Translations under genes and position numbers: made by a program | Notes under the pieces: generated by a model | The model's input: the letters and a program-made list of their open reading frames with translations, nothing else | The model's database searches: none | What the model was told of the DNA's origin: nothing | Source of the DNA: Candidatus Daviesbacteria bacterium | GTDB taxonomy: Bacteria > Patescibacteriota > Microgenomatia > Daviesbacterales > UBA10151 | Length of the DNA stretch: 64,000 nt | Direction of reading: 5' to 3' | Assembly (NCBI GenBank): GCA_016176335.1 | Contig: JACOXI010000003.1 | Span: forward strand, 113,104 to 177,103 | In this document: one piece after another, positions 1 through 64,000 of the stretch | How positions within the stretch are numbered: position 1 is the first letter of the stretch | How the letters are laid out: the number at the start of each line of letters is the position of its first letter

Positions 1-14
1 TACTATGCGCATAA

Positions 15-118
15 CTTAATAATATCTCAAAACTCAAATGTCAAAACTATAACTTTTAACTGCCTTCGGCAGAACAAATCTTAAAACATTTGAGATTATT
101 TTAGATCTACAGAATAAA
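15..118 (+). repeat. Dispersed ~100-bp repeat R1, copy a (ATCTCAAAACTCAAATGTCAAAACTATAACT ... AAACATTTGAGATT ... TTAGATCTAC)
   Basis: Near-identical stretches recur at 18164-18262 (same orientation) and 45630-45735 (reverse complement). Seen directly in sequence. Confidence 0.55.
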
Positions 119-1937
119 TTTTACTCCCATCAAGCAAATATACTTTCTTCCCTACTTCATCCACCACCAAATCCGTTGATGTTGCGAATTTTTCTCCCTC
201 AATTTGTCCTTTATAACTGCCGGTCTTTGTTAAGATCAAGAGTCTGGAATTGCCGGAGTCCAGAAGATACAGATTCTCTGTATCGGATGAGACAAAAAAG
301 CTCTTAGGACCCAAAACTCCTCTATCCAAACCCTCATACCCAAAATGGTCTTTTTCTCCTCTCGTGAACCTTAACATCTCCCCACCGGATTTTAATACAT
401 AGACAGAAGACTCAATCTGCATCCTTAAGCTGCCGGCAAAATCCGGCTTTGTACCGGCAGTTAAATATTCTCTTTTGCCGGAATATCCTTCAGCAATCGG
501 CAGATATTTCCAAATCTGTCCATTATTTGGCGTATCTTTGCCGATAGTATCCAGCAAATAAACATTGCCGGCAAAACCATACAAATCTGCAATTTGTCCC
601 AAATCTTGATCTGTTTTGGCAACTTCGGTGATTTTTTGACTCCCTGTATCCACCCTTAATATCCCTTTATCTTTTGAGAAAACAAAAGCTAGCGCTCCGT
701 TTAGGGAAACAAAAGTGGCTTCACCCAATGTTTGGGATCCTGCTAAAATTTGATTTGTCTTCTTTCCGATATCAACCAACACCAGTGTTTTAACAGTCGG
801 ATCCAACAGCAAAATCTTGCCTGACGATAAACTCATCCTGGTGGCATTGAAGTTTTCTTTAACCAAGTTTAAATCCAAAAATATCGGGAATTCGGAAACT
901 TTAGATTGTTGCAAAATTGAGGCCGATTCCTGACTAATCTGCGCTTTCAAATTTTTGCCCTCCTCATCTTTAGGCTTTAAAGATAAGGCTTTATCAATCT
1001 CATCCTTGGCAGAGTCCAATCTGGCTTTTGCCTCAACCCGGTTTAGGGTGGACAGACCTTTGGCCGCATTAAAATCATCCCGGGCCTGCTTTAAAGTCTG
1101 GTTGAAAAGAGTCTGTTTTTGCTCATCTTTTGCGGATTTAAATCTTAAAGCCAATCCTCCTGCCAAAAAAATTAGCAAAATTGCCGCCAAAATAAGTTTT
1201 CCTCTGCCGCTTTTGGGGATAAAAGAATTGAGCTTGATTAAAAGAAAAAAAGTCTTTTCCGGTATTTTTGTCAGGAGAAATCTGGAAAATGTGATGCTTT
1301 CTCCCCTCATTACCGGCTGTTGCTCAACTTTCTGATCTAAACTTTCAATTGCCACACTCTCTACTTCCTTTTCCACCTCAACCAAAAGTCCTGCCAAACC
1401 ATTGCCTTCCGAATTCAGCGCACCAATTCTATCTGTTAAATCCCCCTCAAAAGCATCCATCGGCAAATTTAAGGACTGATGAATATCGTCTGATAAAACA
1501 TCAGTCAAATTTTTTGTGGCAAAAAATATCCTGTCTCCCTCTTGCAAGAATCCCGAGACAAGTTGGGCAGGAGCGCCGATTGAAAAAAGCGAAGAAATTT
1601 TTTCTGCTCTTTTGAGAAAAACTTCAACATTTCCCAACCCGATAAAATACAATACTTTTCCGAGAATGGATGCCACCAGAATATCAAATTCCGCTCCTTC
1701 AAACTTTTTCTTGGCTTCCTCGTAAGTAACATTAAGTTTTTCCGAAGGAGTACCTTCCGCCTCAAAATAAAAATCGGAAAGCTCGGATAAGGCCAATCTG
1801 CCTTTGGTAAAAGCGTCATCGGACACAAGCTCCAAAACTGCAAAAAAAGCATCATCCCCGTCCCTGATCAAGGAAGTTACTTGGGCAGCTTTTTGGTCGG
1901 TGTTCAGCCCGAGAACTTGAGCAACATTTAGTTTCAC
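96..1937 (-). CDS. Membrane protein: N-terminal cytoplasmic domain, one central TM helix (ILAAILLIFLAGGLAL), C-terminal repeat region with recurring YLLD motifs (beta-propeller-like)
   Basis: 613-aa uninterrupted ORF with a coherent domain layout. Repeats: NVYLLDTIG, NLYLLDSGN, KVYLLDGSK. Function not recognised. Confidence 0.7.
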   Translation of the reverse strand: MKLNVAQVLGLNTDQKAAQVTSLIRDGDDAFFAVLELVSDDAFTKGRLALSELSDFYFEAEGTPSEKLNVTYEEAKKKFEGAEFDILVASILGKVLYFIGLGNVEVFLKRAEKISSLFSIGAPAQLVSGFLQEGDRIFFATKNLTDVLSDDIHQSLNLPMDAFEGDLTDRIGALNSEGNGLAGLLVEVEKEVESVAIESLDQKVEQQPVMRGESITFSRFLLTKIPEKTFFLLIKLNSFIPKSGRGKLILAAILLIFLAGGLALRFKSAKDEQKQTLFNQTLKQARDDFNAAKGLSTLNRVEAKARLDSAKDEIDKALSLKPKDEEGKNLKAQISQESASILQQSKVSEFPIFLDLNLVKENFNATRMSLSSGKILLLDPTVKTLVLVDIGKKTNQILAGSQTLGEATFVSLNGALAFVFSKDKGILRVDTGSQKITEVAKTDQDLGQIADLYGFAGNVYLLDTIGKDTPNNGQIWKYLPIAEGYSGKREYLTAGTKPDFAGSLRMQIESSVYVLKSGGEMLRFTRGEKDHFGYEGLDRGVLGPKSFFVSSDTENLYLLDSGNSRLLILTKTGSYKGQIEGEKFATSTDLVVDEVGKKVYLLDGSKIYSVDLK

Positions 1938-1952
1938 GTTTTTTGAATCCTT

Positions 1953-2243
1953 TCAAAGAATTCCCCAAATCAAAATGATTAATCCTATGGCCAAGCCTGC
2001 GTGTACAATTGACACTGCCGAAACAATGGGGGAAACCTTGGTAATTAAAGTTTTGGACATAAGAGTTACTTGTCTGACAATCATTATGGCAAATATAGCG
2101 TAAAATAGTAAAATTATCAAAATTGCAGTCTTCAAAAAGACCAGTACTGCATCAGAATCAAAAAGATTAGTCGGGGTGGTGGTAGGCATCTCTCCCCCTT
2201 CCGTAAATTTTGTGCGCTTCATCCAAAACAAAATCCGCCACAT
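1953..2243 (-). CDS. Small hydrophobic membrane protein (two predicted TM helices)
   Basis: 96-aa ORF, strongly hydrophobic. Overlaps the 5' end of the next gene, so its true start is uncertain. Confidence 0.3.
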   Translation of the reverse strand: MWRILFWMKRTKFTEGGEMPTTTPTNLFDSDAVLVFLKTAILIILLFYAIFAIMIVRQVTLMSKTLITKVSPIVSAVSIVHAGLAIGLIILIWGIL

Positions 2244-2739
2244 GATGCGGCCTTGGTATAGAGTGCAAATCTATATTTTTTGTGGCACCTGCTGTCTGAA
2301 TAAAAACATCACCGTAATTAAAAACGGAATTTAGTATTCCGCCCATAGAAGATGAGGTATCTTCAATGTTTCTTAAGGGGGCTACATCAATATTTTTAAA
2401 AAGGATGGAATGAAAATCAACATCAACTATGTTTTTATCGGTCACTATATACACATTAAAATACCAATATAAGAAACCCTCAAAAGCAATAATTAGAATC
2501 AGCAGATAGTTAATAATTAAAAAAACTATTCCGTATGCGGGAGGAAGAAAGGATAAATCAATCCCTGCGGATGAAAATAATCCCGGCAGCAAAATTGGGA
2601 GAAAAAACAGCAGAACAGATGGTGCTATCCAAGACAAATTTGTAATGGGGTGCGCTCTTAAAAGTAAAAGGATCTTTTCGTCCGTGTCTTGACCTTCAAA
2701 GCGGCAATTGACAGGTCTTTCTATATAAGCAGAAAACAT
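2167..2739 (-). CDS. Membrane protein with bacterial PH-like (YdbS/DUF304-type) domain
   Basis: Two TM helices followed by a soluble domain, typical of bPH_2 proteins. A second member of the family is at 55307-55900. Confidence 0.5.
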   Translation of the reverse strand: MFSAYIERPVNCRFEGQDTDEKILLLLRAHPITNLSWIAPSVLLFFLPILLPGLFSSAGIDLSFLPPAYGIVFLIINYLLILIIAFEGFLYWYFNVYIVTDKNIVDVDFHSILFKNIDVAPLRNIEDTSSSMGGILNSVFNYGDVFIQTAGATKNIDLHSIPRPHHVADFVLDEAHKIYGRGRDAYHHPD

Positions 2740-2770
2740 GACAGTTGGAGTATATCACAAGTAGCTTAAG

Positions 2771-4507
2771 TTACTTGGTTTCCACATTAAACAATGGTCC
2801 CACTATTTGAATATTGGCAGGCGCTCTTTGGTTAAAGTAATTTTTAAAATCCGAACCTGAAAAAGTTATCCCGTTAATAGTAACTGAGGTCGTTCGTCCA
2901 CTTCCAAAATCAGCACTAACAGAAACTGAGGAAGCATTATCAATAGGAGTCCCTCCTCTTGATCTAAGTTCTTGTTTTACCCTATCAGAACTCCAGTTAT
3001 CCGTTAGGGGACAACCTTGTTTAGGATCAGGTGGAGGAGCTGGTTTATCAGGTTGGAAGACAAAACATCCTAAAGAGGAATCTTTTTGCATAAGCATGAT
3101 TACATTGGCAATATCTGCAACTTCATCTAACTTAAGCCAGGCAGATTTGGCATATTCATTTCTATACCCTTGTGCCGCATAAAAACAGGGAGAATCTTTA
3201 TCATAAGCTTTGGAAAACAGATCCCCAAAGTTGCCTACATCCCCACCTATATCCCTAATTCTTTTGGTGAAAGAAGTGCCGGATCCCCAAACATCAGCGG
3301 ATGAAAAAGTATACCCTCCGTCTGTGGAAGAATACCAGGCTTTAACCGCCGACCCACCCGATACCATGACTTTTCCGTTAGTTTCGTTGACAGCCCGCTC
3401 CCAGTTTCCTCCTTTGTTGCCGCCTTTGTAAACCTGACACTGTTGGGTGGTGCAAATCTCTCCTGACCCATTGTTGGTGTAAGCCAGGGCATAAGAGCGG
3501 GCAGCAGCGGCTTGAGCTTTTAAAGCCTCAATCGGCCAGGAATCAGGCATCTCGTAAATGCCCAAAAGATAGGTTTCTAAAGGTATAGAGCCGTATCCTT
3601 GGACAGAAATATTAATGTTTGGTCTTTGTTCAAAACTAAAATCTTGGAAATAAGCTCTTAAGATATCTTCATGGCTTTGTCCAGCTTGGGCTCTACCTAA
3701 AGCCCCATACTGGTTCATACCAACTCTGTGCGGGATACCGAAAGTAAAGAAGGCAAATGCCGGTCTAAAACCCGGGTCCAAATTCCGGTCATCAGTACAA
3801 AACAGGGGGCCTGCACCCAAAGAAGTAGGCAGATTTAAGGATGCCTGTCTTTGAGCAATGATGGCTTGTTGACGAGCAGTCAGTTGAGCAATTTTTGAGG
3901 ATAGCTCGGACTGGAAGGCTTTGGCTTTGCTTATCTCCCCTCCTAAAAATTTGGCATTTTTATCTACTTCTGCTTGCAGGATGGCCAACCTGGCTTTATC
4001 TTTTTCCAGTTTATCTTTTTGGGTCAACAGATCAATCACTTCTTGAGTTATTGAGGAAATAATTTGCCTGTCTTCTTTGGCAACTGTTTGGCGGTAGGAT
4101 AATTCTCTGAATAAATCACCGGCTTGAAAGGAAGAAAGAATGACAATTAAAGGGTCTGAAAGAAATGACCTGATGTAATAGGCCCTGACCCTCTCTTCCA
4201 AAAGAGCTTGCTGAAGAGCAATTTTATCTTCTCTGACATCTAACTCTTTTTGTTTAGTCTGAATATTGGCGGATAAAGTGTTTAAGCTTGCCTGGATTTG
4301 GGCCAGTTGTCTTTGTAAAGAAGAAAACTGTCCTTCCAAAGGCTTGGTGGCGGAAACAGACAGCTCTCTTTGCTTGTTTAAATCATTAATTTGTCTTTGT
4401 AAATCCTCTATCTCATCAGCATGGACAGTTGGTAGTAAGTAGTTAGTAGTAAGTAGTAAGGAAAAAAAGGTGAAGATAGCTATCAAAAACTTTTTGCCAG
4501 AAGACAT
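2771..4507 (-). CDS. SpoIID/LytB-domain protein with N-terminal signal/TM and long coiled-coil
   Basis: Matches the SpoIID/LytB amidase-enhancer family (VGMNQYGALGRA, AAAARSYALAYT, YSSTDGGYT). ATG at 4507; an alternative TTG start lies at 4537. Confidence 0.75.
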   Translation of the reverse strand: MSSGKKFLIAIFTFFSLLLTTNYLLPTVHADEIEDLQRQINDLNKQRELSVSATKPLEGQFSSLQRQLAQIQASLNTLSANIQTKQKELDVREDKIALQQALLEERVRAYYIRSFLSDPLIVILSSFQAGDLFRELSYRQTVAKEDRQIISSITQEVIDLLTQKDKLEKDKARLAILQAEVDKNAKFLGGEISKAKAFQSELSSKIAQLTARQQAIIAQRQASLNLPTSLGAGPLFCTDDRNLDPGFRPAFAFFTFGIPHRVGMNQYGALGRAQAGQSHEDILRAYFQDFSFEQRPNINISVQGYGSIPLETYLLGIYEMPDSWPIEALKAQAAAARSYALAYTNNGSGEICTTQQCQVYKGGNKGGNWERAVNETNGKVMVSGGSAVKAWYSSTDGGYTFSSADVWGSGTSFTKRIRDIGGDVGNFGDLFSKAYDKDSPCFYAAQGYRNEYAKSAWLKLDEVADIANVIMLMQKDSSLGCFVFQPDKPAPPPDPKQGCPLTDNWSSDRVKQELRSRGGTPIDNASSVSVSADFGSGRTTSVTINGITFSGSDFKNYFNQRAPANIQIVGPLFNVETK

Positions 4508-4594
4508 GTTTTTAATTTTACCATCACGAGCTACCAACTACCATCTACTGGCTACTGATTTTAACTTGTGGTAAGCTGAAACTAATGTCCAAAG

Positions 4595-4825
4595 TTACTT
4601 AAGAAGTTTGATAAATTTATCTTTTGTAATTTCTAAATCTCTTTTGATGATTTTTGTTAACAGCCCAATACCGATGGTATCCGATGGATGAATAGGTATG
4701 GTAGTTCTCCTTCCATCAGAATGTATATAAACTGCATGGCTGCCGCTCTGATCACGGAATTGAAAACCCAATTTTAAAGTCACTTTTACTAAGTCCCGTG
4801 CTTTAATTTGGGGTAATTTTGACAT
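4595..4825 (-). CDS. hicA: HicA-family type II toxin (mRNA interferase)
   Basis: 76 aa. GSHAVYIHSDGRRTTIPIHPSDTIGIGLLTKIIKRD matches the HicA consensus (GSHxxxxhpdgrrxtvPxH). Lies immediately downstream of hicB. Confidence 0.8.
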   Translation of the reverse strand: MSKLPQIKARDLVKVTLKLGFQFRDQSGSHAVYIHSDGRRTTIPIHPSDTIGIGLLTKIIKRDLEITKDKFIKLLK

Positions 4826-5068
4826 TTAGACGGTAACTTCAAGTGAAGTTAAACTGACAGGCTGGACTTTAGGAATTTCTTGTCTGTCTTCTTTAGAAAT
4901 CTTTAAATTAAGTTTGATAGCATCACGGATGTTGGTAATTGCTTCCTCCAGTGTCTTACCTTGAGTATGACAACCCTGTATTTCAGGACAATCGGCTACA
5001 AAAAAACCGTCTTCATCTTTCTCGATAATTACAGGAAAATTGTAGGTGGTAGTTTTAATCTTTTTCAT
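4826..5068 (-). CDS. hicB: HicB-family antitoxin (UPF0150 fold)
   Basis: MKKIKTTTYNFPVIIEKDEDGFFVADCPEIQGCHTQGKTLEEAITNIRDAI is the HicB N-terminal domain. ATG at 5068; adjacent to hicA with no gap. Confidence 0.75.
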   Translation of the reverse strand: MKKIKTTTYNFPVIIEKDEDGFFVADCPEIQGCHTQGKTLEEAITNIRDAIKLNLKISKEDRQEIPKVQPVSLTSLEVTV

Positions 5069-5138
5069 AGCCAAATTGTACCATAAAATATTTTCAATCA
5101 CTAGTCCCAAAACCCTAAAATATGCTAAGCTGAAAATA

Positions 5139-6290
5139 ATGTCCAAGGTTAATAAAATTCTCGCAATAATATTTTTATTTAGTTTTGGCCTACTGGTTTA
5201 TTTCCCTCAGACAGTAGCGGCAGCCAATTGTCCCTTTACTTTTGATCCTCCTGTACCTTACCAAAATATGGGTGATTTATCGGTAACTATTACACCTCGT
5301 GATATAAAAAGTGGAACTTACCAACTTGTGACTTACAAAGGAAATATCTCCAAACCTGAAATAAATACACGTGGTGATATTCAATTAATTACAGGAAAGG
5401 CTGTTACCACTCAGCTCAAAAAACCACTCTCTGGATGGGAAGCAGGCACTTACACACTCTACCTGAGAGACCGAGATGTTGAGGGTAGTGTTCAAGATGT
5501 GGCTGCTTGTAAAACAAGCTTTTCCTTATCAGATATCCCAGCCCAACCTACATGTACGGCTAGTATAGAAACAAAACCAATTGATCCTGATACTAAAGTC
5601 GTATTAAAAATCTCCGATATTGCATCAGGTAATTACGATATATTAATAAATAATGAGTTTGCCGAGACATATAACACAAGTACCGGTGAAACAGTGTTTT
5701 TATGTAAGGGTGGAACTGAAGATAAGAATTGCAAATTTAATGTTGGTACCTATACAGTCACTATTAAAAACCAATGCGGATTCGGCGATTTCACTTGCAA
5801 AAGCCGGCTGCAGTGCAAGCCAGTAGCTTTCCAGGTTGCTCCTTTAGGAAGTGCTGGAGGTGGGCAGGTAGATACAACTCAAGTAGGGACTGCGACTACA
5901 AAGCAATGTAAAAGTAAGGATGATCCAACTTTCAATAAGAACACCGATATGGTTTGTGCTCTAGCTGGAGGGATTCCATGCGAGAATAAAAACGATGGCA
6001 GAGGACCAGCTTTTGCTACTGCCATTGGCTGTATTCATACCTCTCCTGTTGAATTTATCAAGGACTTTTTAAAGTTTATCTTGGGGATTTCCGGAGGATT
6101 GGCATTTTTGATGATGCTTTTGGGAATATTTCAGATGCTGACTTCTGCCGGTAATCCGGAGACTTTATCAGCCGGCAGGGACAGGTTGCAATCTGCCGTC
6201 ATAGGACTTTTGTTTGTAATTTTTGCTGTTCTTCTGCTTCGAATTATTGGAGTTGATATACTGGGACTGGGAGGACAGTTTGGTTTATAA
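5139..6290 (+). CDS. Secreted Cys/Thr-rich protein with C-terminal VirB2/TrbC-like pilin domain (candidate pilus-tip adhesin or major pilin precursor)
   Basis: Signal peptide (MSKVNKILAIIFLFSFGLLVYFPQTVAAA) and many Cys. The C-terminus (GIFQMLTSAGNPETLSAGRDRLQSAVIGLLFVIFAVLLL) carries the same motif as the five small pilin-like proteins downstream. Confidence 0.65.
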   Translation: MSKVNKILAIIFLFSFGLLVYFPQTVAAANCPFTFDPPVPYQNMGDLSVTITPRDIKSGTYQLVTYKGNISKPEINTRGDIQLITGKAVTTQLKKPLSGWEAGTYTLYLRDRDVEGSVQDVAACKTSFSLSDIPAQPTCTASIETKPIDPDTKVVLKISDIASGNYDILINNEFAETYNTSTGETVFLCKGGTEDKNCKFNVGTYTVTIKNQCGFGDFTCKSRLQCKPVAFQVAPLGSAGGGQVDTTQVGTATTKQCKSKDDPTFNKNTDMVCALAGGIPCENKNDGRGPAFATAIGCIHTSPVEFIKDFLKFILGISGGLAFLMMLLGIFQMLTSAGNPETLSAGRDRLQSAVIGLLFVIFAVLLLRIIGVDILGLGGQFGL

Positions 6291-6299
6291 TTTAAACCC

Positions 6300-6617
6300 A
6301 TGGAAAAGCTTGGTGATTTATTAAAAGATTCCGGTGTGCCAAACTTTAGCGGTCAAAATGCCAAACTTGGAGTACTTTTATCCGGCCTTTTAAACATAGC
6401 TTTTTATATTGCTGTTTTTTTGGCTTTTTATTGGCTGGTGTGGGGGGCTTGGGCTTATCTTTTTGCTTCAGGTAAAAAAGAAGACCTGGCCAAAGCACGG
6501 GCGCGAATCAGTTGGGCCTTAATAGGGTTAATTGTGATCTTTTTGGCTTACTTTATAGCCAAATATGCTTCGGAGTTTTTCCCAACACAATTTGGTAAAG
6601 GAGGAGGACCGTTTTGA
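6300..6617 (+). CDS. VirB2/TrbC-like pilin paralogue 1
   Basis: 105 aa, two TM helices. Family motif WGAWAYLFASGKKEDLAKARARISWALIGL (family consensus [WF]GAFxW[ML]TSGG(x)7AR(x)2I(x)2AxIG). Confidence 0.6.
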   Translation: MEKLGDLLKDSGVPNFSGQNAKLGVLLSGLLNIAFYIAVFLAFYWLVWGAWAYLFASGKKEDLAKARARISWALIGLIVIFLAYFIAKYASEFFPTQFGKGGGPF

Positions 6618-7018
6618 GAGAATTTAGAATTAAGCTTTTTTTGAATTATTTTTTTATAGCTTTATTCTTGATTCTTACAGCTTTATTCTTACCAATCCCT
6701 GCTTATGCTGCATCTCCTGCTCCCGGGGTAGATATTAAAGAGTATTTTGGTTTTGGAAATATTGGCTCTTTGGGGGAAGGGACTACCAGACTGGTGGAGC
6801 CGGCTTTTCAGTTAACAGCAGCAGTGGTGGTGATCTACTTTCTTTTGGGGGCATTTAAATACTTAAGGGCAGGTGGCAACAAAGAGGAACTGGAGGGTGC
6901 AAGGCAAATGATTATCCATGCCATTATTGGGTTTATAATACTCATGTTTGCTTTTTTGGTGTTACAGTTTATATTATCGAACTTGTTTAAAGTAACTGAT
7001 TTTCAGATAATAGGGTAA
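6614..7018 (+). CDS. VirB2/TrbC-like pilin paralogue 2
   Basis: 134 aa. Signal peptide, then GAFKYLRAGGNKEELEGARQMIIHAIIG. Overlaps the previous gene by 4 nt (operon). Confidence 0.6.
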   Translation: MREFRIKLFLNYFFIALFLILTALFLPIPAYAASPAPGVDIKEYFGFGNIGSLGEGTTRLVEPAFQLTAAVVVIYFLLGAFKYLRAGGNKEELEGARQMIIHAIIGFIILMFAFLVLQFILSNLFKVTDFQIIG

Positions 7019-7020
7019 TT

Positions 7021-7353
7021 ATGGATTTTTCAAAAAATTTCGGCTCTATTAGTCCCCCGCCTGCTATAAAAGATTTTATTGGCAGTGACCCAACAGGCGC
7101 AGGTGGAATTAGTCAGTTTTTAAGTAATCTTGTGACCCTGATTTATGGTTTAGCTGCCATAGTTTTGCTTTTTATGATCCTTTGGGGAGCTTTTGACTGG
7201 ATGACTTCCGGAGGGGAAAAAGAAAAGTTAGAATCTGCCAGAAATAAAATCATCAGTGCCATAATCGGCATCATGCTTTTTGCAGTGGCTTTTGCTATCA
7301 TCCAGGTTTTAGGCCAATTTACAGGATTTACATTTTTCGTCGGCCAAAAGTGA
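7021..7353 (+). CDS. VirB2/TrbC-like pilin paralogue 3
   Basis: 110 aa. WGAFDWMTSGGEKEKLESARNKIISAIIG. Confidence 0.6.
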   Translation: MDFSKNFGSISPPPAIKDFIGSDPTGAGGISQFLSNLVTLIYGLAAIVLLFMILWGAFDWMTSGGEKEKLESARNKIISAIIGIMLFAVAFAIIQVLGQFTGFTFFVGQK

Positions 7354-7410
7354 CCCTAATTCAACCAGCACTTGACAAGTAGTTTATACTTTGAATAAGA
7401 TTAAGACATT

Positions 7411-7785
7411 GTGAAAAAATTAGTTGTTTTATTATCAACCATTATTGCGCTTGTAGCCCCCAAGATAGCCTTTGCCGCTACTCCACCACCAGTTGTTGTT
7501 AGTCCTCCTCCTCAAGGATATCAGAATTTGGGAAATTTTATTACCCAAGCCATCACTTTGATTTTCGGGTTCGCCATTCTGGTAGTTTTGGTCATGCTGG
7601 TTTGGGGAGCATTTGAGTGGATTACCTCCGGAGGAGACAAGGAAGCTGTTGGCAAAGCCAGAAATAGAATTATTAATGCTTTGATAGGATTGGCTGTGTT
7701 GGCTGTGGCATATGCCCTGACAAAAGTGGCTGCAGATTTTGTAGGCATCAATCTTCTCAATATCACAATACCCGGACCGCCATAA
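7411..7785 (+). CDS. VirB2/TrbC-like pilin paralogue 4
   Basis: 124 aa, GTG start. Signal peptide AFAATPPP. WGAFEWITSGGDKEAVGKARNRIINALIG. Confidence 0.6.
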   Translation: MKKLVVLLSTIIALVAPKIAFAATPPPVVVSPPPQGYQNLGNFITQAITLIFGFAILVVLVMLVWGAFEWITSGGDKEAVGKARNRIINALIGLAVLAVAYALTKVAADFVGINLLNITIPGPP

Positions 7786-7830
7786 TTTTTCTATTTGATC
7801 TTTACAGCCTCTTAATGTTAACCTTAAAAT

Positions 7831-8145
7831 ATGGGTCCTGATGCAGCCGGATTAGATCAGATTGAGCAAGTTTTTACAAGTGTTATATCTGTGATGGTAG
7901 GTTTGGGGTTTGTGGCGCTTTTGGTACTTTTGGTTTTGGCCGGGTTCAAATACCTGACCTCCGGAGGAGAGCAAAAAGCTGTACAGCAGGCTCATCTAAC
8001 AGTTACCTGGGCGCTTTTGGGAATACTTTTTATGGCCATTGCCTGGCTGCTGCTGCAGCTTATTGAAAACTTTACCGGAATAAAAGTCACTACTTTTGAT
8101 ATTAAAAGTTTGTGTGAAGTTGGTGGCAAGCAATTTTGTAAGTGA
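7831..8145 (+). CDS. VirB2/TrbC-like pilin paralogue 5
   Basis: 104 aa. AGFKYLTSGGEQKAVQQAHLTVTWALLG. Confidence 0.55.
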   Translation: MGPDAAGLDQIEQVFTSVISVMVGLGFVALLVLLVLAGFKYLTSGGEQKAVQQAHLTVTWALLGILFMAIAWLLLQLIENFTGIKVTTFDIKSLCEVGGKQFCK

Positions 8146-8216
8146 ATTGTTCCAGCAAGAATTCACTTGACAGTTTAATTTAAAACAACTTAATCTTAAG
8201 TTAGGTAAAAAACCTC

Positions 8217-9529
8217 ATGAGGGAACACTGGCAACCAACCATAGAAGCTAATCGGCCACCAAACCAGCGTGATTTGCTCACACAACTACCCAGACCACTT
8301 CGAATAGTTTCTGCTGCTTTATCAGCAGCCATCAGTTTAGCACTGGCTGCCTGTGGGCCTACCCCTGCGCCTACCCCTAAACCTAGTCCTGAACAACCAG
8401 GATCATCGCCTGCTGTGGCAACTAAAGTTGAGACCCCCCCTCCGCAAGGATTCTGCCTTTGGATGGAGAGGTATATTTTACACAAGGAACTCATCCTTCA
8501 GACGGTTCTTCTACTGGTATCAAAAGTGGCATTGACTTGGCCCCCAAAAGAGTGGTCAATTGTGCCTTGGGAACTAAAGCTTTAGTAGAGGAGCAAGCCG
8601 CCCTCGCTACTGCCTCCGGCATACTCACAATTGTAGGAAACGAGAAAGATGCCAATGACCCAAATCACAGTATTGTGGAAATACAAGAGAGTGGCACTGG
8701 ATTACGGTTCGGGCTGATGCATTTGAGTCAATTACCCGACCATGTCCAAGTTGGCGGTAGGGTCTTAGCAGGAGCCCCTATTGGTAAATCTTCTTGTGAG
8801 GTCCCGAAAGGAGGCAAGACTACCGGAGTCCACCTACACCAGTATGTCAAAGATAAAACGGGTAAATATCTTCCTATTAATGGATTCACTTTTTCCGGGT
8901 GGAGAGTTGCGGGAGACACTATGACTAAGGGGAATGAAAAAAGAGTGGCAGATCAAAGACGCTGCGCCACTGATCAAGCCTGTGGCGGAATCAGGAATGA
9001 TTTAGGAACATTTTGGAGGAGTTCAAAGAGTGGTCTAGTAGACTCTGTGAAAGTCGATCCCCTACCCACAGTTACTCCTACAAGAATAGTCCCAAAATCG
9101 CCACCTCGGCAGGCAGAGTCTATCCCTACCACCCCATCCGCAGCAGCTAGGTTATTCATCCAAGCACTCGTTTCTGGGGACAGCAACAAAGCCCTGCAAT
9201 TGATGCCAGTTCCTGGTCAGGCTACATACAAAGCGGTTATGCTTGGCATTTCAGATGCACTTCGTGCATGTTCAGGGAGCGTCACTGAAGCGTCACACGG
9301 TCTTCGAAGTTACTATAATATTAGTTTTACTCCTTCATGTGGAACATTTGGCAGTTATTACGACGCGCTGCCGTCACATGATGTTGGTAATGTTAAGGCG
9401 GCATTCGCGTTGCTTGGACAAATCGACCCCTTGCGTAATCGACGTTTGGTTGGATGTACGGTAACAGTCATGTCAGTCAATGACCAATGGAGGATTATGT
9501 ACTTACCTACATGCCTACCGTCTCAATAA
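8217..9529 (+). pseudogene. Lipoprotein M23-family (LytM-like) peptidase, split by a +1/-1 frameshift at a C7 homopolymer (8434-8440)
   Basis: Frame 0 encodes a lipobox signal (ISLALAACG) and a Pro/Thr linker. Frame 2 opens at 8432 and encodes M23 motifs (GIDLA...GTKALV; GVHLHQY). The two frames meet exactly at a cccccccc tract. The segment looks GC-richer than its neighbours. Confidence 0.55.
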
Positions 9530-9601
9530 GAGTTAAAAGTCGTGTTACTTAAAGAACTTTAAAACTTGCAAAAATAGATCGGTTTGTTTTACTGTTAGAG
9601 T

Positions 9602-11395
9602 ATGATACTTAGAATCAAGCGATTAGAATTAAGCAAAGCTTTCCTTTCGCATTTGCAAAACGTAAGAATTAAGCTTTTTGTATTCTTTATGCTTACTGCT
9701 TTATTCTTTTTGCTTATTCCTACTGCTTTTGCCCAAACCTCTACCCCCAGTGCAGTGCAGTCTACTGTCTACAGTCTACCGTCTACTGTCCAGCCCACCT
9801 CCCCTCTTTATACCGACCTTTTGGTAAATAATATGTTTCATACTTTTTCCTGTCTGGCTGTGGGGTCTTCTGTCATTGGCCAGCCATGTTTAACTTACCA
9901 GATGACCCAAAATGCCCAGGGTATGCTGCAAGGAGTACCTGTTTTATCCCAAACTAACCTGTCAGGAGGGGCTTTGGGGGCCACCACCTCTTTAATTGGC
10001 ATGTTGTATCTTAATCCGCCGGTTCGAACAGCTGATTATCTGGCATCTTTGGGAGAGCAGTTTGGAGTGGTAAAAGAAGCCCGGGCACAAGTTGGGGGAT
10101 CAGGAGCCCAGGTTTTAAGTCCAATTTTAAACCTTTGGCAGGTATCAAGAAATATATCTTATGTGATTATGATCATTATTTTTGTGATTATTGGGCTGAT
10201 GGTGATGTTTAGACAAAGAATCAATCCCCAAACAGTCATTACTGCCCAGGCAGCCCTTCCTGGATTGGTAATCGGCTTAATCTTAATTACTTTTAGCTAT
10301 TTTTTGGCAGGACTGATATCAGATACGGCATTTGTGGGAACCAATGTTGTGGGATATTATTTCTCTGCAGCACAGGGTATCCCTCCACAAAATTTGGTTG
10401 AAAATATGAAAGATAAGAATGTTTTGAGTATTTTCAGCCCGCTGACGGGAATTATTGACAAAGATAATGCCGCTAGTGCGCTGAGTTCTATATGGAACGG
10501 CTTAAGCGACGGAGCACAGCGCTTATTAACACTGTTGGCTATGTTTGTAACCGCCCAAACAATTTTGCAAGGCACAGAGTTTCTAAAGCTGATCAAAACC
10601 TTCGGAGAGCCCATTCAAGCGGCACTTACCACTATAGCAGTAGGCGCTACTTTGGCTAATCCTACAGCTCTTATAGGGCTTGCCTTAGCCTTTATAGCAA
10701 CTGCTGTATTGCTTTATTCCATGTTCAAATTATTGTTACGCTTAATCAATAATTATATAACCATCATATTTTTGACAATTACTGCTCCTTTCCAATTCCT
10801 GGCTGCATCGTTGCCTGGAAGACAAAGCATAGCCACAGGTTGGATCTTAAATATGCTTTGCAATGTTTTGGCATTCCCGGCGGTTTTTGCCGCTCTTTAT
10901 TTCGTGGCTTTTATTTTGGGACCAAATGTTGATGCTGTGAAAAAGCTACCTTTTCAAACCACTACCACTTCAATAACCGGAACTTCCACATTTCCTCTTT
11001 TTGGAGGTTTGGATCTTAACTTTATTAATATTCTTCTGGCATTTGGAGTTTTAGTGGCACTACCCAGTATCCCGGATATAATTTGCCGGACAATCGGCAG
11101 GGTGGGGGTAGCAGGACAGCTGATTGGCCAGGAAATTGGGGGCGGCATTGGCCAAGGCAGACAATATGCCGGTCAATTCCAGCAGGGCGTAGGAGCTGCC
11201 AGCGGTCAATTAGCCAGAGCCAGAGGCTTGTTTAATACTCCTGGGTATAAAATGGAGTTGATTCCCGGCACTATTGATCAATATAGGATTGTAGAAACAT
11301 ACGAGGCGGGAAGGGGTGCTACTTTTGGAGCTTTGACTAGACAAGGAATTCGCAAACCACCAAAATTAGAACCAGGCGTCAGGTCGGGAATATAA
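9602..11395 (+). CDS. VirB6/TrbL-like polytopic membrane protein of the type IV secretion-like system
   Basis: 597 aa. Signal peptide, periplasmic segment, then 6 or more TM helices. Gly/Gln-rich C-terminal tail. Its position after the pilin genes is typical for VirB6/TrbL. A possible later start is M at 9689. Confidence 0.55.
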   Translation: MILRIKRLELSKAFLSHLQNVRIKLFVFFMLTALFFLLIPTAFAQTSTPSAVQSTVYSLPSTVQPTSPLYTDLLVNNMFHTFSCLAVGSSVIGQPCLTYQMTQNAQGMLQGVPVLSQTNLSGGALGATTSLIGMLYLNPPVRTADYLASLGEQFGVVKEARAQVGGSGAQVLSPILNLWQVSRNISYVIMIIIFVIIGLMVMFRQRINPQTVITAQAALPGLVIGLILITFSYFLAGLISDTAFVGTNVVGYYFSAAQGIPPQNLVENMKDKNVLSIFSPLTGIIDKDNAASALSSIWNGLSDGAQRLLTLLAMFVTAQTILQGTEFLKLIKTFGEPIQAALTTIAVGATLANPTALIGLALAFIATAVLLYSMFKLLLRLINNYITIIFLTITAPFQFLAASLPGRQSIATGWILNMLCNVLAFPAVFAALYFVAFILGPNVDAVKKLPFQTTTTSITGTSTFPLFGGLDLNFINILLAFGVLVALPSIPDIICRTIGRVGVAGQLIGQEIGGGIGQGRQYAGQFQQGVGAASGQLARARGLFNTPGYKMELIPGTIDQYRIVETYEAGRGATFGALTRQGIRKPPKLEPGVRSGI

Positions 11396-11420
11396 GGAGA
11401 TAATAATCAACTTCGGTTTA

Positions 11421-14400
11421 TTAAAGAGCCATCTTATCAAATAACCACCCAGCCCAATCTCGACCATCAAACTTTTTGACCCATTTACCATCTTCAGATA
11501 CAAAATAGTAATACGGCTGCCTAAGTAATTTGTAGATTTCTGCCTCACCTTTATATGCCTGCACTCCACCTCCGGGCCCTTTATCCAGCAGCCAGTCTAC
11601 ATAAGCATTCCAAAACATTCTGGCAATATGCCTGGAACTCCCGGTATTCCTCTCCTTTTCTAGGGCTATAGCCGGATTAAACCTGCCATCCGGTAAAAAG
11701 ACATCTGTTTTCCTCAAATCCAATGCTCCGCCGGCATTTCTACTATCCGAGTACATTGTTCTAATAGTTTTTAATGTGTCCCAAACTCTGCCAAAAGAGT
11801 CCAATAGTATATGAAACACTTCTGTTTCTCCTTCAGGCTTCTGCAAAGCATCAGTTAATTTCTGCCTTATCTCTAACACTTTTTCAGCATTATTGGTTGG
11901 TTTCATAAATAACCCTTCATGATGAAGCCCTGTTTTAGGATCAATCCCACCAATCAAAGCAAACCACAAGGAGGTACCGCTATCCATCAGGTTAATAAAT
12001 TTAGTAATAGCAAACTGGCTGGCTATTCTTTGGCCTGTTAGTTCGTGAATTTTATCATCCATCATTGAAACAGCTCCTATTACTCCTTTGCGTCCTAAAT
12101 TACCAGCCATGGTGTCTGCATGTATAGGAGCCGCAGAGAGTGCTGCGGTAAATCTTCTGGCCCATCTTTTAGGCATTTTGGCAACTAAGGCTTCGATTTG
12201 CAAAGCAAACCTGAACTCCCCTCCTTGATCCTCTGTATAGTACCCAGTACCCATATATTCCGCATTACCATCCTTAGGTAAAAATCGTTCCTTGAAAGCA
12301 TCTCTGACATTGACCCAACCCAAAAGTGACTCTTCAACTGCAGCATCAAAAACAATCCCCTCTAAAGTCATCTGTTCTCCGGGAAACGCTTTGACCCTGC
12401 ATAAAGTCGGGTCCAAAGTCAAAAGTAACCCTGCGAGAATATCTGCATCTTCTGGCCGTATTAGTCCATCCCTGATTTGCCTGGCCTGGTCAAACACATA
12501 ATCAGGCAAAAGGGTATGGGTATTGTTGCTTTGATAAGCAAAATAGGTGTGGGCAGTATGTAAGGCTAAATAACTGTCTGCTGCAGTTGGGAAATCCAAA
12601 TCAACTTCTTCAGTAAAAACACCGACAACAACACCTTCCCCGTCATTACGTTCTGTTAACACATATTCACCTTTATAAATTTGGCTGTCCAGATTGACGC
12701 GCTGACGTTCCTTTCCTCCTGGTTTATCATAGACAATAGCTTTACCCAACTCATCAAAATCGCTCTCGCCTAAACCCACAGGTCTGCCATCTTGGCCAAA
12801 AACAATAATAGGTTGACCGTTTCGGGTGTAACCGAAAACATGCGGTCTTTTTAATTTTATTTGGCTAAGAGTAAGCGGTTGAGGTTCAACCTTCTCGGGC
12901 TTTAAATTACCGTCCTTATCGAAATAATCTAAGTAATCAGCTGCATAATCAGCATCAGAAAATTTTGCCGCAAAGCCTTTTTCACTAACCGCATCTAGAG
13001 CCCTTTCAAGCGCCTTCTGCACCATAGCTGACCTATATCTGGCTCTAAAGTTACCGTGCTTACCTTCGTCGTCTTTTTCATCCAGTCTTTTTTTAAAGTC
13101 CGGTTCATCCCAGATAGGCGAGTCGTCTCTGTATTTCATCCTAGTCCAATTCACCACAGCCATAACAGTCTTTTGAGCTAAATGAGCGGGTATTTGATCA
13201 ACAATTCTTTCCCTATCTTCCGGACTTAATCCGTTATATAAAGCTTGTTCCTCTGGGGAGAAAGTATCTCGTCTTTTACCCTTTGATATTCCATCCAAAA
13301 TCCACCCGATATGTTGATCCCTCGTAAATGTTGTTTTTCTTTTTTCAAGCGACCATTCGCTAATATCAGGATCTTCAGCTTTTTGATCCTTATGATTCTT
13401 TTGCCGGAACTTTAGGTACTCCCGGACGTATTTATTTCTCTCAATAAAGTAAACTGCTCCGCCTCTGATAGTTGTTTCATGAGTTACACCTTGCATCTGC
13501 ATAGCAACTTCAAAGCTGGCTTCTGAGATGGCATAAGCTTTCTCATATCGTTTCTTCTCTTTTTTTGTAATTCGTTTTAGACTCACCAATTTATCAATTA
13601 ACGTTTCCTTTCTTCCTAGAATTATTGTCCCTGTTCTAACTTCCTGCCTCAACGTATCCATCAAGACTTGAATCTTCCCTAATTTCACAGAATCCCGTAA
13701 TCTCTTAGGAAGACGGTCCGGATCTATACGTCTTTTACCAACATATTCCTGATAGTTGTTTCTATGAACATCACCGTTATCAAAACCTTCATACAAAGCC
13801 TTAAACGCCTCAGCAGATTGATGAATACCTATCCGCTCCTGATTAGTCCTGGTATGTAATTTTGCTTGCAAATAATATTTCCGATCTTCTTCCGTTAAAC
13901 TTTCCAAGTCATCATCATTTCTTTTAAGATGCTCATCGAGCTGCTCCAGGAATGTTGCTCTGTCTAAGCGTAATTTAGGATCAGAGTCAATCTCTGCATC
14001 ACGCCAGTCATAGTCTTTTAAGACAATACCTATTCCTCTTTCTTTCAATCTTTCATAAGTGATTCTTCTAATATACTCATGTACTTGAGTACTGTCTCCA
14101 AATTGTCCTCTTGAACCTTGGGCATTAAGAGCAAATTCTACCATTGCCAAATTATCCAGATTCCACGTATGAAATCCTACCCCTCCCTCTTCCCCTGAAC
14201 GGAGAGCTCTGGTCCATCTTTCCGGTCCTTCATGCATGGCCATGGCCATCGCACCCTGTTTAGCGCCTTCCTTGTTGTAATGCTCACTGTTATAAAAAGT
14301 GTGCCACAGGAAAGCCCTTCCTTCAAATTCCTGCCTCAACTCTTTCATAAAGCCAGCTGTCATCTTATCCGGCACATCATCCATACCTTCTTGCTCTAAT

Positions 14401-15671
14401 ACCAACTCATTTCCTCTTGCGCTCAACACTTTCTTGAAATTCAGCAAATTTTGCATTAACTCATTAGGATCATATCCCAGGGCACGATTTTTAAGCATTT
14501 GCAGAAAAGTTTCTTTTGCGATACGGAATTGGGCAGGAGTTTTAGCACTGATCGTGTAATAATCCGGATAACCGCCGTATGGTTCCCAATAAGTTTCTGT
14601 TCTCTCACCTTCCTCTTCTTCGCCCGGGATACGCCATTCGCCTTCCTTGTAAGGACCAGGGTTTTCACCATTAATTATTTTCCTAAGTTTTCCGCGCGTC
14701 CATACAATATATGCAGTTTCAATATCCAATAACCTGGGGTTAACCTGAGGATCTTTTGCTTTACCGAGCAGAGCATCCTCAAGGGCCTGTCGGGCTTCCG
14801 GCTCCCTTTGTGCCAATAAAGCCAAGGCCTGTTTTTTTGAATAGGTTTTATTCTTAAAACCCAAAAATATAGCGTTATAAACTTCATCAACTTCCTTGAA
14901 TAATCCTTTTCTATGAGCTTCCTTAAAATATATAAGTAAATCTTTTTCTACTTGTTCTCTTTCGGTAATTGGAAGACGCAGATTCAGATATTTGGCGGTT
15001 AAGGTTTCTAAATTCTCACCTCTTGTTTCAATCTCGGTGAAATCTTCAGGCCCGGGCCCGTCTGTCTTTTTTGCCAGTTCAACACCTCTAGCAATTCTCT
15101 CTGCATATGCCTCTTTTATTGCCTCAATGAGCGGCTTGTCAGGCTGCTTTGTGACTTGGTGCTCTTTCTCAAGATTTAAAGGATCTTGCAGGTATCTGTC
15201 TTTTTGCTCTCTCTCTACAAAAGCTTTTAACCCTCTAGACAATTCGTACAGCCTTGGACCATTTTCGGCATTCCATCTAACCTCATAAGACAGCTCCGTC
15301 TCCATATAGGTAATCTCCTCCACCAGCCATCTCCCTCTTTCCGGACTGACTTTCCATTCCGGTCCACTGGTTGGCTCTGGTAATACTGCAGTTTCAGCTC
15401 CTGCTATTTGTCTTATCCTGGCAACTTCTTTGCCTGTTGTTGGATCGGTAAAGACAGTAAAGCCGTCTCTTTCGCTCTTTAGATATTCTCCTGCTCTTTT
15501 AGGATCATAGTCCCTTGAAATATGCCAAGGTTTTTGAGGATTTTGCTCGCCGGAAGGTTGAACCGGAGGCTGGCTTTCAACGATTGCAAAACCTGTTTGA
15601 CCCTCGCCCCCCGGGGTTGCGCCTTCTGGTCCTAGTGTTCCTTCTGCCATATTTCTTTCTGGTTGTGCCAT
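11421..15671 (-). CDS. Very large (1416 aa) soluble protein of unknown function with acidic Pro/Glu-rich N-terminus; no recognisable catalytic motif
   Basis: Uninterrupted 4.25 kb ORF on the opposite strand to the flanking T4SS-like genes. No TM helices, P-loop, HExxH or methyltransferase motifs found by eye. Confidence 0.85.
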   Translation of the reverse strand: MAQPERNMAEGTLGPEGATPGGEGQTGFAIVESQPPVQPSGEQNPQKPWHISRDYDPKRAGEYLKSERDGFTVFTDPTTGKEVARIRQIAGAETAVLPEPTSGPEWKVSPERGRWLVEEITYMETELSYEVRWNAENGPRLYELSRGLKAFVEREQKDRYLQDPLNLEKEHQVTKQPDKPLIEAIKEAYAERIARGVELAKKTDGPGPEDFTEIETRGENLETLTAKYLNLRLPITEREQVEKDLLIYFKEAHRKGLFKEVDEVYNAIFLGFKNKTYSKKQALALLAQREPEARQALEDALLGKAKDPQVNPRLLDIETAYIVWTRGKLRKIINGENPGPYKEGEWRIPGEEEEGERTETYWEPYGGYPDYYTISAKTPAQFRIAKETFLQMLKNRALGYDPNELMQNLLNFKKVLSARGNELVLEQEGMDDVPDKMTAGFMKELRQEFEGRAFLWHTFYNSEHYNKEGAKQGAMAMAMHEGPERWTRALRSGEEGGVGFHTWNLDNLAMVEFALNAQGSRGQFGDSTQVHEYIRRITYERLKERGIGIVLKDYDWRDAEIDSDPKLRLDRATFLEQLDEHLKRNDDDLESLTEEDRKYYLQAKLHTRTNQERIGIHQSAEAFKALYEGFDNGDVHRNNYQEYVGKRRIDPDRLPKRLRDSVKLGKIQVLMDTLRQEVRTGTIILGRKETLIDKLVSLKRITKKEKKRYEKAYAISEASFEVAMQMQGVTHETTIRGGAVYFIERNKYVREYLKFRQKNHKDQKAEDPDISEWSLEKRKTTFTRDQHIGWILDGISKGKRRDTFSPEEQALYNGLSPEDRERIVDQIPAHLAQKTVMAVVNWTRMKYRDDSPIWDEPDFKKRLDEKDDEGKHGNFRARYRSAMVQKALERALDAVSEKGFAAKFSDADYAADYLDYFDKDGNLKPEKVEPQPLTLSQIKLKRPHVFGYTRNGQPIIVFGQDGRPVGLGESDFDELGKAIVYDKPGGKERQRVNLDSQIYKGEYVLTERNDGEGVVVGVFTEEVDLDFPTAADSYLALHTAHTYFAYQSNNTHTLLPDYVFDQARQIRDGLIRPEDADILAGLLLTLDPTLCRVKAFPGEQMTLEGIVFDAAVEESLLGWVNVRDAFKERFLPKDGNAEYMGTGYYTEDQGGEFRFALQIEALVAKMPKRWARRFTAALSAAPIHADTMAGNLGRKGVIGAVSMMDDKIHELTGQRIASQFAITKFINLMDSGTSLWFALIGGIDPKTGLHHEGLFMKPTNNAEKVLEIRQKLTDALQKPEGETEVFHILLDSFGRVWDTLKTIRTMYSDSRNAGGALDLRKTDVFLPDGRFNPAIALEKERNTGSSRHIARMFWNAYVDWLLDKGPGGGVQAYKGEAEIYKLLRQPYYYFVSEDGKWVKKFDGRDWAGWLFDKMAL

Positions 15672-15699
15672 GGTTTTGTATAGAAAAGTTTTCCAAAAC

Positions 15700-15790
15700 C
15701 TATGGACTGATTCCCTTCGACTTCGTCCTTCGATTTCACTCAGGACTTCGCTCAGGGTTATAATCAGTGTAGAGCTTCGGTCAACTAACT
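15700..15790. repeat. R2 GC-rich motif cluster (AGTCGAAGG / CCTGAGCG direct repeats) in the 5' leader of the 1416-aa gene
   Basis: Minus-sense reads CCCTGAGCGAAGTCCTGAGTGAAATCGAAGGACGAAGTCGAAGGG. The same motifs are found at 17975-18060 and 43600-43712, always just upstream of a gene and in the same relative orientation. Confidence 0.55.
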
Positions 15791-15884
15791 GTCAATCCTT
15801 CGACACTATGCTTCGGACTGATCTCCTTTCTAGATTGTTTATCGTAACGCCTTGCGGCTCTTCGTATATCGAATATCGCGGATT

Positions 15885-15930
15885 GCCGATAAACGATAAC
15901 CGATTAACGATAAACCATTAACCAATTACC
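15885..15930. repeat. R3 module CGATAAACGATAACCGATTAACGATAAACC (degenerate tandem 8-9-bp units) in upstream region of 1416-aa gene
   Basis: 29 of 31 nt identical to a segment inside tsaD (40402-40432). Related CGTATATCG / GTTTATCGT motifs flank the gene at 46768-47130. Confidence 0.55.
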
Positions 15931-16004
15931 TGCTTGATTTAATTCTGATTAAATCCTGATGATTTTGAGGCTAAATAATAGGCCTTCTACCTGCATATAT
16001 CTAT

Positions 16005-16283
16005 CTACTTTTCTTCTTGGTATAACTGGTCGTGAGTTCCCAATAAGACAAAGTAAACAACAACAACTTCTCCTTCACTCTTCTCTGCATAAATTGCCCG
16101 CCAATTTGCAGTTATATCAATGCTTCGCAGTCCTTGGTATGGTTCTTTTAACAGGTGGTTATCTAATTCAAAGTCATTAGGGTTTCTGGAGAAAATCAAA
16201 ACTTTTTCCTTGAAGCTCTTGCGAACTCTCACATCTGCTTTTTTCAGAGTGCGTAAAAAGATAGGGGAATATCTGATGATCAT
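16005..16283 (-). CDS. yafQ: YafQ/RelE-family type II toxin (ribosome-dependent mRNA interferase)
   Basis: 92 aa. HLLKEPYQGLRSIDITANWRAIY...LLGTHDQLY parallels E. coli YafQ (HPLQGSWKGYRDAHVEPDWILIY...RTGTHAALF). Overlaps the upstream dinJ by 4 nt. Confidence 0.75.
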   Translation of the reverse strand: MIIRYSPIFLRTLKKADVRVRKSFKEKVLIFSRNPNDFELDNHLLKEPYQGLRSIDITANWRAIYAEKSEGEVVVVYFVLLGTHDQLYQEEK

Positions 16284-16564
16284 ATTCCCTGTTTTTCAAG
16301 CCAAGCAACCGCTTCCTCTCCGGTTTTAAATGCCGGGGATGTTCTGCCTGCCTTCCAATCTTTCTCTGCTTGGCGGATAGCGTTTTTTAAGTACTCGCTC
16401 GGTTCTTCATCTCTGGCGCTAAACTCCACAGACTTTGTCCTAATAAACTGTTTTAAGAATGCCTTAATGACAACAGATAAAGGCATGCCAAGCGCTTCAG
16501 CTGTGGCTTGGGCTTCTTTTTTAGTTTTGGGGTCAACTTTGGCAACAACTACTGCATAACTCAT
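16280..16564 (-). CDS. dinJ: DinJ/RelB-family antitoxin
   Basis: 94 aa. N-terminal ribbon-helix-helix region (MSYAVVVAKVDPKTKKEAQATAEALGMPLSVVIKAFLKQF) typical of DinJ. Forms an operon with the toxin. Confidence 0.75.
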   Translation of the reverse strand: MSYAVVVAKVDPKTKKEAQATAEALGMPLSVVIKAFLKQFIRTKSVEFSARDEEPSEYLKNAIRQAEKDWKAGRTSPAFKTGEEAVAWLEKQGI

Positions 16565-16607
16565 GGTATACTAAAGTATATACATTGGTACACCCATTTG
16601 TCAACAG

Positions 16608-17963
16608 CTAAATTAACGTCCCATTGCATACATAACACTTTTCAGTGCAGTAATTTACCTCTCCACAACTGATACAGCTTTTACCTTTCTTGCCTGCTTC
16701 TCCTCCAAAAACACTGCTTATGCTTCTAACTATTCCTGAAATCAAATTGCCGATCTTACTGGCAATACCTCCAACTGAAAATCCTGCTGATAATCCGCAT
16801 CCTCCTGCAACTACCCTGACTGCCTGATAACCCAGCCAGTTAACCTTCTCTTCCAAAGTCTTAAAAATAGGCATGATTTTATTTACAATTTTAGATGTCA
16901 TGCTTACCACTTTATCTTTTATACCAACTAAACCCTCCCAAATATAATCTGCTCCATTCAAAACAGCATTTAGGGCAACTTTTACCTGCTCGGGTGCAAA
17001 AACTGATCCACATATTCTATCTACCAAACAATGTATAAGGTCTGAACTCCCCTGGGCAATTTTTTGAAAACCCTCTTCTTTTAAAGCATTTTTCCTTTGT
17101 ATTAAGATCTCACCGCTACTTTCAAAAATAGGATTAGCCAGCAACCACTGATCTTTTGACCCTACCCTTCCATTAAAATAATCCGGTCTTGAAGCGGTTA
17201 TCATCTCTTCTGCCTGCTCATAACTTAAGTCTGAGGCAAAACGAGTCATTTGAACTATTCTTCTTCGAGTAAATGGGTCTTCTAAAAGCTCGTAACGATC
17301 CAAGAAATTATCAGTGAATATAGTACCTTCTACTAAACCAGGCCCTGAGATAACTTCAACTTTTAAATCTACTGGGGCGTTTGGATCTGCAAAAGCTTTC
17401 TGTATTTTTACAATACCAACCTTCTCTTGTTCTATTCTTGGAACATCATGTGATCCCATTTGCCTGTAATATTCAATGCCAACTGTTAAAACGTCTTCAA
17501 AAGCTTGATTGGGTAAATCCCTACTTCTTAACTTGCCATCATCATCAATATCATAAATAACAATACTGGTGGCTACATGGTAGCGTTCTCTTAGAGCAGT
17601 TTCTATCTGCTTTATTTCATGAAGTTTAAACTGTTTTCTTTCTTCTTCGGTTTGCAGAGTCTCAAACATTGCTCTTTCTAAAACAGGATTATAATTTCTA
17701 ACAGGCCCTCTTGCTTTTGTTTCTAAACTTCCATCAAATTGATTTTGTAATCTTGCTACTCTTGCTAAATATTCTTCAGTATCGAGTTTTTGTGTGTTAG
17801 AAACCCCTGTAGGGGGTAAGATTCGCTCGATTGGTCGCGCAATAACTATTGTATTATTAAAAGGGGAAACCTGTTCTCGTCTACCTCCTACATCCGGTTG
17901 AATTAAAATATCTAACTGCTTAAGATTTGGGGGTGTTAAATGTTGAAGTGTCTCTACTGACAT
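16608..17963 (-). CDS. Hypothetical 451-aa protein with Gly-rich segment and C-terminal Cys4 zinc-ribbon-like tail (CISCGEVNYCTEKCYVCNG)
   Basis: Long ORF. SD-like AGGAG lies 4 nt upstream of the ATG. No recognisable enzymatic motif. Confidence 0.7.
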   Translation of the reverse strand: MSVETLQHLTPPNLKQLDILIQPDVGGRREQVSPFNNTIVIARPIERILPPTGVSNTQKLDTEEYLARVARLQNQFDGSLETKARGPVRNYNPVLERAMFETLQTEEERKQFKLHEIKQIETALRERYHVATSIVIYDIDDDGKLRSRDLPNQAFEDVLTVGIEYYRQMGSHDVPRIEQEKVGIVKIQKAFADPNAPVDLKVEVISGPGLVEGTIFTDNFLDRYELLEDPFTRRRIVQMTRFASDLSYEQAEEMITASRPDYFNGRVGSKDQWLLANPIFESSGEILIQRKNALKEEGFQKIAQGSSDLIHCLVDRICGSVFAPEQVKVALNAVLNGADYIWEGLVGIKDKVVSMTSKIVNKIMPIFKTLEEKVNWLGYQAVRVVAGGCGLSAGFSVGGIASKIGNLISGIVRSISSVFGGEAGKKGKSCISCGEVNYCTEKCYVCNGTLI

Positions 17964-17974
17964 ATTGCTCCTGC

Positions 17975-18060
17975 AACGGGACCCTTCGACTACGCTCAGG
18001 GTAAATTGTGGTCGGTCTCCTGGCTCTTCGACTCGCTTCGCTCGCTCAGAGCTATAGCTT
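17975..18060. repeat. R2 GC-rich motif cluster upstream of the 451-aa gene
   Basis: Minus-sense reads TCTGAGCGAGCGAAGCGAGTCGAAGAG ... CCCTGAGCGTAGTCGAAGGG, directly before the RBS and ATG. Confidence 0.55.
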
Positions 18061-18163
18061 ACCGAATCACAGTTGCGGCACAGCCCCGGACTTACACCGG
18101 GTTCCCTTTTTGTATCTTCTCCCGCTTAAAGGCGGCATGATACACCACGTTTTAAGAATAACA

Positions 18164-18262
18164 ACTCAAAACTCAAATGTCAAAACTCAAAATTACAAAT
18201 CAAATCTCAAAACTTTTTAGATTTAAGATGTAGATTTGCGATTTGAGATCTAAGATTGAGAT
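18164..18262 (+). repeat. Dispersed ~100-bp repeat R1, copy b
   Basis: CTCAAAACTCAAATGTCAAAACT ... GATGTAGATTTGCGATTTGAGATCTAA. Matches 15-118 and the reverse complement of 45630-45735. Lies about 80 nt upstream of the gene at 18341. Confidence 0.55.
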
Positions 18263-18340
18263 TAGTAGAGATTGTCCCATAATGATCCCTTTTGTGCTGC
18301 TTGCCATCATTTTTTTCACATTGTATACATTTAAGTAATT

Positions 18341-19384
18341 ATGGAATCGCACCCAATCCCACAAAATGTCACCACTTTCCAGTTCCACCTGGTTGGGGAT
18401 ATGACCTTAAAGCAATTTATATACCTTGCCACAGGCTCCGGATTAGCCTATTTTGTGTTTATTTTTTTTGTGGCGGATTATCCATATTTTGCTTGGCCGC
18501 TGATCTTGACTGCTGCCGGGTTGGGAACAGCTTTTGCCTTCTTGCCTATAAATTCCAGACCATTGGATTATTGGACTGCAGCTTTTTTAAAAGCAATTTA
18601 TTCACCCACCAAAAGAGTCTGGAAGAAAAATAATAAATCTTACCAGGAAGATCCTACCTTTAACAGCAGGCTTTTCACATATTTAGCAGGTCTTCAGCCT
18701 ATTCAACAGCAACCTGTACCTCCCGTCTATAATCCACCGCATGTTGCAAAGTCTGTCACCGCAGAAGCTCCACCCCTGCCCACCCCCGAACAGTTGGGAA
18801 AAACAGTTGATCTGGCAAGACAGGCACAAAACCTGCAAATGAAAATAATCCAAACCGAGCGAACCCTAAATCAGATTAAGACAGCCGCACAAAGTCCAAC
18901 CCAAATACCTGTTGATTACACGCAACAAGTTAATACCGTGCTGTCAGATTTGCAAAATCTGGTCACCCAAGCATCTCAAATCAAACAACAGATTGAGTTT
19001 GTTCATCAGCCTGAACCTACAAACACCCTTCCTTTGCCAATTGCCCCAAGGCCGAAGGTGACAGTAATTGTTCCTACCAAAGCAAAAGTGACCCAAGTGG
19101 CCCTGACCACATTCCCCAATGTCATAAACGGCATAGTTAAAGATGCCAATGCCAATTACCTGGAAGGAGTGGTGGTGGTAATTTATGATAAGGAAGGATT
19201 GCCTGTCAGAGCGCTGAAAACAAACAAATTAGGTCAGTTTACAGGTTCTACCCCCTTGCCAAACAGTATTTACACTGTTGAGCTGGAGAAAGATGGATTT
19301 GCTTTTGATGTTTTGCAGGTTGAATTAACAGGCACAACTTTACCGCCTTTAACAATTACGGCAAAGGGGCCGGGAGTTTCCTGA
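18341..19384 (+). CDS. VirB3/PrgI-like membrane protein with extended Gln/Pro-rich C-terminal region
   Basis: N-terminal pair of TM helices (LAYFVFIFFVADYPYFAWPLILTAAGLGTAFAFL) resembles the VirB3/PrgI family. Lies immediately upstream of the VirB4 genes. Function is inferred from position and topology. Confidence 0.4.
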   Translation: MESHPIPQNVTTFQFHLVGDMTLKQFIYLATGSGLAYFVFIFFVADYPYFAWPLILTAAGLGTAFAFLPINSRPLDYWTAAFLKAIYSPTKRVWKKNNKSYQEDPTFNSRLFTYLAGLQPIQQQPVPPVYNPPHVAKSVTAEAPPLPTPEQLGKTVDLARQAQNLQMKIIQTERTLNQIKTAAQSPTQIPVDYTQQVNTVLSDLQNLVTQASQIKQQIEFVHQPEPTNTLPLPIAPRPKVTVIVPTKAKVTQVALTTFPNVINGIVKDANANYLEGVVVVIYDKEGLPVRALKTNKLGQFTGSTPLPNSIYTVELEKDGFAFDVLQVELTGTTLPPLTITAKGPGVS

Positions 19385-19385
19385 A

Positions 19386-20135
19386 ATGAGTACAACGCAA
19401 CAACATCTGTCCATATCTGACATCAAAGACAATATAATTTTGCTAAAAGACGGCGGCGGGGCCTTGGTTTTGCAAATTTCCGCCGTAAACTTCAGGCTTC
19501 TATCTGAACGTGAGCAAATTGCCATCATCAGTAGCTTTGCCCAAATGTTAAACTCGCTTTCTTTTTCTATCCAAATCCTAATTTTTTCAGAAAGATTAAA
19601 TATCAACTCTTATCTTGTGCTTTTGGATAAAGCCCAAAAATTACAGTCTAATCCGATGCTTTCCAATATGATCATAAATTACCGCCAGTTTATCCAAAAT
19701 ACCATCAAGGAAAACGAGGTCCTGGATAAAAAATTCTATCTAGTGATCCCGCTTTTTAATCTGGAGCTGGGGCTTGCACCCACCAGAGTTATTTTGCAAC
19801 AAAAAATCAAAACCATACTGCTTCCCAGAAGAGATCAAATAATAAGACAGCTTTCAAGAGTGGGGCTGGCAGCAATCCAACTGAACACAAATGAGCTGAT
19901 TGAACTATTTTATGATATTTACAATGGCCAGTTTGTGGAAAGTATGGCCTCAAAGCCAATTAGCGCCGATACAATGCAGGTCCAATTAAACCAACCTCAA
20001 GAGGCTGTTAAAACTTCAACATACAAATCTCAAGTTGTTGATCAACCCCAAGCTCCGCTACAACCAAGCCCTGCTACTACCCAGTCATCAAGAACACACC
20101 CGTTTGTGGTGGAGGAGTTAGATGAAAATACCTAA
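19386..20135 (+). CDS. VirB4 N-terminal-domain-like protein (no ATPase motifs)
   Basis: SISDIKDNIILLKDGGGALVLQISAVNFRLLSEREQ resembles the N-terminus of Gram-positive VirB4/TraE/PrgJ homologues. Overlaps the next ORF by 14 nt in a different frame. Confidence 0.45.
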   Translation: MSTTQQHLSISDIKDNIILLKDGGGALVLQISAVNFRLLSEREQIAIISSFAQMLNSLSFSIQILIFSERLNINSYLVLLDKAQKLQSNPMLSNMIINYRQFIQNTIKENEVLDKKFYLVIPLFNLELGLAPTRVILQQKIKTILLPRRDQIIRQLSRVGLAAIQLNTNELIELFYDIYNGQFVESMASKPISADTMQVQLNQPQEAVKTSTYKSQVVDQPQAPLQPSPATTQSSRTHPFVVEELDENT

Positions 20136-21879
20136 TCCTTTTAAAAAACAACCTGACGAGCAATCCACTCCTACCCAACTAACTATTGAGGATGTGCTTG
20201 CTCCGCAGGAGATTGAGGTTGATTTCCATAACTTAAGGATCAATGACCGTTTTTTTAGGACTTACTTTATCTCCAATTACCCGCGGTTTGTGGAACCGAA
20301 CTGGCTGGAGCCAATAATATCTTTTGATCACTCGCTTTTGATATCGATGTTTATATACCCTTCCCAATCTGCCGGTGTATTGGATGATTTAAAAAGAAAG
20401 ATTGCCGAGATGGAAGCAACAATACAAACGGATTTTGAGCGGGGAAGAGCCATAGACCCGTCTGTTGAGGTGGCTTTGGAAGACGCCAGGGGTTTACAGG
20501 AACAGTTGGTCAAAGGGGTTGAGAGATTTTTCCAGTTTGCCCTTTATGTGACCATTCCCTCCGCAAGCTTAGAAGAATTACACAATACCTCAAAACTGGT
20601 TGAATCAACGCTTGCATCTTTATCTATGAGCGCAAAAGTGACATCTTTGCAGATGGAAGACGGGTTCAAATCAACTCTCCCGCAAGGAACGGATTTGTTA
20701 AATCTAACCTATAATATGGACACTACCTCCTTGGCAACAACCTTTCCTTTTGCCTCATCGGAGCTGACAGCTAATGAAGGTATTATGTATGGAATCAACG
20801 AACATAATGATTCGCTCATACTTTTTGACAGGTTTAGCTTGGAGAACGCCAATTCTGTGATTTTTGCCAAAGCCGGAGCCGGGAAATCATATCTGGTTAA
20901 ACTTGAAGCCTTACGTTCTTTGATGTTTGGGACGGAGATTATTATCATCGATCCTGAACAGGAATACTTACCTTTATCGCAAGCTGTGGGAGGAGAATTT
21001 ATTAACTTTTCCGCCTCATCTCCTATTAAAATAAACCCGTTCGACTTAAATCCGCAACTGGCATCCGGTGAAAATGAGTTGGGGAGGAAAATTCTATCTT
21101 TGACCGCATTCTTAAAACTGGTTTTGGGTAATTTAAGCGCAACAGAGGCGGCAATACTGGACAGATCCTTAAAACAAACATACCAGCAAAAGGGAATTAC
21201 GGATGATCCTAAAACGCAAGATCGACAACCACCTTTAATGGAGGATTTGTACAAAGTTTTAATGGGCATGGAAGAACCATCTGCCCTGGAACTTGCGGCA
21301 AGATTGGAAAGATTTATTAAAGGCTCTTTGACCGGAATATTTTCTGCCCAATCAAATGTGGCAATTGCCAATGCCTTTACGGTTTTTTCGGTCAGAGACT
21401 TGCCGGACCAACTACGACCTTTGGCAATACACATGATTTTGGAGTATGTTTGGACCAAAATAAGAAGCAGGCTTAAAAAAAGAATCCTGATTGTTGATGA
21501 AGCCTGGTATCTGATGAGAAATGCTGACAGCGCAGATTTTTTGGTGGATATGGCCAAAAGGTCAAGAAAATACTATTTGGGTTTAACCACTATAACGCAG
21601 GATGTTGAGGATTTTTTGACAACGGAGAGAGGAAAAGAAATCATCTCAAATTCCTCAATTCAAGTTCTTTTAAAACAAGCGCCTGTTTCAATTGACCTTT
21701 TGGCCAAGGTGTTTAATCTGTCCGAGGGCGAACAAAGACTGCTGCTGTCAGAGGGAATAGGACAAGGATTGTTTTTTGCAGGCAATACTCATGTTGCCAT
21801 GAGAGTGGTTGCCTCACCGAAGGAACACCAACTCATCACCTCAAACCCGCAAGAGATTTTGGCAAGACAAAGTGTTTAA
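20122..21879 (+). CDS. VirB4/TraE-like conjugal-transfer-type ATPase
   Basis: Walker A FAKAGAGKSY and Walker B ILIVDEAWYLM. The N-terminal YFISNYPRFVEPNWLEPI motif is typical of VirB4. Confidence 0.75.
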   Translation: MKIPNPFKKQPDEQSTPTQLTIEDVLAPQEIEVDFHNLRINDRFFRTYFISNYPRFVEPNWLEPIISFDHSLLISMFIYPSQSAGVLDDLKRKIAEMEATIQTDFERGRAIDPSVEVALEDARGLQEQLVKGVERFFQFALYVTIPSASLEELHNTSKLVESTLASLSMSAKVTSLQMEDGFKSTLPQGTDLLNLTYNMDTTSLATTFPFASSELTANEGIMYGINEHNDSLILFDRFSLENANSVIFAKAGAGKSYLVKLEALRSLMFGTEIIIIDPEQEYLPLSQAVGGEFINFSASSPIKINPFDLNPQLASGENELGRKILSLTAFLKLVLGNLSATEAAILDRSLKQTYQQKGITDDPKTQDRQPPLMEDLYKVLMGMEEPSALELAARLERFIKGSLTGIFSAQSNVAIANAFTVFSVRDLPDQLRPLAIHMILEYVWTKIRSRLKKRILIVDEAWYLMRNADSADFLVDMAKRSRKYYLGLTTITQDVEDFLTTERGKEIISNSSIQVLLKQAPVSIDLLAKVFNLSEGEQRLLLSEGIGQGLFFAGNTHVAMRVVASPKEHQLITSNPQEILARQSV

Positions 21880-21894
21880 TGATACTCTACTAAT

Positions 21895-24135
21895 ATGGCT
21901 GGTCAAGATGTTAATTTTTATAAATATCTAGAAGCTGCTTTTAGGTTTAAATTATTTAATCCCGAAGGTCAAAGAGCCGGTTTTGATACTCATTTTAATC
22001 ACTTAAATTATAACCTGACTTACAAGCAGATTTTCTTTTATGCCAGAAAAATTCTGCCCAAATTTTATACCAGTGAATTCCCCGATACTGAAGAAGGTAA
22101 TCTGCAAATGGCCAAAAAGGTTTTGGAACAGCTGGACAAACATCAAGATACCCAGCTTGAGAATCAATTTAAATCAGTTACTGTTTCAGAGGAAAATACT
22201 CAAATCATAACTGAAGCGCAAGCACAGTCACAACAAACTGAAGCGATATCCACACAAACACCAGTTGGTACATCCGAAGGTATGATGAGTGGGCCAGGTT
22301 TACCTTCTGCTCCATCTAAATCTTTCGGGCCGCGGCGTGTTTTTATTGCCAACCAGACCCCTCCACCTGCAGGAGGCATGGAGGGAGGAATAGGCCAAGG
22401 CACGGCTGCTACTAATAAAGCAAATGCCAAAGCAAGCAGGCTGGAAGCTGAAACAAACCGGCTAAATGTGCAAACTGCTGCTCCCCGAAGATTTAACTGG
22501 GGTGGCTTTAAAATACCTGCCTCATTTACAAATGCAGCCAAAAATTTTGGTTCTGAGTCCCAAAGATTTATCGGTACAAATTTAGGGAGAATTGGCAAGG
22601 GTCTTGGAGAAATAGCCGGAGGATTAGGCAGAGGGATTGCCGGCCCTGCTCTTACCGGTACATACAATCTCCTGGGAAAAGCAGGCAGTGGCAGCCTTAA
22701 TGCTTTTGAAAGAATAACCAGACCAGGAGGCACAGGAGGAGGCGGAATAGGCAGAGGATTATCCAAATCCTCAAACAAATTAGCCTGGGGTTTGATCGGG
22801 ATAATGTTGTTTTTTGTCTTATTCGGCAGTATGTTAGGCGGCCTGGCAGGAACTACACCCACCGGTCAAGCCAGCCCAATTGGATCCATTGGATCTTTTG
22901 ATATTAGTAGTTGTAAATTTACAAGAGGCCAAGAAAATCCCAAAGAAGCCACTTTTAAAAGCAATAAACTTCTTTCGTATATTCAAGAGGCATCCCAAAA
23001 ATCAAACATCCCTCCTGCAGTACTTGCAGCCTTTATCAGGGTAGAGTCCCCCTCTTCATCCAATATGTCAGACGATCAGATTTCCAATTATTCTGCAAAT
23101 TGTGTACAAAGCTCTACAGGAGCACTGGGAATTATGCAGATCCAACCTTCTGGTACAACTTCTGCTAGAGGAGACCCGGCAAGTTGCGATGACTGCATTG
23201 ATGCGGGAGCCAAACTGATGGGTAAAACTGTTTCCACTATGACTAGGCAGGATTATTGTGATCCAAGAACAAATATCATTGTAGGAGCTGGTTGGATTTT
23301 AAAAAAAATGAGCAAATTAGGTTATGGCGATAGCACAAAATGGGATACTGCATGGACTAATGACAGAAAAGCAATTGAAGCCTTGGTCAATACTTACTAT
23401 GGATGCTTGCAATATGGAGACGCAACAAAAGACTGCGCCGGCCCCTATAACTATGCCGATGATGTTTCCACTAGTATCCAAAACTGCCAAGCGCAATCCC
23501 AAACAGTTCCGCCCCCACTAGCAGATGGAAATTATAAAAAATGGGTTCAGGATTTTGGAATCAATATTAATGACGGCTTTGTGCCGGATGTTTATAAATG
23601 GGCTTATGAAGTTTTAGCTTCTACATCTAGTATAGCGCCCAAATTTAAAGACCGCCTGGGTAGTACTCTCATTGAGATCAAACCAACCTGCGATATTTCC
23701 AAAACTAGCGGACGGATAATCTTTCTAAGAAATAAAATTCAATTCTGTCCCGGAGCAACTAAAGATGGGCCAACCGCTGATGAAAAACTGTTTAAACAAG
23801 TCTTTATTCACGAACTGGGACATATTATTAATGGATCATCCAGACCAGGCAAATATGGAGATCAAATCAAACAAGCTATTGCTGCTGAGGGATATCTCAC
23901 TGCTTATTCTCAAAAAGCAGCTACTGCAGATGATGAAATCTGCGGAGCCGCCGACTTAAATACCAGAGCTGATGAAGACTTTGCAGAAAGTATCTCTTAC
24001 TTTGTTAACCAAGGAATCAAAGAACAAGATTATGGGTGTGGTACAAACCTTAATCAAAACCCCATCTATGCTCAAGATAACAATCATCCTTTATACCTTA
24101 AGCATATTCAACTAATGATTGATTTGTTAAGATAA
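21895..24135 (+). CDS. Bifunctional cell-wall hydrolase: Gly-rich region + TM + lytic transglycosylase (SLT) domain + C-terminal HExxH metallopeptidase-like domain (VirB1/PrgK-type role)
   Basis: SLT signature ES...GALGIMQIQP, and FIHELGHIING. Position directly after virB4 matches T4SS-associated muramidases. Confidence 0.65.
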   Translation: MAGQDVNFYKYLEAAFRFKLFNPEGQRAGFDTHFNHLNYNLTYKQIFFYARKILPKFYTSEFPDTEEGNLQMAKKVLEQLDKHQDTQLENQFKSVTVSEENTQIITEAQAQSQQTEAISTQTPVGTSEGMMSGPGLPSAPSKSFGPRRVFIANQTPPPAGGMEGGIGQGTAATNKANAKASRLEAETNRLNVQTAAPRRFNWGGFKIPASFTNAAKNFGSESQRFIGTNLGRIGKGLGEIAGGLGRGIAGPALTGTYNLLGKAGSGSLNAFERITRPGGTGGGGIGRGLSKSSNKLAWGLIGIMLFFVLFGSMLGGLAGTTPTGQASPIGSIGSFDISSCKFTRGQENPKEATFKSNKLLSYIQEASQKSNIPPAVLAAFIRVESPSSSNMSDDQISNYSANCVQSSTGALGIMQIQPSGTTSARGDPASCDDCIDAGAKLMGKTVSTMTRQDYCDPRTNIIVGAGWILKKMSKLGYGDSTKWDTAWTNDRKAIEALVNTYYGCLQYGDATKDCAGPYNYADDVSTSIQNCQAQSQTVPPPLADGNYKKWVQDFGININDGFVPDVYKWAYEVLASTSSIAPKFKDRLGSTLIEIKPTCDISKTSGRIIFLRNKIQFCPGATKDGPTADEKLFKQVFIHELGHIINGSSRPGKYGDQIKQAIAAEGYLTAYSQKAATADDEICGAADLNTRADEDFAESISYFVNQGIKEQDYGCGTNLNQNPIYAQDNNHPLYLKHIQLMIDLLR

Positions 24136-24143
24136 AACTTACA

Positions 24144-24611
24144 ATGAGGCAAAAAACAATAGTTATATTGGGGATTTTGGGAGCGATAATTTTACTGTTA
24201 ATCTCTCAAAAAGTTTTGCTTGTCAGACCGATTTCTCTTCCATCCGGCACCCAGCCATCATCAACGCCTTCCCAGAACTCAACTCAACCAAATGAATCCC
24301 CCAAAATTTTATCCACCAAACCAGATCCTTTGGATCAGGCTGTTATATCATCGGATCAGCAGATTGAAATTGTATTTAACAGAGGCTTGGAAAACGAGGG
24401 CGAGTTTAAGATCAGAATAGAACCAAAAGTAAAGTATAAAATAACTCTTTCCGGGGATCATAAAACCGCCAAAATTACCCCAGAGGAATCATATGAGCTG
24501 GGAGTTGGCTACACCATGTTTATCACAGGAGATACCAAATTCGAAGGTGTGGGGCCTTGGGGGGAGGAAAAAACCTTCCATTTCCAAACCATAAAATACA
24601 GAGGTATCTAA
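24144..24611 (+). CDS. Small membrane-anchored protein with Ig-like beta-rich ectodomain
   Basis: 155 aa. N-terminal TM anchor and a Ser/Thr/Pro linker. Last gene of the + strand T4SS-like block. Confidence 0.5.
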   Translation: MRQKTIVILGILGAIILLLISQKVLLVRPISLPSGTQPSSTPSQNSTQPNESPKILSTKPDPLDQAVISSDQQIEIVFNRGLENEGEFKIRIEPKVKYKITLSGDHKTAKITPEESYELGVGYTMFITGDTKFEGVGPWGEEKTFHFQTIKYRGI

Positions 24612-25708
24612 TTGGTCCTGACCGGCATTACAATATATTCCAACCCCTCAACTCCGACAGGTTTTACTCGCGCAGCAGAAAGAGATCCTGAAAATTCAAT
24701 CATAATTTGTAAAGACGGAGAATTTGTCACTGCATCCAGCAAAAACTTTGAATTAAAAGCAATCTGAAGGTTGTCACCCTCAACATTTGCCTCAATCTCG
24801 TTTTGTTGGCTGCCCAATTCTTTGGCAGAGGATTCGATTTTCATTCTGCTTTTTTCCAGGGTCAAAATAACAATATTGGTTTCGTTTTTGGCAAAAACAG
24901 CTGCCAATTTTACGGCCTTTAAAAGCTCTTCTTTATCCACCATCACTCTTGTGACTATTTCTGTCGGGATGATTTTTTCCCAAGAGGGGAATTGACCTTC
25001 AATCAGCCTGGAGGAAAGTAATGTTTTCCCTAAATTAAAAACCACCTGGTTTTGATCACTAGAGGCTGCAAGCTCAATCTTATCCACCTCTGTTTCCGAA
25101 ATAATCCGCAATACTTCCTCAAATGTTCTTCTTGGGATCAAGCTTTTAAACTGAATCTCTTTACCTTGAAGTTTAACTCTCCTGTGAGCCAGCCTAAAGC
25201 CGTCTGTTGCCACAAAATCAACCTTTCCCCCTGAAACATCAGTCAAAACTCCTGTTAAAACAGGACGCCCTTCGTCAACAGCCGCTGCAAAAAGGATTTG
25301 GGAAGAAGACAAAACTATTTCTTTTGACAGCTCTACCCCGTCTTTGGCAGATAAAGGAATAGCAGGGAATTCTGTTGCCGGAATACAGTTTATACTAGCC
25401 TTAAACTTGTTGCTTTCAACCACCAGACCCTCTCCTTCTGTTGTAACAGTCACTTTGGATTGACCCAAGCCGGAGACCAGTTCAATCAGGGTTTTTGCGG
25501 GAACCGTGATACTGCCTTCCTCAAAAACCTCCACATTAATAGACCGTATAACCCCAATCTCCAAATTGGTGGCAGCAACTTTCAGCTTTTTACCTTCTGT
25601 CGAAAGCAGAATATTATCCAAAACAGGCAGGGTGGATCTTATTCCTACAGACCTCCCGACAGCTTGCAAGTGCGGCAATAAATCCTGTTGTAAAGTGGAA
25701 AATTTCAT
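24608..25708 (-). CDS. dnaN: DNA polymerase III beta sliding clamp
   Basis: 366 aa. Typical DnaN start (MKFSTLQQDLL..LQAV) and three-domain length. Follows dnaA with one gene in between. Confidence 0.9.
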   Translation of the reverse strand: MKFSTLQQDLLPHLQAVGRSVGIRSTLPVLDNILLSTEGKKLKVAATNLEIGVIRSINVEVFEEGSITVPAKTLIELVSGLGQSKVTVTTEGEGLVVESNKFKASINCIPATEFPAIPLSAKDGVELSKEIVLSSSQILFAAAVDEGRPVLTGVLTDVSGGKVDFVATDGFRLAHRRVKLQGKEIQFKSLIPRRTFEEVLRIISETEVDKIELAASSDQNQVVFNLGKTLLSSRLIEGQFPSWEKIIPTEIVTRVMVDKEELLKAVKLAAVFAKNETNIVILTLEKSRMKIESSAKELGSQQNEIEANVEGDNLQIAFNSKFLLDAVTNSPSLQIMIEFSGSLSAARVKPVGVEGLEYIVMPVRTN

Positions 25709-26166
25709 TCCCGACCTTCTTTCTTGGCAGTAACAAATTTTTGTATCTCTTCTTCGGTAACCTTTATTAATCTGAAGTTAACACGACCGGCAGCAATTAG
25801 GTTTTTAATGTGTTTTTCCTCGTCTGTCAAGAGGAAACTTTGTCCACTCTTTACTTCGATAAAATCAATTTTGTCCCCGTTTTTTATACCGATAAAATCA
25901 ATAGGCCAGCCAAGCGGGATGATTCTGTCGTAATCATAGCGTAGTTCGGCGTAGGTCAAAAGTTCTGCCATTCTTCCTTTTTGAGGGTTGATAGAACCCT
26001 GAATTGTTTGTAAAATCCTCAAAGGTAAATCCTGCACTCCTTTGTACAAATCTATTAAATCTTGTGGTATATCGGTTTTCCCTCTTCCGTGTAGTCTTCC
26101 AAAAAGATAAGTAATGATAAGTGCTGAGACAATTAAGATGATAACAACCCAGTTAAAATTATCCAC
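25705..26166 (-). CDS. Membrane-anchored NERD/Hjc-like PD-(D/E)xK nuclease-fold protein
   Basis: N-terminal TM (VVIILIVSALIITYLF). Catalytic-core-like AELLTYAELRY...PIDFIGIKNGDKIDFIEVKSG (E...D...EVK). Sits between dnaA and dnaN. Confidence 0.55.
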   Translation of the reverse strand: MDNFNWVVIILIVSALIITYLFGRLHGRGKTDIPQDLIDLYKGVQDLPLRILQTIQGSINPQKGRMAELLTYAELRYDYDRIIPLGWPIDFIGIKNGDKIDFIEVKSGQSFLLTDEEKHIKNLIAAGRVNFRLIKVTEEEIQKFVTAKKEGRE

Positions 26167-26298
26167 CGCGTCTTCCGATTATACTACAGCTTATTAATAT
26201 TAATAGTAGTAAATAATATGTTCGGTGGATATGTTGAGAACTTAAAACTTTGTGTTTGGGATTCGCCAAAAATTCGTGTTGATGCTCGGTTTATTTTT

Positions 26299-26338
26299 AG
26301 TGGATAACTTGTGGACAAACTAATTTGTATGTGGATAA
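26299..26338. promoter_or_regulatory. Cluster of three DnaA boxes (aGTGGATAA, TGTGGACAA, TGTGGATAA) with adjacent AT-rich tract (26195-26220); candidate oriC / DnaA-regulated region
   Basis: Matches the 9-mer consensus TTATCCACA / TGTGGATAA at 26299-26307, 26310-26318 and 26330-26338. A further 8/9 box lies at 26159-26167. Confidence 0.6.
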
Positions 26339-26343
26339 ATCAG

Positions 26344-27660
26344 TTAATTTGTAATTCTGTTTTTTATCTCAATAAGCATCCGCTGTACTTCTCTGTCTGT
26401 GGCGACAAGTTTTTTTATCTTGTCCCTGCCGTGCATGACAGTGGTATGGTCCCTGCCGCCTAAAATTTGTCCGATTCTTTCAACAGTCATTTTAAGATGT
26501 TCGCTTAAGATAAACATGGTGATGTGTCTTGGTAAGACCAACTCTTTTTGTCTTTTGGAGCCGGCCAGTTCTTTTTGAGTCAGGTTGAAGTAACCGCATA
26601 CTGTTGCCAAGACCTGTTTAGAGTCAACCTTGGGGTTGTTTTTGGGGGGGCTTTGTAAATACCTGCCTATATTTTCTGTTGTAGGAGGTAAATTTTGAGT
26701 TTTTAACATCTGTAAAATCCCAACAAGTTTCCCCTCAAGCTCTCTGATATTGGTATCAAAAGATGAGGCTAAAAGCTGCAGGGCTTCTTCTTCCAAAATT
26801 ACTCCTTGTTCCAAGCATTTTGCCCGGAGAATTGCCACCCGGGTGTCAAAATCAGGTTGTTGTATATCAATCATTAAGCCTCCGGCAAAGCGTGATTTTA
26901 ATCTGTCTTCGATTTTTGCTATTTCGTTGGGAGATCTGTCAGATGTTAAAACTATCTGGGAGTTTTTGCCGATTAGTTCGTTAAATGTATGAAAAAACTC
27001 CTCCTGTGTTCCTTCTCTGCCTGAAAAGAATTGGATGTCATCTACCAACAGAACATCCGAAGAACGGTATTTTTTTCTTAAATCCCCCATTTTATGAGTT
27101 TGTATGGCCTCAACATAATCGTTCATAAATTTTTCAGAAGAGCAGTAAATAATTTTGCCATGAGGTTTCTTAGATAAAATTGCATTGCCGATACCAAGCA
27201 TAAGATGCGTTTTGCCAACACCGGTTCCGCCATAAATAAACAAAGGATTGTATGATGCTCCGGGGCTTGTGACAACTGCCAAAGCTGCGGCATATGCAAC
27301 ATTGTTGGAAGGCCCCACCACAAAATTTTCCAAGCTATATTTGGGGTTTAGGTAAGAAGTTTGCCTTTGTGCCGGCTGGAAAAAATCTTCATCGTTCGTT
27401 TCTGGTTGTTTATCAACCTCTTTTACAATAAACTCAACATTTATTTTTTTATCTAAAAGTTTTTCAAAAGTATCCGCAATAATTTCTTTATATTTTTGCT
27501 GCAGAGTTTCTTTTATAAAAGCTGAAGGCGTGCTTAAAATAATTTTGTCCCCCACATAACTTTTTACAGTGGTTTTTATAAAATAGGCCTTAAAATTATC
27601 AGCTCCTGCCAAGGGTTTGATAAGTTGTAAAAATTTATGCCAGAGCCTTAAATTATCCAT
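26344..27660 (-). CDS. dnaA: Chromosomal replication initiator DnaA
   Basis: 438 aa. AAA+ Walker A GGTGVGKTHLMLGIGNAI and Walker B LLVDDIQFFSG. C-terminal DNA-binding helix-turn-helix. Confidence 0.95.
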   Translation of the reverse strand: MDNLRLWHKFLQLIKPLAGADNFKAYFIKTTVKSYVGDKIILSTPSAFIKETLQQKYKEIIADTFEKLLDKKINVEFIVKEVDKQPETNDEDFFQPAQRQTSYLNPKYSLENFVVGPSNNVAYAAALAVVTSPGASYNPLFIYGGTGVGKTHLMLGIGNAILSKKPHGKIIYCSSEKFMNDYVEAIQTHKMGDLRKKYRSSDVLLVDDIQFFSGREGTQEEFFHTFNELIGKNSQIVLTSDRSPNEIAKIEDRLKSRFAGGLMIDIQQPDFDTRVAILRAKCLEQGVILEEEALQLLASSFDTNIRELEGKLVGILQMLKTQNLPPTTENIGRYLQSPPKNNPKVDSKQVLATVCGYFNLTQKELAGSKRQKELVLPRHITMFILSEHLKMTVERIGQILGGRDHTTVMHGRDKIKKLVATDREVQRMLIEIKNRITN

Positions 27661-27680
27661 GGTTCGGTAAACTCTTCACA

Positions 27681-27713
27681 TGTGTGGAAAACTTATCCAC
27701 AATTTAATCCACA
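27681..27713. promoter_or_regulatory. DnaA-box cluster upstream of dnaA (TTTTCCACA on minus strand, TTATCCACA, TAATCCACA)
   Basis: Consensus 9-mers at 27682-27690 (reverse complement), 27693-27701 and 27705-27713. Likely a dnaA autoregulation site or an alternative oriC half. Confidence 0.55.
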
Positions 27714-27815
27714 AAATAAAAAGAGGCAATATGCAGAAACTATTAAAAAGTAGATCAAAAATTTTTATTAGGAAAATATTGGATAAACCACTAAAGTCTG
27801 TTATAATTTTTCTTG

Positions 27816-28085
27816 ATGGACGAATCGAAGCCTGTTGGAAGCCAACAAATAACGGTAAGAGTTCCGGATAGTGTTGGGGGTGGAGTTTACGCAACCGTGG
27901 TTAAAGTGAACATAACGGATAATGAGGTTGTATTAGATTTTATCTTCAATACAAATAATCCAGGGGAACAAGCAATGCTGGTTAGTAGGACTGTAGTTTC
28001 TATCAAGACGGCGCAGCAATTATCTGATATACTAGAAGCCCTTCTTAGGAAACGAGAGCATGCATTGAAAGGAGATGAAAAATGA
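27816..28085 (+). CDS. DUF3467-like small protein
   Basis: ITVRVPDSVGGGVYATVVKVNITDNEVVLDFIFNT...AMLVSRTVVSIKTAQQL fits the DUF3467 pattern (GVYaN...EFVlDF...vvSRi.mSp.hAk.L). ATG at 27816. An extended -10 TGTTATAAT lies at 27799-27807. Confidence 0.5.
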   Translation: MDESKPVGSQQITVRVPDSVGGGVYATVVKVNITDNEVVLDFIFNTNNPGEQAMLVSRTVVSIKTAQQLSDILEALLRKREHALKGDEK

Positions 28086-28300
28086 CACAAGTAATGATTG
28101 TACCTACGAATATCGGGAAAATAAACTATAAACCCTCTTTAAATCAATACACCCTTACATACCCAGCAGCAGTCGATCCTGAAACCCGCAAAGATTTAAG
28201 CGACAAAAAACACCTGTCTGCTGTTAAAAGCGCGAGAAAGGATTACGGAAAAGGATTATTAGTAGAAGAGGATAAGATTATTAAAAAGCTAAAGGGTTAA
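28082..28300 (+). CDS. Putative antitoxin partner of the downstream RelE/ParE-like toxin
   Basis: 72-aa ORF ending 10 nt upstream of the toxin gene. Assigned by operon context only. Confidence 0.4.
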   Translation: MTQVMIVPTNIGKINYKPSLNQYTLTYPAAVDPETRKDLSDKKHLSAVKSARKDYGKGLLVEEDKIIKKLKG

Positions 28301-28309
28301 CGGTTAAAA

Positions 28310-28582
28310 GTGACTGCTAATGATTTTCGAATCAATTATACAAAATCCTTTACTAAAAATTTATTCAAATTAGTTAAAGGTGATCCCCCGCTAAATAAAA
28401 AATTTTTAAAAGCAATTGGTAAGCTAAAAAGAGATCCTTACCAAGGACAAAGACTTGAGGATGTAAGCTTAGGCGAGAGACGTATTTGGGTAGGAGATAA
28501 TTATAGACTCTTTTATGATATTGAGGGAGGAGATATCGTTTTACTTTATCTAAAGAAGAAAGATAAAAAGACTTACAGGTGA
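28310..28582 (+). CDS. RelE/ParE-family type II toxin
   Basis: 90 aa. C-terminal RIWVGDNYRLFYDIEGGDIVLLYLKKKDKKTY matches the RelE/ParE core (RIxxGDYRhhYxI.....I.hL.h.hRKD.Y). Confidence 0.7.
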   Translation: MTANDFRINYTKSFTKNLFKLVKGDPPLNKKFLKAIGKLKRDPYQGQRLEDVSLGERRIWVGDNYRLFYDIEGGDIVLLYLKKKDKKTYR

Positions 28583-28618
28583 TTGATTTTTTTCAAGTAA
28601 GTTTGTAAACTTACGCAT

Positions 28619-28756
28619 ATGCCAAAGAGAACGTATCAGCCTAAAAAATTAAAAAGAAAAAGAAAACACGGTTTCCGCTCAAGGATGGCAACCCGGGACG
28701 GAGCTAAAGTTTTACAAAGAAGAAGAGCCCGCGGCAGGAGAAAGTTAACAGTCTGA
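28619..28756 (+). CDS. rpmH: 50S ribosomal protein L34
   Basis: Translation [45 protein letters not shown] (45 aa). It is below the ORF-track cutoff and was found by manual translation. Directly precedes rnpA. Confidence 0.85.
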
Positions 28757-29094
28757 TGCTTCCAAAATCCAAACGCCTTAACCTCAAAAAAGATTTTAAA
28801 TGGGTTGCATCTGGCAAAAAAATAGAAAGCAAGTACGCAAAACTTTTTATTAAGATCGGGGATAATACAAATCCTCGGGTTAGTATTGCTGTTTCATCCA
28901 GTCTTTTTAAAAAAGCGACTGAACGAAACAGAGCTAGACGACTTGTTGCCGAAGCTTTCCATAATACATACTACTTACTACCTAATACTATTAATATAGT
29001 GGCTCTTCCCAAACATAAGGTACTTGAGGTAAAATCATCTGACGTGTTTTTGGATTTGCAGAAACTATTAAAGGATGAAAAGATTATTGGGTAG
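28756..29094 (+). CDS. rnpA: RNase P protein component
   Basis: 112 aa, basic. Start overlaps the rpmH stop (TGATG). Canonical rpmH-rnpA-yidD-yidC order. Confidence 0.85.
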   Translation: MLPKSKRLNLKKDFKWVASGKKIESKYAKLFIKIGDNTNPRVSIAVSSSLFKKATERNRARRLVAEAFHNTYYLLPNTINIVALPKHKVLEVKSSDVFLDLQKLLKDEKIIG

Positions 29095-29275
29095 TTTAAT
29101 TTCGGTTTATCAAACTTATCTTTCTTTTGACAGAGGGCTGCTGTCTGTATTTGCTCCGGGAGGTGCTTGTAGATTTTCTCCAACTTGTTCGGAGTACACA
29201 AAACTGATGATCGGGGAATTCGGGGCATTCAGAGGAAGTTGGATGGGGTTAAAAAGACTGTGGAGGTGTCGTTAA
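29075..29275 (+). CDS. yidD: Membrane protein insertion efficiency factor YidD
   Basis: 66 aa. FAPGGACRFSPTCSEYTKLMIGEFGAFRGSWMGLKRLWRC is the conserved YidD core. Confidence 0.85.
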   Translation: MKRLLGSLISVYQTYLSFDRGLLSVFAPGGACRFSPTCSEYTKLMIGEFGAFRGSWMGLKRLWRCR

Positions 29276-29280
29276 TAAAA

Positions 29281-30126
29281 ATGGGCGGGATTGTTGATCT
29301 TTTTAATTTAGTTTTCATGGGGCCTGTAATCAATCTCTTGGTACTTATATTCCAGGGATTGCAAGCTGTGCATATTCCCGGAGCCCTGGGCTTTGCGATA
29401 GTAATTTTAACTGTTGCTATAAGGATTTTGGTGTGGCCTTTTATGTCAAGTCAGATCAAAGCTACAAAAAAAATGAGTGATTTAAAGCCTCACTTGGATG
29501 AGTTAAAGAAGCAACACAAAGACGACAAAAAAGCCTTAGCTTCTGCACAAATGGCTTTATATAAAGAGCACGGAGTCAATCCTGCCGGCGGTTGTTTGCC
29601 GGCTCTGATCCAAATTCCGGTATTCATTGCACTATATCAATCAATAATCAATATCTTGCCGGGGGCAGGTGGACATATTGATCGGATTAACTCGCTGTTG
29701 TATTTTCCGCAGTTGAAGCTTCCTGCAACTTTAGATCCTAATTTTTTAGGACTTAATTTAGGATTTAAGCCGTCTGAATTTGGGAACCATGGGGCGTATC
29801 TTCTTTTAGTCCCCCTTATTACAGCCCTTTTAACATTTGTTCAATCTAAAATGGCTTTGCCTGTACCGATCAAGCATCATGTGGGTGAACCGGCTAAGGA
29901 GACCAAAGAAAAAGAAGGACTGGAGGAGAGTATGGGTCAGGTGCAGTCGCAAATGGTTTATATGATGCCTTTGATGATTGGGTATTTTGCTTTCTCATTT
30001 CCAATAGGGCTTGCAATTTATTGGAATACATATACAATACTGGGAATTATCCAGCAGCATAGAATATCAGGCTGGGGAGGGATATCCGGCTTCGCTGGAA
30101 AGTTCAAAATTTTAAGCATAAAGTGA
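29281..30126 (+). CDS. yidC: Membrane protein insertase YidC (short Gram-positive-type form)
   Basis: ATG at 29281, after the yidD stop. Five TM helices and the conserved C-terminal region. In the rnpA-yidD-yidC operon. Confidence 0.85.
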   Translation: MGGIVDLFNLVFMGPVINLLVLIFQGLQAVHIPGALGFAIVILTVAIRILVWPFMSSQIKATKKMSDLKPHLDELKKQHKDDKKALASAQMALYKEHGVNPAGGCLPALIQIPVFIALYQSIINILPGAGGHIDRINSLLYFPQLKLPATLDPNFLGLNLGFKPSEFGNHGAYLLLVPLITALLTFVQSKMALPVPIKHHVGEPAKETKEKEGLEESMGQVQSQMVYMMPLMIGYFAFSFPIGLAIYWNTYTILGIIQQHRISGWGGISGFAGKFKILSIK

Positions 30127-30133
30127 AAAGTTT

Positions 30134-30646
30134 ATGGAACAGCAACTATCTGAAGTTTTAGATAATATATTGGGGTTGTTACTTCTTGAGGGAAGTTATG
30201 AAATAGAGGAGACCGAAGACGGATTTATTGTTTCCATAGAAACACAAGATGCAGGGAGGCTGATTGGGGTCAGGGGGGAATCTTTAGATGCTCTCCAGTT
30301 AATTATTAACCAAATTATGTCCCGTGGTCAAAAGATCGGTGAGTTTAAAAGGATGATTTTGGATGTTTCCGGTTGGAGAAAGCAGAGGGAAGAAGATTTA
30401 AAAAGGAGTGCAGAGGATTGGGGTAAACAAGTTCTGGATTCAGGTAAGGAAATGGAGCTTGAGCCAATGAGTTCTTGGCAAAGAAGAGTTGTGCATATGG
30501 TGGTGGGTGAGATGAAAGGATTGGAGACTGAAAGTTTGGGAGAGGGTAGAGACAGACATGTGGTGATAAAACTCAAATCTCAAAATTCAAAACTCAAAAC
30601 TAAAAAAGAAGAGCCAAATACAGATGCTGAAACTAAAGAAGATTGA
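30134..30646 (+). CDS. jag: Jag/KhpB-like RNA-binding protein (KH + R3H domains)
   Basis: RLIGVRGESLDALQLII (KH motif) and a C-terminal R3H-like region (WQRRVVHMVVGEM). Conserved partner immediately downstream of yidC. Confidence 0.8.
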   Translation: MEQQLSEVLDNILGLLLLEGSYEIEETEDGFIVSIETQDAGRLIGVRGESLDALQLIINQIMSRGQKIGEFKRMILDVSGWRKQREEDLKRSAEDWGKQVLDSGKEMELEPMSSWQRRVVHMVVGEMKGLETESLGEGRDRHVVIKLKSQNSKLKTKKEEPNTDAETKED

Positions 30647-31817
30647 AGGTTTTCTTCTCTTCCTAACAATCCTTTTTCTGCCAACACAACTGGGACGACA
30701 TTTTTGGCCGGAGTTTGCTTTCGTATATTCCCTGCCAATAGATTACCTATCTCCTACAATTTATTTTTGGGATGTGTTAGCTATTACGCTTTGTATTTTT
30801 TTCATCCTACAAAAAAAACATATTAATAGACTGGCTTTGAACTTGTTCTATTTTTTTATTTTGACTCAAACCTTATCCCTGTTGCAAAACTTCACCAACA
30901 CAGGTTCGGGGCTGGTCAGATTAGAACAATACCTGATAGCTGGTTTGTTTGGAGTTTATCTTGCTTCTTCAAAGTTGTCCGAAATAAGATCAGTAATTTT
31001 TTGGGCGTTGGCATTGTCCATATTAGGTGAAAGTATTTTGGCAATTGCACAATTTATAAAGGCGGGAACTTTAGGCCTTTGGATTTTGGGCGAAAGAACA
31101 TTTAGCATCTCAACTCCGGCGATTGCCAAGTTTGATTTTCATGGAAGCGAATTTTTAAGACCGTATGCCACTTTCCCCCACCCAAATGTGTTGGCTGCTT
31201 TTATGATAATCGGTATTTTGCTGATTGACCAATTGTCCCGAAAGGGTAGCTTAACAAAAACAGGTATTTTTATTGCAGCTTCCGCCACGACCATTTTGAG
31301 TTTTTCCAGAGTTTCAATAATGACACTTGTAGTTGTACTTGTTTCAGCTGGGAAAAGGTGGATCATTTTTGCGGCCCTCATATTTTTACTGGCCTCCCCC
31401 TTTTTGTATACTCGTTACTACTCCTTGCTTAATTTTGATAACTTGGCTTATTTTAGAAGAGAGGAGCTTTTAGAGATAAGTTTGAATCTTTTCAAACACT
31501 ATCCATTTTTTGGGGTGGGCTTGAATCAATTTATCATCGAGGCTTCGGATCAGATATTGGTAGGTCCGAACCGTTTTTTGCAACCGGTGCATAATATATT
31601 TCTTTTAACGCTCGCTGAAACAGGTGTAGTAGGGTTGGTAGGTCTTTTGGGCTTAATAGGTTATCCGGTCTTAAGACTTTTTAAACATAGGACTACAGTT
31701 TTGCTTTGGGGGACTGTTTTATTTCTAGGGTTGTTTGATCATTATTTTTTAACCTTACCCCAAGGTCAAAGAATGCTGTTTTTGGTATGGGGTTTAACTC
31801 TATCCGTGTTAAAATAA
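30624..31817 (+). CDS. O-antigen ligase/polymerase-like polytopic membrane protein
   Basis: 397 aa with about 10 TM helices and a periplasmic loop, matching the Wzy_C/O-antigen ligase family layout. Confidence 0.55.
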   Translation: MLKLKKIEGFLLFLTILFLPTQLGRHFWPEFAFVYSLPIDYLSPTIYFWDVLAITLCIFFILQKKHINRLALNLFYFFILTQTLSLLQNFTNTGSGLVRLEQYLIAGLFGVYLASSKLSEIRSVIFWALALSILGESILAIAQFIKAGTLGLWILGERTFSISTPAIAKFDFHGSEFLRPYATFPHPNVLAAFMIIGILLIDQLSRKGSLTKTGIFIAASATTILSFSRVSIMTLVVVLVSAGKRWIIFAALIFLLASPFLYTRYYSLLNFDNLAYFRREELLEISLNLFKHYPFFGVGLNQFIIEASDQILVGPNRFLQPVHNIFLLTLAETGVVGLVGLLGLIGYPVLRLFKHRTTVLLWGTVLFLGLFDHYFLTLPQGQRMLFLVWGLTLSVLK

Positions 31818-31831
31818 TTTTTAAGGCGCCA

Positions 31832-33028
31832 ATGTTTTTAAAAATCTTTCAGCAAACTTCTTGGCAAATTTTCGGTAAGGCAGTAACCGTTATCTCAACT
31901 TTTATTATTTTGGGAACAATCACCAGAAATTATGGTGAGGTGGGAACAGGGGTTATAACTTTGGCCTTAACCTACATAAATATGTTTTTTCTTCTGGCGG
32001 ATTTTGGATTAAATGCTCATATCCAAAGAACCATGGAGCATTTGGATAAGGATCAACAAGAGCAAATTTTTAGAAAGCTCTTAGGCACCAGATTACTGTG
32101 GGCTTGTGCTTTGGTTGTGTTATCAATGATTTTATTACCTTTTTTCAAATTCGCATCAGGACAATTTAGCGTCCTGGTAATTTTTGGCAGTCTGGCAATT
32201 GTCGGATCCGCTGTTTTTTTGACAGCAAATTTAATCTTCCAAAGAAAATTCAGATATGATCTGTCCATTTTGGCCTCAATTGCCGGAACCTTTATATATC
32301 TTGGGCTTGTGCTTTGGTTTGCACGATTCAGATTACCGCTGTATTTTTTAATACTCGCACAAACCATCAACTGGATTTTGACGGCTGTCATAGCTCTGAT
32401 TTTTATCAGAAAATTTTTTCGTACAATCACGCCTTGTTTTGACGGCAGTTTTATTTTGAAGGAAGTTAAAAGTGCTTGGCCAATAGGCATAACTTTAATT
32501 TTGAATGTTATATATTTTAGGGCTGATTCATTTATAATTGCCTACTTCCGTTCCGTTTCCGAATCGGGAATTTACAATGTGGCTTTTCAGTTTTTTCAAT
32601 CTGTTCTGGTTTTACCGGCATTTATTATGAATGCTTATTACCCAATGATGCTTAAATCTTTTAAAGACATAAAAATTGTAGGTCTGGGGCTTTTTGGTGC
32701 AGCATTTTTAGGTACACTCATAACTTTTATGTTCTCACCTGTGATTTTATCTGTTTTAACCGGAGGAGGTTTCGCTGGGTCTTCTCAAAGCTTACAAATT
32801 TTATCACTGGGATTTCCTGCATTTTTTTTATCAGCACTTTTTATGTGGATTTATGTAACTCGCGGGATGTATAAAAAATTATTTATAATTTATGCGTTCG
32901 GGCTTTTAGTAAACTTGGTTCTGAACTTTATATTTATTCCGCAGTATTCTTTTTATGCAGCTGCAACAACAACGGTTATTTCCGAGTACTTGATTTTGCT
33001 TTTGTTGGTTGTTAGTCTTTTTCTATGA
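31832..33028 (+). CDS. Polysaccharide biosynthesis/flippase-type transporter (MOP/Wzx-like)
   Basis: About 12 TM helices with the length and topology of the polysaccharide-biosynthesis protein family. ATG at 31832, preceded by AAGG. Confidence 0.6.
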   Translation: MFLKIFQQTSWQIFGKAVTVISTFIILGTITRNYGEVGTGVITLALTYINMFFLLADFGLNAHIQRTMEHLDKDQQEQIFRKLLGTRLLWACALVVLSMILLPFFKFASGQFSVLVIFGSLAIVGSAVFLTANLIFQRKFRYDLSILASIAGTFIYLGLVLWFARFRLPLYFLILAQTINWILTAVIALIFIRKFFRTITPCFDGSFILKEVKSAWPIGITLILNVIYFRADSFIIAYFRSVSESGIYNVAFQFFQSVLVLPAFIMNAYYPMMLKSFKDIKIVGLGLFGAAFLGTLITFMFSPVILSVLTGGGFAGSSQSLQILSLGFPAFFLSALFMWIYVTRGMYKKLFIIYAFGLLVNLVLNFIFIPQYSFYAAATTTVISEYLILLLLVVSLFL

Positions 33029-33438
33029 ATTTACATATATACACAGACGGTGCATCTCGGGGAAATCCCGGCCCTGCATCCTACGGATTTGTGGTTTTGG
33101 ACGGGATGGGAAATATATTACACAAAGAGGGTAGGGCAATTGGAATTACCACCAACAATGTGGCGGAATACACAGCAGTTTATGAAGCTTTAAAATTTGT
33201 CAAAAACAGCCTGCCTTCTAAATACTCCTCAATAATTTTAAAGGCAGACTCCAAATTAGTGGCCGAACAACTGTCAGGTAATTTTAAAGTTAAAAGCAAA
33301 CATTTAAAGCCGATCATTGAGCAGATTAAGATTTTAGCACTGGAGCTTGGCGGAATAACTTTTAGTCATATTCCTCGCCAGAAAAATGCTCTGGCAGATT
33401 CAATGGCGAATCGAGCTTTAGACTCCCCCACACTTTAG
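33025..33438 (+). CDS. rnhA: Ribonuclease HI
   Basis: IYTDGASRGNPGPASYGFVV, followed by conserved acidic catalytic residues. 137 aa. Confidence 0.85.
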   Translation: MNLHIYTDGASRGNPGPASYGFVVLDGMGNILHKEGRAIGITTNNVAEYTAVYEALKFVKNSLPSKYSSIILKADSKLVAEQLSGNFKVKSKHLKPIIEQIKILALELGGITFSHIPRQKNALADSMANRALDSPTL

Positions 33439-33484
33439 TTACTTATACCACTTTGTTATCTTTTAGCTATCTTGCAAATCTTAC

Positions 33485-36358
33485 TTGCGGTGCTACGATT
33501 TACTCGTGGGCGATTATATTGAATCTATCAATAAAAAAACTATTATTTCTCTTGCACGAAACGTGCCTTCGGCTTTAGTCGTGGGGGCGGCAGGTTTTTT
33601 GGGATCGCATTTGGTTGACAGACTGTTGGGCCTTGGTATTCAGGTCATTGGTGTTGATAATCTTTCAAGCGGGGATAAGAAGAATTTGTCAGGAGCGGTA
33701 AAAAATAGGAACTTCCATTTGTTGATTGAAGATGCAAAGGATTTGAGTATTGAGGTTGTAAGGCTGGACTATGTTTTTATTACAGCAGGTCAGGGCTGGG
33801 ATTTGGATAATCTTTTAAAAATAATTAGGGACAAGGACACGAAATGTTTATTTGTATCAAAAGTAGAATTATATGATGAAGAGAGGGCCAAAGATTTTGA
33901 GTGGTTCAAAAAATCAGAGGTAAAGATTGCCAGATATGCTTCCGAAAAAGGACTTAATGTTAGAGTTTTAAGATTAGGTACTGTTTTCGGCCCCAGAATG
34001 AACTTTCACACCAAGGATCCGATTGTCAAGCTAATTCAGGCTGCGCTCAACAATCAACTACAAAAAGACGTTTCTTTGGAATTTTCCACCAGGGCCCTAT
34101 ACATTATGGATGCCTGTGATTTGTTAATCAAAGCTGTGCTTTCCGGCGCAACTGCTCTTAAAATCTTTGACGGAGTGCTGCCCACTCCGATCAAAGTAGC
34201 GGAGATCAAGCAGGTGCTTTTGGATCCTGTTTGGTATGAAACAAAAAATTTCGCGCCCTCGGAACTTCCTCCTTGGCCAACACCCAATTTAGTAAGGACC
34301 ATGAAATTTTTAAGCTGGCATCCGAGGGCCAATATAGTTGAGCAGCTTAAGAAAACTCTGACTTTTTTCAAGGATAACGAAATCACAGTTCCCAAAATTG
34401 ATCGGGAAGAAAAGGAGATGGTTGGGGCACAGACTTGGAAAGAAGAAAAAAGCAAGGAGATAAGGGGTTTTAAAAAAGAGGTTTTAGAAACAAAACAGAC
34501 CATAAAAAAAATTAGATTTAGCTGGGGCAGAATTGTTGCGGCAGGGGTAATTCTGTTGGTTTTTTTCGCTTTGGTGTTTCCGGTTATTGAGATTGGATTT
34601 GGGATTGCCACATTTAGGTTCCAACTGGCCGATGCTTTGAATAATTTGGGGAAGGGGGAGTTTGAAAAAAGCAAATCCAGCCTGGAGGCTGCGCAAAAGG
34701 GGGTTTTGGGGGCAAAATCCGTTTTTGATTCATTTGAACCAATCAGAAGGACAGGACAATTTAAAAAAGTCTTTGAGCTTGGTGACAATCTTTACAATTT
34801 AGCCTCACTTTCCTTGTCTTCATCTAAATCAACTGTGGCGGGGATTCAGGCTTTGTATGGCGGTGTTTTGGCAGTCACGGGGGAAAGCAACGAGGCGCCG
34901 AATGATTATTTTTTACTGGCCCAATCTCAACTGACGAGCGCTTTTGAGGACCTGTCGAAGGTGGAACTGCTTTTGTCGAATCCGGATTTTGGCCGATCAA
35001 TTCCGCAAATCTTACAGGGGAGGTTGAACAGTCTGAAGATGAGGCTGGCCTTATATTCAAAGTTGGTGGAGAAAGGCAGGGCTGCCAGTGTACTTTTGCC
35101 TGAAATAGTTGCCTTAGACGGAAGTAAAAACTATCTGGTGCTTTTGCAAAATAATAATGAGCTTCGGCCGACAGGAGGTTTTATAGGATCATTTGCCAAA
35201 ATTTCCTTTGCCGGCGGAAAGCTCAAGAATATTGATGTCAACGATATCTATGCAATTGACGGGCAACTTAATATTCATGTTGAGCCGCCGCAGGATATAA
35301 AAAACGATTTAGGTCAAAAGGATTGGTATCTTAGGGATTCAAATTGGGAGAGTGATTTTCCGTCTTCTGCCAAACAGGCAGAGTGGTTTTTCACCAAAGA
35401 AACAGGGGAAAAAGTATTGGGTGTGGTTGCCGTAGATGTTTCGGCAATAGAAAAACTGCTGCAGGCCACAGGGCCTTTGGACATTGCTGATTATGATGAA
35501 AAAATTACTGCTGATAATTTGTTTGAGCGGGCAATAACGCATGCAGAAACTTCGTTCTTTGCCGGATCACAGGCGAAGAAAAACTTTTTAACTGCGCTGA
35601 CTAATACTTTGTTTAACAAAATCTTTTTTTCCAAAAATCCCAACTGGCCGGGGATTGTCAAAGCTTTAGGAGATTCTTTGGAAACAAAGCACATGAGTAT
35701 ATTTTTGGATGATCCAAAACTGTTCTCTTACCTTGTTGCCCAAAATTGGGCAGGGGTGCTACCTCGGGAAATTCAACAGGATGGGGTATTTGATGATTTT
35801 ATAGCCCCTGTTGAGGCAAATCTGGGAGCCAATAAAGCCAACTATTACCTGGACAGAAGCTATAATCTGGAAACTGTGATAGGCAAAGAAGGAGAAATTA
35901 AGCATAGGTTGAGGATTACTTATATAAATAACAGCCCGTCCGATACTTGGCCTGCCGGAAAGTATAAGAACAGGTTAAGAATATATCTTCCTTTTGGGTC
36001 AAAGTTGACCAGGGTTTTGTGGGGGGAAACAAATATCACCAAGGAGACGAGCGCATTTGTGGATTACGGCAGATCAGCCTTCTCAATGTTATTGGAAGTG
36101 TTGCCTAAACAGCAGAGGATTTTAGTTTTTGATTATGAGGCGCCGAGAAAATTACAATTTAAACAAAATGCGGCAACCTATAAGCTGAATGTGGTTAAAC
36201 AAGCAGGAACACTTAAGGATCCTTTTATCTGGAGAGTGTCTTTCCCAATAAATTATAGTCTGGCTTCAGAACAAACTAAAAAATTAGGCCCGCAGGAGCA
36301 GACAATTCAAACTGATTTATCCACTGATCGGAGTTTTGAGGTAGAATTTAAAAAATAA
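33485..36358 (+). CDS. Fusion protein: N-terminal NAD-dependent epimerase/dehydratase (Rossmann GAAGFLGSHL) + TM + large DUF4012-like extracytoplasmic domain
   Basis: 957 aa. VVGAAGFLGSHLVDRLL is the SDR/epimerase glycine motif. A TM helix is at about aa 350. The C-terminal 600 aa resemble DUF4012 proteins from cell-envelope polysaccharide loci. Confidence 0.65.
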   Translation: MRCYDLLVGDYIESINKKTIISLARNVPSALVVGAAGFLGSHLVDRLLGLGIQVIGVDNLSSGDKKNLSGAVKNRNFHLLIEDAKDLSIEVVRLDYVFITAGQGWDLDNLLKIIRDKDTKCLFVSKVELYDEERAKDFEWFKKSEVKIARYASEKGLNVRVLRLGTVFGPRMNFHTKDPIVKLIQAALNNQLQKDVSLEFSTRALYIMDACDLLIKAVLSGATALKIFDGVLPTPIKVAEIKQVLLDPVWYETKNFAPSELPPWPTPNLVRTMKFLSWHPRANIVEQLKKTLTFFKDNEITVPKIDREEKEMVGAQTWKEEKSKEIRGFKKEVLETKQTIKKIRFSWGRIVAAGVILLVFFALVFPVIEIGFGIATFRFQLADALNNLGKGEFEKSKSSLEAAQKGVLGAKSVFDSFEPIRRTGQFKKVFELGDNLYNLASLSLSSSKSTVAGIQALYGGVLAVTGESNEAPNDYFLLAQSQLTSAFEDLSKVELLLSNPDFGRSIPQILQGRLNSLKMRLALYSKLVEKGRAASVLLPEIVALDGSKNYLVLLQNNNELRPTGGFIGSFAKISFAGGKLKNIDVNDIYAIDGQLNIHVEPPQDIKNDLGQKDWYLRDSNWESDFPSSAKQAEWFFTKETGEKVLGVVAVDVSAIEKLLQATGPLDIADYDEKITADNLFERAITHAETSFFAGSQAKKNFLTALTNTLFNKIFFSKNPNWPGIVKALGDSLETKHMSIFLDDPKLFSYLVAQNWAGVLPREIQQDGVFDDFIAPVEANLGANKANYYLDRSYNLETVIGKEGEIKHRLRITYINNSPSDTWPAGKYKNRLRIYLPFGSKLTRVLWGETNITKETSAFVDYGRSAFSMLLEVLPKQQRILVFDYEAPRKLQFKQNAATYKLNVVKQAGTLKDPFIWRVSFPINYSLASEQTKKLGPQEQTIQTDLSTDRSFEVEFKK

Positions 36359-36429
36359 TTCCTGCACGTGAGAAAACTATGGGTTTTATTTGGATTGCCT
36401 CTTTCCTCTGAAAAACCAACAAGGGTTAA

Positions 36430-36437
36430 TGTATAAT
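36430..36437 (+). promoter_or_regulatory. Extended -10 promoter element TGTATAAT upstream of SemiSWEET gene
   Basis: TGnTATAAT lies 8-14 nt upstream of the ATG at 36445/36451. No properly spaced -35 was found. Confidence 0.3.
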
Positions 36438-36444
36438 TTAAAGA

Positions 36445-36705
36445 ATGAATATGTTTTTTATTCAAACTTTGGGGTTAATTGCAGGGGGCTTTGTAGTGTT
36501 TGCCTCATTACCACAGATTGTTAAAATTATTAAAACCAAAAGAACAAGCGATATTTCCCTGCCCATGTATATTATCTTAAATATCGGCATTTTTCTGTGG
36601 GTAGTATATGGTTTTCTGACTCAACAGGTGGCAATAATTATTACTAATGTTATTTTCCAACTGGTTAATCTGATAATACTTTTCCTCAAGATTAAACACG
36701 GATAA
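36445..36705 (+). CDS. SemiSWEET / PQ-loop sugar transporter (3-TM unit)
   Basis: 86 aa with three TM helices. The PQ motif (ASLPQIVKIIKTKRTSDIS) is characteristic of bacterial SemiSWEETs. Confidence 0.7.
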   Translation: MNMFFIQTLGLIAGGFVVFASLPQIVKIIKTKRTSDISLPMYIILNIGIFLWVVYGFLTQQVAIIITNVIFQLVNLIILFLKIKHG

Positions 36706-36756
36706 TTAGGCCTTGCCGAGTGAGCTTGAATATGATAAATTACCCTAGTCAAAAAC

Positions 36757-37575
36757 ATGGATAGATTAAGTTTGCATGCTGACGAGAGGGAAATTTTAGG
36801 CAAAAAGGTCAAACAGCTTCGTCGTAAGGGCAGCTTGCCAGCTCACGTTTTTGGTAAAGGTCTTGATACCGAGCCTGTTACTGTTTCAACCCATGACTTC
36901 TTGGAAACTTTTCAGCTGGCAGGGGAGACTGGCTTAATTGATCTTAAGATTGGCTCTGAAAAAGTCCGACCGGTTTTGGTGCGTGATGTCCAATATGACC
37001 CGATTACAGGTGAGCCTATTCATATTGATTTTTATCAGGTGAACCTGACTGAAAAAGTTAAGGTGCCTGTGCCTTTGGTATTGGTGGGGGAACAGCCGGA
37101 GTCTGTTCATTTGGGTGAAACCATAGTGTTACAGACTTTGAATGAAGTTGAGGTAGAAGCACTGCCTATGGATTTGGTAGAAAAAATTGAAGTTGATATA
37201 ACTTCGCTGAAAAACATTGATGATCAGATAAACATTGGGCAATTGGATTACAACAGAAGTAAATTAACTATTAACGCGGATGCGGAAGAAATTGTGGTGA
37301 AACTGGCTCCGGCTGTGTCTAAAGAAACGGAGAAGCTGCTGGAGGAGGAAGCTGCGGAGCAAGCTGCCGCCGCTCAAGAAGCTGTGACAGAGGAGGGTGT
37401 TACTGAAGGTGAACCAGCCTCCGCTGAAGCTGCGGCGGGCAAGGAAGGTGAACAAGCTCCAACTGAAGGAGCAGCCGGTGCCGAAGGCTCCGGCCCGCTT
37501 CGCCAAAGCTCCAGCGAGGCGAGCGAGCCAAAGGCAGGTGGAAAGAAGCCAGCAGAAGATGTACAGGAGAAGTAG
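36757..37575 (+). CDS. rplY: 50S ribosomal protein L25/general stress protein Ctc, with acidic Ala/Glu-rich C-terminal extension
   Basis: N-terminal L25 beta-barrel (LHADEREILGKKVKQLRRKGSLPAHVFGKG) and the Ctc-type second domain. Confidence 0.85.
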   Translation: MDRLSLHADEREILGKKVKQLRRKGSLPAHVFGKGLDTEPVTVSTHDFLETFQLAGETGLIDLKIGSEKVRPVLVRDVQYDPITGEPIHIDFYQVNLTEKVKVPVPLVLVGEQPESVHLGETIVLQTLNEVEVEALPMDLVEKIEVDITSLKNIDDQINIGQLDYNRSKLTINADAEEIVVKLAPAVSKETEKLLEEEAAEQAAAAQEAVTEEGVTEGEPASAEAAAGKEGEQAPTEGAAGAEGSGPLRQSSSEASEPKAGGKKPAEDVQEK

Positions 37576-37622
37576 TTTAAATTTTATGCGGCTAATTTGC
37601 GGTAATTCTGCGGGAAACTAGC

Positions 37623-38063
37623 TTAAACCTTAGGAAATTCAAAAGTTTTTGTGTTTTGTGGGTTGGTGAGCGCGACCGAGCGCCAATGTGGTAAATCCGG
37701 ATGGCCATTTATAGCGATTTGCAAGAAGGGTAAACCCAAAGTCGAATCTGGATTGCGGTGAGAAAACGTTACCGAGCTGATAAACTTTTCAGTCAGTTCG
37801 TGTGTTGGTAAACCTTGTTCATCAATGGCCTGGCGTTGCAGCAACAATTCAGTGGATCCTATTGTTAGATGCCAATAGCCTGACCTGGGAGTTGCTCTGA
37901 GTCGATAAGGCGCTCCAACATCTTCTACTAGCTGTGTTGCAAATTGCCCAAAAACCTCAAGATCTGGCTTTGGGGATGGATCCCCGGGTGTAGTTGCTGG
38001 TGCCTGATGCAAGAGTGATTCGGCATTGGCTATTACCCTATCAACCTGTTCTGGGGTTACCAT
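37623..38063 (-). CDS. Hypothetical protein (GC-rich ORF downstream of valS)
   Basis: The ORF runs to 38150 and overlaps the valS 3' end. An internal ATG at 38063 would avoid the overlap. Composition is coding-like, but there is no homology cue. Confidence 0.3.
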   Translation of the reverse strand: MVTPEQVDRVIANAESLLHQAPATTPGDPSPKPDLEVFGQFATQLVEDVGAPYRLRATPRSGYWHLTIGSTELLLQRQAIDEQGLPTHELTEKFISSVTFSHRNPDSTLGLPFLQIAINGHPDLPHWRSVALTNPQNTKTFEFPKV

Positions 38064-38086
38064 AAATAATATCTTATCATGTCCGG

Positions 38087-40237
38087 TCAAGTGGCAGATG
38101 GCCAATTGGCCAGCATGATACTTTTTCCTGTATGTGGAAGACGCTGCCATAATTCCTCGGTTATAAAAGGCATGAATGGATGGAGAAGCTCCAGGCTGGT
38201 CTTAAAAACATATTCCAAAACAGGTTGAGCTTCGGCCCGGCGGTTTTTGGTGGATTCAATATACTTATCTGCAAACTGGTGCCAGATAAACTCATATAAA
38301 GAATCAGTAGCAAGATGAAGCTGGAATGAGTCAAGATTACTGGTGACTTGTTTGATGGTTTTTTTAAGTTTTCCTAAAATTGCCTGGTCATCTGGATGAT
38401 TCATTTTGTTTTCGATTGAAGAGTTGTTGTCGAGGTGGCGAGCATCTTGGGGAGCCAGATCGACAATAAAACGGGCAATATTTATCAGTTTGGTTCCAAA
38501 GTTCCTAAAGTTTTTAGCCCTCTCATCCATAGTTTGCTTGGAGGCTCTGCCGTCTCTTCCAGGAATGGAATATGTGTAAAGTGCCATTCTGGTTGCGTCT
38601 GTGCCCCACTGATTGCGCAGTTCATTGGGATCAATGCCATTACCTAAAGATTTGGAAAACTTCCTGCCTTGCAAATCTCTTAACATGCCATGGAAAAACA
38701 TATTTTTAAAAGGAATATCATCAGCAAACCAAAGTCCCAACATAATCATTCTGGCAATCCATAAAAACTTTATTTCAGGAGCAGAGATTTCAAAGCTCCA
38801 GGGATAGTATTTTTTAACTTCTTTGGTGTCGGAGGGCCAGCCTAAAGTAGACAGCGGCCATAACCCCGAAGAAAACCAGGTATCCAAAACTTGTTCGTCT
38901 TGTATCCAATGTTTTTGACTACAACTCTGGCAGGTTTTACCGGGTTCATCCATTGAGACCATCATATCTTTATCCTTACCAACTAGATGGTTAGGATTGC
39001 ACTTTTGGCAATACCAAACAGGAATGCGATGGCCCCACCAAAGCGAGCGCGAAATGGACCAGTCGTGAATCTCTTTAATCCACAAGGAGATGATTTTTAA
39101 GAAAGTTTTGGGCACAAAATTGACCTTTTTTATTTTTTTTAAGCCCCTTTGGGCCAAGGGTTTCATTTTAATAAACCACTCCTCGGAAATAAGCGGCTCA
39201 ACTGTAGTTTTGCATCTTTCACAAACAGGCACAGAATGAATGTAATCTTTTGTTTCTTCAACCAGGATATGACCTTTTTCGGCTAAGTATGTGACTATTT
39301 TAGCGCGAGCTTCATCAACTTTTAGACCACCTATAATTTGAGTATCCTCTACAATTCTCCCATCTTTACCTATGACTTGAAGTATACGAAGATTATTTTC
39401 TTTTCCTATCGCATAATCTAATAGATCATGGCCTGGCGTAATTTTTAATGCACCAGTGCCAAAATTTTTATCTACTCGCTCATCTTGGATAATGGGGATT
39501 TCATTGTGTGTTATTGGATTTTCGGCCTGTTTACCATAGAATTTACTAAATTCTGGGTGATTAGGATAAATAGCTATGGCCACATCAGCTGGAATTGTTT
39601 CTGGTCGAGCAGTAGCAACAGTTATATAACCACCCACACCCGAAACTTTATATCTTACAAAGTAAAGCTTTTCCTTTCTTTCTTCATACTCCATTTCAAT
39701 GTCTTCAATGGCACTGCCGCATTTGGGGCACCACTGGACAATGTAGGCTCCTTTATAAAGTAAATCCTGTTCCCAAAAGGTTTTAAATTCTTCAAAGGTG
39801 GCTTTTTGTACTTTTTCCTCCAAAGTAAAAACTTCCCGCTCCCAGTCGGCAGACAGCCCCATAAATCTCCAGGTAGAGGAAACAGAATTATAAACTTCTT
39901 CCTTAAACTGCCAGGCTTTTTTAAGCCACTCATCCCTGCCTAGTTTTTGTTTGGATAAACCCTCTTTGGCCAAGCATTTATCAAAAGTGCCTTCAAATTG
40001 TATTCCGGCATGGTCAACTCCGGGAAGAAGGAGTACATCAAAACCCTGCATTCTCTTGAAACGAGCTATGGCATCCAAAATTGAATGTTGCATGGCATGG
40101 CCTAAATGCAGATCTCCTGTTAAATTGGGAGGGGGAACCAATAATCCATAAGGGGGACTGGGAGATTTCGGATTTGCTCTAAAAAAGCCATTCTCTTCCC
40201 AGAATTTGTACCATTTTTCTTCCTTATTACTATCCAT
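38087..40237 (-). CDS. valS: Valyl-tRNA synthetase (short form lacking C-terminal coiled-coil)
   Basis: Class I HIGH (PPPNLTGDLHLGHA) and KMSKS (KFSKSLGN) motifs. CP1 editing-domain region present. 716 aa. Confidence 0.9.
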   Translation of the reverse strand: MDSNKEEKWYKFWEENGFFRANPKSPSPPYGLLVPPPNLTGDLHLGHAMQHSILDAIARFKRMQGFDVLLLPGVDHAGIQFEGTFDKCLAKEGLSKQKLGRDEWLKKAWQFKEEVYNSVSSTWRFMGLSADWEREVFTLEEKVQKATFEEFKTFWEQDLLYKGAYIVQWCPKCGSAIEDIEMEYEERKEKLYFVRYKVSGVGGYITVATARPETIPADVAIAIYPNHPEFSKFYGKQAENPITHNEIPIIQDERVDKNFGTGALKITPGHDLLDYAIGKENNLRILQVIGKDGRIVEDTQIIGGLKVDEARAKIVTYLAEKGHILVEETKDYIHSVPVCERCKTTVEPLISEEWFIKMKPLAQRGLKKIKKVNFVPKTFLKIISLWIKEIHDWSISRSLWWGHRIPVWYCQKCNPNHLVGKDKDMMVSMDEPGKTCQSCSQKHWIQDEQVLDTWFSSGLWPLSTLGWPSDTKEVKKYYPWSFEISAPEIKFLWIARMIMLGLWFADDIPFKNMFFHGMLRDLQGRKFSKSLGNGIDPNELRNQWGTDATRMALYTYSIPGRDGRASKQTMDERAKNFRNFGTKLINIARFIVDLAPQDARHLDNNSSIENKMNHPDDQAILGKLKKTIKQVTSNLDSFQLHLATDSLYEFIWHQFADKYIESTKNRRAEAQPVLEYVFKTSLELLHPFMPFITEELWQRLPHTGKSIMLANWPSAT

Positions 40238-40258
40238 GGGCTAAGTATATTGGCTTTA

Positions 40259-41500
40259 TCAGGCGAGCGCAAGACTGGGGTCTGCTTGTAATTTTAAGGG
40301 AGTAGCAATAGGTTTTTGACCCGCCTTGCCGCGAGGCAGGAAAAAAGCAGCTGCTGCTATCATGGCAGCGTTATCAGTGCAAAGATGTGGTGGAGGAACC
40401 GCCAGGTTTATCGTTAATCGTGAATCGTTTATCGTTTTTAGAAATTGTTCACGAAGCTTTTTATTAGAGGCAACGCCGCCGGCAATCATAATATTTTTTA
40501 CCTTATAAATTTTGGCAGCCTTTATGGTTTTGGCAACTAAAACATCAACAATGGCAGATTCAATGGAAGCGGCCAAGTTAGCCAGCTCGTCACGGCTGAA
40601 AAAACCGCTCGCGCGACCAGATCGCTCGCTTGGAGTTTGTTTCGTGCCAAGCTCTGGATTCGTGGTTTCGATAGTTTGTGGTGCGCTCAACTGCACTACA
40701 TTTTTTCTAGCTCGCGACTTCGCTGTCTTTTCGTGTTCGCTTAAAAAATTTGCTACGGATGTTTTGAGCCCGGAAAAGGAGAAGTCAAAGTCTTTAGAAT
40801 CTATCATGGGTCTAGGTAGATCAAAAGCTTTGGGATTTCCTTTTTGGGCAAGTTTGGAAATTTGGGGTCCGCCCGGATAAGACAGTCCCAGCAGGCGGGC
40901 GCATTTGTCAAAACACTCGCCAGCAGCATCATCTCTGGTGCCACCCAGGTATTTATATTTACCATGATCTGTGAAGAGTACCAAATCTGTATGCCCGCCG
41001 GAAACTAGTAAGCCTATGCAGGGAAAGGATGGTTTATCGGTTATCGTTAATCGTGAATCGTTTTTTTCTTCCGATATACGATATTCGATATCCGATTGAC
41101 TAATTTCGACCCAGTTTGCATAAAAGTGTCCAATAAGATGATTTACAGGAATTAGGGGTCTATTCCAAACAAGAGCCAGTGTTTTGGCTGTTTCCACTCC
41201 CACTAGAAGGGAGCCGATCAGCCCTGGACCATAGGTAACAGCTATAGCATCAATTGGCGGGTAGTTGGTAGTTGGTAGTTGGTAGTTGGGAAAGGCTTGA
41301 GTTAATGCCTCTTGTATCACTGGTATTATCGACCGCAACTGTTCTCTGGCTGCCTGTTCCGGAATGATCCCACCATATTTAGCTTGTAAGGAGGCCGAGG
41401 ATGCCACCACATTGGATAAAATTGTTATTCGATTATCGTTATTCGTCAACACAGCTGCTGCTGTTTCATCACAAGAAGTCTCAATACCCAAAATAATCAT
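40259..41500 (-). CDS. tsaD: tRNA N6-adenosine threonylcarbamoyltransferase TsaD (Kae1/Gcp family) with three short in-frame insertions
   Basis: MIILGIETSCDETAAAV start (ATG at 41500; the ORF extends to 41539) and conserved His/Asp metal ligands. Inserts NDSRLTI (x2) and NDNRITI are encoded by CGATAAACG-type repeat DNA. Confidence 0.85.
   Translation of the reverse strand: MIILGIETSCDETAAAVLTNNDNRITILSNVVASSASLQAKYGGIIPEQAAREQLRSIIPVIQEALTQAFPNYQLPTTNYPPIDAIAVTYGPGLIGSLLVGVETAKTLALVWNRPLIPVNHLIGHFYANWVEISQSDIEYRISEEKNDSRLTITDKPSFPCIGLLVSGGHTDLVLFTDHGKYKYLGGTRDDAAGECFDKCARLLGLSYPGGPQISKLAQKGNPKAFDLPRPMIDSKDFDFSFSGLKTSVANFLSEHEKTAKSRARKNVVQLSAPQTIETTNPELGTKQTPSERSGRASGFFSRDELANLAASIESAIVDVLVAKTIKAAKIYKVKNIMIAGGVASNKKLREQFLKTINDSRLTINLAVPPPHLCTDNAAMIAAAAFFLPRGKAGQKPIATPLKLQADPSLALA
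40400..40437. repeat. R3 module copy inside tsaD coding sequence (rc: CGATAAACGATTCACGATTAACGATAAACC)
   Basis: 29 of 31 nt identical to 15889-15919. Encodes TINDSRLTIN in the tsaD frame. Confidence 0.6.
41036..41072. repeat. R3 module copy (permuted) inside tsaD coding sequence (rc: AACGATTCACGATTAACGATAACCGATAAACC)
   Basis: Encodes KNDSRLTITDKP. A weaker third copy lies at 41428-41450 (NNDNRITI). Confidence 0.55.
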
Positions 41501-41539
41501 TTGTGGTATTGTAGCAAATTTGGGTGTAGAATTTGACAA

Positions 41540-42385
41540 ATGATTGCAAAACAGGAAGATAAGTTTATAAAAGGGGCTTTATTTCTCTCGTATACTTCAT
41601 TAAAAGATTTTGAAAAATGTCCGCGTTCTTTTTATTTGAAAGATATCTATCGCGACCCAAAAACAGGTTTTAGGATGCAAATACCTGCTTCTTATATGAC
41701 CTTGGGGGCTTTGGTTCACGATGCTATAAAGTGGTTTTTGCAAAAAGACAGACTTCCCGGTAAAGATGAGATGATAGATCAGTATAGAAATCATTGGCGC
41801 AAGTATAGAGGCAAAAGAGGCGGCTTTACATCTTTAGAGGATGAGGCCGCTTTAGGTAAAAGGGGTTTGGAAATGCTGGATAATTTTTACCGGAATTTTA
41901 CACAGCTGGAACCTAATATGCCTGCGTATGGTTTTCTTAGATATATACTTGATGAAAAAATAATACTGAACGGAAAGGTTGATTTTCTTGGTTTGTTGCC
42001 AGATGACAGCTTGCGTGTTGTGGATTTCAAAACTGGAAAAAATGACGAGAAGGATCCGATACAGCTTCATATTTATGCGATATTGGCAGAATCGAATTTC
42101 CAAAAATCAGTATCGAAGATAGGTTATTGGTATTTAGATAGAGAGGACTCACCTAAAAATGCAGTTTTAGATCCTTTAGAGGGTGAGTTGGCACAACTGG
42201 AAAAGAAAGCCCGAGAAATAGAACAAGCTGTTGGAGAGGGTAATTGGGTATGCGTAAAAGGAGACACATTATGTGATGATTGTAGAAACTATCAGGCGAT
42301 AATTGATGGTAAGGGAGAATATTTATTTTCAGATGAAGAGTTCCGTAAGGATATATTCTATTTAGACAAATCTAAGATAACTTAA
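41540..42385 (+). CDS. PD-(D/E)xK nuclease, Cas4/RecB-like with four-Cys cluster
   Basis: VVDFKTGK (D..K) and QLHIYA (QxxxY). One N-terminal Cys (FEKCPRSF) plus CVKGDTLCDDC at the C-terminus, the Fe-S arrangement seen in Cas4/AddB nucleases. No CRISPR array nearby. Confidence 0.55.
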   Translation: MIAKQEDKFIKGALFLSYTSLKDFEKCPRSFYLKDIYRDPKTGFRMQIPASYMTLGALVHDAIKWFLQKDRLPGKDEMIDQYRNHWRKYRGKRGGFTSLEDEAALGKRGLEMLDNFYRNFTQLEPNMPAYGFLRYILDEKIILNGKVDFLGLLPDDSLRVVDFKTGKNDEKDPIQLHIYAILAESNFQKSVSKIGYWYLDREDSPKNAVLDPLEGELAQLEKKAREIEQAVGEGNWVCVKGDTLCDDCRNYQAIIDGKGEYLFSDEEFRKDIFYLDKSKIT

Positions 42386-42932
42386 CTTCTGCCAAGGTGT
42401 TGTGTTTGTGGAGGCCGTTTTGGGGTTCAGATTCAAAAAGTTTTATGGAGGTTATTTTGATAGGGTCAAATGAGGCAGCCATCATTTTTTCTAAGCTCAC
42501 TTCCAGATTTCTGTCAATTCGGAAATGATTATTAAATTTGGCTATGGTAATATGTGGAATAAATCTACGTTCATCAGCTGGCAAGTGTAAACCTTCTAAT
42601 CCATCCTTGACTCTTTCTCTGATTAGTAAAATTTTATCAATGTCACCTTTGACTCCTACCCAAAGTACAAGGGGGTGATGAATATTAGGAAATCCATCAA
42701 GGTAGGCCGGAGTGACTTCAAAGGCGGGTACACCTTGAGCAGCTTGTTTGATGATGGCGATTAAGCGGTTTTTCACTACCTCAGGTTGTTCGCCAACAAA
42801 GGCTAAAGTGAGGTGAATTTTATCCAAATCAGTTAATCTGGCTTGAGGAATTAATGTATGCAAACTATCCTGAATAGTCTTAAACTGAAGCAAATTCTCA
42901 CTCGGAATTTCTAAAGCTACAAAGAATCTCAT
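42372..42932 (-). CDS. thpR: RNA 2',3'-cyclic phosphodiesterase / 2'-5' RNA ligase (2H family)
   Basis: Two H-x-T-x motifs (IHLTLAFVG; PHITIAKF) typical of LigT/ThpR. ATG at 42932. Its 3' end overlaps the convergent nuclease gene by 14 nt. Confidence 0.75.
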   Translation of the reverse strand: MRFFVALEIPSENLLQFKTIQDSLHTLIPQARLTDLDKIHLTLAFVGEQPEVVKNRLIAIIKQAAQGVPAFEVTPAYLDGFPNIHHPLVLWVGVKGDIDKILLIRERVKDGLEGLHLPADERRFIPHITIAKFNNHFRIDRNLEVSLEKMMAASFDPIKITSIKLFESEPQNGLHKHNTLAEVKLS

Positions 42933-42999
42933 ACCACCCAGTATTGTATCTGAAAGAACATCATTTGACAAAGATGTTAAATCTATTATATGACTAAAT

Positions 43000-43455
43000 A
43001 TGCCCTATAACTTTATGATAGAGATTGCTAGAAGGCTACAAGACGTAGCTGATATGCTTGCTAAGGTAGAACCGGGTGTAACTGTGGCTGGACCTGATTT
43101 GAATGGGGGCTTTGGTCTTACTACCCGACATAATAGATATATTGTCCATTTGGGAATTGAGCAGTTACGCCCGTGTCATGAAGGTGATAGTACAACATTT
43201 ATAGCTTTGGGGAAACTTTACTTAGATCCAAAGCCTCCAGATGACGGGCCTCCTTTCGTTGATCTTGTGAGAAAGGGATTGCCTGGTAATTGTGGTCTAT
43301 ATTCCCTACCTGATCATGTAATATCAACAGATCTTTTTGGAAGAGACCAAGTCGAATGGCCGGTGGGGATTATTGTCACAGGACCAGGGATGGCAGCATC
43401 AAACCCGGGACAAAATAGTTTCTTCATTACACCTCGACAATCTTGGATATACTAA
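43000..43455 (+). CDS. Hypothetical protein (GC-rich islet gene 1)
   Basis: 151-aa ORF with no TM helices. The segment is about 50% GC against about 40% for its surroundings. Confidence 0.5.
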   Translation: MPYNFMIEIARRLQDVADMLAKVEPGVTVAGPDLNGGFGLTTRHNRYIVHLGIEQLRPCHEGDSTTFIALGKLYLDPKPPDDGPPFVDLVRKGLPGNCGLYSLPDHVISTDLFGRDQVEWPVGIIVTGPGMAASNPGQNSFFITPRQSWIY

Positions 43456-43599
43456 GAAAATTATTCTTTTGCATTTGCATTGCTTACTTGACAGAGCGGA
43501 TAAATTCAGCTAATGTTTTATATACAATTGAATATTAATCAAGAGTGATGGGGAGAGATTTGGCTTGATGATCCATCCAGCAACTGATTCGAACGGAGT

Positions 43600-43712
43600 G
43601 AGAATCATCCTGAGTACTGAGCGTAGTCGAAGTATCGAAGGACCTCTATTTGACCGCGGTGCTAAACCCAAACCCTGTAAAGGGAAGGATTAGTCCTGAG
43701 CGTAGTCGAAGG
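43600..43712 (+). repeat. R2 GC-rich motif cluster (CCTGAGTACTGAGCGTAGTCGAAGTATCGAAGGACC ... CCTGAGCGTAGTCGAAGG) in leader of gene at 43773
   Basis: Same motifs, in the same gene-relative orientation, as those upstream of the 1416-aa and 451-aa genes. Confidence 0.55.
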
Positions 43713-43721
43713 AAAAATTTT

Positions 43722-43750
43722 AACCTCTCTTTACAAGAGAGGTTTTTTAA
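43722..43750 (+). terminator. Rho-independent terminator-like hairpin (AACCTCTC-TTTACAA-GAGAGGTT + TTTTTT) placed 12 nt before the RBS of the next gene; possible attenuator or sRNA 3' end
   Basis: Perfect 8-bp stem, 7-nt loop and a T6 tract. RBS AAAGGAG at 43762-43768 and ATG at 43773. Confidence 0.6.
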
Positions 43751-43772
43751 TGGTTAAAAAGAAAGGAGATAA

Positions 43773-44015
43773 ATGTCTACGGAGATAAATGTAAGGGAGA
43801 TATCGGATCCTGCAGGTATAAGTAGGGTGGATGAAACTGTGGGTACAGCGTGTCCCATTCACAGGCAGGGACAGAGCTTAAATGTTGTTGGGGGTGTACT
43901 CGATCCAGATGCCTTGTGGTTTGACGGCCCAGATTTGGAACTTCGGCCTGGGATTGATGTTGACTGGTCGATTCCTCAAGTAGGTCGGGAGGAAAGTTGG
44001 GCAATAGAGGACTGA
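43773..44015 (+). CDS. Hypothetical 80-aa acidic protein (islet gene 2)
   Basis: Good RBS (AAAGGAG, 5-nt spacer). GC-rich coding composition. Confidence 0.5.
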   Translation: MSTEINVREISDPAGISRVDETVGTACPIHRQGQSLNVVGGVLDPDALWFDGPDLELRPGIDVDWSIPQVGREESWAIED

Positions 44016-44045
44016 GAATTATATGTTTGAAGGGAGGTGATTTTA

Positions 44046-44366
44046 ATGCCAATTTCAAAAGAAGTAATTGCAAGGATTATAGATTTTCATCCTGGGGAAG
44101 CGGCTAAAGGAGGAAGAGCAATAGACTTAGGAGAGATTGAGGAAGGTATAAAAGTAGTTTATGATTTATTCCCTTACCAGAGAAGAGCTGTAGCACTTCA
44201 AGGAGAACCATTAGTTTTAGCTTGGACTAGACAACCGGTTGTAGCTTTGATAACAAGAGCAGGTATTACCCCACTTCCTTATGCTGCAGACGTTAGAGCT
44301 ATAGGAGAGGAATTAGCTGTCAAAGTAGTCGATCGTTTAGATGCTGTAAGGGCAAGACAAATTTAA
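44046..44366 (+). CDS. Hypothetical 106-aa protein (islet gene 3)
   Basis: Strong SD GGGAGGTGA at 44025-44033, with the ATG at 44046. Confidence 0.55.
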   Translation: MPISKEVIARIIDFHPGEAAKGGRAIDLGEIEEGIKVVYDLFPYQRRAVALQGEPLVLAWTRQPVVALITRAGITPLPYAADVRAIGEELAVKVVDRLDAVRARQI

Positions 44367-45619
44367 GTGCCTTCGTTCCAGGAGGATAAATAACGTTTTT
44401 GCTCATCAGTCAACTGATCAATCTTAATCCCTAATGATTCCAATTTTAATTGAGCAATCATCTGATCCAATTCCTCTGGTACAGTGTGGACACCCTTTTT
44501 GAGCTTGCCGCGGTTTTGTACCAGATATTCTGCTGCCAAAGCCTGATTGGCAAAGGACATATCCATCACATCAGGCGGATGTCCTTCTGCCACCACCAGA
44601 TTAACCAGTCTTCCTTCTGCCAAAAGATAAATCTTTTTGTTATCTGGTAATAGATATTCCTCAACGCCGTCTCGCACAAATTTTTTTGATTTTTTGACTT
44701 TTTCCAGATACAAAACATCAATCTCCACATTAAAATGTCCGGTATTGGCCAAAATAACTCCGTCTTTTAAATTTTTAATGATACTCTCATCAACTATATG
44801 TTTATCTCCTGTGGCTGTGACAATGATCTCTGCCATCTTGGCTGCATCAGCAAGTGGCATGACTTGGTACCCGTCCATGATCGCCTCGAGGGCTCTGACA
44901 GGATTGACTTCCGTCACGATAACATGTGAGCCCATTCCTCTGGCCCGCATGGCCACTCCTCTGCCGCACCAGCCGTATCCTGCTACCACAAATACTTTTC
45001 CTGCCAAAAGAATGTTTGTGGCCCGTATGATTCCGTCAATTGTTGATTGGCCTGTGCCGTAGCGGTTATCAAAAAGATATTTGGTTTGGCTTTCATTAAC
45101 AGCCATAACAGGGATAGCCAGTGTTTTATCCTTTTCCATGGCTTTCAGGCGCAACACTCCTGTGGTTGTTTCCTCTGATGAGCCAATCACATCTTTAAGC
45201 TGGGATCTTCTCTCTGTATGCAAAAGTGTGACTAAATCCGCCCCGTCATCCATGGTAATGTGAGGATGGGTATCAAGGACCTGATTCAGATGCTGATAAT
45301 AAGTTTTCTTATCCTCTCCTGATATGGCAAAGGTGGGAATTGCAAAGTCTTCCACAAGGGACGCTGCAATATCATCTTTGGTTGATAGCGGATTACAAGC
45401 ACAAAGCGAAACTTGGGCACCCCCTGCCTTAAGAGTCAGCATCAGATTGGCAGTTTCCGAACTGACATGCAGACAGGCTGCTATGCGGATACCGTCAAAA
45501 GGTTTTTCTTTGGTAAAGCGTTCTTTTATCAGCTGGAGCACTTTCATTTGAGATCCGGCCCACTCAATTTTGAGTTTTCCCTTAGCAGCTAATTTTTTAT
45601 CCTTAATATCGTATTTCAT
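44363..45619 (-). CDS. ahcY: Adenosylhomocysteinase (S-adenosyl-L-homocysteine hydrolase)
   Basis: 418 aa. NAD-binding GYGWCGRG (Rossmann) and conserved substrate-domain motifs (HVSSETANL, CNPLSTKDD). Confidence 0.9.
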   Translation of the reverse strand: MKYDIKDKKLAAKGKLKIEWAGSQMKVLQLIKERFTKEKPFDGIRIAACLHVSSETANLMLTLKAGGAQVSLCACNPLSTKDDIAASLVEDFAIPTFAISGEDKKTYYQHLNQVLDTHPHITMDDGADLVTLLHTERRSQLKDVIGSSEETTTGVLRLKAMEKDKTLAIPVMAVNESQTKYLFDNRYGTGQSTIDGIIRATNILLAGKVFVVAGYGWCGRGVAMRARGMGSHVIVTEVNPVRALEAIMDGYQVMPLADAAKMAEIIVTATGDKHIVDESIIKNLKDGVILANTGHFNVEIDVLYLEKVKKSKKFVRDGVEEYLLPDNKKIYLLAEGRLVNLVVAEGHPPDVMDMSFANQALAAEYLVQNRGKLKKGVHTVPEELDQMIAQLKLESLGIKIDQLTDEQKRYLSSWNEGT

Positions 45620-45629
45620 ATCTTCAATC

Positions 45630-45735
45630 TTAAATGTTAGATCTCAAATCGCAAATCTACATCTAAAATCTCAAATGTTTTAAAAGTTTTAAGATTTGAG
45701 TTATAGTTTTGACATTTGACATTTGAGTTTTGAGA
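45630..45735 (-). repeat. Dispersed ~100-bp repeat R1, copy c (reverse orientation), immediately upstream of ahcY
   Basis: The reverse complement matches 18164-18262 over about 90 nt, including CTCAAAACTCAAATGTCAAA and GATGTAGATTTGCGATTTGAGATCTAA. Confidence 0.55.
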
Positions 45736-45738
45736 TAC

Positions 45739-46707
45739 CTATAGATTAAGTTCTCCTCCAAAATTCTCTTTGTATCTTTCACAGAACTCTTGGATTGTGA
45801 AGGTGTGATTACTTGTACCATATTTTTCTATAGCGTAACAAGCAGCAACTGATCCCATTTGTCCGCAAGTTTTTAAATTTAAACCCCTACTGTATCCTGC
45901 TAAAAATCCAGCCCGGTAAGCATCTCCTGCGCCTGTTGGGTCAACAACCCCCGTGTCATTGCGAGGAGCCGCAGGCGACGTGGCAATCTTTTCGTCTTTA
46001 GTTTCTATAACTGATCCTTTTTCTCCTAAGGTTGTAATTACAACTTGCGCATTTTCCAACAGATTTGACATCTGACATTTGCCGCCCCTGGCGAGCCTCG
46101 CCTCTGGCGGGAGTTTTGACATTAATAACTCTATTTCATAATCATTACCTATTAAAATAGTTGCTCCATTTATCATGCTTTTTAACTCTTCTGTATTTAG
46201 CGTAGGAAGTTGCATGCCCGGATCCAGCATGTAGGGGATTTTTGCATCTTGGCATTCTTTTGTGAACTTAACCATAGATTTTGGATCATTTGGAGAAATG
46301 ACTACTAAAGTGGGATTACCCTCTAAAGAAAGTTGGGAATTTTTAGTCATGGCCCCAGGATAAAAAGCTGAAATCTGGTTATCAGATGAATCAGTCATAA
46401 TATAGGCAGAAGAGGTGGTTTCACCCTCAAGAATTTTTATTTTAGAAATATCCACTCCAGCATTTTTCAAAAAATTACCATATTCTGCAAAATCAGATCC
46501 AGCTGCACCTAATATAGACACAGGAGACTGTAAAAGCGCTAGATTATAGGCAATATTGCCGGCTGTGCCACCTTTTTGTTTTTGTAAAGTGTTTACCAAA
46601 AAGGAGAGGTTAATTTGATGGATTTTATCAGGCATGATGTGATCTGAAAACTTGCCTGGAAAATCCATAATATGATCAAAAGCCAAAGAACCAGTTACAG
46701 TAATCAT
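45739..46707 (-). CDS. PfkB-family carbohydrate/nucleoside kinase (ribokinase-like)
   Basis: 322 aa. N-terminal GG motif region and C-terminal DPTGAGDAYRAGFLAG anion-hole motif, as in ribokinase/adenosine kinase. Confidence 0.8.
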   Translation of the reverse strand: MITVTGSLAFDHIMDFPGKFSDHIMPDKIHQINLSFLVNTLQKQKGGTAGNIAYNLALLQSPVSILGAAGSDFAEYGNFLKNAGVDISKIKILEGETTSSAYIMTDSSDNQISAFYPGAMTKNSQLSLEGNPTLVVISPNDPKSMVKFTKECQDAKIPYMLDPGMQLPTLNTEELKSMINGATILIGNDYEIELLMSKLPPEARLARGGKCQMSNLLENAQVVITTLGEKGSVIETKDEKIATSPAAPRNDTGVVDPTGAGDAYRAGFLAGYSRGLNLKTCGQMGSVAACYAIEKYGTSNHTFTIQEFCERYKENFGGELNL

Positions 46708-46716
46708 TTCAAATCT

Positions 46717-46765
46717 AGTATATCGTATATGGTTTATCGTATATCGTAAAGAGCAAATAAATTCT
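46717..46765. repeat. R3-type AT-rich motif block (TATCGTATATGGTTTATCGTATATCG ... TTATCGTTTATCGG) flanking four-helix-bundle gene (left)
   Basis: Shares the 13-mer GTTTATCGTATAT with the right flank (47136-47148). Confidence 0.5.
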
Positions 46766-46767
46766 AC

Positions 46768-47130
46768 TTATCGTTTATCGGATTTCAAGAATTTCTTGTA
46801 AGAACGTATTTTACGGATTATCTTTTCAGCCGCCTCATAGAGTTGATTCCTGACTGATTTATCTAAATAATTTAATTCAAGTGCTATCTGGATTTCAGAA
46901 GTAGTTTCCAGTGCAGACTTAACTGCAATATCCAAATAATGCATTTTATCAGTAACGCTGCTGGCTCCTGAGCCTTCGGCAATATTTGCTGAAATAGATA
47001 CAGCTGCACGTCTAAGTTGATTAGTCAGACCATAAATTTCAGATCTGGGGAATTTATCAGTTACTTTGTAGATGGTGCGAGCATACTCTATGGCAAGTTT
47101 CCAAATATCAAGCGATTCGTAGGTAAACAT
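46768..47130 (-). CDS. Four-helix-bundle protein (23S rRNA intervening-sequence protein family, TIGR02436-like)
   Basis: MFTYESLDIWKLAIEYARTIYKVTDKFPRSEIYGLTNQLRRAAVSISANIAEGSG matches the family core. ATG at 47130 (the ORF runs to 47325 and overlaps the vanW-like gene). Confidence 0.75.
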   Translation of the reverse strand: MFTYESLDIWKLAIEYARTIYKVTDKFPRSEIYGLTNQLRRAAVSISANIAEGSGASSVTDKMHYLDIAVKSALETTSEIQIALELNYLDKSVRNQLYEAAEKIIRKIRSYKKFLKSDKR

Positions 47131-47134
47131 ATTT

Positions 47135-47190
47135 AGTTTATCGTATATTGAATAAACGATATACGAAGAACGAAGTGTTACGATAAACGA
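47135..47190. repeat. R3-type motif block flanking four-helix-bundle gene (right): GTTTATCGTATAT + 8-bp inverted repeat TCGTATAT/ATATACGA + ACGATAAACGA
   Basis: Direct repeat of the left-flank 13-mer, plus an internal palindrome. Seen directly in sequence. Confidence 0.5.
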
Positions 47191-47192
47191 AT

Positions 47193-48995
47193 TTACTCCT
47201 TTGTCCCTACCAAGTATACAGCTTGCCAGGGTTTGTAGGAAGAGTTCCAAGTTTCTTTTATTAAAACTTGCCCATCTCTTGTGACAGTTCTTGTAAAAGA
47301 GACCTTTGCCCCCCAAGCTGCCCAATCTACTTGTTTTACAGTGCCTTTTGGCAAAGTGGGATCATCCTGCCTTAGTTCCGGAGGCGGAGGAGTTTGATCG
47401 GCAACCACAGATTTGGAGATGGCGGCGATTCTGCCGTCGGATGTACCATATAAATCAACATAAAGGGTAGCTCCTTCGGTGTATGCCTGGATTAAGATGT
47501 GAGCTGGGGTATCATTTTGGAACTGAAAATCAACTGATGGATAAAAAACAGTGGCATCCAAACCAGGGGGAAAACCCTGTTCATAATAGCCAACTCGGTA
47601 AGTATGGGCTGTTCTTTTTACAACAGGTAATCCGGCATTTAAAACTGCCCGGAAAAGAGTGGTGGAATCCTGACAAACCCCGCCCCCGTCATCCAAAACA
47701 GTTCTGCCTTCTTTGATGACATAGGCCTGTTTAAAGCCGGTGGCAGCTGTGATGTCACCCACTGTTTGATTAAAAGAAAAGATTTCACCCGGAGGAACTA
47801 AGACCCCGTTAATTTTTTGGGCAGTGAGGTTAATATTATAGATTCTGTTGGGAATTGATCCGGCAAAATTGGAGATACCCTGGCCGATCAATTCCTTGAT
47901 CCCCAAGGAATTGACATCTGAGGTTTGAATCTTGGGTTTGATAATTACAACAGGCAAAACAATTGTTTTTGAAGAAGGCGAGGTCAGTGCTTCTGTAATT
48001 AAGTTGTAAGTTTTTTCTATATCAAGCTTTTGCCCTTCTTGTGAGGGCCTGAAAGTAATGACTCTTTTGGTTTTGGGATTAAATTCGAATAAGCCTTCTT
48101 GAACTTCCTGGTCTATTTCTTTGGCAATCTTGCTTATATAAGTTTTGGTTTTCCCCTGGTCCAAAAGCAAGTCCCCGCCGCTTGTTAAATCCAAAAGAGC
48201 AAGCAGTTGTTTTGTATCTAAAAAATATGAAGTTTTTTCAAAAGTAAGTCTGATTGGTTGTTTTTGGGTTTGTTCAAGTGCCTGTTTTGCTCTTTTGACG
48301 TGTTCTGTGGTGATTTTTGGTGGGACAACTTTTGTGGGCAGCAAAGATTGGTATTTGCCAAAAAGCAGATAATCTGCAATGGCTTTTTCAACTGATAATC
48401 TATCTAAGCTTAGGCCATCTTTTCCTTCTTTGATTTGAATACGGGCTGAAGGACTGCCTTCTGTGTTGGGGCTTTCATCAAAAAGCAGTTGGGCATCAGT
48501 ATATGGTTTATCAACAATCTTGGCAATTTGCTCAAGTTGAGATTCCAAAGACATGTTAACTGTCAGTAAGATTTGTTGAGGGTAAAAAAGGGTAGAAAAT
48601 TGCCTTAAAATCTTATCCCAAACAAAACCTGCTTGCTGCTTTGCCAAACTTTGATCAAGTAAAGAGTAATCAATTCTGGCAGAAGAGGTGGCGAGGTCTA
48701 TGGTGAATGATTGGTTCTGGTAAACAAAAGCTAGTTTTTGGGCAGATCTTTGCTGGAGGCTGCTTTCCACCTGTCTTATGGCTTGACCTTGAGTGAGGAA
48801 TGAGATATTGGAAGAACCAATATATGTCAGAGGATAGAACTTATCTGTTATGAAGGCTGAATATAAAAAAATGAGTAAAAGTAACAAAATTATCGACAGA
48901 ACAGAAGGTAAACTGTTTTTTTTAAAAAAGACCACTGTTTTTTTAAAGGGATTGCTTTTAATTTTTTCCTTTTTCGAAGATTTTTCTTTGGCCAC
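47193..48995 (-). CDS. VanW-family protein with N-terminal TM anchor
   Basis: Signature GGGVCQDSTTLFRAV (VanW GGGVCQxSTTLY) and a preceding PG-binding-like region. 600 aa. Confidence 0.75.
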   Translation of the reverse strand: MAKEKSSKKEKIKSNPFKKTVVFFKKNSLPSVLSIILLLLLIFLYSAFITDKFYPLTYIGSSNISFLTQGQAIRQVESSLQQRSAQKLAFVYQNQSFTIDLATSSARIDYSLLDQSLAKQQAGFVWDKILRQFSTLFYPQQILLTVNMSLESQLEQIAKIVDKPYTDAQLLFDESPNTEGSPSARIQIKEGKDGLSLDRLSVEKAIADYLLFGKYQSLLPTKVVPPKITTEHVKRAKQALEQTQKQPIRLTFEKTSYFLDTKQLLALLDLTSGGDLLLDQGKTKTYISKIAKEIDQEVQEGLFEFNPKTKRVITFRPSQEGQKLDIEKTYNLITEALTSPSSKTIVLPVVIIKPKIQTSDVNSLGIKELIGQGISNFAGSIPNRIYNINLTAQKINGVLVPPGEIFSFNQTVGDITAATGFKQAYVIKEGRTVLDDGGGVCQDSTTLFRAVLNAGLPVVKRTAHTYRVGYYEQGFPPGLDATVFYPSVDFQFQNDTPAHILIQAYTEGATLYVDLYGTSDGRIAAISKSVVADQTPPPPELRQDDPTLPKGTVKQVDWAAWGAKVSFTRTVTRDGQVLIKETWNSSYKPWQAVYLVGTKE

Positions 48996-49036
48996 GGCGC
49001 TATTTTAGCGTTTTTGGGATATAATTGAAAGAAGAC

Positions 49037-49060
49037 TGGTGGTGAGCGGAGTCGAACCAT
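49037..49060. repeat. tRNA 3'-end-like 23-mer (rc CATGGTTCGACTCCGCTCACCAC: T-loop GGTTCGACTCC + acceptor-like) abutting the start codon; direct-repeat copy 1
   Basis: Repeated at 51743-51767 with 1 mismatch. No complete tRNA cloverleaf can be drawn. Confidence 0.5.
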
Positions 49061-50357
49061 GAAACGAATTATCATAATTGTTCTTTCTTTGGCAATTGTT
49101 GTCGGATTTTTGTTTTGGAAATTTGGTCCGAGCATTACTCTATTTAAGAAAGAGCCACAACAAGGCCCGATACGCTTGGTTTATTGGGGTCTTTGGGAAG
49201 AGGAAAGCTTGCTGCGGCCCCTGTTTGCAGAATACCAAAGACAAAATCCTAATGTGAGTATCACATACGAGAGAAAATCCTCAATAAATTACAGAACCAG
49301 GGTGCAAGCTCAAATACAGGAAGGGAGCGGTCCGGATGTTTTCCGCCTTCATAATTCCTGGTTGCCGATGTTTTTAAAAGATAATTTTTTATCTCCTGCT
49401 CCGGCAGATATATTTGGTTTACCTGAATATCAAGGTCTTTTTTACCCGGTGGCTTTAGAGAGTTTTGTCAAAAACAGTCAAATTTATGCAGCGCCTTTGG
49501 AGATTGACGGATTGGCGCTTTTTTATAATGAAGAACTTTTACATAATGTTGGAGGAAAGGTCCCCGGGAATTGGCAGGAATTTATAGACTCGGCAACCAA
49601 GATGACTGTGAGGAATGCCGATGGTATTCAAACAGCAGGGGCCTCAATGGGCACTGCTTCAAACGTAGATCATTGGTCGGATATTTTGGGTCTTCTGCTA
49701 CTGCAGCAACCGGGAGTGGATCTTTCCAATCTTGCATCGGAGTCTGTTTCGGAAATTTTCAGGTTTTATACCGAGTTTGTGACAGATCCGAGAAAAAAAA
49801 CCTGGGATGTTAATCTTCCCAACTCAACTTCCATGTTTGCCCAAGGAAGATTGGGATTTTATTTTGCTCCTTCTTGGAGAGCACATGAACTGCGGATTGC
49901 AAATCCCAATCTAAAGTTCAAAGTTGTAAGCGTGCCGCAACTTGCCGGAAAACAAGTTGGCTGGGCCAGCTTTTGGGGAGAGGCAGTATCTGCCAAAAGT
50001 AGAAATGCCAAGGAGGCCTGGAAGTTTGTCAAATATCTCACTTCCGCGCCATCTCAAAGATTGTTATATCAGGAAGCCTCCAAGGTGAGACTGTTTGGGG
50101 AGCCCTATTCTCAAACCTCTTTATCAGGAGAATTGATTTCTGATCCGATTGTGGGAGCATTTGTTGCCCAAGGGCCTGTATATAAAACCTGGTATCTTTC
50201 CTCCAACACTTTTGACAACGGCATAAATGATGAGATGATCAAATACTTCGGAGATGGCATCAATGCCACACTGGCCGGGACTGATCCGCAAGTGGCTTTA
50301 CAAACAGTGGATCGTGGAGTAAAACAAGTGTTGGATAAATATACTGGAAAACTATGA
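49059..50357 (+). CDS. ABC transporter extracellular solute-binding protein (family 1, sugar-type)
   Basis: 432 aa. N-terminal TM/signal anchor and the SBP_bac_1-like fold length. No permease or ATPase genes are adjacent. Confidence 0.7.
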   Translation: MKRIIIIVLSLAIVVGFLFWKFGPSITLFKKEPQQGPIRLVYWGLWEEESLLRPLFAEYQRQNPNVSITYERKSSINYRTRVQAQIQEGSGPDVFRLHNSWLPMFLKDNFLSPAPADIFGLPEYQGLFYPVALESFVKNSQIYAAPLEIDGLALFYNEELLHNVGGKVPGNWQEFIDSATKMTVRNADGIQTAGASMGTASNVDHWSDILGLLLLQQPGVDLSNLASESVSEIFRFYTEFVTDPRKKTWDVNLPNSTSMFAQGRLGFYFAPSWRAHELRIANPNLKFKVVSVPQLAGKQVGWASFWGEAVSAKSRNAKEAWKFVKYLTSAPSQRLLYQEASKVRLFGEPYSQTSLSGELISDPIVGAFVAQGPVYKTWYLSSNTFDNGINDEMIKYFGDGINATLAGTDPQVALQTVDRGVKQVLDKYTGKL

Positions 50358-50779
50358 AGATAGTGGTTGCCTCTGATGAAAGAAATAAAGTGACTGATGC
50401 GGTGGTGGATTACTTAACATCCAAAGAACACAAACTCATACTATTGGGAGCCTTGGGTGAGTCTGCCTCTGATAAATGGGTAGAGATTGGTAAAAGAGCA
50501 GCTTTAATGGTGGTAGAAGGTAGAGTAGAGAGGGGTATACTTTTTTGTTGGAGTGGGACTGGTATTTGTATGGCAGCCAATAGAGTGAAAGGGGCCAGAG
50601 CAGCTCTCTGTTGGAACAAAGACATTGCCAGACTATCAAGGAAATGGGATGATGCCAATATTTTGTGCATGGCCCTGGTCAATACCAAAGAGGAAGCAGC
50701 CAAAGAGATGGTAGATGTTTTCTTCTCCACTCAATTTAATGAAGAAGGCCTAAATGAAGCACATAAATTAGATGAATGA
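50354..50779 (+). CDS. rpiB: Ribose-5-phosphate isomerase B / sugar-phosphate isomerase RpiB-LacAB family
   Basis: 141 aa. CWSGTGICMAANRVKGARAA contains the catalytic Cys motif of the RpiB family. Confidence 0.8.
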   Translation: MKIVVASDERNKVTDAVVDYLTSKEHKLILLGALGESASDKWVEIGKRAALMVVEGRVERGILFCWSGTGICMAANRVKGARAALCWNKDIARLSRKWDDANILCMALVNTKEEAAKEMVDVFFSTQFNEEGLNEAHKLDE

Positions 50780-51721
50780 TTAAGTAAGAGGTGGTAAGTT
50801 GATTAACTGCACTTCTGGTTCCAAAGTAATGCCAAATTTTTGTTTGACTTTTTGGGCATAAGTTTTGGCCAGATCATAAAAAGCTTTGGCAGTGCCACTG
50901 CCCTGATTTACAAATAAATTAGCATGATAGTCTGCTATATAAATTCCATCCAAAGTCTGCCCTTTTGCACCAACACTTTCCAATAAAAATCCGGCAGATA
51001 ATTTTCCATAAACAATTGCTTCTTTGGGAATTTTATCTAAAATTTCTTTTGGTAAAGTTTCAGCAACTATATTTTTGAAAAAAGATCCAGGACATTTTAT
51101 GCCTTTGGGGTATTTAACCAAACGTTTTGACAACACATCATCTGCTTCTTGCTGCAGGGTTTTTGGATCTCCATTTTCCAGCTGAAAAGTTACTTCTAAA
51201 ATGTGGTCTTTAGTTTGTTTAAAAATGCTGTTTCTATAATTAAAACCGCATTGATCTTTTGATAAAGTCTTGAGATCTTTTGCGGAGTTTAAGATGACAA
51301 TGGAGGTGATATAATCAGAAATGGTTTGTCCGTATGCTCCGGCATTACCATAAACTGCCCCTCCAACTGTTCCCGGAATTCCTGTTAATTTCTGGAGACC
51401 GGATAGTCCGTGAGAAATGGAATAATCAACTATATTTTGTAAAAGGGTACCGCTTTTCACTATTAAAGTTCCGTTTCTTTCCTGGATTCCTGTTATTTCA
51501 TTTTTAATAACCAGGCAATCAATACCATGATCGTTTACCAATAAATTACTTCCTCCGCCAATCAAAAGATAATCCATTTTGTTTTGTTTGGCATAATCTA
51601 TGGCCTCTTGTAGTTCCTCTTCTGATTTAACAGCTACAAACTTTTCGGCAGACCCACCAATTTGCAGGGTGGTTACATTACTCATGGGATAGTTTTTCCT
51701 AAATTTGAGCATGTATTGCAT
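50780..51721 (-). CDS. murB: UDP-N-acetylenolpyruvoylglucosamine reductase
   Basis: FAD-binding LQIGGSAEKF...LLIGGGSNLL and the C-terminal MurB domain. An alternative ATG lies at 51685. Confidence 0.85.
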   Translation of the reverse strand: MQYMLKFRKNYPMSNVTTLQIGGSAEKFVAVKSEEELQEAIDYAKQNKMDYLLIGGGSNLLVNDHGIDCLVIKNEITGIQERNGTLIVKSGTLLQNIVDYSISHGLSGLQKLTGIPGTVGGAVYGNAGAYGQTISDYITSIVILNSAKDLKTLSKDQCGFNYRNSIFKQTKDHILEVTFQLENGDPKTLQQEADDVLSKRLVKYPKGIKCPGSFFKNIVAETLPKEILDKIPKEAIVYGKLSAGFLLESVGAKGQTLDGIYIADYHANLFVNQGSGTAKAFYDLAKTYAQKVKQKFGITLEPEVQLINLPPLT

Positions 51722-51742
51722 TTTAACAGATCACTGCTAAAC

Positions 51743-51767
51743 TTGTGGTGAGCGAAGTCGAACCATG
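51743..51767. repeat. tRNA 3'-end-like 23-mer direct-repeat copy 2 (GTGGTGAGCGAAGTCGAACCATG) abutting start codon of next gene
   Basis: See copy 1 at 49037-49060. Confidence 0.5.
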
Positions 51768-52652
51768 GAAAAAGCTATTTTAAAAACTTTAATTTATGCT
51801 GATATTTTTGATTATCCGCTAAATACTTACGAAATTCATAAATGGTTGATTGGTAAAAAGGCTCGACTTCGGCAGGTAGAATCCGCCTTAGGCGGATTAG
51901 TGCAAAGTGCAAAGCTCAAAGTACAAAGTGGATATTATTTTCTTCCCAGAAGAGATGGGTTGGTAGTAAAAAGGAAGCGTAGAGAAGAACAGTCAGAAAA
52001 GTATTTGCGAAAAGCACAGGTTTTAGCCTCACTTTTAAAGATCGTGCCCTGGATTAAACTGATAGGTGTTTCTGGTGGATTGGCGATGGGGAATGCCAGT
52101 AAGAGTGATGATATTGACCTTTTTATTATTACCAGTAAAAATCGCCTGTGGATTTCAAGGCTTTTGGCATTAGGATTGCTATCTTTAACAGGACAAAGGA
52201 GAAAAGTTGGGGATTTTGGCAGAAAAATTGCCGGAAAATTATGTTTAAATATCTTACTCGAAGAGGATAGATTAGAGCAAAACAATAAAGATATCTATCT
52301 TGCACATGAGGTTTTACAAATGAGGGTTTTATGGCAAAGGGATGGGATTTATTCAAAATATCTTTCCGATAATGAATGGGCTTTCAAGTTTTTACCGAAT
52401 TGGGTGGGAGAAAGAATCAAGAATAATGAATTAAGAATTAAGCATAAAAAGCATAATTCTTTATTCTTACCGCTTAATTCTACTTTGAACATTTTCGAGA
52501 GAATGGCACAAAAATTCCAACTTTGGTATATGCAAACTCCGCAAGGCATGGAGAGGATAGAAGATGGGGCGCTATATTTCCATCCGTTGGATTATAGGAG
52601 CAGAATACTTGATGCATACCAAAAGAAAGTAGTAAAACTTATCAGTCCTTGA
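51765..52652 (+). CDS. Nucleotidyltransferase-fold (Pol-beta superfamily) protein
   Basis: GVSGGLAMGNASKSDDIDLFIIT fits the GS...D.D nucleotidyltransferase motif. 295 aa. Confidence 0.5.
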   Translation: MEKAILKTLIYADIFDYPLNTYEIHKWLIGKKARLRQVESALGGLVQSAKLKVQSGYYFLPRRDGLVVKRKRREEQSEKYLRKAQVLASLLKIVPWIKLIGVSGGLAMGNASKSDDIDLFIITSKNRLWISRLLALGLLSLTGQRRKVGDFGRKIAGKLCLNILLEEDRLEQNNKDIYLAHEVLQMRVLWQRDGIYSKYLSDNEWAFKFLPNWVGERIKNNELRIKHKKHNSLFLPLNSTLNIFERMAQKFQLWYMQTPQGMERIEDGALYFHPLDYRSRILDAYQKKVVKLISP

Positions 52653-52712
52653 CAAGTAGTGCTAAGTTCTGGTATAAATCATACTCGATCCTGCTCCACT
52701 GTCGTCATTCAT

Positions 52713-53033
52713 ATGCCAAAAGTAAATAAAGGAAACAGTTCTAAAGTTTCGATCAAGCCCTTAATGGGTTATGTGTTAGTGCAACCTAGTGAGGCAGATA
52801 CCAAAACTGCATCAGGAATTATTTTGCCGGAATCTGCTCAAGAAAAACCAGCCCAAGGGAAAGTGTTGGCTTGTGGAGATGAGATGGTGATGGAAAATGG
52901 CAAAACAGTCAAATGCCCGGTTAAAGTTGGAGATAAAGTAGTTTATAAAAAATGGGGTGGAGATGAGATAAAAGTGGAAGGAAAAGAATTAAAGCTAGTT
53001 AAGTTTGATGACTTAATGGCAATTTTGGAGTAA
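52713..53033 (+). CDS. groS: Co-chaperonin GroES
   Basis: IKPLMGYVLVQPSEADTKTASGIILPESAQEKPAQGKVLACG is the canonical GroES mobile-loop region. ATG at 52713. Confidence 0.9.
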   Translation: MPKVNKGNSSKVSIKPLMGYVLVQPSEADTKTASGIILPESAQEKPAQGKVLACGDEMVMENGKTVKCPVKVGDKVVYKKWGGDEIKVEGKELKLVKFDDLMAILE

Positions 53034-53038
53034 AAAAT

Positions 53039-53326
53039 ATGGGAGAAAGTATTAACAGACAACTTATAACACGAGAACAACAGGAGCAAGTATTTAAGAG
53101 GGCGGATGAGTTAATTGAAGGTGTTAACCATCGGCAGAGACTTCTGGGGCCAGATGATCCAGCGGGGCATGCTTACCGTTCTATAGTAGCTACACTGGCT
53201 GGTTTCAAATTAGGAATATTGGCAGCTTCCGGAGCACTAGATCCTGAGGCTTTTCTTGGAATGAAAGCAAATGATGTAGAGATAGTCAGTTTAGTAGCTA
53301 AATATCCAGAGGTATTAAAAAGGTAA
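53039..53326 (+). CDS. Hypothetical 95-aa protein inserted between groES and groEL
   Basis: Clean ORF that fills the intergenic space exactly. GC-richer than the flanks. No homology cue. Confidence 0.45.
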   Translation: MGESINRQLITREQQEQVFKRADELIEGVNHRQRLLGPDDPAGHAYRSIVATLAGFKLGILAASGALDPEAFLGMKANDVEIVSLVAKYPEVLKR

Positions 53327-53330
53327 AAAT

Positions 53331-53660
53331 ATGGCAGAAAGAAGAGGAGCACAAATGAGATCAGGAGCAGAAATTGAAGAAGCATTGAAGGCCTTAAAAA
53401 TGGATTTGGGTCCTTTGGATCGCTTAGGTGATGTTGTATTGGGGGTTGTTCCAGGGATAGGTGACCCTGGTAGACAAAGAAGATTGGGGCGAATAGAAGC
53501 TTTAGAATGGGTTATGAAACAAAGAGGAAGCGGACCAACAGCTATAAATGATGTTATAAAGGGAGCAGGAAGAAGCGCTCTTTTAACAGGAAGTTTACCA
53601 AAGATAGCAGTTCTGGGTTCAGAAGCCCAACTTGAGATTATGGGAGGAGGCCACGCATAG
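53331..53660 (+). CDS. Hypothetical 109-aa Gly/Arg-rich protein inserted between groES and groEL
   Basis: Clean ORF ending 3 nt before the groEL start. No homology cue. Confidence 0.45.
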   Translation: MAERRGAQMRSGAEIEEALKALKMDLGPLDRLGDVVLGVVPGIGDPGRQRRLGRIEALEWVMKQRGSGPTAINDVIKGAGRSALLTGSLPKIAVLGSEAQLEIMGGGHA

Positions 53661-55286
<1,626 letters not shown>

Positions 55287-55306
55287 ATCTGCTACAATGT
55301 AGCTAA

Positions 55307-55900
55307 ATGGCCAAGTTTCATTATCGCGATTCTCCAATTCAGAAGCAAAAGGATGCTTTTAAAAAGTATCTGTCAGAGGATGAAGAGTTGGTTTTGGCAG
55401 CAGGTTTCTCCCAAGCTTACATCCGTTCAAAATTTATCATTTATCTTTTGTTTCCGGGTCTGCTTTTTGCAGGAATTGGTTTGGGATTAGGATGGCTTTT
55501 GGGTCTGGATAAAATTTGGGCTGCTATTTTGGCAGCAGGATTTTGGAGCGCAGCTGCCATCTTAAAAACAATGCATACATACCATTCAAACAGATATTTA
55601 TTAACAACAAGAAGGGTAATTATTAAAAAAGGAATTTTTGGGGTAAAACTTACCACAACATTATATGATAAAATTACCCACTTGGAGGTTGACCAAACCA
55701 TTATGGATCGTCTACTTTTGCACCACGGAAGTATTATTATCAATACAGCAGGAGTGACCAAAGGTGAAATTATTTTAAAATATGTGGATTACCCGCTAGA
55801 GCTTAAAAATCTTTTGGAAAGACTGATCAATCGCGAAAGGGAACAGTTTGGTTTGAGGAGTAGTCCTCTGCAAGCTGTTGAGGGAGAAATTATTTCGTAG
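55307..55900 (+). CDS. Membrane protein with bacterial PH-like (YdbS/DUF304) domain
   Basis: Two TM helices followed by LLTTRRVIIKKGIFGVKLTTTLYDKITHLEVDQTIMDRLL, typical of the bPH_2 family. Confidence 0.6.
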   Translation: MAKFHYRDSPIQKQKDAFKKYLSEDEELVLAAGFSQAYIRSKFIIYLLFPGLLFAGIGLGLGWLLGLDKIWAAILAAGFWSAAAILKTMHTYHSNRYLLTTRRVIIKKGIFGVKLTTTLYDKITHLEVDQTIMDRLLLHHGSIIINTAGVTKGEIILKYVDYPLELKNLLERLINREREQFGLRSSPLQAVEGEIIS

Positions 55901-56438
55901 AAGCGGGCATATTGGGAATATCAGGAAGGATAGTTTGCGGATCAATATAATCCCCATCTTTAGTAATCTCCAAATGAGTGTGGGGGCCAGAAGTGCGACC
56001 AGTTAAACCAACCTCACCAAGGGTATTCTGGGAGGTGATTTTATCTCCGACCTTAACATAAATCTTTCCCATATGGGCATATTTAGACTTAAAGCCGTTT
56101 TGGTGCACAACTTCCACAAAGTTGCCTAGACCAAAAAAGTCTCTGCCTACTTGAGAAACCTCGCCTGAAGTGACGGGATGAATCGGCATTCCCAAACCAG
56201 CGGCAATATCTATTCCAGGATGCCAGGTAGAAAATCTGGTTGATAGGTAACCAGGATGCGGTAAGACCAAAGGTTGGGAAAAGGAAGCGGCAATGATTTC
56301 TGCTTTTTGCTCTTGGTTTGAAGCTTGCACCAAAGATTGTTTAACAGGGGGTATCGCAAAAGTCGGATAATATCCTAATGATAAAATTCCAAAACAGATA
56401 ATTATTGACAGCCATCGAACTTTTTTTTGAGAAAACAT
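55890..56438 (-). CDS. M23-family (LytM-like) peptidase with N-terminal anchor
   Basis: HPGIDIAAGLGMPIHPVTSGEV and GRTSGPHTHLEI are the M23 HxxxD and HxH motifs. Confidence 0.8.
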   Translation of the reverse strand: MFSQKKVRWLSIIICFGILSLGYYPTFAIPPVKQSLVQASNQEQKAEIIAASFSQPLVLPHPGYLSTRFSTWHPGIDIAAGLGMPIHPVTSGEVSQVGRDFFGLGNFVEVVHQNGFKSKYAHMGKIYVKVGDKITSQNTLGEVGLTGRTSGPHTHLEITKDGDYIDPQTILPDIPNMPASTK

Positions 56439-56561
56439 TTTTCAAAACAAATCCCGTACCAGACGTGAGCTCATCGCCCAAAGACGGTACAGGACAGGTG
56501 CGTATAATAGCAAACTTGGGCTTAAAGGTCAAGTGTTTAGGGTATAATTAAAATACTTCAA

Positions 56562-57362
56562 ATGAAAAAAACTATAGTTTATATTCTAATTTTTATTAGT
56601 ATTTTAGCTTTGGTTTTAAGATTTAGCAGTGTGATAGTTGATATGTTGGGATTCAGGCAAAAAAGCGGTATTTCCGTTACTTCAACTCCAAAAGATGCAA
56701 CAGTCTTTCTAAATAAGCGGGAAGTTGGCAAAACTCCTTATGAGATAGGAGATTTGGAAGTTTCGGAATATATCGTTAGATTGGAAAAAGATCAGGCTGT
56801 TTGGCAGGGAAATGTGAAATTGCACGGAGGGACCATGACTATTATAAATAGGGATCTGGCAAAAGATCTCACCTCTTCTGCGGGAGAAGTATTAACTTTA
56901 ACTCGTGGTAAGGGGTTAACCATAATATCAAATCCAAATAATGCCAAAGTTTATATTGACAGTAAAGAGGAGGGGAATACTCCTTTGGATGTTGGTTCGG
57001 GAAATGGTGAACATACTATTTTAGTAGAGCACCCAAACTACGTCAAAAGAAGTATCAGAGCAACTTTGCCTGAAGGTTTTAACTTAACTATCTTTGTTGA
57101 TTTGGCACTTTCCGAGGCTGATTTAAGTACTATCTCAACACCGGTAGTAAGAACTACCCCGGAGGTAATTGTGAAAACTACCCCAACGGGATTTTTAAGG
57201 GTTAGAGAGAAACCCTCGCTTGCTGGCCAAGAAATAGCGCAGGTAAGCGCAGGCGACACCCTGATCCTTTTGGAGGAATTAAGCGGTTGGGATAGAGTAA
57301 GACTGTCCGGTGGATTGGAAGGGTATGTCGCCTCAACCTATGTGGAAAAGAAAAATCCCTAA
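56562..57362 (+). CDS. PEGA-domain / SH3b-domain envelope protein
   Basis: N-terminal TM. Two PEGA-like repeats (TSTPKDATVFLNKREVGKTPYEI; ISNPNNAKVYIDSKEEGNTPLDV). C-terminal SH3_3-like region (GFLRVREKPSLAGQEIAQVSAGDTLILLEELSGWDRV). Confidence 0.6.
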   Translation: MKKTIVYILIFISILALVLRFSSVIVDMLGFRQKSGISVTSTPKDATVFLNKREVGKTPYEIGDLEVSEYIVRLEKDQAVWQGNVKLHGGTMTIINRDLAKDLTSSAGEVLTLTRGKGLTIISNPNNAKVYIDSKEEGNTPLDVGSGNGEHTILVEHPNYVKRSIRATLPEGFNLTIFVDLALSEADLSTISTPVVRTTPEVIVKTTPTGFLRVREKPSLAGQEIAQVSAGDTLILLEELSGWDRVRLSGGLEGYVASTYVEKKNP

Positions 57363-58291
57363 GCACCCAAGTAATAGTTAATACCGATTACCAAAAAAAG
57401 CCACAAAACTACTGTTGTCAGTAGAGGTTTGTCAGAAAGCAAGACTCGTTCAGGCGATTCCCCTTCCTTTTTTTCATAAATAATATACAGATATCTCATG
57501 ACTGCATAAATTACAACCGGGATTGTGACCATCAAAAATTTCGCCTCGGTAAAAGGTAAAGCAAGACCTCCTAATAAATTTGACACTAATTTGGTTGTTT
57601 GGATGGGAGGTTGCAAAAAGGCGAAGAAAGCATAAGTTAGCCAGGCAGCTGTTGCAAACATTGAAGTTAATATATCCAATAAGTTTTCCGGATAATGCAG
57701 TAAAGTTTCCCTATGACTTGGGGCTTGGCCCTGCATTAAAGTAAGTTCTGAACGTCTTTTTCCAATTGCCAAAAATAAGGCAAAGGAAGTAACAGACAAA
57801 AGGAACCAGACATTCAAGTGTGCATCTATTGCCCAAACACCGCCGTACACTCGTAAAACAAATCCAGCGGCAATTACCAAAACATCTATTAAAATGATCT
57901 GTTTCAAGATTACGGAATAGAACAGTTGTAGGATCAGATACGCCAAAGATGCAAAGAAAAATGCGGGAGAGAGTTTATAGGAAAGAGGAAGGGCAACTAT
58001 AATTGTAAAAAGAGCTAAACTGGTGGCTAAGGGAACAGGTACCAATCCTGATGCAATCGGCCGCTTTCTTTTAAAAGGATGTAACTTATCTCTGTCTATG
58101 TCAAAAACGTCATTTAACAAATAGGTTGCGGAGGAGAAAGCGCAAAACAGGACAAAGGCAATGATACTGGTTGTTAGCGCATTTTGATCAAAAAGAGTAC
58201 CTGAAAAAATCACAGCCGCAAAAACCGCAAAGTTTTTTATCCATTGTCGGGGCCTTGTTGATTTGATAATCCCCCAAAGAAGTTTAACCAT
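57359..58291 (-). CDS. UbiA-family prenyltransferase (decaprenyl-phosphate phosphoribosyltransferase-like)
   Basis: NDVFDIDRDKLHPFKRKRPIASG is the UbiA Asp-rich motif. 8-9 TM helices. Confidence 0.8.
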   Translation of the reverse strand: MVKLLWGIIKSTRPRQWIKNFAVFAAVIFSGTLFDQNALTTSIIAFVLFCAFSSATYLLNDVFDIDRDKLHPFKRKRPIASGLVPVPLATSLALFTIIVALPLSYKLSPAFFFASLAYLILQLFYSVILKQIILIDVLVIAAGFVLRVYGGVWAIDAHLNVWFLLSVTSFALFLAIGKRRSELTLMQGQAPSHRETLLHYPENLLDILTSMFATAAWLTYAFFAFLQPPIQTTKLVSNLLGGLALPFTEAKFLMVTIPVVIYAVMRYLYIIYEKKEGESPERVLLSDKPLLTTVVLWLFLVIGINYYLGA

Positions 58292-59322
58292 AGTATTGCG
58301 CCCAAAGTTACTGTTGCAATGACAATGCCTGCAAAGAGTTTGCCGGAAGAGGACAAACTTAAGGCCGCTGCCCCTAAGATAGCAGATGCCAATATATAAA
58401 ACAAGGATATCATCTTGTGAGATAACCCCTGTTCTAAAAGTTTATGGTGTAGGTGTCCCCTGTCTCCCCAAACAGGTGATTTGCCCTGTAGAACTCTTCT
58501 TACAAAAGTGTAGGCAAAATCAGTTGCAGGGATTAAAAGTACCAGTCCTGCTGTTGCCAATTTTGCCCCCGAAAGAATTGCCAGCGTTGCTATCATAAAC
58601 CCTAAAATTGTTGAGCCTGAAAAACCGGGAAATATTTTTGCCGGATACCAATTAAACAACAGGAGGGAAAAGGAGACACCTGCCGTAATAAAAGAAAGTT
58701 TGGCAACGTTTGATTGAACAGGGTCCCCCAAAAGGTAGAGTTTTACAGATAAAAGACCCAAGATTAAACTGGCAATTGTTACAATTCCCGGCATCTGACC
58801 ATCCACACCTTTGGACCAGTTAATCATATTCATGACCCAAACGATCCAGATGATAGTTAACAAACTTGCCAAATTTATATCTATGGAGACCCCTAAAAAA
58901 TTTAGGGAAAATGTGATGGTATCAAGATAAAGAATTCCTCCTAAGGGGTTGGTGATAAATTTTATGCCCACACCGCTTATTACCATCATTAGGCTCGCTA
59001 TGAATTGAACAACTAATCTGATATAAGGGGAAAGATTTTGATACTTATCATCTAAAAGACCAATGATAAGTAAAATGATGAGGCCGGCAATTAAACCTGG
59101 CGTATAAGTTTGAAAAGGAATAAAAATTAAAATAGAAATCAAAAGACCAATGAAACAAGCTAAACCTCCTGCCCTGGGAACTATTCTTTTTTGCACATGA
59201 GCAGGGTGCAATCTGACCTTTGGGTTGTCCAAAAGATTAAACTTATTGGCAATTTTTATTGTTGGAAAAAACGATAAGGAAGTTATCAGGAATGAAAAAA
59301 TAGCTGGGATAAGAAATTCCAT
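58237..59322 (-). CDS. Glycosyltransferase family 4 polyprenyl-phosphate sugar-1-phosphate transferase (WecA/MraY-like)
   Basis: NMINWSKGVDGQ corresponds to the NxxNxxDGxDGL motif. About 10 TM helices. The likely ATG at 59322 avoids overlap with the upstream small ORF; the ORF extends to 59436. Confidence 0.8.
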   Translation of the reverse strand: MEFLIPAIFSFLITSLSFFPTIKIANKFNLLDNPKVRLHPAHVQKRIVPRAGGLACFIGLLISILIFIPFQTYTPGLIAGLIILLIIGLLDDKYQNLSPYIRLVVQFIASLMMVISGVGIKFITNPLGGILYLDTITFSLNFLGVSIDINLASLLTIIWIVWVMNMINWSKGVDGQMPGIVTIASLILGLLSVKLYLLGDPVQSNVAKLSFITAGVSFSLLLFNWYPAKIFPGFSGSTILGFMIATLAILSGAKLATAGLVLLIPATDFAYTFVRRVLQGKSPVWGDRGHLHHKLLEQGLSHKMISLFYILASAILGAAALSLSSSGKLFAGIVIATVTLGAILWLNFFGGLSNQQGPDNG

Positions 59323-59705
59323 TATGCAAAAATTAAAAATATTTTTATCACAGTTGTCAAAAAGATTAAAGTAATTATAAGTGATGCCAATATCAAGATA
59401 TTTTTGAAGAACCCTTGGGAAGGATGGAGATGCCAAATTAAAATTAAGTTTATCAGGTCAATTAAAGCAATAGTTGCAGGAATAATAAAAAATTGCTGGT
59501 GATAAACAAGCTGTGCATTACCCCAGGGAAGTGAGTAAAAGAGCGGAAGTTTGGGGGGTAAAAACTGAAAAAAGATTAAAATAAAAAAAGTAAGCAGTAA
59601 AGATAAACCTAAAGGTAAAGATGCAAGATAGAGGTATAAATTCTTATTTAAATTTTCAATGTAGAATTCGTTTTTAAACTGGGACATAACTTCAGGCTTT
59701 CTCAA
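59322..59705 (-). CDS. Small polytopic membrane protein
   Basis: 127 aa with 3-4 TM helices. Lies between the GT2 and GT4 genes on the same strand. Confidence 0.4.
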   Translation of the reverse strand: MRKPEVMSQFKNEFYIENLNKNLYLYLASLPLGLSLLLTFFILIFFQFLPPKLPLFYSLPWGNAQLVYHQQFFIIPATIALIDLINLILIWHLHPSQGFFKNILILASLIITLIFLTTVIKIFLIFA

Positions 59706-61470
59706 GTAAACGTGCCTTGTTGGTGACCCTAAATTCTAATTTTTTACCGAACATTAAAGAGGTTTGGGCATCTATTGCAGGAAGAGACGAAATGGTGATC
59801 AGTATGATTGGCACCAAAATCCATTGCAAAAAAGACCAAATTTTTCTAAAAATTGACCAATTTTTTGGCCTTTTTGGAACTAATTTTTCATGAATATAGA
59901 TGGTGGCAAAAAGCCCTAAAAAGGCGGCAGTCAAAATCCAGGAAGAAACAATAGGTAAGTTAACCGATAGAACTGATTCTTTAAAATTGGGGTTGACTAT
60001 CGGGATTAAAATACTGCCGAAAGTGACGAAAATTGCCAAAAACCCCCACTTTAAGTCACCCCAAATTTTAAACAATACCTTATCAGTTTTGTCCCAAAAA
60101 TCAATTTCTTTGGTAAAGTATTGCCTGATAATAAAGGGGATATGTTCAACCCCGTACGCCCATCTTCTAATTTGTAAATACTGATTTTGAAAGGTTTTAA
60201 GTAAGGTGGTGTCTTGTACAGCATCAGCTGAAATCGGCAAAAAATGTGGGATCACCTTGTAGTCTCCGTTGAAGTGAAAATAGGCTTTCCAATAGAAACC
60301 GTTATCATCATTTACTTTATCCGGTATCCAACCACCAATATCCAACAAAGCTTTTAAACTTATAGACATTGAGGAGTAGTTCATATATTTGTCAGATCCT
60401 ACCATTTCCGCAAGTTGCCAAAACGATGTCCCAACAGCCATCAGTCTCATAGGGGTGGGGGTTTGCCAATAGTTATTGTGATATAAAAATACTCCGGTGA
60501 AAGTCCGCTGATCTCTTTGGTTTTGTGGTAAAGACAAATACTTGTGTAGAGCCCCGGAAAGAAATTGGGGGTGCATAACAAAATCAGCATCCAATGTTGT
60601 GACAAAAACGTCTTCTATTTTTACATCCATTTTTTTGAGATCTTCTACTATATGTTTGATCATCCAGTTTTTATTTGATCCCTGACCCGGTACCTCACCT
60701 GCCAATCCAAAGGGGTGGATTGTGGTAAAAACCTTGGCAATTTTTCTCTCTATATTTTTTTTAAGGTATTCTTTAGTTTGTTCAATTTTTTCCGGATTAT
60801 CCCTTTCTTCAAATCCTACTGCTAAAAAAATTTTATCTTTCGGGTAATCGGATTTAGTAATTGCATCAAATGTTGGACCGAGAATATACGGAGCTTCCTT
60901 ATATGTTGGGACCAGTATCAGATGATAGTATTTATTCCAATCATTGGGAAAATCTTTTTGTAATCTTTTAAACCAATCTTGTTTTTTGGCCCATTCCATT
61001 TTTTTGTAACCTATCAAGATAAATCCCCCTATTCTCAAAGCAACCAACAGCCAGTAAACATCAGCTATAAGTATCAGATATGCCACAGCATAAGGTAACG
61101 TAAAAGATAGCCAGATAGGGGAGGTGAGGGCAAGCCAGGTGAGTGATCCCGGCAAAATTTCCAACAATCTTTCAAAAGCAGTTTCGTGTTTTAAAACAAA
61201 CTCCTTTTCAGGGCCCTCGAAGAAAACAAATTTTTGTGAAAGGAGGTGGTGGATTATCATCCCAAGACCTGACCCGATCAACAAAGAAGATAACAAAACA
61301 TTTAGTCCTCCCTCAAGGAGAGATCCGCCAAAAAGACCTACTACAAACCCTAAAATAACCAACATGAGTCCCAAAATGGAATATCTGATACCTGAAATCA
61401 GGCGGTGGATAATTTCTGAAATATAAAAAAAAGATAAAAACCCGAGAAAAAAGAATAATAAAAAGCGCAT
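59692..61470 (-). CDS. Membrane-embedded family 2 glycosyltransferase (processive synthase-like)
   Basis: FVTTLDADFVMHP (DxD) and QIRRWAYG (QxxRW-like, characteristic of processive GT2 synthases). Multiple N- and C-terminal TM helices. 592 aa. Confidence 0.75.
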   Translation of the reverse strand: MRFLLFFFLGFLSFFYISEIIHRLISGIRYSILGLMLVILGFVVGLFGGSLLEGGLNVLLSSLLIGSGLGMIIHHLLSQKFVFFEGPEKEFVLKHETAFERLLEILPGSLTWLALTSPIWLSFTLPYAVAYLILIADVYWLLVALRIGGFILIGYKKMEWAKKQDWFKRLQKDFPNDWNKYYHLILVPTYKEAPYILGPTFDAITKSDYPKDKIFLAVGFEERDNPEKIEQTKEYLKKNIERKIAKVFTTIHPFGLAGEVPGQGSNKNWMIKHIVEDLKKMDVKIEDVFVTTLDADFVMHPQFLSGALHKYLSLPQNQRDQRTFTGVFLYHNNYWQTPTPMRLMAVGTSFWQLAEMVGSDKYMNYSSMSISLKALLDIGGWIPDKVNDDNGFYWKAYFHFNGDYKVIPHFLPISADAVQDTTLLKTFQNQYLQIRRWAYGVEHIPFIIRQYFTKEIDFWDKTDKVLFKIWGDLKWGFLAIFVTFGSILIPIVNPNFKESVLSVNLPIVSSWILTAAFLGLFATIYIHEKLVPKRPKNWSIFRKIWSFLQWILVPIILITISSLPAIDAQTSLMFGKKLEFRVTNKARLLEKA

Positions 61471-61590
61471 AATTTTCTAAGAAAATTAACAGGTTCTGCG
61501 AGCACGAAGTATAATATTTCATACTGAAGTGCGAAGCAGGTCCTTATGATTTATTGTTAAGTTTAAGGTTTACTCTGGTAAAAAGCAAAT

Positions 61591-62427
61591 TTAGTTTAGC
61601 TTCAAAAGTTTCTTAACGTTTTCTGTTGTTTGAATTCCTATTTCCTTCAAAGATATTCCTTTTTCTTCTGCAATAAGTTGGGCAATTTCTAAAACATTTA
61701 CAGGTTCATTTCTTTGGCCCCGCTTGCTTTGAGGGGGTAAAAACGGGCAATCTGTTTCCAACACTATTCTACCCAATGGTAGTATCTTGACAGCTTCTCT
61801 TAAGTAATCATTTTTAGGATAAGTTAGAGTTCCTGCAAAAGAAACCAGAAACTTGGTGGTTTGTAGTATGTAGTCGGTAATTTGGGGTAAACCACTGTAG
61901 CAATGGAATATGCCAAAATGATCTTGGGTCATATTAATTATCTCTTCCCAAGCCTCTGAAGTTTGGGGGTTTTGAGATCGGTCATCACGACAGTGAACTA
62001 TTAAAGGTAAGTTTAATTTTTTAGCCAAGTCAATTTGGGCTTGAAAAAGCTTTCTTTGTGAATCTTTTTGTTGATCGATTGATAGGGAAGATGGCAGGTA
62101 ATCCAAACCGCATTCGCCAACAGCCACCACCTTGGATGTACTAGAAAGATATATTTGTTCTAACCTCTCCATGTCCTTATGTATGGATACAGCATTAGGA
62201 TATTTAATAGATTCATGTGGATGAATACCAATTGTGGAATAAGCAGAAAAACCTGGCATTGTTGCCAGTTTACCCTGAACCTGTTGCAGTGCTATCTGAC
62301 TTTTCTCAACATCAACACCGACATTTATTATAGTTGTTACGCCAGCATCCACAGAGCGCTTTATAACCTCATCTAGATCATCTTTATATGAATCCCAATA
62401 TAAATGAGCATGAGTATCAATTAACAT
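61591..62427 (-). CDS. tatD: TatD-family metal-dependent hydrolase/DNase
   Basis: MLIDTHAHL start and conserved His/Glu/Asp ligands (IGECGLD, HCRD). 278 aa. Confidence 0.85.
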   Translation of the reverse strand: MLIDTHAHLYWDSYKDDLDEVIKRSVDAGVTTIINVGVDVEKSQIALQQVQGKLATMPGFSAYSTIGIHPHESIKYPNAVSIHKDMERLEQIYLSSTSKVVAVGECGLDYLPSSLSIDQQKDSQRKLFQAQIDLAKKLNLPLIVHCRDDRSQNPQTSEAWEEIINMTQDHFGIFHCYSGLPQITDYILQTTKFLVSFAGTLTYPKNDYLREAVKILPLGRIVLETDCPFLPPQSKRGQRNEPVNVLEIAQLIAEEKGISLKEIGIQTTENVKKLLKLN

Positions 62428-62428
62428 T

Positions 62429-63841
62429 TTAGATTCTAGGAAAAAGTGGAGTACCTGATTTAATATGGCCTTTGAATTGTTCTAGGATTTTTTCTACAGT
62501 TTCCGGCAAAAATGGTTGGAGGTTAAAAGCTATATGTTGGATTCTTTTAACTAATTCCACTAAAACTTCTTCTAACTTTTCACCAGATAATTCCCAGGGT
62601 TTTTCTTCGTTAACCTGTTTATCTGCTTGGGTTATTTCTCCCCAAATATGGTTCAATGCCTCGTTAAACTTAAAAGATGCAAGATAAACTGTCATCTTTG
62701 GGTCAAACTCTGTTGGTAAATTGGGAGCATTTAAATTAACTTTCTCACAAAGCTTGGCAACTCTGGCCACCAAATTCCCCAAACCATTGGCCAAATCTGC
62801 ATTGTAAATTTCTCTGAATCTTTCTTCAGTAAAATCTCCATCAGCATCTATTGGAATTTGGGAGAGCATATAGTAGCGAAGAGGTTCCAGCCCATATTGT
62901 TTTACCACATCTTGCGGAGAAATAACATTCCCCACTGACTTACTAATCTTTTCTCCTTTTAAATTAACAAATCCATGAATTAAAATTTGTTTTGGCAAGG
63001 GAAGCCCTGCTGATAAAAGCATAGCCGGCCAATAAACTGTATGGAATCGATTGATATCTTTACCGATAATATGCAAATCCGCAGGCCACCATTTTTTCCA
63101 TTTTTCCTCATCCCAGCCAAACCCTATTCCTGTCATATAAATATTTAAAGCATCAAACCAGACATAAATTTTTTGAGTTGGATCTTCCGGGACTGGTACA
63201 CCGACGCCTCTGGCACGCTCATTTGATCTGGAAACACTGAAATCTTCTAGACCGGATTTAATAAAGGATAAGACTTCTCTCTTTTTGTTTTCTGGAATAA
63301 TTTTAAATTCATTTGTTTCAATTGCATGAATCAATTTATCCTGATATCTTGATAATCTGAAAAAATAATTTTCTTCTTTCACCGGTTCTGGTTTTTTCTG
63401 ATGGGTTGGACAAATTCCATCAACCAATTCTTCAGCGGTTTTAAAAGATTCACATCCAACACAATAAAGCCCCGCATATGCTTTTTTATAAATATCGCCA
63501 TTTTTTTCGCAAAGTTTCCACAGTTTTTGTACACCGGGCCAGTGTTTTTTTTGATCCGAACCTCTTTGAAAAACATCCAAATGCACTCCTAAAAATTCAT
63601 AAGTGTCATGCCAGATTTTGGAATTTCTATCTAAGAATTGCTGGACTGGTAAACCTTCTGTTTCTGCTGCCTGTACGTTTTTCAAAGCGTTTTCGTCAGC
63701 ACCAGAAAGCAGCAGTGTTTGGTAACCTTTTAATCGGTAATATCTTCGGACAGTATCTGCCTGAAAATATTCCAATGAATGACCGACATGGGGTAACCCG
63801 TTTACATACGGTATTGCTGTTGTTAAATAGAATTTTTTCAT
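62429..63841 (-). CDS. metG: Methionyl-tRNA synthetase (minimal form, no C-terminal tRNA-binding domain)
   Basis: HIGH-type motif PYVNGLPHVGHS and KMSKS-type motif GEKISKSVGN. Zn-knuckle CVGCESF. Confidence 0.9.
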   Translation of the reverse strand: MKKFYLTTAIPYVNGLPHVGHSLEYFQADTVRRYYRLKGYQTLLLSGADENALKNVQAAETEGLPVQQFLDRNSKIWHDTYEFLGVHLDVFQRGSDQKKHWPGVQKLWKLCEKNGDIYKKAYAGLYCVGCESFKTAEELVDGICPTHQKKPEPVKEENYFFRLSRYQDKLIHAIETNEFKIIPENKKREVLSFIKSGLEDFSVSRSNERARGVGVPVPEDPTQKIYVWFDALNIYMTGIGFGWDEEKWKKWWPADLHIIGKDINRFHTVYWPAMLLSAGLPLPKQILIHGFVNLKGEKISKSVGNVISPQDVVKQYGLEPLRYYMLSQIPIDADGDFTEERFREIYNADLANGLGNLVARVAKLCEKVNLNAPNLPTEFDPKMTVYLASFKFNEALNHIWGEITQADKQVNEEKPWELSGEKLEEVLVELVKRIQHIAFNLQPFLPETVEKILEQFKGHIKSGTPLFPRI

Positions 63842-64000
63842 GCTTTACTTTCGTACATGCGTCAGTTTAGGGATTTTTGGCAGTTTAGTCAAATTTTTAA
63901 ATCCTGAGTTTATCGAAGGACTTCTTTTTTTCATTTTCCTAAAATAGCTTATCGAAAGGATAATCATCACCGCGGCAATACCTCCGGTTACTAAATTTAG

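Follow-up and report, generated by a model that had tools for sequence, protein, structure and literature searches.

In the model reportedly proposed by Richardson et al. in 2016, the bipartite oriC of Bacillus subtilis has DnaA boxes and DnaA-trios, and its AT-rich unwinding element lies between dnaA and dnaN. Described nucleases with which the protein discussed here can be compared include archaeal Hjc/Hje (PF01870; PDB entries 1gef and 1ob8), the VRR-NUC proteins (PF08774; PDB entry 4qbn; FAN1), which either are soluble or form part of multidomain fusions, and, as a functional analogy, RecU of Firmicutes (PDB entry 1y1o), which has a stalk region, no membrane anchor and a gene that is not at the origin. 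The family PF10107 corresponds to COG4741, entitled 'Endonuclease related to archaeal Holliday junction resolvase' (Feder & Bujnicki 2005, PMC1189080; Steczkiewicz et al. 2012, PMC3424549). Its members are known only from prediction, and earlier descriptions make them mostly archaeal and 'secreted' and give neither function nor genomic context (PMC1189080, PMC3424549). Among toxin-antitoxin systems, the tripartite ones (omega-epsilon-zeta, paaR-paaA-parE and toxin-antitoxin-chaperone) contain a third, co-oriented and overlapping gene, in modules that are mobile and patchy in distribution. We describe a Daviesbacteria locus that contains an oriC, a PF10107 nuclease gene that is fixed and constrained, and a mobile cassette; we hold these identifications, taken jointly, with high confidence.

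Architecture of the Daviesbacteria origin

The chromosomal oriC of an uncultured Candidatus Daviesbacteria (CPR) bacterium lies in the window (the whole 64-kb stretch of DNA that was analysed); clusters of DnaA boxes, an AT-rich element and a skew minimum at position 26187 identify the region as the replication origin. The origin is bipartite, with box clusters upstream and downstream of dnaA (26344–27660, minus strand, 438 residues; Pfam PF11638, PF00308 and PF08299), followed by an AT-rich, DnaA-trio-like putative unwinding element. The downstream cluster, located just 3' of the dnaA stop codon, consists of two boxes with one mismatch (26299–26307 and 26310–26318) and a perfect box (26330–26338), all three in the same orientation on the minus strand. 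In the second cluster, upstream of dnaA, a one-mismatch box on the minus strand (27683–27691) is followed by a perfect box (27693–27701) and another one-mismatch box (27705–27713), both on the plus strand. The original prediction placed three consensus boxes in the spacer and a second cluster at 27681–27713; both clusters are present, but each contains one perfect box and two boxes with one mismatch. The two perfect boxes are the only perfect TTATCCACA sites in the 64 kb and, together with five one-mismatch boxes, fall within 26159–27713. When up to one mismatch is allowed, the whole window contains 37 boxes, compared to 18.1 ± 4.2 in shuffles.

The AT-rich putative unwinding element (26185–26222) has an AT content of 84%, against 60% window-wide, which bears out the AT-rich tract expected in the spacer; its consensus across relatives is ATATTAATACTACTA. 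Within it, seven in-phase TAN triplets (TAT TAA TAT TAA TAG TAG TAA, 26192–26212) resemble DnaA-trios. With a loose definition of the trio, in-phase trio-like runs of three or more are present in 40% of relatives and in 1.4% of shuffles. On one side, the element adjoins a degenerate DnaA box, ATATCCACC, with two mismatches (26224–26232, minus strand), and 74 of 80 relatives keep ATCCAC[AC] at the same place. On the other side, between the element and the nuclease start codon, a −10-like TATAAT hexamer is read from the sequence (26178–26183, minus strand), and 63 of 80 relatives have TATAAT at the matching position. A one-mismatch DnaA box, TTATCCACC (26159–26167, plus strand; GTGGATAA on the coding strand), overlaps the GTG with which the nuclease gene starts, and a GTGGA[TC]A[AT] site is located at or near the nuclease start in 52 of 80 relatives. 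The spacer also contains a conserved element, CAACACGAA (26273–26281, minus strand); [CA]ACACGAA is found in 59 of 80.

Cumulative G−C in the 64-kb window reaches its global minimum at 26187, inside the dnaA–nuclease spacer, with the GC skew changing from −0.070 on the left side of this position to +0.100 on its right side, in agreement with the predicted origin. The arrangement of box, AT-rich element, TATAAT and box is common to 80 relatives. Their dnaA–nuclease spacers contain two to seven boxes (median four), or 16.3 per kb compared to a background of 0.96, and one to three boxes are present in the 250 nucleotides upstream of dnaA in 76 of 76 relatives. When the Bacillus subtilis-type and Daviesbacteria origins are compared, they are similar in that boxes flank dnaA on both sides, in-phase triplets of the TA(A/G) type, candidate DnaA-trios, and an AT-rich tract come after a box, within some 11 nucleotides of it, and the skew minimum coincides with the putative unwinding element. 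However, in Daviesbacteria an extra gene lies between this element and dnaN, preceded by the conserved TATAAT and an inverted DnaA box.

Beyond the extra gene, dnaN (24608–25708, minus strand) encodes a beta sliding clamp of 366 residues (Pfam PF00712, PF02767 and PF02768) and is adjoined by a T4SS-like cluster. On the other flank, rpmH (28619–28756), rnpA (28756–29094), yidD (29075–29275), yidC (29185–30126) and jag/KhpB (30134–30646), all on the plus strand, form the canonical origin-flanking operon, in an order also kept in relatives. Open reading frames and Pfam matches agree with the canonical rpmH-rnpA-yidD-yidC-jag / dnaA-dnaN order that had been recognised earlier. The neighbourhood of about 10 kb, including the T4SS-like genes, is syntenic across relatives.

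The PF10107 gene between dnaA and dnaN

The extra gene (25705–26166, minus strand) encodes a membrane-anchored protein of 153 residues, a PF10107/COG4741 member with a minimal, Hjc/VRR-NUC-like PD-(D/E)xK core predicted to be a nuclease, in which the E...D...ExK motif is intact. It matches PF10107 (Endonuc_Holl) over residues 54–135 with 36.2 bits against a cut-off of 23.8 (E = 6.5e-9). A transmembrane helix (residues 6–24, approximately) is followed by a linker containing the family motif LPxxVLxxIQGSIN and by the core (residues 65–137), which has an alpha-beta-beta-beta-alpha-beta topology, based among others on an AlphaFold model with a pLDDT of 80–94 in the core. The catalytic set is made up of E68, I89-D90 and E104-V-K106. 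Alignments of 40 and of 75 diverse family members show no variation at E68, D90 and K106, and in the set of 75 position 104 is occupied by E or D; the membrane-anchored PD-(D/E)xK protein with an E...D...EVK signature that had been predicted is thus present, with its catalytic triad intact in the alignment. The NERD assignment made at the same time is dropped, as PF10107 is matched and NERD (PF08378) is not (Pfam, E ≤ 1). The Hjc-like label may hold for the type of fold, but does not hold for the profile: PF01870 is not matched at E ≤ 1, nor does a PDB search with PF10107 family profiles give a sequence match to Hjc. The protein also falls outside the YraN/UPF0102 profile. Several Daviesbacteria orthologues are already labelled 'Holliday junction resolvase-like protein' by NCBI.

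Like described PF10107/COG4741 members, the protein has a transmembrane helix, a minimal core of four strands and two helices, and the E-(V/I)D-E(V/I)K motif; unlike them, it is bacterial, lineage-wide, origin-linked and translationally coupled to dnaN. Archaeal Hjc/Hje lack its membrane anchor and conserved LPxxVLxxIQGSIN motif and have a longer core. To VRR-NUC proteins the sequence identity is 13–14%, with no Pfam match, and the membrane anchor sets the protein apart from their soluble or fused forms.

The best hydrophobic 19-mer of the protein starts at residue 7 (Kyte-Doolittle score 2.48), in a region modelled by AlphaFold as a helix (residues 2–26), and an N-terminal hydrophobic 19-mer scoring above 1.6 is found in 91% of 75 family members. 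The family transmembrane segment is flanked by 3.4 lysine or arginine residues after it and 1.1 before it, so by the positive-inside rule the nuclease domain should be cytoplasmic. A cytosolic domain was likewise predicted in the original family paper (PMC1189080), and this orientation differs from the 'secreted' description of the family.

The order dnaA, oriC, nuclease, dnaN is present in 78 of 78 Daviesbacteria species representatives whose contig covers the site, as positional conservation in relatives would have it. In these representatives, mean identity is 75.8% for the nuclease, 61.8% for DnaA and 60.9% for DnaN; the nuclease exceeds both in 76 of 78 and is the most conserved protein of seven genes compared at the locus. 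Divergence at four-fold synonymous sites is equal (0.36 for the nuclease, 0.34 for DnaA and 0.33 for DnaN), so the constraint acts on the nuclease protein. The gene is therefore fixed beside oriC throughout the lineage, and its protein is more constrained than DnaA and DnaN. The nuclease stop codon and the ATG of dnaN overlap (ATGA, read from the sequence), and in most relatives the two genes overlap or are separated by no more than about 26 bp. The description of both the nuclease gene and the rpmH–dnaA cassette as 'extra cargo' consequently fails for the former, fixed in 78 of 78, and stands for the latter, which is found in 0 of 80 and lies in an insertion hotspot. Since origin synteny is generally conserved, position by itself is no proof of a functional link.

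Possible roles of the nuclease

The nuclease domain would be located in the cytoplasm, anchored to the membrane by the N-terminal helix, and the favoured reading is that the protein, a dimer held at the membrane, would cut branched DNA as a structure-specific endonuclease, with Holliday junctions, reversed forks and late replication intermediates as candidate substrates. Its role would be a housekeeping one, similar to that of RecU or Hjc, rather than cutting the origin. The nuclease gene and dnaN would be transcribed together from a promoter at the edge of the unwinding element, and the DnaA box over the start codon would tie nuclease expression to initiation and DnaA occupancy. Co-transcription from the TATAAT promoter is probable, the assignment being based on one conserved hexamer. 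The mechanism as a whole, that of a cytoplasm-facing branched-DNA endonuclease co-expressed with dnaN, is put forward tentatively, with a confidence somewhat short of even. Resolvases would not be expected to be tethered to a membrane, which counts against this role, and a canonical beta-clamp-binding motif is present in 0 of 28 sequences. We regard as improbable the further-reaching version in which the nuclease is an essential replication-coupled factor, expressed inside the origin under DnaA control with the beta clamp, that cuts branched intermediates at a membrane-attached replisome or division site and replaces RuvC/RecU-type resolvases in genomes that are reduced. If true, this version would give PF10107, a family so far predicted and not characterised, its first function, and the locus would be an origin-embedded operon of a new kind.

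The nearest homologues outside Daviesbacteria are archaeal or element-borne, with 48–62% identity in the core, and viral homologues share 31–42%. Distant homologues come from uncultured viral contigs or are neighbours of giant ORFs, without origin context; the viral ones belong to a DNA-metabolism module in which a DnaG-DnaB primase-helicase is encoded two genes earlier, a setting of replication and recombination that favours the branched-DNA role. One viral relative contig (L096) also encodes a T7-endonuclease-I-type resolvase (a weak Pfam match), so the PF10107 protein of this phage is probably not its junction resolvase.

The competence nucleases EndA and NucA consist of an N-terminal anchor and a nuclease domain. 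The same architecture in the Daviesbacteria protein is consistent with a DNA-entry nuclease, tethered to the inner face of the membrane and cutting incoming phage or salvage DNA, either for defence or superinfection exclusion or for the nucleotide salvage on which CPR bacteria supposedly depend; in this last case, expressing the nuclease alongside replication genes would provide nucleotides as they are needed. Guarding against foreign DNA and nucleotide production were both speculated upon for the family (PMC1189080), PF10107 otherwise occurs on uncultured viral contigs and large elements, nucleases of phage DNA-metabolism modules often degrade host DNA, and the T4SS-like cluster is beside dnaN. 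However, the prediction for the catalytic domain is a cytoplasmic location, whereas EndA and NucA have theirs outside, the PADLOC defence models give no match, and neither a self/non-self mechanism nor a partner gene is apparent. Defence genes are also usually variable, whereas the nuclease is fixed and conserved above DnaA, and we consider a DNA-entry function unlikely.

The archaeal, element-borne and viral homologues would also fit a historical accident, in which a nuclease from a virus or mobile element was inserted beside oriC in the Daviesbacteria ancestor and either has a cellular role unrelated to replication or is an addictive or toxic element, its position reflecting the stability of origin synteny. 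The other flank of dnaA is a proven insertion hotspot, and the entire 10-kb region is syntenic, including the T4SS-like genes. That the nuclease is the most conserved of the seven proteins, is translationally coupled to dnaN, has a conserved TATAAT and DnaA box at its 5' end, is accompanied by no adjacent immunity or antitoxin gene and has been lost in 0 of 78 species makes such an accident rather doubtful. The combination of a membrane anchor with a DNA-binding fold, in a gene abutting the unwinding element, had led to the suggestion of a non-catalytic tether between oriC and membrane, or of an enzyme nicking or processing the origin. Conservation of E68, D90, E/D104 and K106 family-wide argues against a purely structural tether, which would need none of them; family members in viruses and elements lack such an origin context, and the core of about 75 residues comes without an origin-specific recognition domain. 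We hold both forms of this suggestion to be very improbable.

The cassette between rpmH and dnaA

As had been predicted, a second DnaA-box cluster, a DUF3467 gene and a putative RelE-type toxin-antitoxin pair are located between dnaA and rpmH, with coordinates in agreement and the Pfam matches of DUF3467 and the toxin above cut-off. The DUF3467 gene (27813–28085, plus strand, 90 residues) matches PF11950 with 45.6 bits against a cut-off of 25 (E = 7e-12). It is followed on the same strand by a 72-residue open reading frame (28082–28300), a putative antitoxin without a Pfam family, and by a toxin of the RelE/ParE superfamily (28310–28582, 90 residues, GTG start), which matches PF05016 with 29.2 bits against a cut-off of 23 and PHROG 1213, 'RelE-like toxin' (E = 6e-7). 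The toxin scores 21.7 bits with TIGR02385, under the cut-off, as do all specific NCBIfam subfamilies. As in type II RelE/ParE pairs, a small gene is tightly linked to the toxin, 9 nucleotides upstream of it. The two are conserved together in L089, L114 and L090; the small gene, the middle one of the trio, has counterparts with 61% identity in L114 and 28% in L090 (E = 0.003). Unlike in known pairs, this middle gene belongs to no known antitoxin family (Pfam, NCBIfam, PADLOC, PHROG).

The three genes form a mobile module, strain-specific cargo in an rpmH–dnaA insertion hotspot. Homologues of the cassette are present in 0 of 80 Daviesbacteria species representatives, while a relative with a DnaA of 58% identity carries the trio at 74/61/70% identity. 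In 28 of 76 relatives the rpmH–dnaA gap holds other cargo, with toxin-antitoxin and defence genes of various kinds, HepT/MNT, AbiEii, Fic, HEPN and DUF3800 among it.

DUF3467 may be a small gene in its own right, located beside a two-gene RelE/ParE pair without being part of it; the Pfam family is broad and is not known to be linked to toxin-antitoxin systems, the sole literature mention found being unrelated, and no solved structure in the PDB is matched in sequence. We lean against this reading, though not strongly, for the DUF3467 stop codon overlaps the start of the middle gene by four nucleotides (ATGA), here and in L090, and the same three-gene order occurs in four instances at two genomic sites (window/L089/L114 and L090/L091). 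A SecB-like chaperone, as in toxin-antitoxin-chaperone systems, was considered for DUF3467 and finds no support in sequence (hhalign of the DUF3467 alignment against E. coli SecB, probability 0.13%). The module shares the co-oriented, overlapping third gene and the mobile, patchy character of tripartite systems, although DUF3467 is known neither as a regulator nor as a SecB-like chaperone. If it is the third component of a RelE/ParE module, this would be a second, smaller novelty. Just upstream of the DUF3467 gene, a promoter-like consensus match is located (27780–27807, plus strand), consisting of TGGATA, 16 nucleotides and TATAAT, with TG.

Gene order and origin architecture

The Big_5 protein gene (24144–24611, plus strand) is followed, in order of increasing coordinates, by dnaN (24608–25708, minus strand), the 153-residue ORF encoding the nuclease (25705–26166, minus strand), a 177-bp spacer, dnaA (26344–27660, minus strand) and a 152-bp spacer. 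Then come, all on the plus strand, a DUF3467 gene (27813–28085), a 72-residue ORF (28082–28300) and a RelE/ParE toxin gene (28310–28582), beyond which rpmH, rnpA, yidD, yidC and jag/KhpB are located. This arrangement, taken from the ORF map and Pfam scans, bears out the gene order of the original prediction, including a cassette between dnaA and rpmH. Judged by its best database matches, the window belongs to Candidatus Daviesbacteria (Microgenomates, CPR).

Only two perfect TTATCCACA DnaA boxes are present in the 64 kb, at 26330–26338 and 27693–27701, each flanked by two one-mismatch boxes. The spacer between dnaA and the nuclease gene does contain the three boxes that had been predicted, but one is perfect and two carry a mismatch, so that they are not all consensus boxes. 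A one-mismatch box (26159–26167) overlies the GTG start codon of the nuclease ORF, and a two-mismatch box (26224–26232) adjoins an AT tract (26185–26222, 84% AT). Over the 64-kb window, the cumulative G-C curve reaches its global minimum at 26187, within this tract, the skew being −0.070 on its left side and +0.100 on its right, in agreement with the origin position proposed before. The window oriC is bipartite and resembles that of Bacillus subtilis, with a putative unwinding element downstream of dnaA.

Comparison of 80 species-representative loci from GTDB genomes (L005–L084) defines a conserved Daviesbacteria oriC plan, made up of DnaA boxes, a trio-like element, an AT tract, a TATAAT sequence and a further box. 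Each spacer between dnaA and the nuclease gene contains two to seven boxes (median four), at a density of 16.3 per kb, the surrounding DNA having 0.96 per kb. The order of the elements is kept: three tandem boxes come first, followed by a CAACACGAA element located between these boxes and the unwinding element (59 of 80 loci; window copy at 26273–26281, minus strand), a box ATATCCAC(C/A) (74 of 80), in-phase triplets of the ATATTAATACTACTA type with AT-rich DNA, TATAAT (63 of 80) and, at or near the nuclease start codon, GTGGATAA (52 of 80). At least three trio-like units follow one another in phase in 40% of the spacers, versus 1.4% of shuffles. The 250 nucleotides upstream of dnaA contain one to three boxes in all 76 relatives tested. 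The conserved plan could aid in orienting and closing Daviesbacteria genomes.

A PF10107 nuclease is fixed between dnaA and dnaN

On two long Daviesbacteria contigs that were looked up directly, the order is rpmH, dnaA, the PF10107 gene, dnaN, Big_5 and T4SS-like genes, and the same order is present on a more divergent contig of 1.06 Mb (70% identity). Among the 80 species representatives, all 78 contigs that span the site have the nuclease gene between dnaA and dnaN; a single metagenome scan yielded one further Daviesbacteria locus only, with the order unchanged. The nuclease stop codon overlaps the dnaN start codon in the window (ATGA), and in most relatives the gap between the two genes is 26 bp or less. 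Compared with the window proteins, the nuclease has a mean identity of 75.8%, against 61.8% for DnaA, 60.9% for DnaN, 73.4% for L34 and 57.3% for RnpA; in 76 of 78 loci it is better conserved than either DnaA or DnaN. At four-fold degenerate third positions the nuclease gene, dnaA and dnaN are alike (identity 0.36, 0.34 and 0.33, respectively); the constraint therefore acts on the nuclease protein, and DNA-level constraint was rejected as the cause of its conservation. Of the GTDB species-representative records with a Daviesbacteria-type origin locus, about half (L005, L006, L014 and many others) bear the title 'uncultured Gammaproteobacteria bacterium isolate binchicken_...'; nuclease identities of 65–88% and the shared synteny show that these titles are placeholder or wrong taxonomy.

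The nuclease matches PF10107 (Endonuc_Holl, the same family as COG4741) with 36.2 bits, the curated cut-off being 23.8. The Pfam scan gave neither a NERD nor an Hjc match, and membership of the NERD family, as originally suggested, was rejected; the conservation expected of the catalytic triad and of the position in relatives was found. PF10107 was defined computationally, as a membrane helix plus a minimal PD-(D/E)xK nuclease with an E-(V/I)D-E(V/I)K motif, and no member has ever been characterised (PMC1189080, PMC3424549). Alignments of 40 and of 75 diverse members show E68, D90 and K106 to be invariant, and likewise P48, G64, Y79 and a family-specific segment, LPxxVLxxIQGSIN, that precedes the nuclease core; position 104 is E or D. 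An AlphaFold model from 28 close homologues was poor (pLDDT 52), and a model from 75 sequences was used instead (pLDDT 75, with 80–94 in the core). Foldseek comparison with viral models gave a 'Holliday junction resolvase-related' protein of an uncultured virus (E = 3e-4). Sequence profile searches of the PDB returned spurious helix matches only, and PADLOC and PHROGs returned nothing for the nuclease. The hydrophobic amino-terminal helix is present in 91% of family members, with 3.4 positive charges after it versus 1.1 before. Because the charges follow the helix rather than precede it, an N-out/C-in topology with a cytoplasmic nuclease domain is predicted; the 2005 family paper likewise predicted a cytoplasmic domain (PMC1189080).

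Relatives and possible function of the nuclease

HMMER, run exhaustively on 1.84 billion cluster representatives, returned no more than 217 clusters at E ≤ 0.001. The named relatives outside Daviesbacteria are archaeal (Helarchaeota, Methanophagales and 'Pacearchaeota'), and the closest outgroup homologue (P0122) has 53% identity. Homologues at 48–56% identity adjoin giant ORFs of about 1200–3900 residues on contigs of 20–190 kb, which could represent viruses or large archaeal elements. In three such loci the homologue is located at 5001–5615 (L085), 3597–4115 (L086) and 5001–5474 (L095); the giant ORFs are devoid of Pfam domains, one carries an intein, and in two loci a conserved 88-residue gene then follows. 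Homologues at 34–40% identity are found on phage-like contigs, two genes after a DnaG-DnaB primase-helicase; nearby are a PDDEXK_1 nuclease, an Amidase_2 endolysin and, once, a weak T7-endonuclease-I match. IMG/VR contains 17 viral contigs with homologues, most of them sharing the DnaG-DnaB module; cultured phages (INPHARED) and plasmids (PLSDB) contain none. Since homologues occur in archaea, giant-ORF contigs and uncultured viral contigs, the Daviesbacteria gene looks like an old acquisition from a viral, mobile-element or archaeal pool that was then fixed at the origin. Contig NZCX01000010.1 (61,922 bp; loci L094 and L100), deposited in a 'Candidatus Pacearchaeota' MAG, has the same size and locus range as an IMG/VR viral contig and encodes DnaG-DnaB, a T4 endonuclease V-like protein and Amidase_2; probably it is a phage that ended up in the MAG through binning. 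In the metagenomic proteins P0309, P0163 and P0375 (377 residues), the PF10107 domain is fused to HEAT repeats (PF13646, PF02985, PF03130).

We tentatively favour, at somewhat less than an even chance, a membrane-tethered, structure-specific nuclease for replication, recombination or segregation. The favoured reading is based on the fold class, whose members Hjc, VRR-NUC and RecU all act on branched DNA, on the viral homologues situated in replication modules, on the coupling to dnaN and on the extreme conservation. Transcription would be driven by the conserved TATAAT bordering the unwinding element, DnaA might control the gene via the start-codon box, and the protein would act on branched DNA. 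Against this reading, a clamp-binding motif is absent (0 of 28 sequences), and one phage group may also encode a separate resolvase of the endonuclease-I type, judging from the weak match. RuvC and RecU are not encoded in the 64-kb window, which is too small to speak for the whole genome.

The main rival, a nuclease that cuts incoming DNA for salvage or defence, we consider rather unlikely. That the position is an accident seems distinctly improbable. A non-catalytic tether or origin-processing role has very little probability, given that the catalytic residues are invariant.

CPR bacteria are mostly uncultured, and little is known of the replication and repair of their very small genomes. The nuclease family, though uncharacterised, is already known, and public annotations label orthologues 'Holliday junction resolvase-like'; the locus gives PF10107/COG4741 its first biological context. 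Fixed between the putative unwinding element and the clamp gene, coupled to the latter and under tighter protein constraint than DnaA or DnaN, the nuclease is a concrete candidate, open to testing, for a factor peculiar to this lineage in replication, recombination or DNA intake. The limited set of literature searched contained no account of a lineage-wide nuclease insertion between oriC and dnaN, of nuclease conservation beyond that of DnaA or of origin-embedded 5' signals, and nothing specific on Daviesbacteria dnaA or CPR resolvases.

The cassette and other neighbouring genes

Homologues of DUF3467, the 72-residue ORF and the toxin are absent from all 80 species representatives. The gap between rpmH and dnaA is shorter than 260 bp in 48 of 76 representatives and measures 388–2416 bp in the other 28. 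The longer gaps carry unrelated cargo, such as HepT with MNT (L054, L022), AbiEii (L006, L072), Fic (L018), HEPN with DUF3800 (L057), and elsewhere a NusG-like protein, an aspartyl protease, a methyltransferase and PPDK fragments, which marks the gap as an insertion hotspot. The three genes recur in unchanged order at this site in L089, a 98% relative, and in L114, where they are 74, 61 and 70% identical although DnaA is only 58% identical. In L090/L091 they are found at a different genomic site (57%, 28% with E = 0.003, and 42% identity). DUF3467 and the middle gene overlap by ATGA in the window and in L090. We read the cassette as a mobile three-gene module; it is ordinary hotspot cargo, with DUF3467 as a perhaps new third component. 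PADLOC and PHROGs returned nothing for DUF3467 or the 72-residue ORF, and neither hhalign nor a PDB sequence search supported DUF3467 as a SecB-like chaperone. The cassette is mostly a warning: in Daviesbacteria, toxin-antitoxin genes beside dnaA are interchangeable hotspot cargo and lie outside the origin proper, though the recurrent DUF3467-led trio may merit a test.

A T4SS-like cluster of the Gram-positive type (5046–24611) runs convergently up to dnaN. It contains T4SS_pilin (5046–6290), a PrgI-like gene (18341–19384), a 249-residue ORF in a TraC-like position (19386–20135; no Pfam match in the window, named after the syntenic gene of relatives), a VirB4-like ATPase (20122–21879), an SLT transglycosylase (21895–24135) and, at the dnaN-side end, Big_5 (24144–24611); synteny of the part adjoining dnaN is kept in Daviesbacteria relatives. 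A cobalamin riboswitch (RF00174, 62 bits; 17993–18164, minus strand) is located directly 5' of a 451-residue ORF (16608–17963, minus strand), followed by a 1416-residue ORF (11421–15671, minus strand), both without Pfam match; together they may form a hitherto unrecognised CPR system for uptake or binding under B12 control. A second PD-(D/E)xK protein, of the PDDEXK_1 family and Cas4/RecB-like (281 residues; 41540–42385, plus strand), has its gene 15 kb away from the origin, beside that of a LigT-like 2',5' RNA ligase.

Follow-up and report, generated by a model that had tools for sequence, protein, structure and literature searches.

A probable SAM-I riboswitch expanded by inserted hairpins precedes genes for small hypothetical proteins in Candidatus Daviesbacteria

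SAM-I (S-box) riboswitches (Rfam RF00162) are exemplified by the Bacillus subtilis yitJ and metI leaders and by the Thermoanaerobacter tengcongensis metF aptamer. In Clostridium acetobutylicum an S-box riboswitch drives an antisense RNA against the ubiG operon (PMC2566862; reviewed in PMC9943018). A further described element that bears on the present work is the GUCCY-hairpin (Weinberg et al. 2010, PMC2864571, supplementary text and alignment), a short hairpin repeat from several phyla that is bounded by 5' GUC and 3' CY, and whose examples as shown in that work are fully Watson-Crick. The GUCCY-hairpin has no Rfam model.

We show here that a leader RNA within the window, the 64,000-nucleotide stretch of Candidatus Daviesbacteria DNA that was analyzed, contains a SAM-I aptamer that is conserved in orthologous leaders, is followed by an intrinsic terminator and is tied to the family of a downstream 106-aa protein. 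With the SAM-I class the RNA shares the four-way junction of helices P1 to P4, the K-turn in P2, the pseudoknot between L2 and J3/4 and the core nucleotides. We consider it highly probable that this leader is a SAM-I riboswitch which has its own promoter and controls the genes for an 80-aa and a 106-aa protein through premature transcription termination. The features of the window to which we refer are as follows.

17993-18164, minus strand: cobalamin riboswitch (RF00174; 62 bits, well over threshold)
43000-43455, plus strand: 151-aa ORF, hypothetical, 5' of the riboswitch promoter and outside the riboswitch-controlled unit
43488-43516, plus strand: putative sigma-70-type promoter (TTGACA, 17 nt, TAATGT), read from the sequence
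43533-43695, plus strand: SAM-I (S-box) riboswitch aptamer, from the RF00162 match, base-pair conservation and orthologues
43536-43542 with 43688-43694, plus strand: P1 of the aptamer fold
43579-43586 with 43657-43663, plus strand: base of P3 in the aptamer fold
43587-43656, plus strand: lineage-specific 70-nt expansion of the P3 tip, which cmscan leaves unaligned as a 62-nt insertion
43608-43642, plus strand: nested R2 hairpin, an outer shell UCCUGAGUA...UAUCGAAGGA around the exact 16-mer at 43617-43632 (sequence and folding)
43673-43676 with 43681-43684, plus strand: P4 of the aptamer fold
43679-43688, plus strand: candidate antiterminator strand AAAGGGAAGG (3' strand of P4 plus J4/1), with partner CCUCUCUUU at 43724-43732
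43694-43713, plus strand: hairpin X, the second R2 hairpin UCCUGAGCGUAGUCGAAGGA, between the 3' strand of P1 and the terminator (sequence and folding)
43722-43748, plus strand: intrinsic terminator with a 10-bp stem, 3-nt loop and U-run (terminator scan; position conserved)
43773-44015, plus strand: 80-aa ORF HYS96_00985 (NCBI), predicted first regulated gene, with Shine-Dalgarno (SD) sequence AAAGGAG at 43762-43768
44046-44366, plus strand: 106-aa ORF HYS96_00990 (NCBI), predicted conserved regulated gene, with SD GGGAGGTG at 44032-44039
44363-45619, minus strand: S-adenosylhomocysteine (SAH) hydrolase gene ahcY (Pfam AdoHcyase 2.3e-60, AdoHcyase_NAD 1.8e-51)

The initial annotation of this region had listed the three ORFs of 151, 80 and 106 aa, a 317-nt gap (43456-43772), two copies of a repeat designated R2 and a terminator shortly before the SD of the 80-aa gene. 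All of these are present: the 16-mer CTGAGCGTAGTCGAAG occurs exactly at 43617-43632 and 43696-43711, and a 10-bp hairpin with a U-run ends approximately 13 nt before the SD. The same annotation read the terminator as the expression platform of a riboswitch or attenuator, and the riboswitch half of that reading is borne out by a SAM-I aptamer with a terminator after it. A leader-peptide attenuator is not indicated, as the plus-strand leader ORFs (one of 58 aa from 43337, which overlaps the 151-aa gene at its end, and a TTG-initiated one of 42 aa that crosses the aptamer at 43565-43693) have no SD and the region is accounted for by the aptamer. The match of this leader to Phe_leader is noise (E = 0.99).

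The RF00162 model matches 43533-43695 across model positions 1-108 with a score of 39.5 bits (E = 4.8e-7, cmscan), which is below the curated Rfam gathering score of 44.4 bits. The match was seen with E-value thresholds applied to the leader sub-region; a scan of the window at gathering thresholds returns only the cobalamin riboswitch. The low score is attributable to the P3-tip expansion and to the extra hairpin between P1 and the terminator, and it is because of such inserted hairpins that the aptamer is missed by routine annotation. All of the core stretches (AUCAAGAG, GCAAC, GGUGCUAA and GAAGGAU) are present in the RF00162 alignment, in which the 62-nt unaligned insertion in the P3 loop is the sole large defect. 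The L2 loop sequence UUGG pairs with CCAA in J3/4 to form the pseudoknot, and the P2 K-turn as read from the sequence is canonical (GAUGG-GGA-GAG ... CUU-GAU-GA-U-CCAUC, with the G.A/A.G signature). In a constrained fold the expansion makes P3 into a single long, irregular rod that is tipped by the nested R2 hairpin. The assignment of SAM-contacting residues in the core follows published crystal structures. The window aptamer is predicted to bind SAM.

SAM-I riboswitches lie 5' of homologues of the 106-aa gene at 10 distinct loci including the window. The orthologues score 46.4 bits (L138/L139), 36 (L134/L135), 34.1 (L137), 33.5 (L001), 27 (L007), 24.6 (L141, cut by the contig end), 23.3 (L008) and 22.4 (L010) against RF00162, and 7 of the 9 scored sets fall below 44.4 bits. 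The L138/L139 copy, which exceeds this gathering score, is free of insertions and has a member of the 106-aa family downstream. In L136, where the contig end also cuts the aptamer, the core is recognizable by eye. When related loci were searched for, a 55-sequence alignment was too divergent and a 7-sequence alignment gave no match in metagenome contigs; genomic context was obtained by exact look-ups.

Base pairing in the aptamer core is strongly conserved. We aligned the cores of seven closely related sequences after trimming insertions by hand and substituting N placeholders, since MAFFT applied to the full-length leaders misplaces the P2 insertions. Scoring 27 nested and 4 pseudoknot pairs of the SAM-I structure, 94.9% of the cells in this alignment are paired, compared with 25-50% when the partners are slid. 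The P2 to P4 helices and the pseudoknot are 100% paired; in P1, conservation does not extend to the outer pairs (77.6% paired). Because the orthologous leaders are so closely related, covariation is limited to four compensatory pairs, two of them in P2a, one in P3 and one in the pseudoknot (U-A to C-G in L134). The J1/2 stretch AUCAAGAG, the P3 sequences GCAAC...GGUGC and the J4/1-P1 sequence GA(A)GGAU are invariant across the seven aligned orthologues. The periphery varies: P3 ranges from 25 to 85 nt in length, and the K-turn is kept in the window, L137 and L134, degenerate in L001 and swapped for an inserted hairpin in L010, L007 and L008. At L133 the aptamer has been lost while the promoter and terminator hairpin still precede the gene, a layout that fits poorly with a strong terminator, unless the L133 copy is silenced.

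Outside the aptamer, every orthologous leader has a common layout in which the 3' strand of P1 is followed by a small hairpin, an A-rich spacer, the terminator with its U-run and an SD. In the window the terminator stem spans 43722-43744 (-12.5 kcal/mol), and the first two Ts of the six-T run at 43743-43748 are also the final two bases of the stem. The terminator scan by itself is at chance level in this region (3 found, 1.8 expected). The hairpin is kept in position in all eight orthologous leaders examined, with a different stem in some of them (for example AUCCCGC/GCGGGAU in L001). The putative promoter at 43488-43516 was not detected by a consensus scan; the pattern cTTGACA, approximately 17 nt, TAnnnT is kept 5' of the aptamer in L001, L007, L008, L010, L133, L134 and L137.

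An alternative pairing that would disrupt the terminator is also available. The duplex between AAAGGGAAGG and CCUCUCUUU has a computed energy of -8.2 kcal/mol in the window, and an equivalent pairing is possible in six of seven orthologous leaders at -7.4 to -11.2 kcal/mol (both RNAduplex). The duplex is modest: shuffled partners pair equally well in 1-12% of trials, and the L001 duplex does not exceed chance. There is thus moderate support for assigning AAAGGGAAGG as the antiterminator strand. The initial annotation called for a structure prediction of the leader to look for such a pairing; the unconstrained minimum free energy fold of the leader fails to recover the aptamer and has an unexceptional stability against shuffles (z = -1.1).

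These elements suggest the following mechanism. The transcript would begin near 43523, as judged from TTGACA-17-TAATGT. When S-adenosylmethionine is abundant it would bind the four-way-junction aptamer at 43533-43695 and lock P1 and P4, keeping AAAGGGAAGG inside the aptamer, so that the 10-bp hairpin and U-run could form and RNA polymerase would halt 13 nt ahead of the SD of the 80-aa gene. When SAM is scarce, AAAGGGAAGG would instead pair with CCUCUCUUU in the 5' arm of the terminator, no terminator would form and both small genes would be transcribed.

This architecture implies that a transcript of approximately 220 nt ending at the terminator is made whenever SAM is high. The terminated SAM riboswitches SreA and SreB of Listeria act in trans, and so the main product of the leader might by analogy be a stable trans-acting small RNA, either the SAM-terminated riboswitch or an RNA from the repeat region. 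We regard this as very improbable since no candidate target was found, since the variable parts of the leader including R2 are unconserved among orthologues whereas the aptamer core is conserved, and since it is the downstream gene to which linkage is conserved. A small RNA from the repeat region, which the initial annotation had offered as an alternative, survives only in the trivial sense that the SAM-terminated leader is itself an RNA of about 220 nt.

In a leader that acts in cis as a SAM-I riboswitch, both R2 copies are add-on hairpins at two insertion-tolerant sites outside the sensor. One copy, nested inside another, caps the P3 expansion, and hairpin X probably shortens the loop that the antiterminator must close. 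The site of the nested R2 is occupied in L137 by a single R2-like hairpin, and the position of hairpin X is filled in all eight orthologous leaders, by an R2-type hairpin in four and by unrelated sequence in four. Since orthologues bear other hairpins at the R2 sites, R2 appears dispensable for the riboswitch, and a reading of the repeats as the sensing or switching element is not supported, given leaders that have unrelated hairpins or nothing in their place.

The R2 hairpins could nevertheless be functional parts of the switch, for example by binding a termination-modulating protein. The SAM-I and cobalamin riboswitches of the window each have R2 in a peripheral stem and an exact copy directly after the aptamer. 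Allowing up to 3 mismatches, the window has 6 R2 matches where shuffles predict 0.07, and all six of these R2 or R2-like copies belong to 5' leaders and are oriented in the sense direction. The scan of other genomes used a pattern with 14 specified bases, for which thousands of chance matches are expected genome-wide; covarying flanking pairs are present in 126 of the 147 R2 matches listed, so most of those listed are genuine. Across 120 loci from many phyla R2 is mostly intergenic and more often lies downstream of a same-strand gene than of an opposite-strand gene (68 versus 27), a bias that points to a role at the RNA level. Against a function in switching, orthologous leaders have unrelated hairpins or a minimal P3 with the core unchanged, the R2-like P3 sequence in L008 and L136 is reversed and merely one strand of a long stem, and no partner protein is known. 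On balance, we judge a switching function for R2 distinctly unlikely.

The conserved core of R2 is non-Watson-Crick (GAGC ... GUCGAA) and probably forms tandem G.A pairs, which in the hairpin CCUGAGCGUAGUCGAAGG may be of the sheared type. R2 may be part of a phylum-spanning class of self-nesting hairpins that has spread into the loops of structured RNAs and into 5' leaders. At two window genes R2 directly adjoins the start codon, replacing the SD. Four familiar identities of R2 were rejected from its sequence: a hammerhead core, since the UGA of CUGAUGA is absent, a K-turn, since there is no 3-nt bulge, a sarcin-ricin loop, and a target-site duplication, since the flanks are complementary rather than direct. 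A literature search for R2 sequence strings returned no relevant match, and scanning the window with a loose tandem-GA hairpin pattern performed no better than on shuffles.

The more strongly conserved of the two genes downstream is that for the 106-aa protein (106 aa from the ATG, 109 aa from a GTG at 44037). This protein has no relative in Pfam or PDB. With 73 cluster representatives at E <= 1e-3, an AF2 model with a pLDDT of 95.6 and strong SDs, it represents a real protein family. The 80-aa protein, which has a 75%-identical homologue in L007, is found in a minority of the orthologous loci and ends in an acidic-aromatic C-terminus (...SWAIED). Within the family such a tail can be part of the 106-aa protein, by fusion, or can be borne by a small ORF beside it, and this occurrence in cis or in trans suggests that the two proteins work as a pair. 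The SAM-I riboswitch of L008 precedes ORFs of 61 and 129 aa, for which homology to the 80-aa and 106-aa proteins is unsupported (hhalign probability 0.2%, BLASTP E = 0.08), and the tail pattern therefore rests on few loci.

The 151-aa gene stands apart. It lies 5' of the conserved promoter of the riboswitch and is missing from several orthologous loci that retain the riboswitch and the 106-aa gene, and so the three genes do not form one unit as had been supposed. Nor does the region have the character of a horizontally acquired GC-rich islet with leader repeats marking the insertion. The annotated contrast of about 50% GC in a context of about 40% is not seen: 43000-44366 has a GC fraction of 0.423 compared with 0.403 for the window, 500-nt segments give 0.428, 0.440 and 0.392, and only the 80-aa ORF reaches 0.498, through codon positions 1 and 2. 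Relative to the mean GC3 of 42 long ORFs in the window (0.358, sd 0.043), the values of 0.309 (151-aa), 0.420 (80-aa) and 0.178 (106-aa) are average or below and do not point to horizontal origin, an outcome that the initial annotation had itself named as refuting its islet reading. No flanking repeats or integrase are present, there are no PHROG or PADLOC matches (phage, defence and mobile-element families), and Daviesbacteria-like contigs keep the riboswitch and 106-aa gene in synteny. The features that do resemble an islet are the patchy occurrence of the 151-aa and 80-aa genes among related genomes and the lineage-dependent content of the slot between LigT and the riboswitch, which holds a PALP enzyme in L134/L135. 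Acquisition as an islet is, in our assessment, extremely improbable.

The genes that flank the riboswitch, encoding a PD-(D/E)XK nuclease, LigT and AhcY, are syntenic core genes, with a recurrent order of LigT ... riboswitch-106-aa gene followed by ahcY and pfkB on the opposite strand. The 3' ends of the 106-aa gene (44366) and the convergent ahcY (44363) overlap by 4 nt in the window. A tail-to-tail position of ahcY is also found in L008, L011 and L136, and L134 and L138 likewise have a convergent gene; the ends overlap or nearly abut in L008, L011, L134 and L136. The terminator scan finds no terminator-like site on the plus strand between 44366 and 45000. Transcripts that read through at low SAM could thus extend into ahcY, which raises the alternative that the SAM-controlled transcript mainly targets the ahcY(-pfkB) mRNA as an antisense RNA, in the manner of the C. 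acetobutylicum ubiG riboswitch (PMC2566862; PMC9943018). However, the 106-aa ORF belongs to a conserved family with a confidently predicted fold, and so the transcript must at least also be an mRNA. In addition, the convergent gene in L001 encodes VanW rather than AhcY, and there is no obvious physiological logic in having less SAH hydrolase when SAM is low. We therefore think it unlikely that antisense action is the main purpose of the transcript, although an antisense effect on ahcY could add to, rather than replace, control in cis.

With the riboswitch regarded as controlling the small genes in cis, the company it keeps becomes informative. SAH hydrolase, a PfkB kinase that is possibly an adenosine kinase and, in one lineage, a PALP enzyme are its neighbors, and this suggests a role for the locus in SAM/SAH or methionine homeostasis. 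As a tentative proposal, possible rather than probable, the 106-aa protein and the small protein with the W-x-x-E-D(-F/Y) tail would be an unrecognized component of SAM/SAH or methionine homeostasis in CPR bacteria (Microgenomates) that is switched on only when SAM is scarce. Possible activities of the 106-aa protein include binding of a metabolite and modulation of the adjoining SAH hydrolase.

A riboswitch is among the few reliable functional labels that a hypothetical gene can have. In this instance it connects SAM availability with a family of proteins of about 110 aa that is widespread, is modeled with confidence and has no PDB relative that could be detected, making the family directly testable. 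CPR bacteria are thought to depend on other organisms (hosts) for most metabolites. In the literature that was searched, native SAM riboswitches of Patescibacteria are not described. The scores reported here indicate that annotation systematically overlooks the SAM-I riboswitches of this CPR lineage, which lineage-specific hairpin insertions pull under the Rfam threshold. The sister riboswitches have a P3 of 25-85 nt, and some have an inserted hairpin in place of the K-turn, so that nature has in effect tested which peripheral elements SAM-I can do without.

We conclude by comparing the locus with the known systems. GUCCY-hairpin examples such as GUC.AUCCUGAUCU.UGAAUCAGGAU.CU share their GUC-AUCCUGA start with many R2-type matches (GUCAUCCUGAGCGAAGUCGAAGGAUCUC), but the R2 core differs in being conserved and non-Watson-Crick. 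Among 140 R2-type matches in other genomes, GUC stands at the expected place in 33, CY is present in 26 and both are in 10. In the window, R2 copy 2 has GUC followed by AAAAA, copy 1 has AUC ... CC, and CY is found in neither. R2 is a related class of short hairpins, but not demonstrably the same motif as the GUCCY-hairpin.

The cobalamin riboswitch of the window resembles the SAM-I leader in having an R2-like hairpin in a variable stem, an exact R2 between the aptamer and the expression platform, and an uncharacterized gene downstream. It differs in belonging to another ligand class and in a platform that looks translational, with the SD in a small hairpin loop.

The locus shares with C. acetobutylicum ubiG-mccBA (PMC2566862) a SAM-I riboswitch whose strand converges on a gene of sulfur metabolism or the SAM cycle, and with it the potential for antisense transcription under SAM control. 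Here, by contrast, conserved protein-coding genes follow the riboswitch, and antisense read-through into ahcY is suggested by the missing terminator.

The likeness to canonical SAM-I riboswitches extends to a downstream intrinsic terminator, with which a candidate antiterminator may compete, and to the adjoining SAM-cycle genes. The window leader departs from them in the 70-nt expansion of the P3 tip and the additional hairpin between P1 and the terminator, and in some sister lineages an inserted hairpin has replaced the K-turn. It is also set apart by its host, a CPR bacterium (Candidatus Daviesbacteria), and by its predicted targets, which are two small hypothetical proteins rather than the usual genes of methionine/SAM biosynthesis or transport. 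The leader thus overturns nothing that is known about riboswitches, but adds to the SAM-I class a member whose predicted regulon consists of uncharacterized proteins.

The untranslated leader between the 151-aa and 80-aa genes is a representative of a known class, a SAM-I (S-box) riboswitch with a terminator platform. The guess of a riboswitch-type expression platform in the initial annotation thus named the right kind of mechanism, since the leader matches the SAM-I aptamer upstream of a terminator. A routine Rfam scan of the window reported the cobalamin riboswitch alone (17993-18164, minus strand); the SAM-I match was obtained with E-value thresholds in an Rfam search restricted to 42900-44450. 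The match to RF00162 (43533-43695) covers the full length of the model, positions 1-108, at 39.5 bits (E = 4.8e-7), which falls short of the 44.4-bit gathering score owing to 62 unalignable nt in the P3 loop. All of the consensus core strings (AUCAAGAG, GCAAC, GGUGCUAA and GAAGGAU) are found in the leader, and a K-turn signature is seen in P2. The two reported copies of R2, a 16-mer hairpin repeat, are present as exact matches to CTGAGCGTAGTCGAAG: one at 43617-43632, enclosed by the P3 insertion, and one at 43696-43711, after the P1 3' strand and ahead of the terminator. This leader is noteworthy for its CPR/Microgenomates host (Candidatus Daviesbacteria bacterium), for the insertions that mask it from routine annotation, and for the uncharacterised protein family under its control.

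The features described in the initial annotation are real. The three plus-strand ORFs of 151, 80 and 106 aa lie where they had been placed (43000-43455, 43773-44015 and 44046-44366), the latter two encoding proteins identical to NCBI entries HYS96_00985 and HYS96_00990 respectively, and the untranslated gap (43456-43772) is of the 317 nt described. The description of the region as a GC-rich islet of ~50% GC should be dropped: the region has 42.3% GC against 40.3% for the window, and GC3 is 0.309, 0.420 and 0.178 for the 151-, 80- and 106-aa ORFs against 0.358 +/- 0.043 for 42 long ORFs. GC near 50% is reached by the 80-aa ORF alone, because of its amino-acid composition.

Searches with the 80-aa and 106-aa proteins returned very few close relatives. 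A 106-aa family of 73 members emerged from a profile search against 1.84 billion cluster representatives. Loci encoding the relatives, and several of the profile-search members, were retrieved by exact look-ups. SAM-I aptamers in these loci from other genomes (L numbers) are as follows.

SAM-I aptamers in related loci
L001: upstream of a family member, 33.5 bits
L134/L135: upstream of a family member, 36 bits
L007: upstream of a family member, 27 bits
L137: upstream of a family member, 34.1 bits
L138/L139: upstream of a family member, 46.4 bits
L141: upstream of a family member, 24.6 bits, cut off by contig end
L136: upstream of a family member, core visible by eye, cut off by contig end
L010: 22.4 bits, downstream ORF broken by contig end after 78 nt
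L008: 23.3 bits, downstream ORFs without detectable homology to the 80-aa/106-aa pair of the window

The L138/L139 aptamer is insertion-free and above the Rfam curated threshold, and the low scores elsewhere are therefore due to insertions. Seven cores were scored against the SAM-I structure including its pseudoknot, with insertions cut out by hand and marked by N. Standard pairs occupy 94.9% of cells in these trimmed cores, compared with 25-50% when partners are slid by 1-3 columns, and four pairs change on both sides. P2a has two of these, and P3 and the L2-J3/4 pseudoknot have one each; conservation is poor in the outer pairs of P1. These pairing data support the SAM-I fold, short of independent proof because the core set is small and closely related.

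The sister riboswitches vary in their periphery. The P2 K-turn is swapped for an inserted hairpin, giving a three-way junction, in L010 (2080-2130), L007 (85-125) and L008 (680-735), and is degenerate in L001 (2775-2805); the remaining core of all four is intact. L133 (1510-1604) has lost the entire aptamer and keeps the putative promoter and the terminator hairpin directly 5' of a 108-aa family member. A repeated hairpin, AAUAAACCGUGGGACUAUUAUCCUGCGG, absent from the window, lies just 5' of P1 in several orthologous leaders (L001 2735-2765, L010 2040-2068, L134 2795-2822) and in three tandem copies 3' of the terminator in L141 (121-225).

A cTTGACA-17-TAnnnT motif ~40 nt 5' of P1 is conserved in every locus, and the riboswitch unit therefore begins after the 151-aa gene, whose uncharacterised product is outside it. 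All eight orthologous leaders share the order P1 3' strand, a small hairpin (hairpin X), A-rich spacer, terminator with U-run, and SD. The terminator-type hairpin reported just before the 80-aa gene is indeed there (43722-43744; 10 bp, 3-nt loop, six-T run, -12.5 kcal/mol), ~13 nt from the AAAAGGAG-type SD. Its 5' arm, CCUCUCUUU, is able to pair with AAAGGGA(A)GG of the P4 3' strand and J4/1. The candidate duplex has an energy of -7.4 to -11.2 kcal/mol in six of seven leaders, equalled by shuffled partners in 1-12% of trials, and is weak in L001; as an antiterminator it is plausible, not proven. From the common layout, the terminator fold and the available antiterminator pairing, the leader would work as the usual SAM-I OFF switch. 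Since hairpin X is located in the would-be antiterminator loop, it could reasonably act there as a structural 'staple'. Four of the eight loci have a hairpin X of R2 type, and the remaining four have one of unrelated sequence.

The 80-aa protein is found in few loci, and its single close homologue is that of L007. In the 106-aa family, ~17 of 70 proteins (P0011, P0018, P0019, P0028, P0038, P0040, P0043 and others) carry an acidic-aromatic tail at the C-terminus (WPEDY/F, WEGHDDF, GEWEV). Small neighbouring ORFs end alike in the window (...SWAIED, 43995-44015), L007 (...NWAIED), L140 (...NWPEDF) and L008 (...GWPPED, homology of the L008 ORFs to the 80-aa/106-aa pair being unsupported), and there the larger protein is tailless; L134 and L136 have the tail on the larger protein and lack a small ORF. 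The pattern across these six loci hints that the small and larger proteins act together, and suggests that the tail serves as a short docking motif, present either on the larger protein (in cis) or on its small neighbour (in trans).

Judging from sequence comparison, R2 is an optional element of this riboswitch family. P3 is 25 nt long in L134 versus 85 nt in the window, and its tip carries one R2 nested within the loop of another in the window and a single R2 in L137; in L008 and L136 a reverse-orientation R2-like sequence forms one strand of a long stem. The window holds six R2 copies at up to 3 mismatches versus 0.07 expected, including a third exact CTGAGCGTAGTCGAAG (17984-17999, minus strand) in the cobalamin leader:

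17993-18164, minus strand: cobalamin riboswitch RF00174, 62 bits, 5' of the 451-aa ORF
16608-17963, minus strand: 451-aa ORF, no Pfam or NCBIfam match

The decoration of this leader is like that of the SAM-I leader: one R2-like hairpin (~18040-18069) is set in a variable stem, and the exact R2 separates the aptamer from a small hairpin with the SD in its loop. Elsewhere, two R2-like hairpins, one within the other, CCCUGAGCGAAGUC[CUGAGUGAAAUCGAAGGA]CGAAGUCGAAGGG (15720-15820, minus strand), lie in the leader of a 1416-aa ORF without a Pfam match (11421-15671, minus strand). An R2 variant whose closing pairs are swapped, GGUGAGCG(G/A)AGUCGAACC (49039-49058 and 51745-51764, plus strand), is immediately followed by an ATG in both places, at 49059 that of a solute-binding-protein gene and at 51765 that of a nucleotidyltransferase-like gene, with no Shine-Dalgarno in between; the hairpin may have a part in translation initiation.

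Scanning one genome per species for CTGAGCNNAGTCGAAG gave at least 120 loci (L013-L132) from many phyla. Among the matches listed, two or more complementary flanking bases are present in 126 of 147 hits, where 14% would be expected, and covariation is seen in these pairs (UC/GA, CC/GG, UG/CA and others), on which grounds we judge that these matches are not chance. Of the listed hits, 112 are intergenic; by crude ORF calls, the immediate upstream gene is on the same strand for 68 and the opposite strand for 27. Common flanks of the listed cores are GUCA upstream and UCUC downstream, and tandem or inverted pairs occur in L090, L070, L124 and L106. The internal pairing, read from sequence variants, is probably U-A, G.A, A.G, G-C. 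Rfam has no model for R2. The closest description found is the GUCCY-hairpin, a short hairpin with GUC on one side and CY on the other, left unresolved by its authors and possibly linked to GIY-YIG nuclease genes (Weinberg et al. 2010). Because GUC/CY flanks occur in a minority of the R2-type hits listed, we treat R2 as a relative rather than a member.

In the recurring gene order, LigT on the minus strand is succeeded by a slot of variable content, next by the riboswitch with the 106-aa gene, and then, in the opposite orientation to these, by SAH hydrolase (ahcY) and a PfkB kinase that may be an adenosine kinase. The variable slot holds a PALP enzyme in one lineage. Among other repeats of the window, CTCAAAACTCAAATGTCAAAAC, with TTGACA inside, occurs at 18-55, 18157-18217, 30571-30608 and 45682-45737, with one copy just upstream of the cobalamin riboswitch and an inverted copy in the ahcY-pfkB intergenic region. 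TTATCG-type repeats, with copies at 15881-15929 and 46709-46759, lie between genes and inside a TsaD-like ORF (40259-41539, minus strand). This ORF, with an insertion around the repeat, is 426 aa long; a typical TsaD is shorter, at ~340 aa. The 106-aa gene and ahcY overlap tail to tail by 4 nt and no terminator was found between them, so SAM-controlled antisense transcription into ahcY is possible. Such transcription, a possibility at ahcY, is the likeness to the C. acetobutylicum ubiG operon (PMC2566862).

Follow-up and report, generated by a model that had tools for sequence, protein, structure and literature searches.

The 4HB gene and its flanking arrays

The window analysed here, a single stretch of 64 kb, carries a small four-helix-bundle (4HB) protein gene between a vanW gene and a pfkB gene. 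A first-pass annotation of this DNA had described a TIGR02436-like gene of 121 aa in a 480-bp gap between a kinase gene and a vanW-like gene. The family and the location were right; the protein has 120 aa, and the gap measures 485 bp (46708-47192). The 4HB gene and its two flanks, here called the cassette, occupy the whole gap. The gene is the sole ORF in these 485 bp, and no transposase or recombinase was found in or next to the cassette. Its neighbours are housekeeping genes. The features of the locus, in the direction of the genes, are:

47193..48995, minus strand: VanW / PG_binding_4 / G5 protein gene, the upstream neighbour
47131..47192, minus strand: 5' flank of the cassette, between the vanW stop and the ATG of the 4HB gene, with heptamer units in both orientations
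47156..47188, minus strand: outer (5') arm, with inverted repeats I2, I4, I12 and I16, paired in the MFE and centroid predictions
47133..47149: ATG-proximal array with the right 13-mer copy (47136-47148), an alternative pairing partner of the outer arm
46768..47130, minus strand: 4HB protein gene, 120 aa plus stop, ATG at 47130 and stop at 46768-46770
46761..46788, minus strand: promoter-like TTGAAA-16-TAGAAT facing pfkB and spanning the end of the 4HB ORF, a consensus match only
46708..46767, minus strand: 3' flank of the cassette, between the stop of the 4HB gene and the ATG of pfkB
46718..46748: 3' arm with the left 13-mer copy (46732-46744), GTATATC x4.4 on the plus strand (TRF)
45739..46707, minus strand: PfkB-family (nucleoside/ribo-)kinase gene, the downstream neighbour (PF00294, 4.1e-44)

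The 4HB protein exceeds the curated cutoffs of both PF05635 (112.1 bits, 1.8e-32, cutoff 33.8, profile positions 1-105 of 106) and TIGR02436 (106.7 bits, 6.8e-31, cutoff 24). A phmmer search of PDB matched 2gsc (XCC0516; E = 5.3e-19, residues 4-98) and 2rld (E = 9e-5), and this homology relates the protein, at the level of sequence, to solved pentameric four-helix-bundle structures. PF05635 is a widespread family of small proteins, which a description of 2024 still called functionally uncharacterized. The last codons of the gene, S-D-K-R-stop (46769-46786), are themselves the heptamer units CGATAAA CGATAAG.

The 64 kb contain exactly two copies of the 13-mer GTTTATCGTATAT, at 46732-46744 and 47136-47148. 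None of 100 dinucleotide-preserving shuffles contained a match, and none is expected by chance. The repeat on both sides of the gene had been recognised before, with its left coordinate off by one. The results showed that the 13-mer consists of two units of a tandem repeat with period 7 (GTWTATC), which takes up both flanks of the cassette. Near-copies with at most two mismatches number 15 in the window against 1.1 expected, and they cluster at 15864-15915, 40406-40439 and 41032-41086 as well as in both 4HB flanks. The first-pass annotation had named a common genomic word as the finding that would tell against it, and the 13-mer proved to be one in the qualified sense that it belongs, as a unit, to a family of dispersed heptamer repeats.

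The array ATATACGATAAAC (gene strand) is present at two places, immediately before the ATG and again beyond the stop codon, and this gives rise to the 13-bp direct repeat. An array complementary to it sits at the outer 5' end of the cassette, and the flank arrays are partly inverted. The 5' flank is palindromic in itself, which produces the direct repeat across the ORF. The 8-bp palindrome reported on the right flank, TCGTATAT (47141-47148) with ATATACGA (47159-47166), is present, but it lies within an imperfect hairpin of greater length (47133-47149 / 47151-47167), whose arms of 17 nt show 82% complementarity.

When the whole cassette was folded as RNA, a stem of about 23 bp was predicted between 47156-47188 and 46718-46747, closing around the ORF in both the MFE and the centroid structure. 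The fold is modestly better than that of shuffled sequences (z = -1.8; 5 of 100 shuffles fold equally well). Alone, the 5' flank forms a local hairpin (-10.2 kcal/mol, z = -2.9) and the 3' flank is unstructured (z = +0.7). Mismatches in the arms were G-U in 62 cases and A-C in 44 (p = 0.10), so that pairing at the RNA level and at the DNA level are not distinguished by this count.

Both flanks contain conserved sequence. Blocks ATCGTAAC and TTCGTATATCG recur in the 5' flank of the four genomes compared. In the 3' flank, TCTTTACGATATACGATAAACCATATACGATATAC is invariant at 33 of 35 positions across four genomes whose synonymous sites are saturated, and this array is more strongly conserved than the 4HB ORF. 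Such very high conservation suggests a sequence-specific role of the 3' array, for example as a promoter or a protein site, and speaks against pairing as its only function. The promoter-like TTGAAA-16-TAGAAT was the top match of a promoter scan, agreeing with the consensus at 10 of 12 positions.

Occupied, empty and relic junctions

The same cassette lies at the same junction in at least five genomes (the window, L005, L012, L085 and L087). Four related Daviesbacteria genomes have empty vanW-pfkB junctions. The vanW stop and the pfkB ATG overlap in L006 (GAATGA), the genes abut in L008 (TAAATG), and short gaps of about 50 bp and about 18 bp separate them in L009 and L018. The empty site that had been proposed as a check of the first-pass annotation was thus found, and the gene is an insertion relative to these four genomes. 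Two further genomes, L011 and L079, retain relics with only the 3' end of the ORF and/or the arrays; the ORF-less relic in L011 keeps TTGAAA-17-GATAAT. The presence of the cassette among related genomes is therefore sporadic, as it is for intervening sequences (IVSs). The NJ tree was star-like and the occupied genomes were not monophyletic. On the strength of the relics, we favour one gain followed by several losses.

The direct repeat had earlier been read as a sign of recent insertion or of target-site duplication. The four empty junctions contain neither the 13-mer nor any heptamer unit, which shows that the array sequence belongs to the insert and does not duplicate its target. Nor is the insertion recent, since the cassette is shared by at least five genomes and its synonymous sites are as saturated as those of pfkB (pS = 0.65-0.82 for the 4HB gene and 0.68-0.72 for pfkB). 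The dN/dS of the 4HB gene against its orthologues was 0.04-0.11 where measurable. The saturated synonymous sites and the low dN/dS indicate that the insertion is old and that the protein is under selection. Protein identity was 81-88% for the 4HB protein and about 70% for its neighbours. Recent horizontal transfer was considered as the cause of this higher conservation and was rejected, because the synonymous sites are equally saturated. For the metagenome scan, the four-protein 4HB alignment was used; a divergent 11-protein alignment had no conserved stretches. Contigs of the organism studied here are present in SRR4343435, SRR4343428, SRR4343430 and SRR12113430.

Heptamer arrays at other 4HB genes and elsewhere in the window

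A tally was made of 48 4HB cassettes from CPR bacteria, Cyanobacteriota, Bacteroidota and Alphaproteobacteria, all of which carry PF05635 genes. A period-7 array was found on at least one side in 38 of the 48. In 33 cassettes the similarity of the two flanks exceeded the 99th percentile of shuffles, and 15 had no flank similarity at this strict threshold. Inverted similarity exceeded direct similarity in 34; direct arrays only were seen in nine, for example in Pseudanabaena, with (AAAGCTA)n, and Oscillatoria. The 4HB genes of Nostoc and Aulosira have AGGAGTC / GACTCCT arrays on their flanks. Commonly, the arrays border directly on the start codon of the 4HB gene and extend over its stop codon. 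Such cassettes were also seen in tRNA clusters, CRISPR-cas operons and housekeeping operons.

The flanks of one cassette also pair with each other better than expected. The mean flank-to-flank duplex energy of 35 cassettes was -28.6 kcal/mol, compared with -21.8 for mismatched pairs (p = 2e-4) and -19.6 for shuffles (p = 4e-8). Because high-GC genomes confounded a comparison against every gene of every locus, a within-locus control of 33 4HB genes against 196 other genes was used in its place. Here the median duplex energy was -28.3 against -17.6 (p = 1.7e-7), ungapped complementarity of at least 11 occurred in 39% of 4HB genes and 3% of the others, and the period-7 signal differed at p ~1e-10. 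Co-orientation with the neighbours was 80% for 4HB genes and 72% for other genes, which is not significant.

The first-pass annotation had also connected 4HB genes with rRNA intervening sequences. This connection is borne out by a bona fide IVS in the 23S rRNA of Azospirillum, which contains a PF05635-like ORF between 36-nt arms that are 86% complementary, each of them a period-7 array. Taken together, the 48 cassettes in four phyla and this true rRNA IVS indicate that 4HB genes and heptamer repeats are physically coupled. No paper linking heptamer repeats to the 4HB gene family was found in the literature searched.

Seven is also by a wide margin the commonest tandem period in the window, with 13 segments against 0-4 for every other period from 4 to 12. 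The heptamer elements outside the cassette include:

15838..15930: ORF-less GTTTATC/GATAAAC element, similar to a fusion of the cassette's 5' flank and a 3'-type array
40406..40437: GTTTATC x4.6 array of the cassette's heptamer family, inside the tsaD reading frame
41032..41096: GTTAATC x4.4, then inverted CGATATA x3.6, of the cassette's heptamer family, inside tsaD
45622..45738: palindrome lacking an ORF, built from units of a second family (CTCAAAA / TTTGAGA), between pfkB and AHCY, the gene for adenosylhomocysteinase

The first of these folds as RNA at -30.9 kcal/mol (z = -3.9), and the third encodes an insert not present in Thermotoga TsaD. Six related genomes have a tight pfkB-AHCY junction of 0-5 bp. 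The only match to a known RNA family (Rfam, E <= 1) was a chance miRNA-like one, on the palindrome at this junction.

Heptanucleotide repeats of the STRR type have been catalogued since about 1990, and we know of no accepted role for them. The arrays might be a general intergenic feature, comparable to STRRs or the TAACTGA repeats of Beggiatoaceae and possibly active in translation or termination, and the 4HB gene an ordinary gene that merely adjoins them. About a dozen other sites in the window do carry period-7 arrays without a 4HB gene, some within coding sequence (in frame in tsaD), and ORF-less heptamer palindromes are themselves insertion-polymorphic at the pfkB|AHCY junction. Like the window, genomes with heterocystous cyanobacterial STRRs or TAACTGA repeats (Beggiatoaceae, Cyanobacteria, Bacteroidetes) contain dispersed 7-nt arrays, mostly intergenic, of several families each. 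Heptamer repeats directly before start codons are known from other phyla, and there, as here, the arrays often end at the start codon (PMC4679880). However, the present host is a CPR bacterium, closest to Candidatus Daviesbacteria / Microgenomates, and not a heterocyst-forming cyanobacterium; its units GTWTATC and CTCAAAA are not canonical STRR units, and its arrays form matched pairs around one gene family. The difference between 4HB genes and the 196 other genes of the same loci, in flank complementarity and period-7 signal alike (p from 1e-7 to 1e-10), speaks against a general feature. The flanks of each 4HB gene match each other and not those of other 4HB genes, and the same association is seen in four phyla and within an rRNA gene. 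We consider it unlikely that the gene is a bystander.

The cassette compared with intervening sequences and mobile elements

In known IVSs, an ORF lies between terminal inverted repeats, which form a 28-bp stem cut by RNase III (PMC4990558). The cassette shares its ORF family with the rRNA IVSs that encode an S23p/4HB protein (Coxiella, Leptospira, Xanthomonas and Azospirillum lipoferum AZO_p2, our L121). In both, terminal inverted repeats of about 25-36 nt enclose a loop that is taken up almost entirely by the ORF, and presence among relatives is sporadic (PMC4990558). The arms of the cassette are period-7 arrays, as in the Azospirillum IVS, and the predicted stem would give it the complementary ends and the enclosing helix of an IVS. 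Unlike rRNA IVSs, which sit in a 23S or 16S rRNA helix, the cassette lies between two protein-coding genes, vanW and pfkB, and Rfam found no rRNA within the 64-kb window. Its ORF is under strong purifying selection, whereas that of the Coxiella IVS is reported as decaying and untranslated (PMC4990558). A further difference is that its 5' flank is palindromic and yields a direct repeat across the ORF.

Because the same anatomy recurs among 48 4HB genes, an rRNA IVS included, we read the locus as an IVS-type cassette in an mRNA operon instead of an rRNA. The 13-bp repeat belongs to the 7-base arrays that flank most of these genes, and the cassette is therefore taken as old and not as the footprint of a transposon. 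In this study, we believe, with a probability of about 0.7, that the 485-bp region is an IVS-type cassette, an old insertion between vanW and pfkB in which a strongly conserved, functional 4HB gene (PF05635, Avd-like) is held within heptamer arrays.

A course of events can be proposed for its RNA. The cassette would be transcribed together with its neighbours. The outer 5' arm (47156-47188) would then pair with the 3' arm (46718-46747), which would place the ORF in the loop of a long stem. By analogy with rRNA IVSs, we infer that this stem may be a substrate of RNase III-type processing, which would insulate the insert from the flanking RNAs. The ATG-proximal 13-mer copy could form an alternative local hairpin, and the 3' end of the cassette may provide a promoter-like signal for pfkB.

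The arms may instead act on DNA, RNA pairing being incidental. The cassette and its ORF-less relatives would then be non-autonomous mobile elements (MITE- or REP/BIME-like), with hairpin arrays that are recognised by a recombinase encoded elsewhere or moved by recombination between dispersed arrays. REP/BIME elements and MITEs are likewise short, dispersed, palindromic and intergenic, with insertion polymorphism at gene junctions. An ORF-less palindromic array of the cassette's own family lies elsewhere (15838-15930), different ones have inserted at tight gene junctions in relatives, and the L011 and L079 relics resemble deletions between arrays. The G-U excess is not significant, and some cassettes have direct instead of inverted arrays. 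However, the arms are tandem heptamer arrays and not a fixed palindrome, a conserved ORF is present in many copies, and no RAYT, other transposase or recombinase was seen in or beside the cassette, nor any target duplication at the junctions. The arms of the rRNA IVS must work as RNA, and arrays that abut start codons or overlap stop codons fit a role at that level. We regard a purely DNA-level element as quite improbable.

The 4HB protein is homologous to Avd, the accessory protein of diversity-generating retroelements (DGRs; PMC10053308), of which bAvd (PDB 4DWL) is a similar small four-helix bundle. CPR relatives carry real DGRs, and one in L005 has its own Avd between pfkB and AHCY. The match of the 4HB protein to NF033474 is weak, at 20.9 bits against a cutoff of 80, and a jackhmmer search seeded with the L005 DGR reverse transcriptase found no such enzyme in the 64-kb window. 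No template/variable repeats were noticed near the gene. The neighbours here are housekeeping genes, and the Avd of L005 is only distantly paralogous and has no heptamer arms. It is very doubtful that the gene is the Avd of a DGR.

The exact 13-bp repeat, not expected by chance, and the patchy presence of the gene in relatives would suit a target-site duplication or similar footprint of recent transposition, but this is hardly credible, being already refuted by empty sites without the 13-mer, for an insert that reaches precisely from the vanW stop to the pfkB ATG, contains no transposase in its 485 bp, bears tandem-array units with near-copies at three other loci, and has the same flank arrays in genomes with saturated synonymous sites. 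An integron attC cassette was also considered, on account of the 7-bp core. The attC core follows GTTRRRY. The candidate was rejected: the units do not fit this pattern, tandem arrays stand on both sides, and no integrase adjoins.

Returning to the IVS-type cassette, 4HB genes and heptamer arrays could belong to one widespread system that comprises rRNA IVSs, stand-alone cassettes in tRNA and mRNA operons, and ORF-less palindromes including STRR-type arrays. The Avd-like protein would act on the arrays, by binding RNA or DNA or by recruiting a reverse transcriptase or recombinase, and so maintain or spread them. We put this forward as a speculative possibility. If genes and repeats are coupled, IVSs are one setting among others for a broader type of cassette, and the repeats offer a concrete handle for experiments on the 4HB protein. 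Annotation pipelines could then recognise the cassettes and their ORF-less remnants, which are currently annotated as hypothetical genes or low-complexity protein inserts.

Anatomy of the cassette

The 485-bp gap between a PfkB-family kinase gene and a vanW gene was filled by a four-helix-bundle (4HB) gene, and all three genes lie on the minus strand. Together with its flanks, this gene forms the cassette (46708-47192):

45739-46707, minus, PfkB-family kinase gene (pfkB)
46718-46748, 7-nt units GTATATC GTATATG GTTTATC GTATATC, plus-strand reading (TRF period 7, 4.4 copies)
46768-47130, minus, 4HB gene, 120 aa, matching PF05635 (23S_rRNA_IVP) and TIGR02436
47136-47149, two more 7-nt units, oriented as in 46718-46748
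47152-47191, oppositely oriented 7-nt units (GATAAAC, GATATAC)
47193-48995, minus, VanW/PG_binding_4/G5 gene (vanW)

The 4HB protein scored 112 bits against PF05635 (cutoff 33.8) and 107 bits against TIGR02436 (cutoff 24), and it matched XCC0516 (PDB 2gsc), a solved pentameric four-helix-bundle protein (E = 5e-19). The first-pass annotation had described a repeat-bracketed gene of 121 aa; the gene and its bracketing stand, and the length is 120 aa. The 13-bp direct repeat GTTTATCGTATAT is real, its left copy shifted by one base. Exactly two copies occurred in 64 kb (46732-46744 and 47136-47148), and no shuffle contained a match. The 8-bp palindrome noted beside it (47141-47148/47159-47166) is also real and belongs to a 17-nt hairpin.

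Both flanks are built of 7-nt units, and the 13-mer is two adjacent heptamer units, nothing more. That it is a common genomic word holds in a qualified sense, since it belongs to a dispersed heptamer-repeat family: exact copies number two, and 15 near-copies (at most 2 mismatches) were found in the window against 1.1 expected. These clustered in the intergenic stretch 15864-15915, inside the tsaD frame (40406-40439 and 41032-41086) and around the 4HB gene. Tandem period 7 was detected in 13 segments of the window, compared with 0-4 for every other period from 4 to 12.

Insertion, age and selection at the vanW/pfkB junction

The nearest genomes were those of Candidatus Daviesbacteria / Microgenomates (PfkB identity up to 72%), and the order vanW-pfkB-AHCY (adenosylhomocysteinase) was kept in 15 related genomes. 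The junction was empty in four loci: in L006 the stop of vanW and the ATG of pfkB overlap (GAATGA), L008 reads TAAATG, and L009 and L018 have short gaps. None of the four contained the 13-mer or any heptamer unit. The same cassette occupied the junction in L005 and L012 (4HB proteins 81% and 88% identical) and in L085 and L087, two metagenome contigs. L011 and L079 carry relics: the former keeps just the last ORF codons and arrays, the latter a degenerate array alone. Other inserts, 2-5 kb of variable accessory ORFs, were present in L007, L010, L013, L015 and L016; by sequence appearance, some of these ORFs are nucleotidyltransferase-, PIN- or HTH-like. The junction appears to be a general hot spot for insertions.

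The proposed comparison with empty sites in relatives shows that the cassette is an insertion relative to them, placed exactly between the vanW stop and the pfkB ATG. The 13-mer had been taken to suggest a target-site duplication, which is contradicted by its absence from the four empty junctions; no duplicated target bases were seen in the comparison with relatives. The recent insertion proposed with it fails as well. Among the window, L012 and L005, synonymous sites were saturated in the 4HB gene (proportion of differences 0.60-0.77) and in pfkB (0.68-0.72), and dN/dS of the 4HB gene, where measurable, was 0.04-0.11. The 4HB gene is thus not recent, nor is it decaying; strong purifying selection acts on its protein. 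In four genomes, the non-coding 3' flank TCTTTACGATATACGATAAACCATATACGATATAC was invariant at 33 of 35 positions, a conservation exceeding that of the ORF. Selection acts on the 3' array as well as on the protein. Because the neighbour-joining tree of VanW, PfkB and AHCY was star-like, the occupied genomes did not group as a clade and relics exist, these sequences favour an old gain of the cassette followed by several losses.

The same anatomy in other phyla and in a true rRNA intervening sequence

Profile searches of all fetched loci detected a single 4HB gene in the window and about 40 in other loci. Most have one heptamer array that ends at the start codon or close to it and another, related one that begins at or overlaps the stop codon, with a unit that varies by lineage (GCTTATC, TAGCAAA, TTAGGGC, AAGATAA and others). 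The flank-to-flank duplex energy averaged -28.6 kcal/mol, compared with -21.8 for mismatched pairs (p = 2e-4) and -19.6 for shuffles (p = 4e-8). Against 196 other genes of the same loci, the 4HB genes differed in median duplex energy (-28.3 vs -17.6, p = 1.7e-7) and in period-7 signal (p ~1e-10). Annotated plasmids, taken as an independent sample, gave the same pattern in cyanobacteria (Nostoc, Aulosira, Picosynechococcus, Stanieria, Anabaena, Leptolyngbya, Geminocystis) and Bacteroidota (Riemerella). Of 48 cassettes, 38 had a period-7 array in one or both flanks. In 33, similarity between the flanks exceeded the 99th percentile of shuffles; it was solely inverted in 21, solely direct in 9 and of both kinds in 3. 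Inverted similarity exceeded direct similarity in 34/48. Exceptions are Pseudanabaena and Oscillatoria, with direct arrays, and the 15 cassettes under the strict threshold. The Pseudanabaena gene is embedded in a long direct array, (AAAGCTA)n / (AAAGCCA)n.

The genomic settings differed. Of 21 metagenome loci, 12 had the 4HB gene within a co-oriented tRNA cluster; cassettes so placed include those of L094, L096-L099, L102-L106 and L108. Examples are the tRNA-Met/tRNA-Val and tRNA-Pro/tRNA-Arg intervals and a position just upstream of tRNA-Trp. Several cyanobacterial copies were inside CRISPR-cas operons (plasmids L116, L123, L125): between cmr2 and cmr3 in Picosynechococcus, between cas6 and cas4 in Pseudanabaena, and upstream of cas4 in Anabaena sp. 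90. In the pfkB-centred loci (L005-L084), all ten stand-alone 4HB genes, from several lineages and with differing arm sequences, were directly beside pfkB or AHCY (P ~1e-5 under a uniform-junction model; ~1.5e-4 with at least seven independent events).

The suggested link to rRNA intervening sequences (IVSs) was borne out by the Azospirillum lipoferum AZO_p2 plasmid (L121), whose match falls within a 23S rRNA gene (1286-4484 by the Rfam LSU model). Its ORF (~2489-2851) stands between 36-nt arms, 86% complementary, each a period-7 array (CAGAGGA CGGATGA CAGAGGA CGGAGGA / TCCGTCC TCTGTCT TCTGTCA TCCGTCT). IVSs are described as an S23p ORF enclosed by terminal inverted repeats whose stem of ~28 bp is cut by RNase III, and they are sporadic in distribution (PMC4990558). 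In CPR bacteria the 4HB domain is found in 16S and 23S insertions too, and as late as 2024 it was termed functionally uncharacterized (PMC11270868). The window cassette matched IVSs in all anatomical features except residence in rRNA. Heptamer repeats are known in cyanobacteria (STRR). They are also known in Beggiatoaceae and Bacteroidetes (PMC4679880). A full-text search of incomplete coverage found no paper tying them to four-helix-bundle genes or IVS arms; an IVS-type cassette that lies outside rRNA and has arms made of heptamer arrays seems to be new. PF05635 is homologous to Avd, the accessory protein of diversity-generating retroelements (DGRs) (PMC10053308); the window protein scored below the cutoff of the Avd model, and a jackhmmer search with the DGR RT of L005 found no RT in the window.

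Predicted folding and heptamer elements elsewhere

In the predicted fold of the whole-cassette RNA (minus, 47192 to 46708), the outer 5' arm (47156-47188) pairs with the 3' array (46718-46747). The closing stem of ~23 bp, with the ORF in its loop, appeared in MFE and centroid structures alike, with a z-score of only -1.8. On its own, the 5' flank folded into a local hairpin (z = -2.9); the 3' flank, also folded alone, was unstructured. Because the arm pairs differently in these two folds, the model makes the two 13-mer copies alternative partners of one complementary arm, which may work as a switch. We believe that the cassette would be co-transcribed with its neighbours, which abut in the empty state, and that the closing stem would form in its RNA and, as in IVSs, may undergo RNase III-type processing. 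Co-orientation of 4HB genes with their neighbours was not above background. G-U and A-C mismatches in the arms numbered 62 and 44 (p = 0.10), which does not separate RNA-level from DNA-level pairing. The 3' end might also act as a promoter: of the promoter-like sequences in this region, the best match, by consensus only, was TTGAAA-16-TAGAAT (46788-46761, minus), which spans the ORF stop and faces pfkB, and the L011 relic keeps TTGAAA-17-GATAAT.

Heptamer arrays also occur away from the cassette:

40259-41539, minus, tsaD, 426 aa (~330 aa in solved homologues)
40406-40437, 41032-41096, 41257-41292 and ~41420-41450, in-frame heptamer tandem arrays in tsaD
15838-15930, ORF-less GTTTATC/GATAAAC-family element downstream of a relBE/yafQ-like toxin-antitoxin pair (16005-16564)
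45622-45738 and 18160-18272, ORF-less palindromes of a second heptamer family, CTCAAAA/TTTGAGA
26-106 and 30568-30606, further sites of the second family

Arrays of the cassette's family are tolerated in frame inside tsaD. The one at 41032-41096 encodes a 17-aa stretch, made up of YRISEEKNDSRLTITD and, past an aligned KP, SF, which is gapped against Thermotoga TsaD; GGTAGTT x4.3 encodes PNYQLPTTNYPP, and residues 272-319 form a further 48-aa insert. The element at 15838-15930 looks like a fusion of the cassette 5' flank with a 3'-type array, and its predicted fold is good (z = -3.9). The two palindromes are homologous (~110 bp each), and that at 45622-45738 sits at the pfkB/AHCY junction, which measures just 0-5 bp in six related genomes and holds different heptamer palindromes in L006 and L079. 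In L005 the same junction carries a complete DGR (6943-8800):

6943-7932, minus, RT
~7980-8315, Avd-like 4HB
~8326-8428, template repeat
~8694-8796, variable repeat

The two repeats differ from each other at T positions of the strand given here, corresponding to A in its complement. In L100, a DGR-type RT adjoins two 4HB genes.

A cobalamin riboswitch (17993-18164, minus; Rfam RF00174, 62 bits) directly abuts the 18160-18272 palindrome and lies upstream of an unannotated 451-aa ORF (16608-17963). The window also contains dnaA (26344-27720; Pfam Bac_DnaA 1.6e-66), with TTATCCACA-type DnaA boxes just upstream (~27690-27715), and this neighbourhood is probably the replication origin region.
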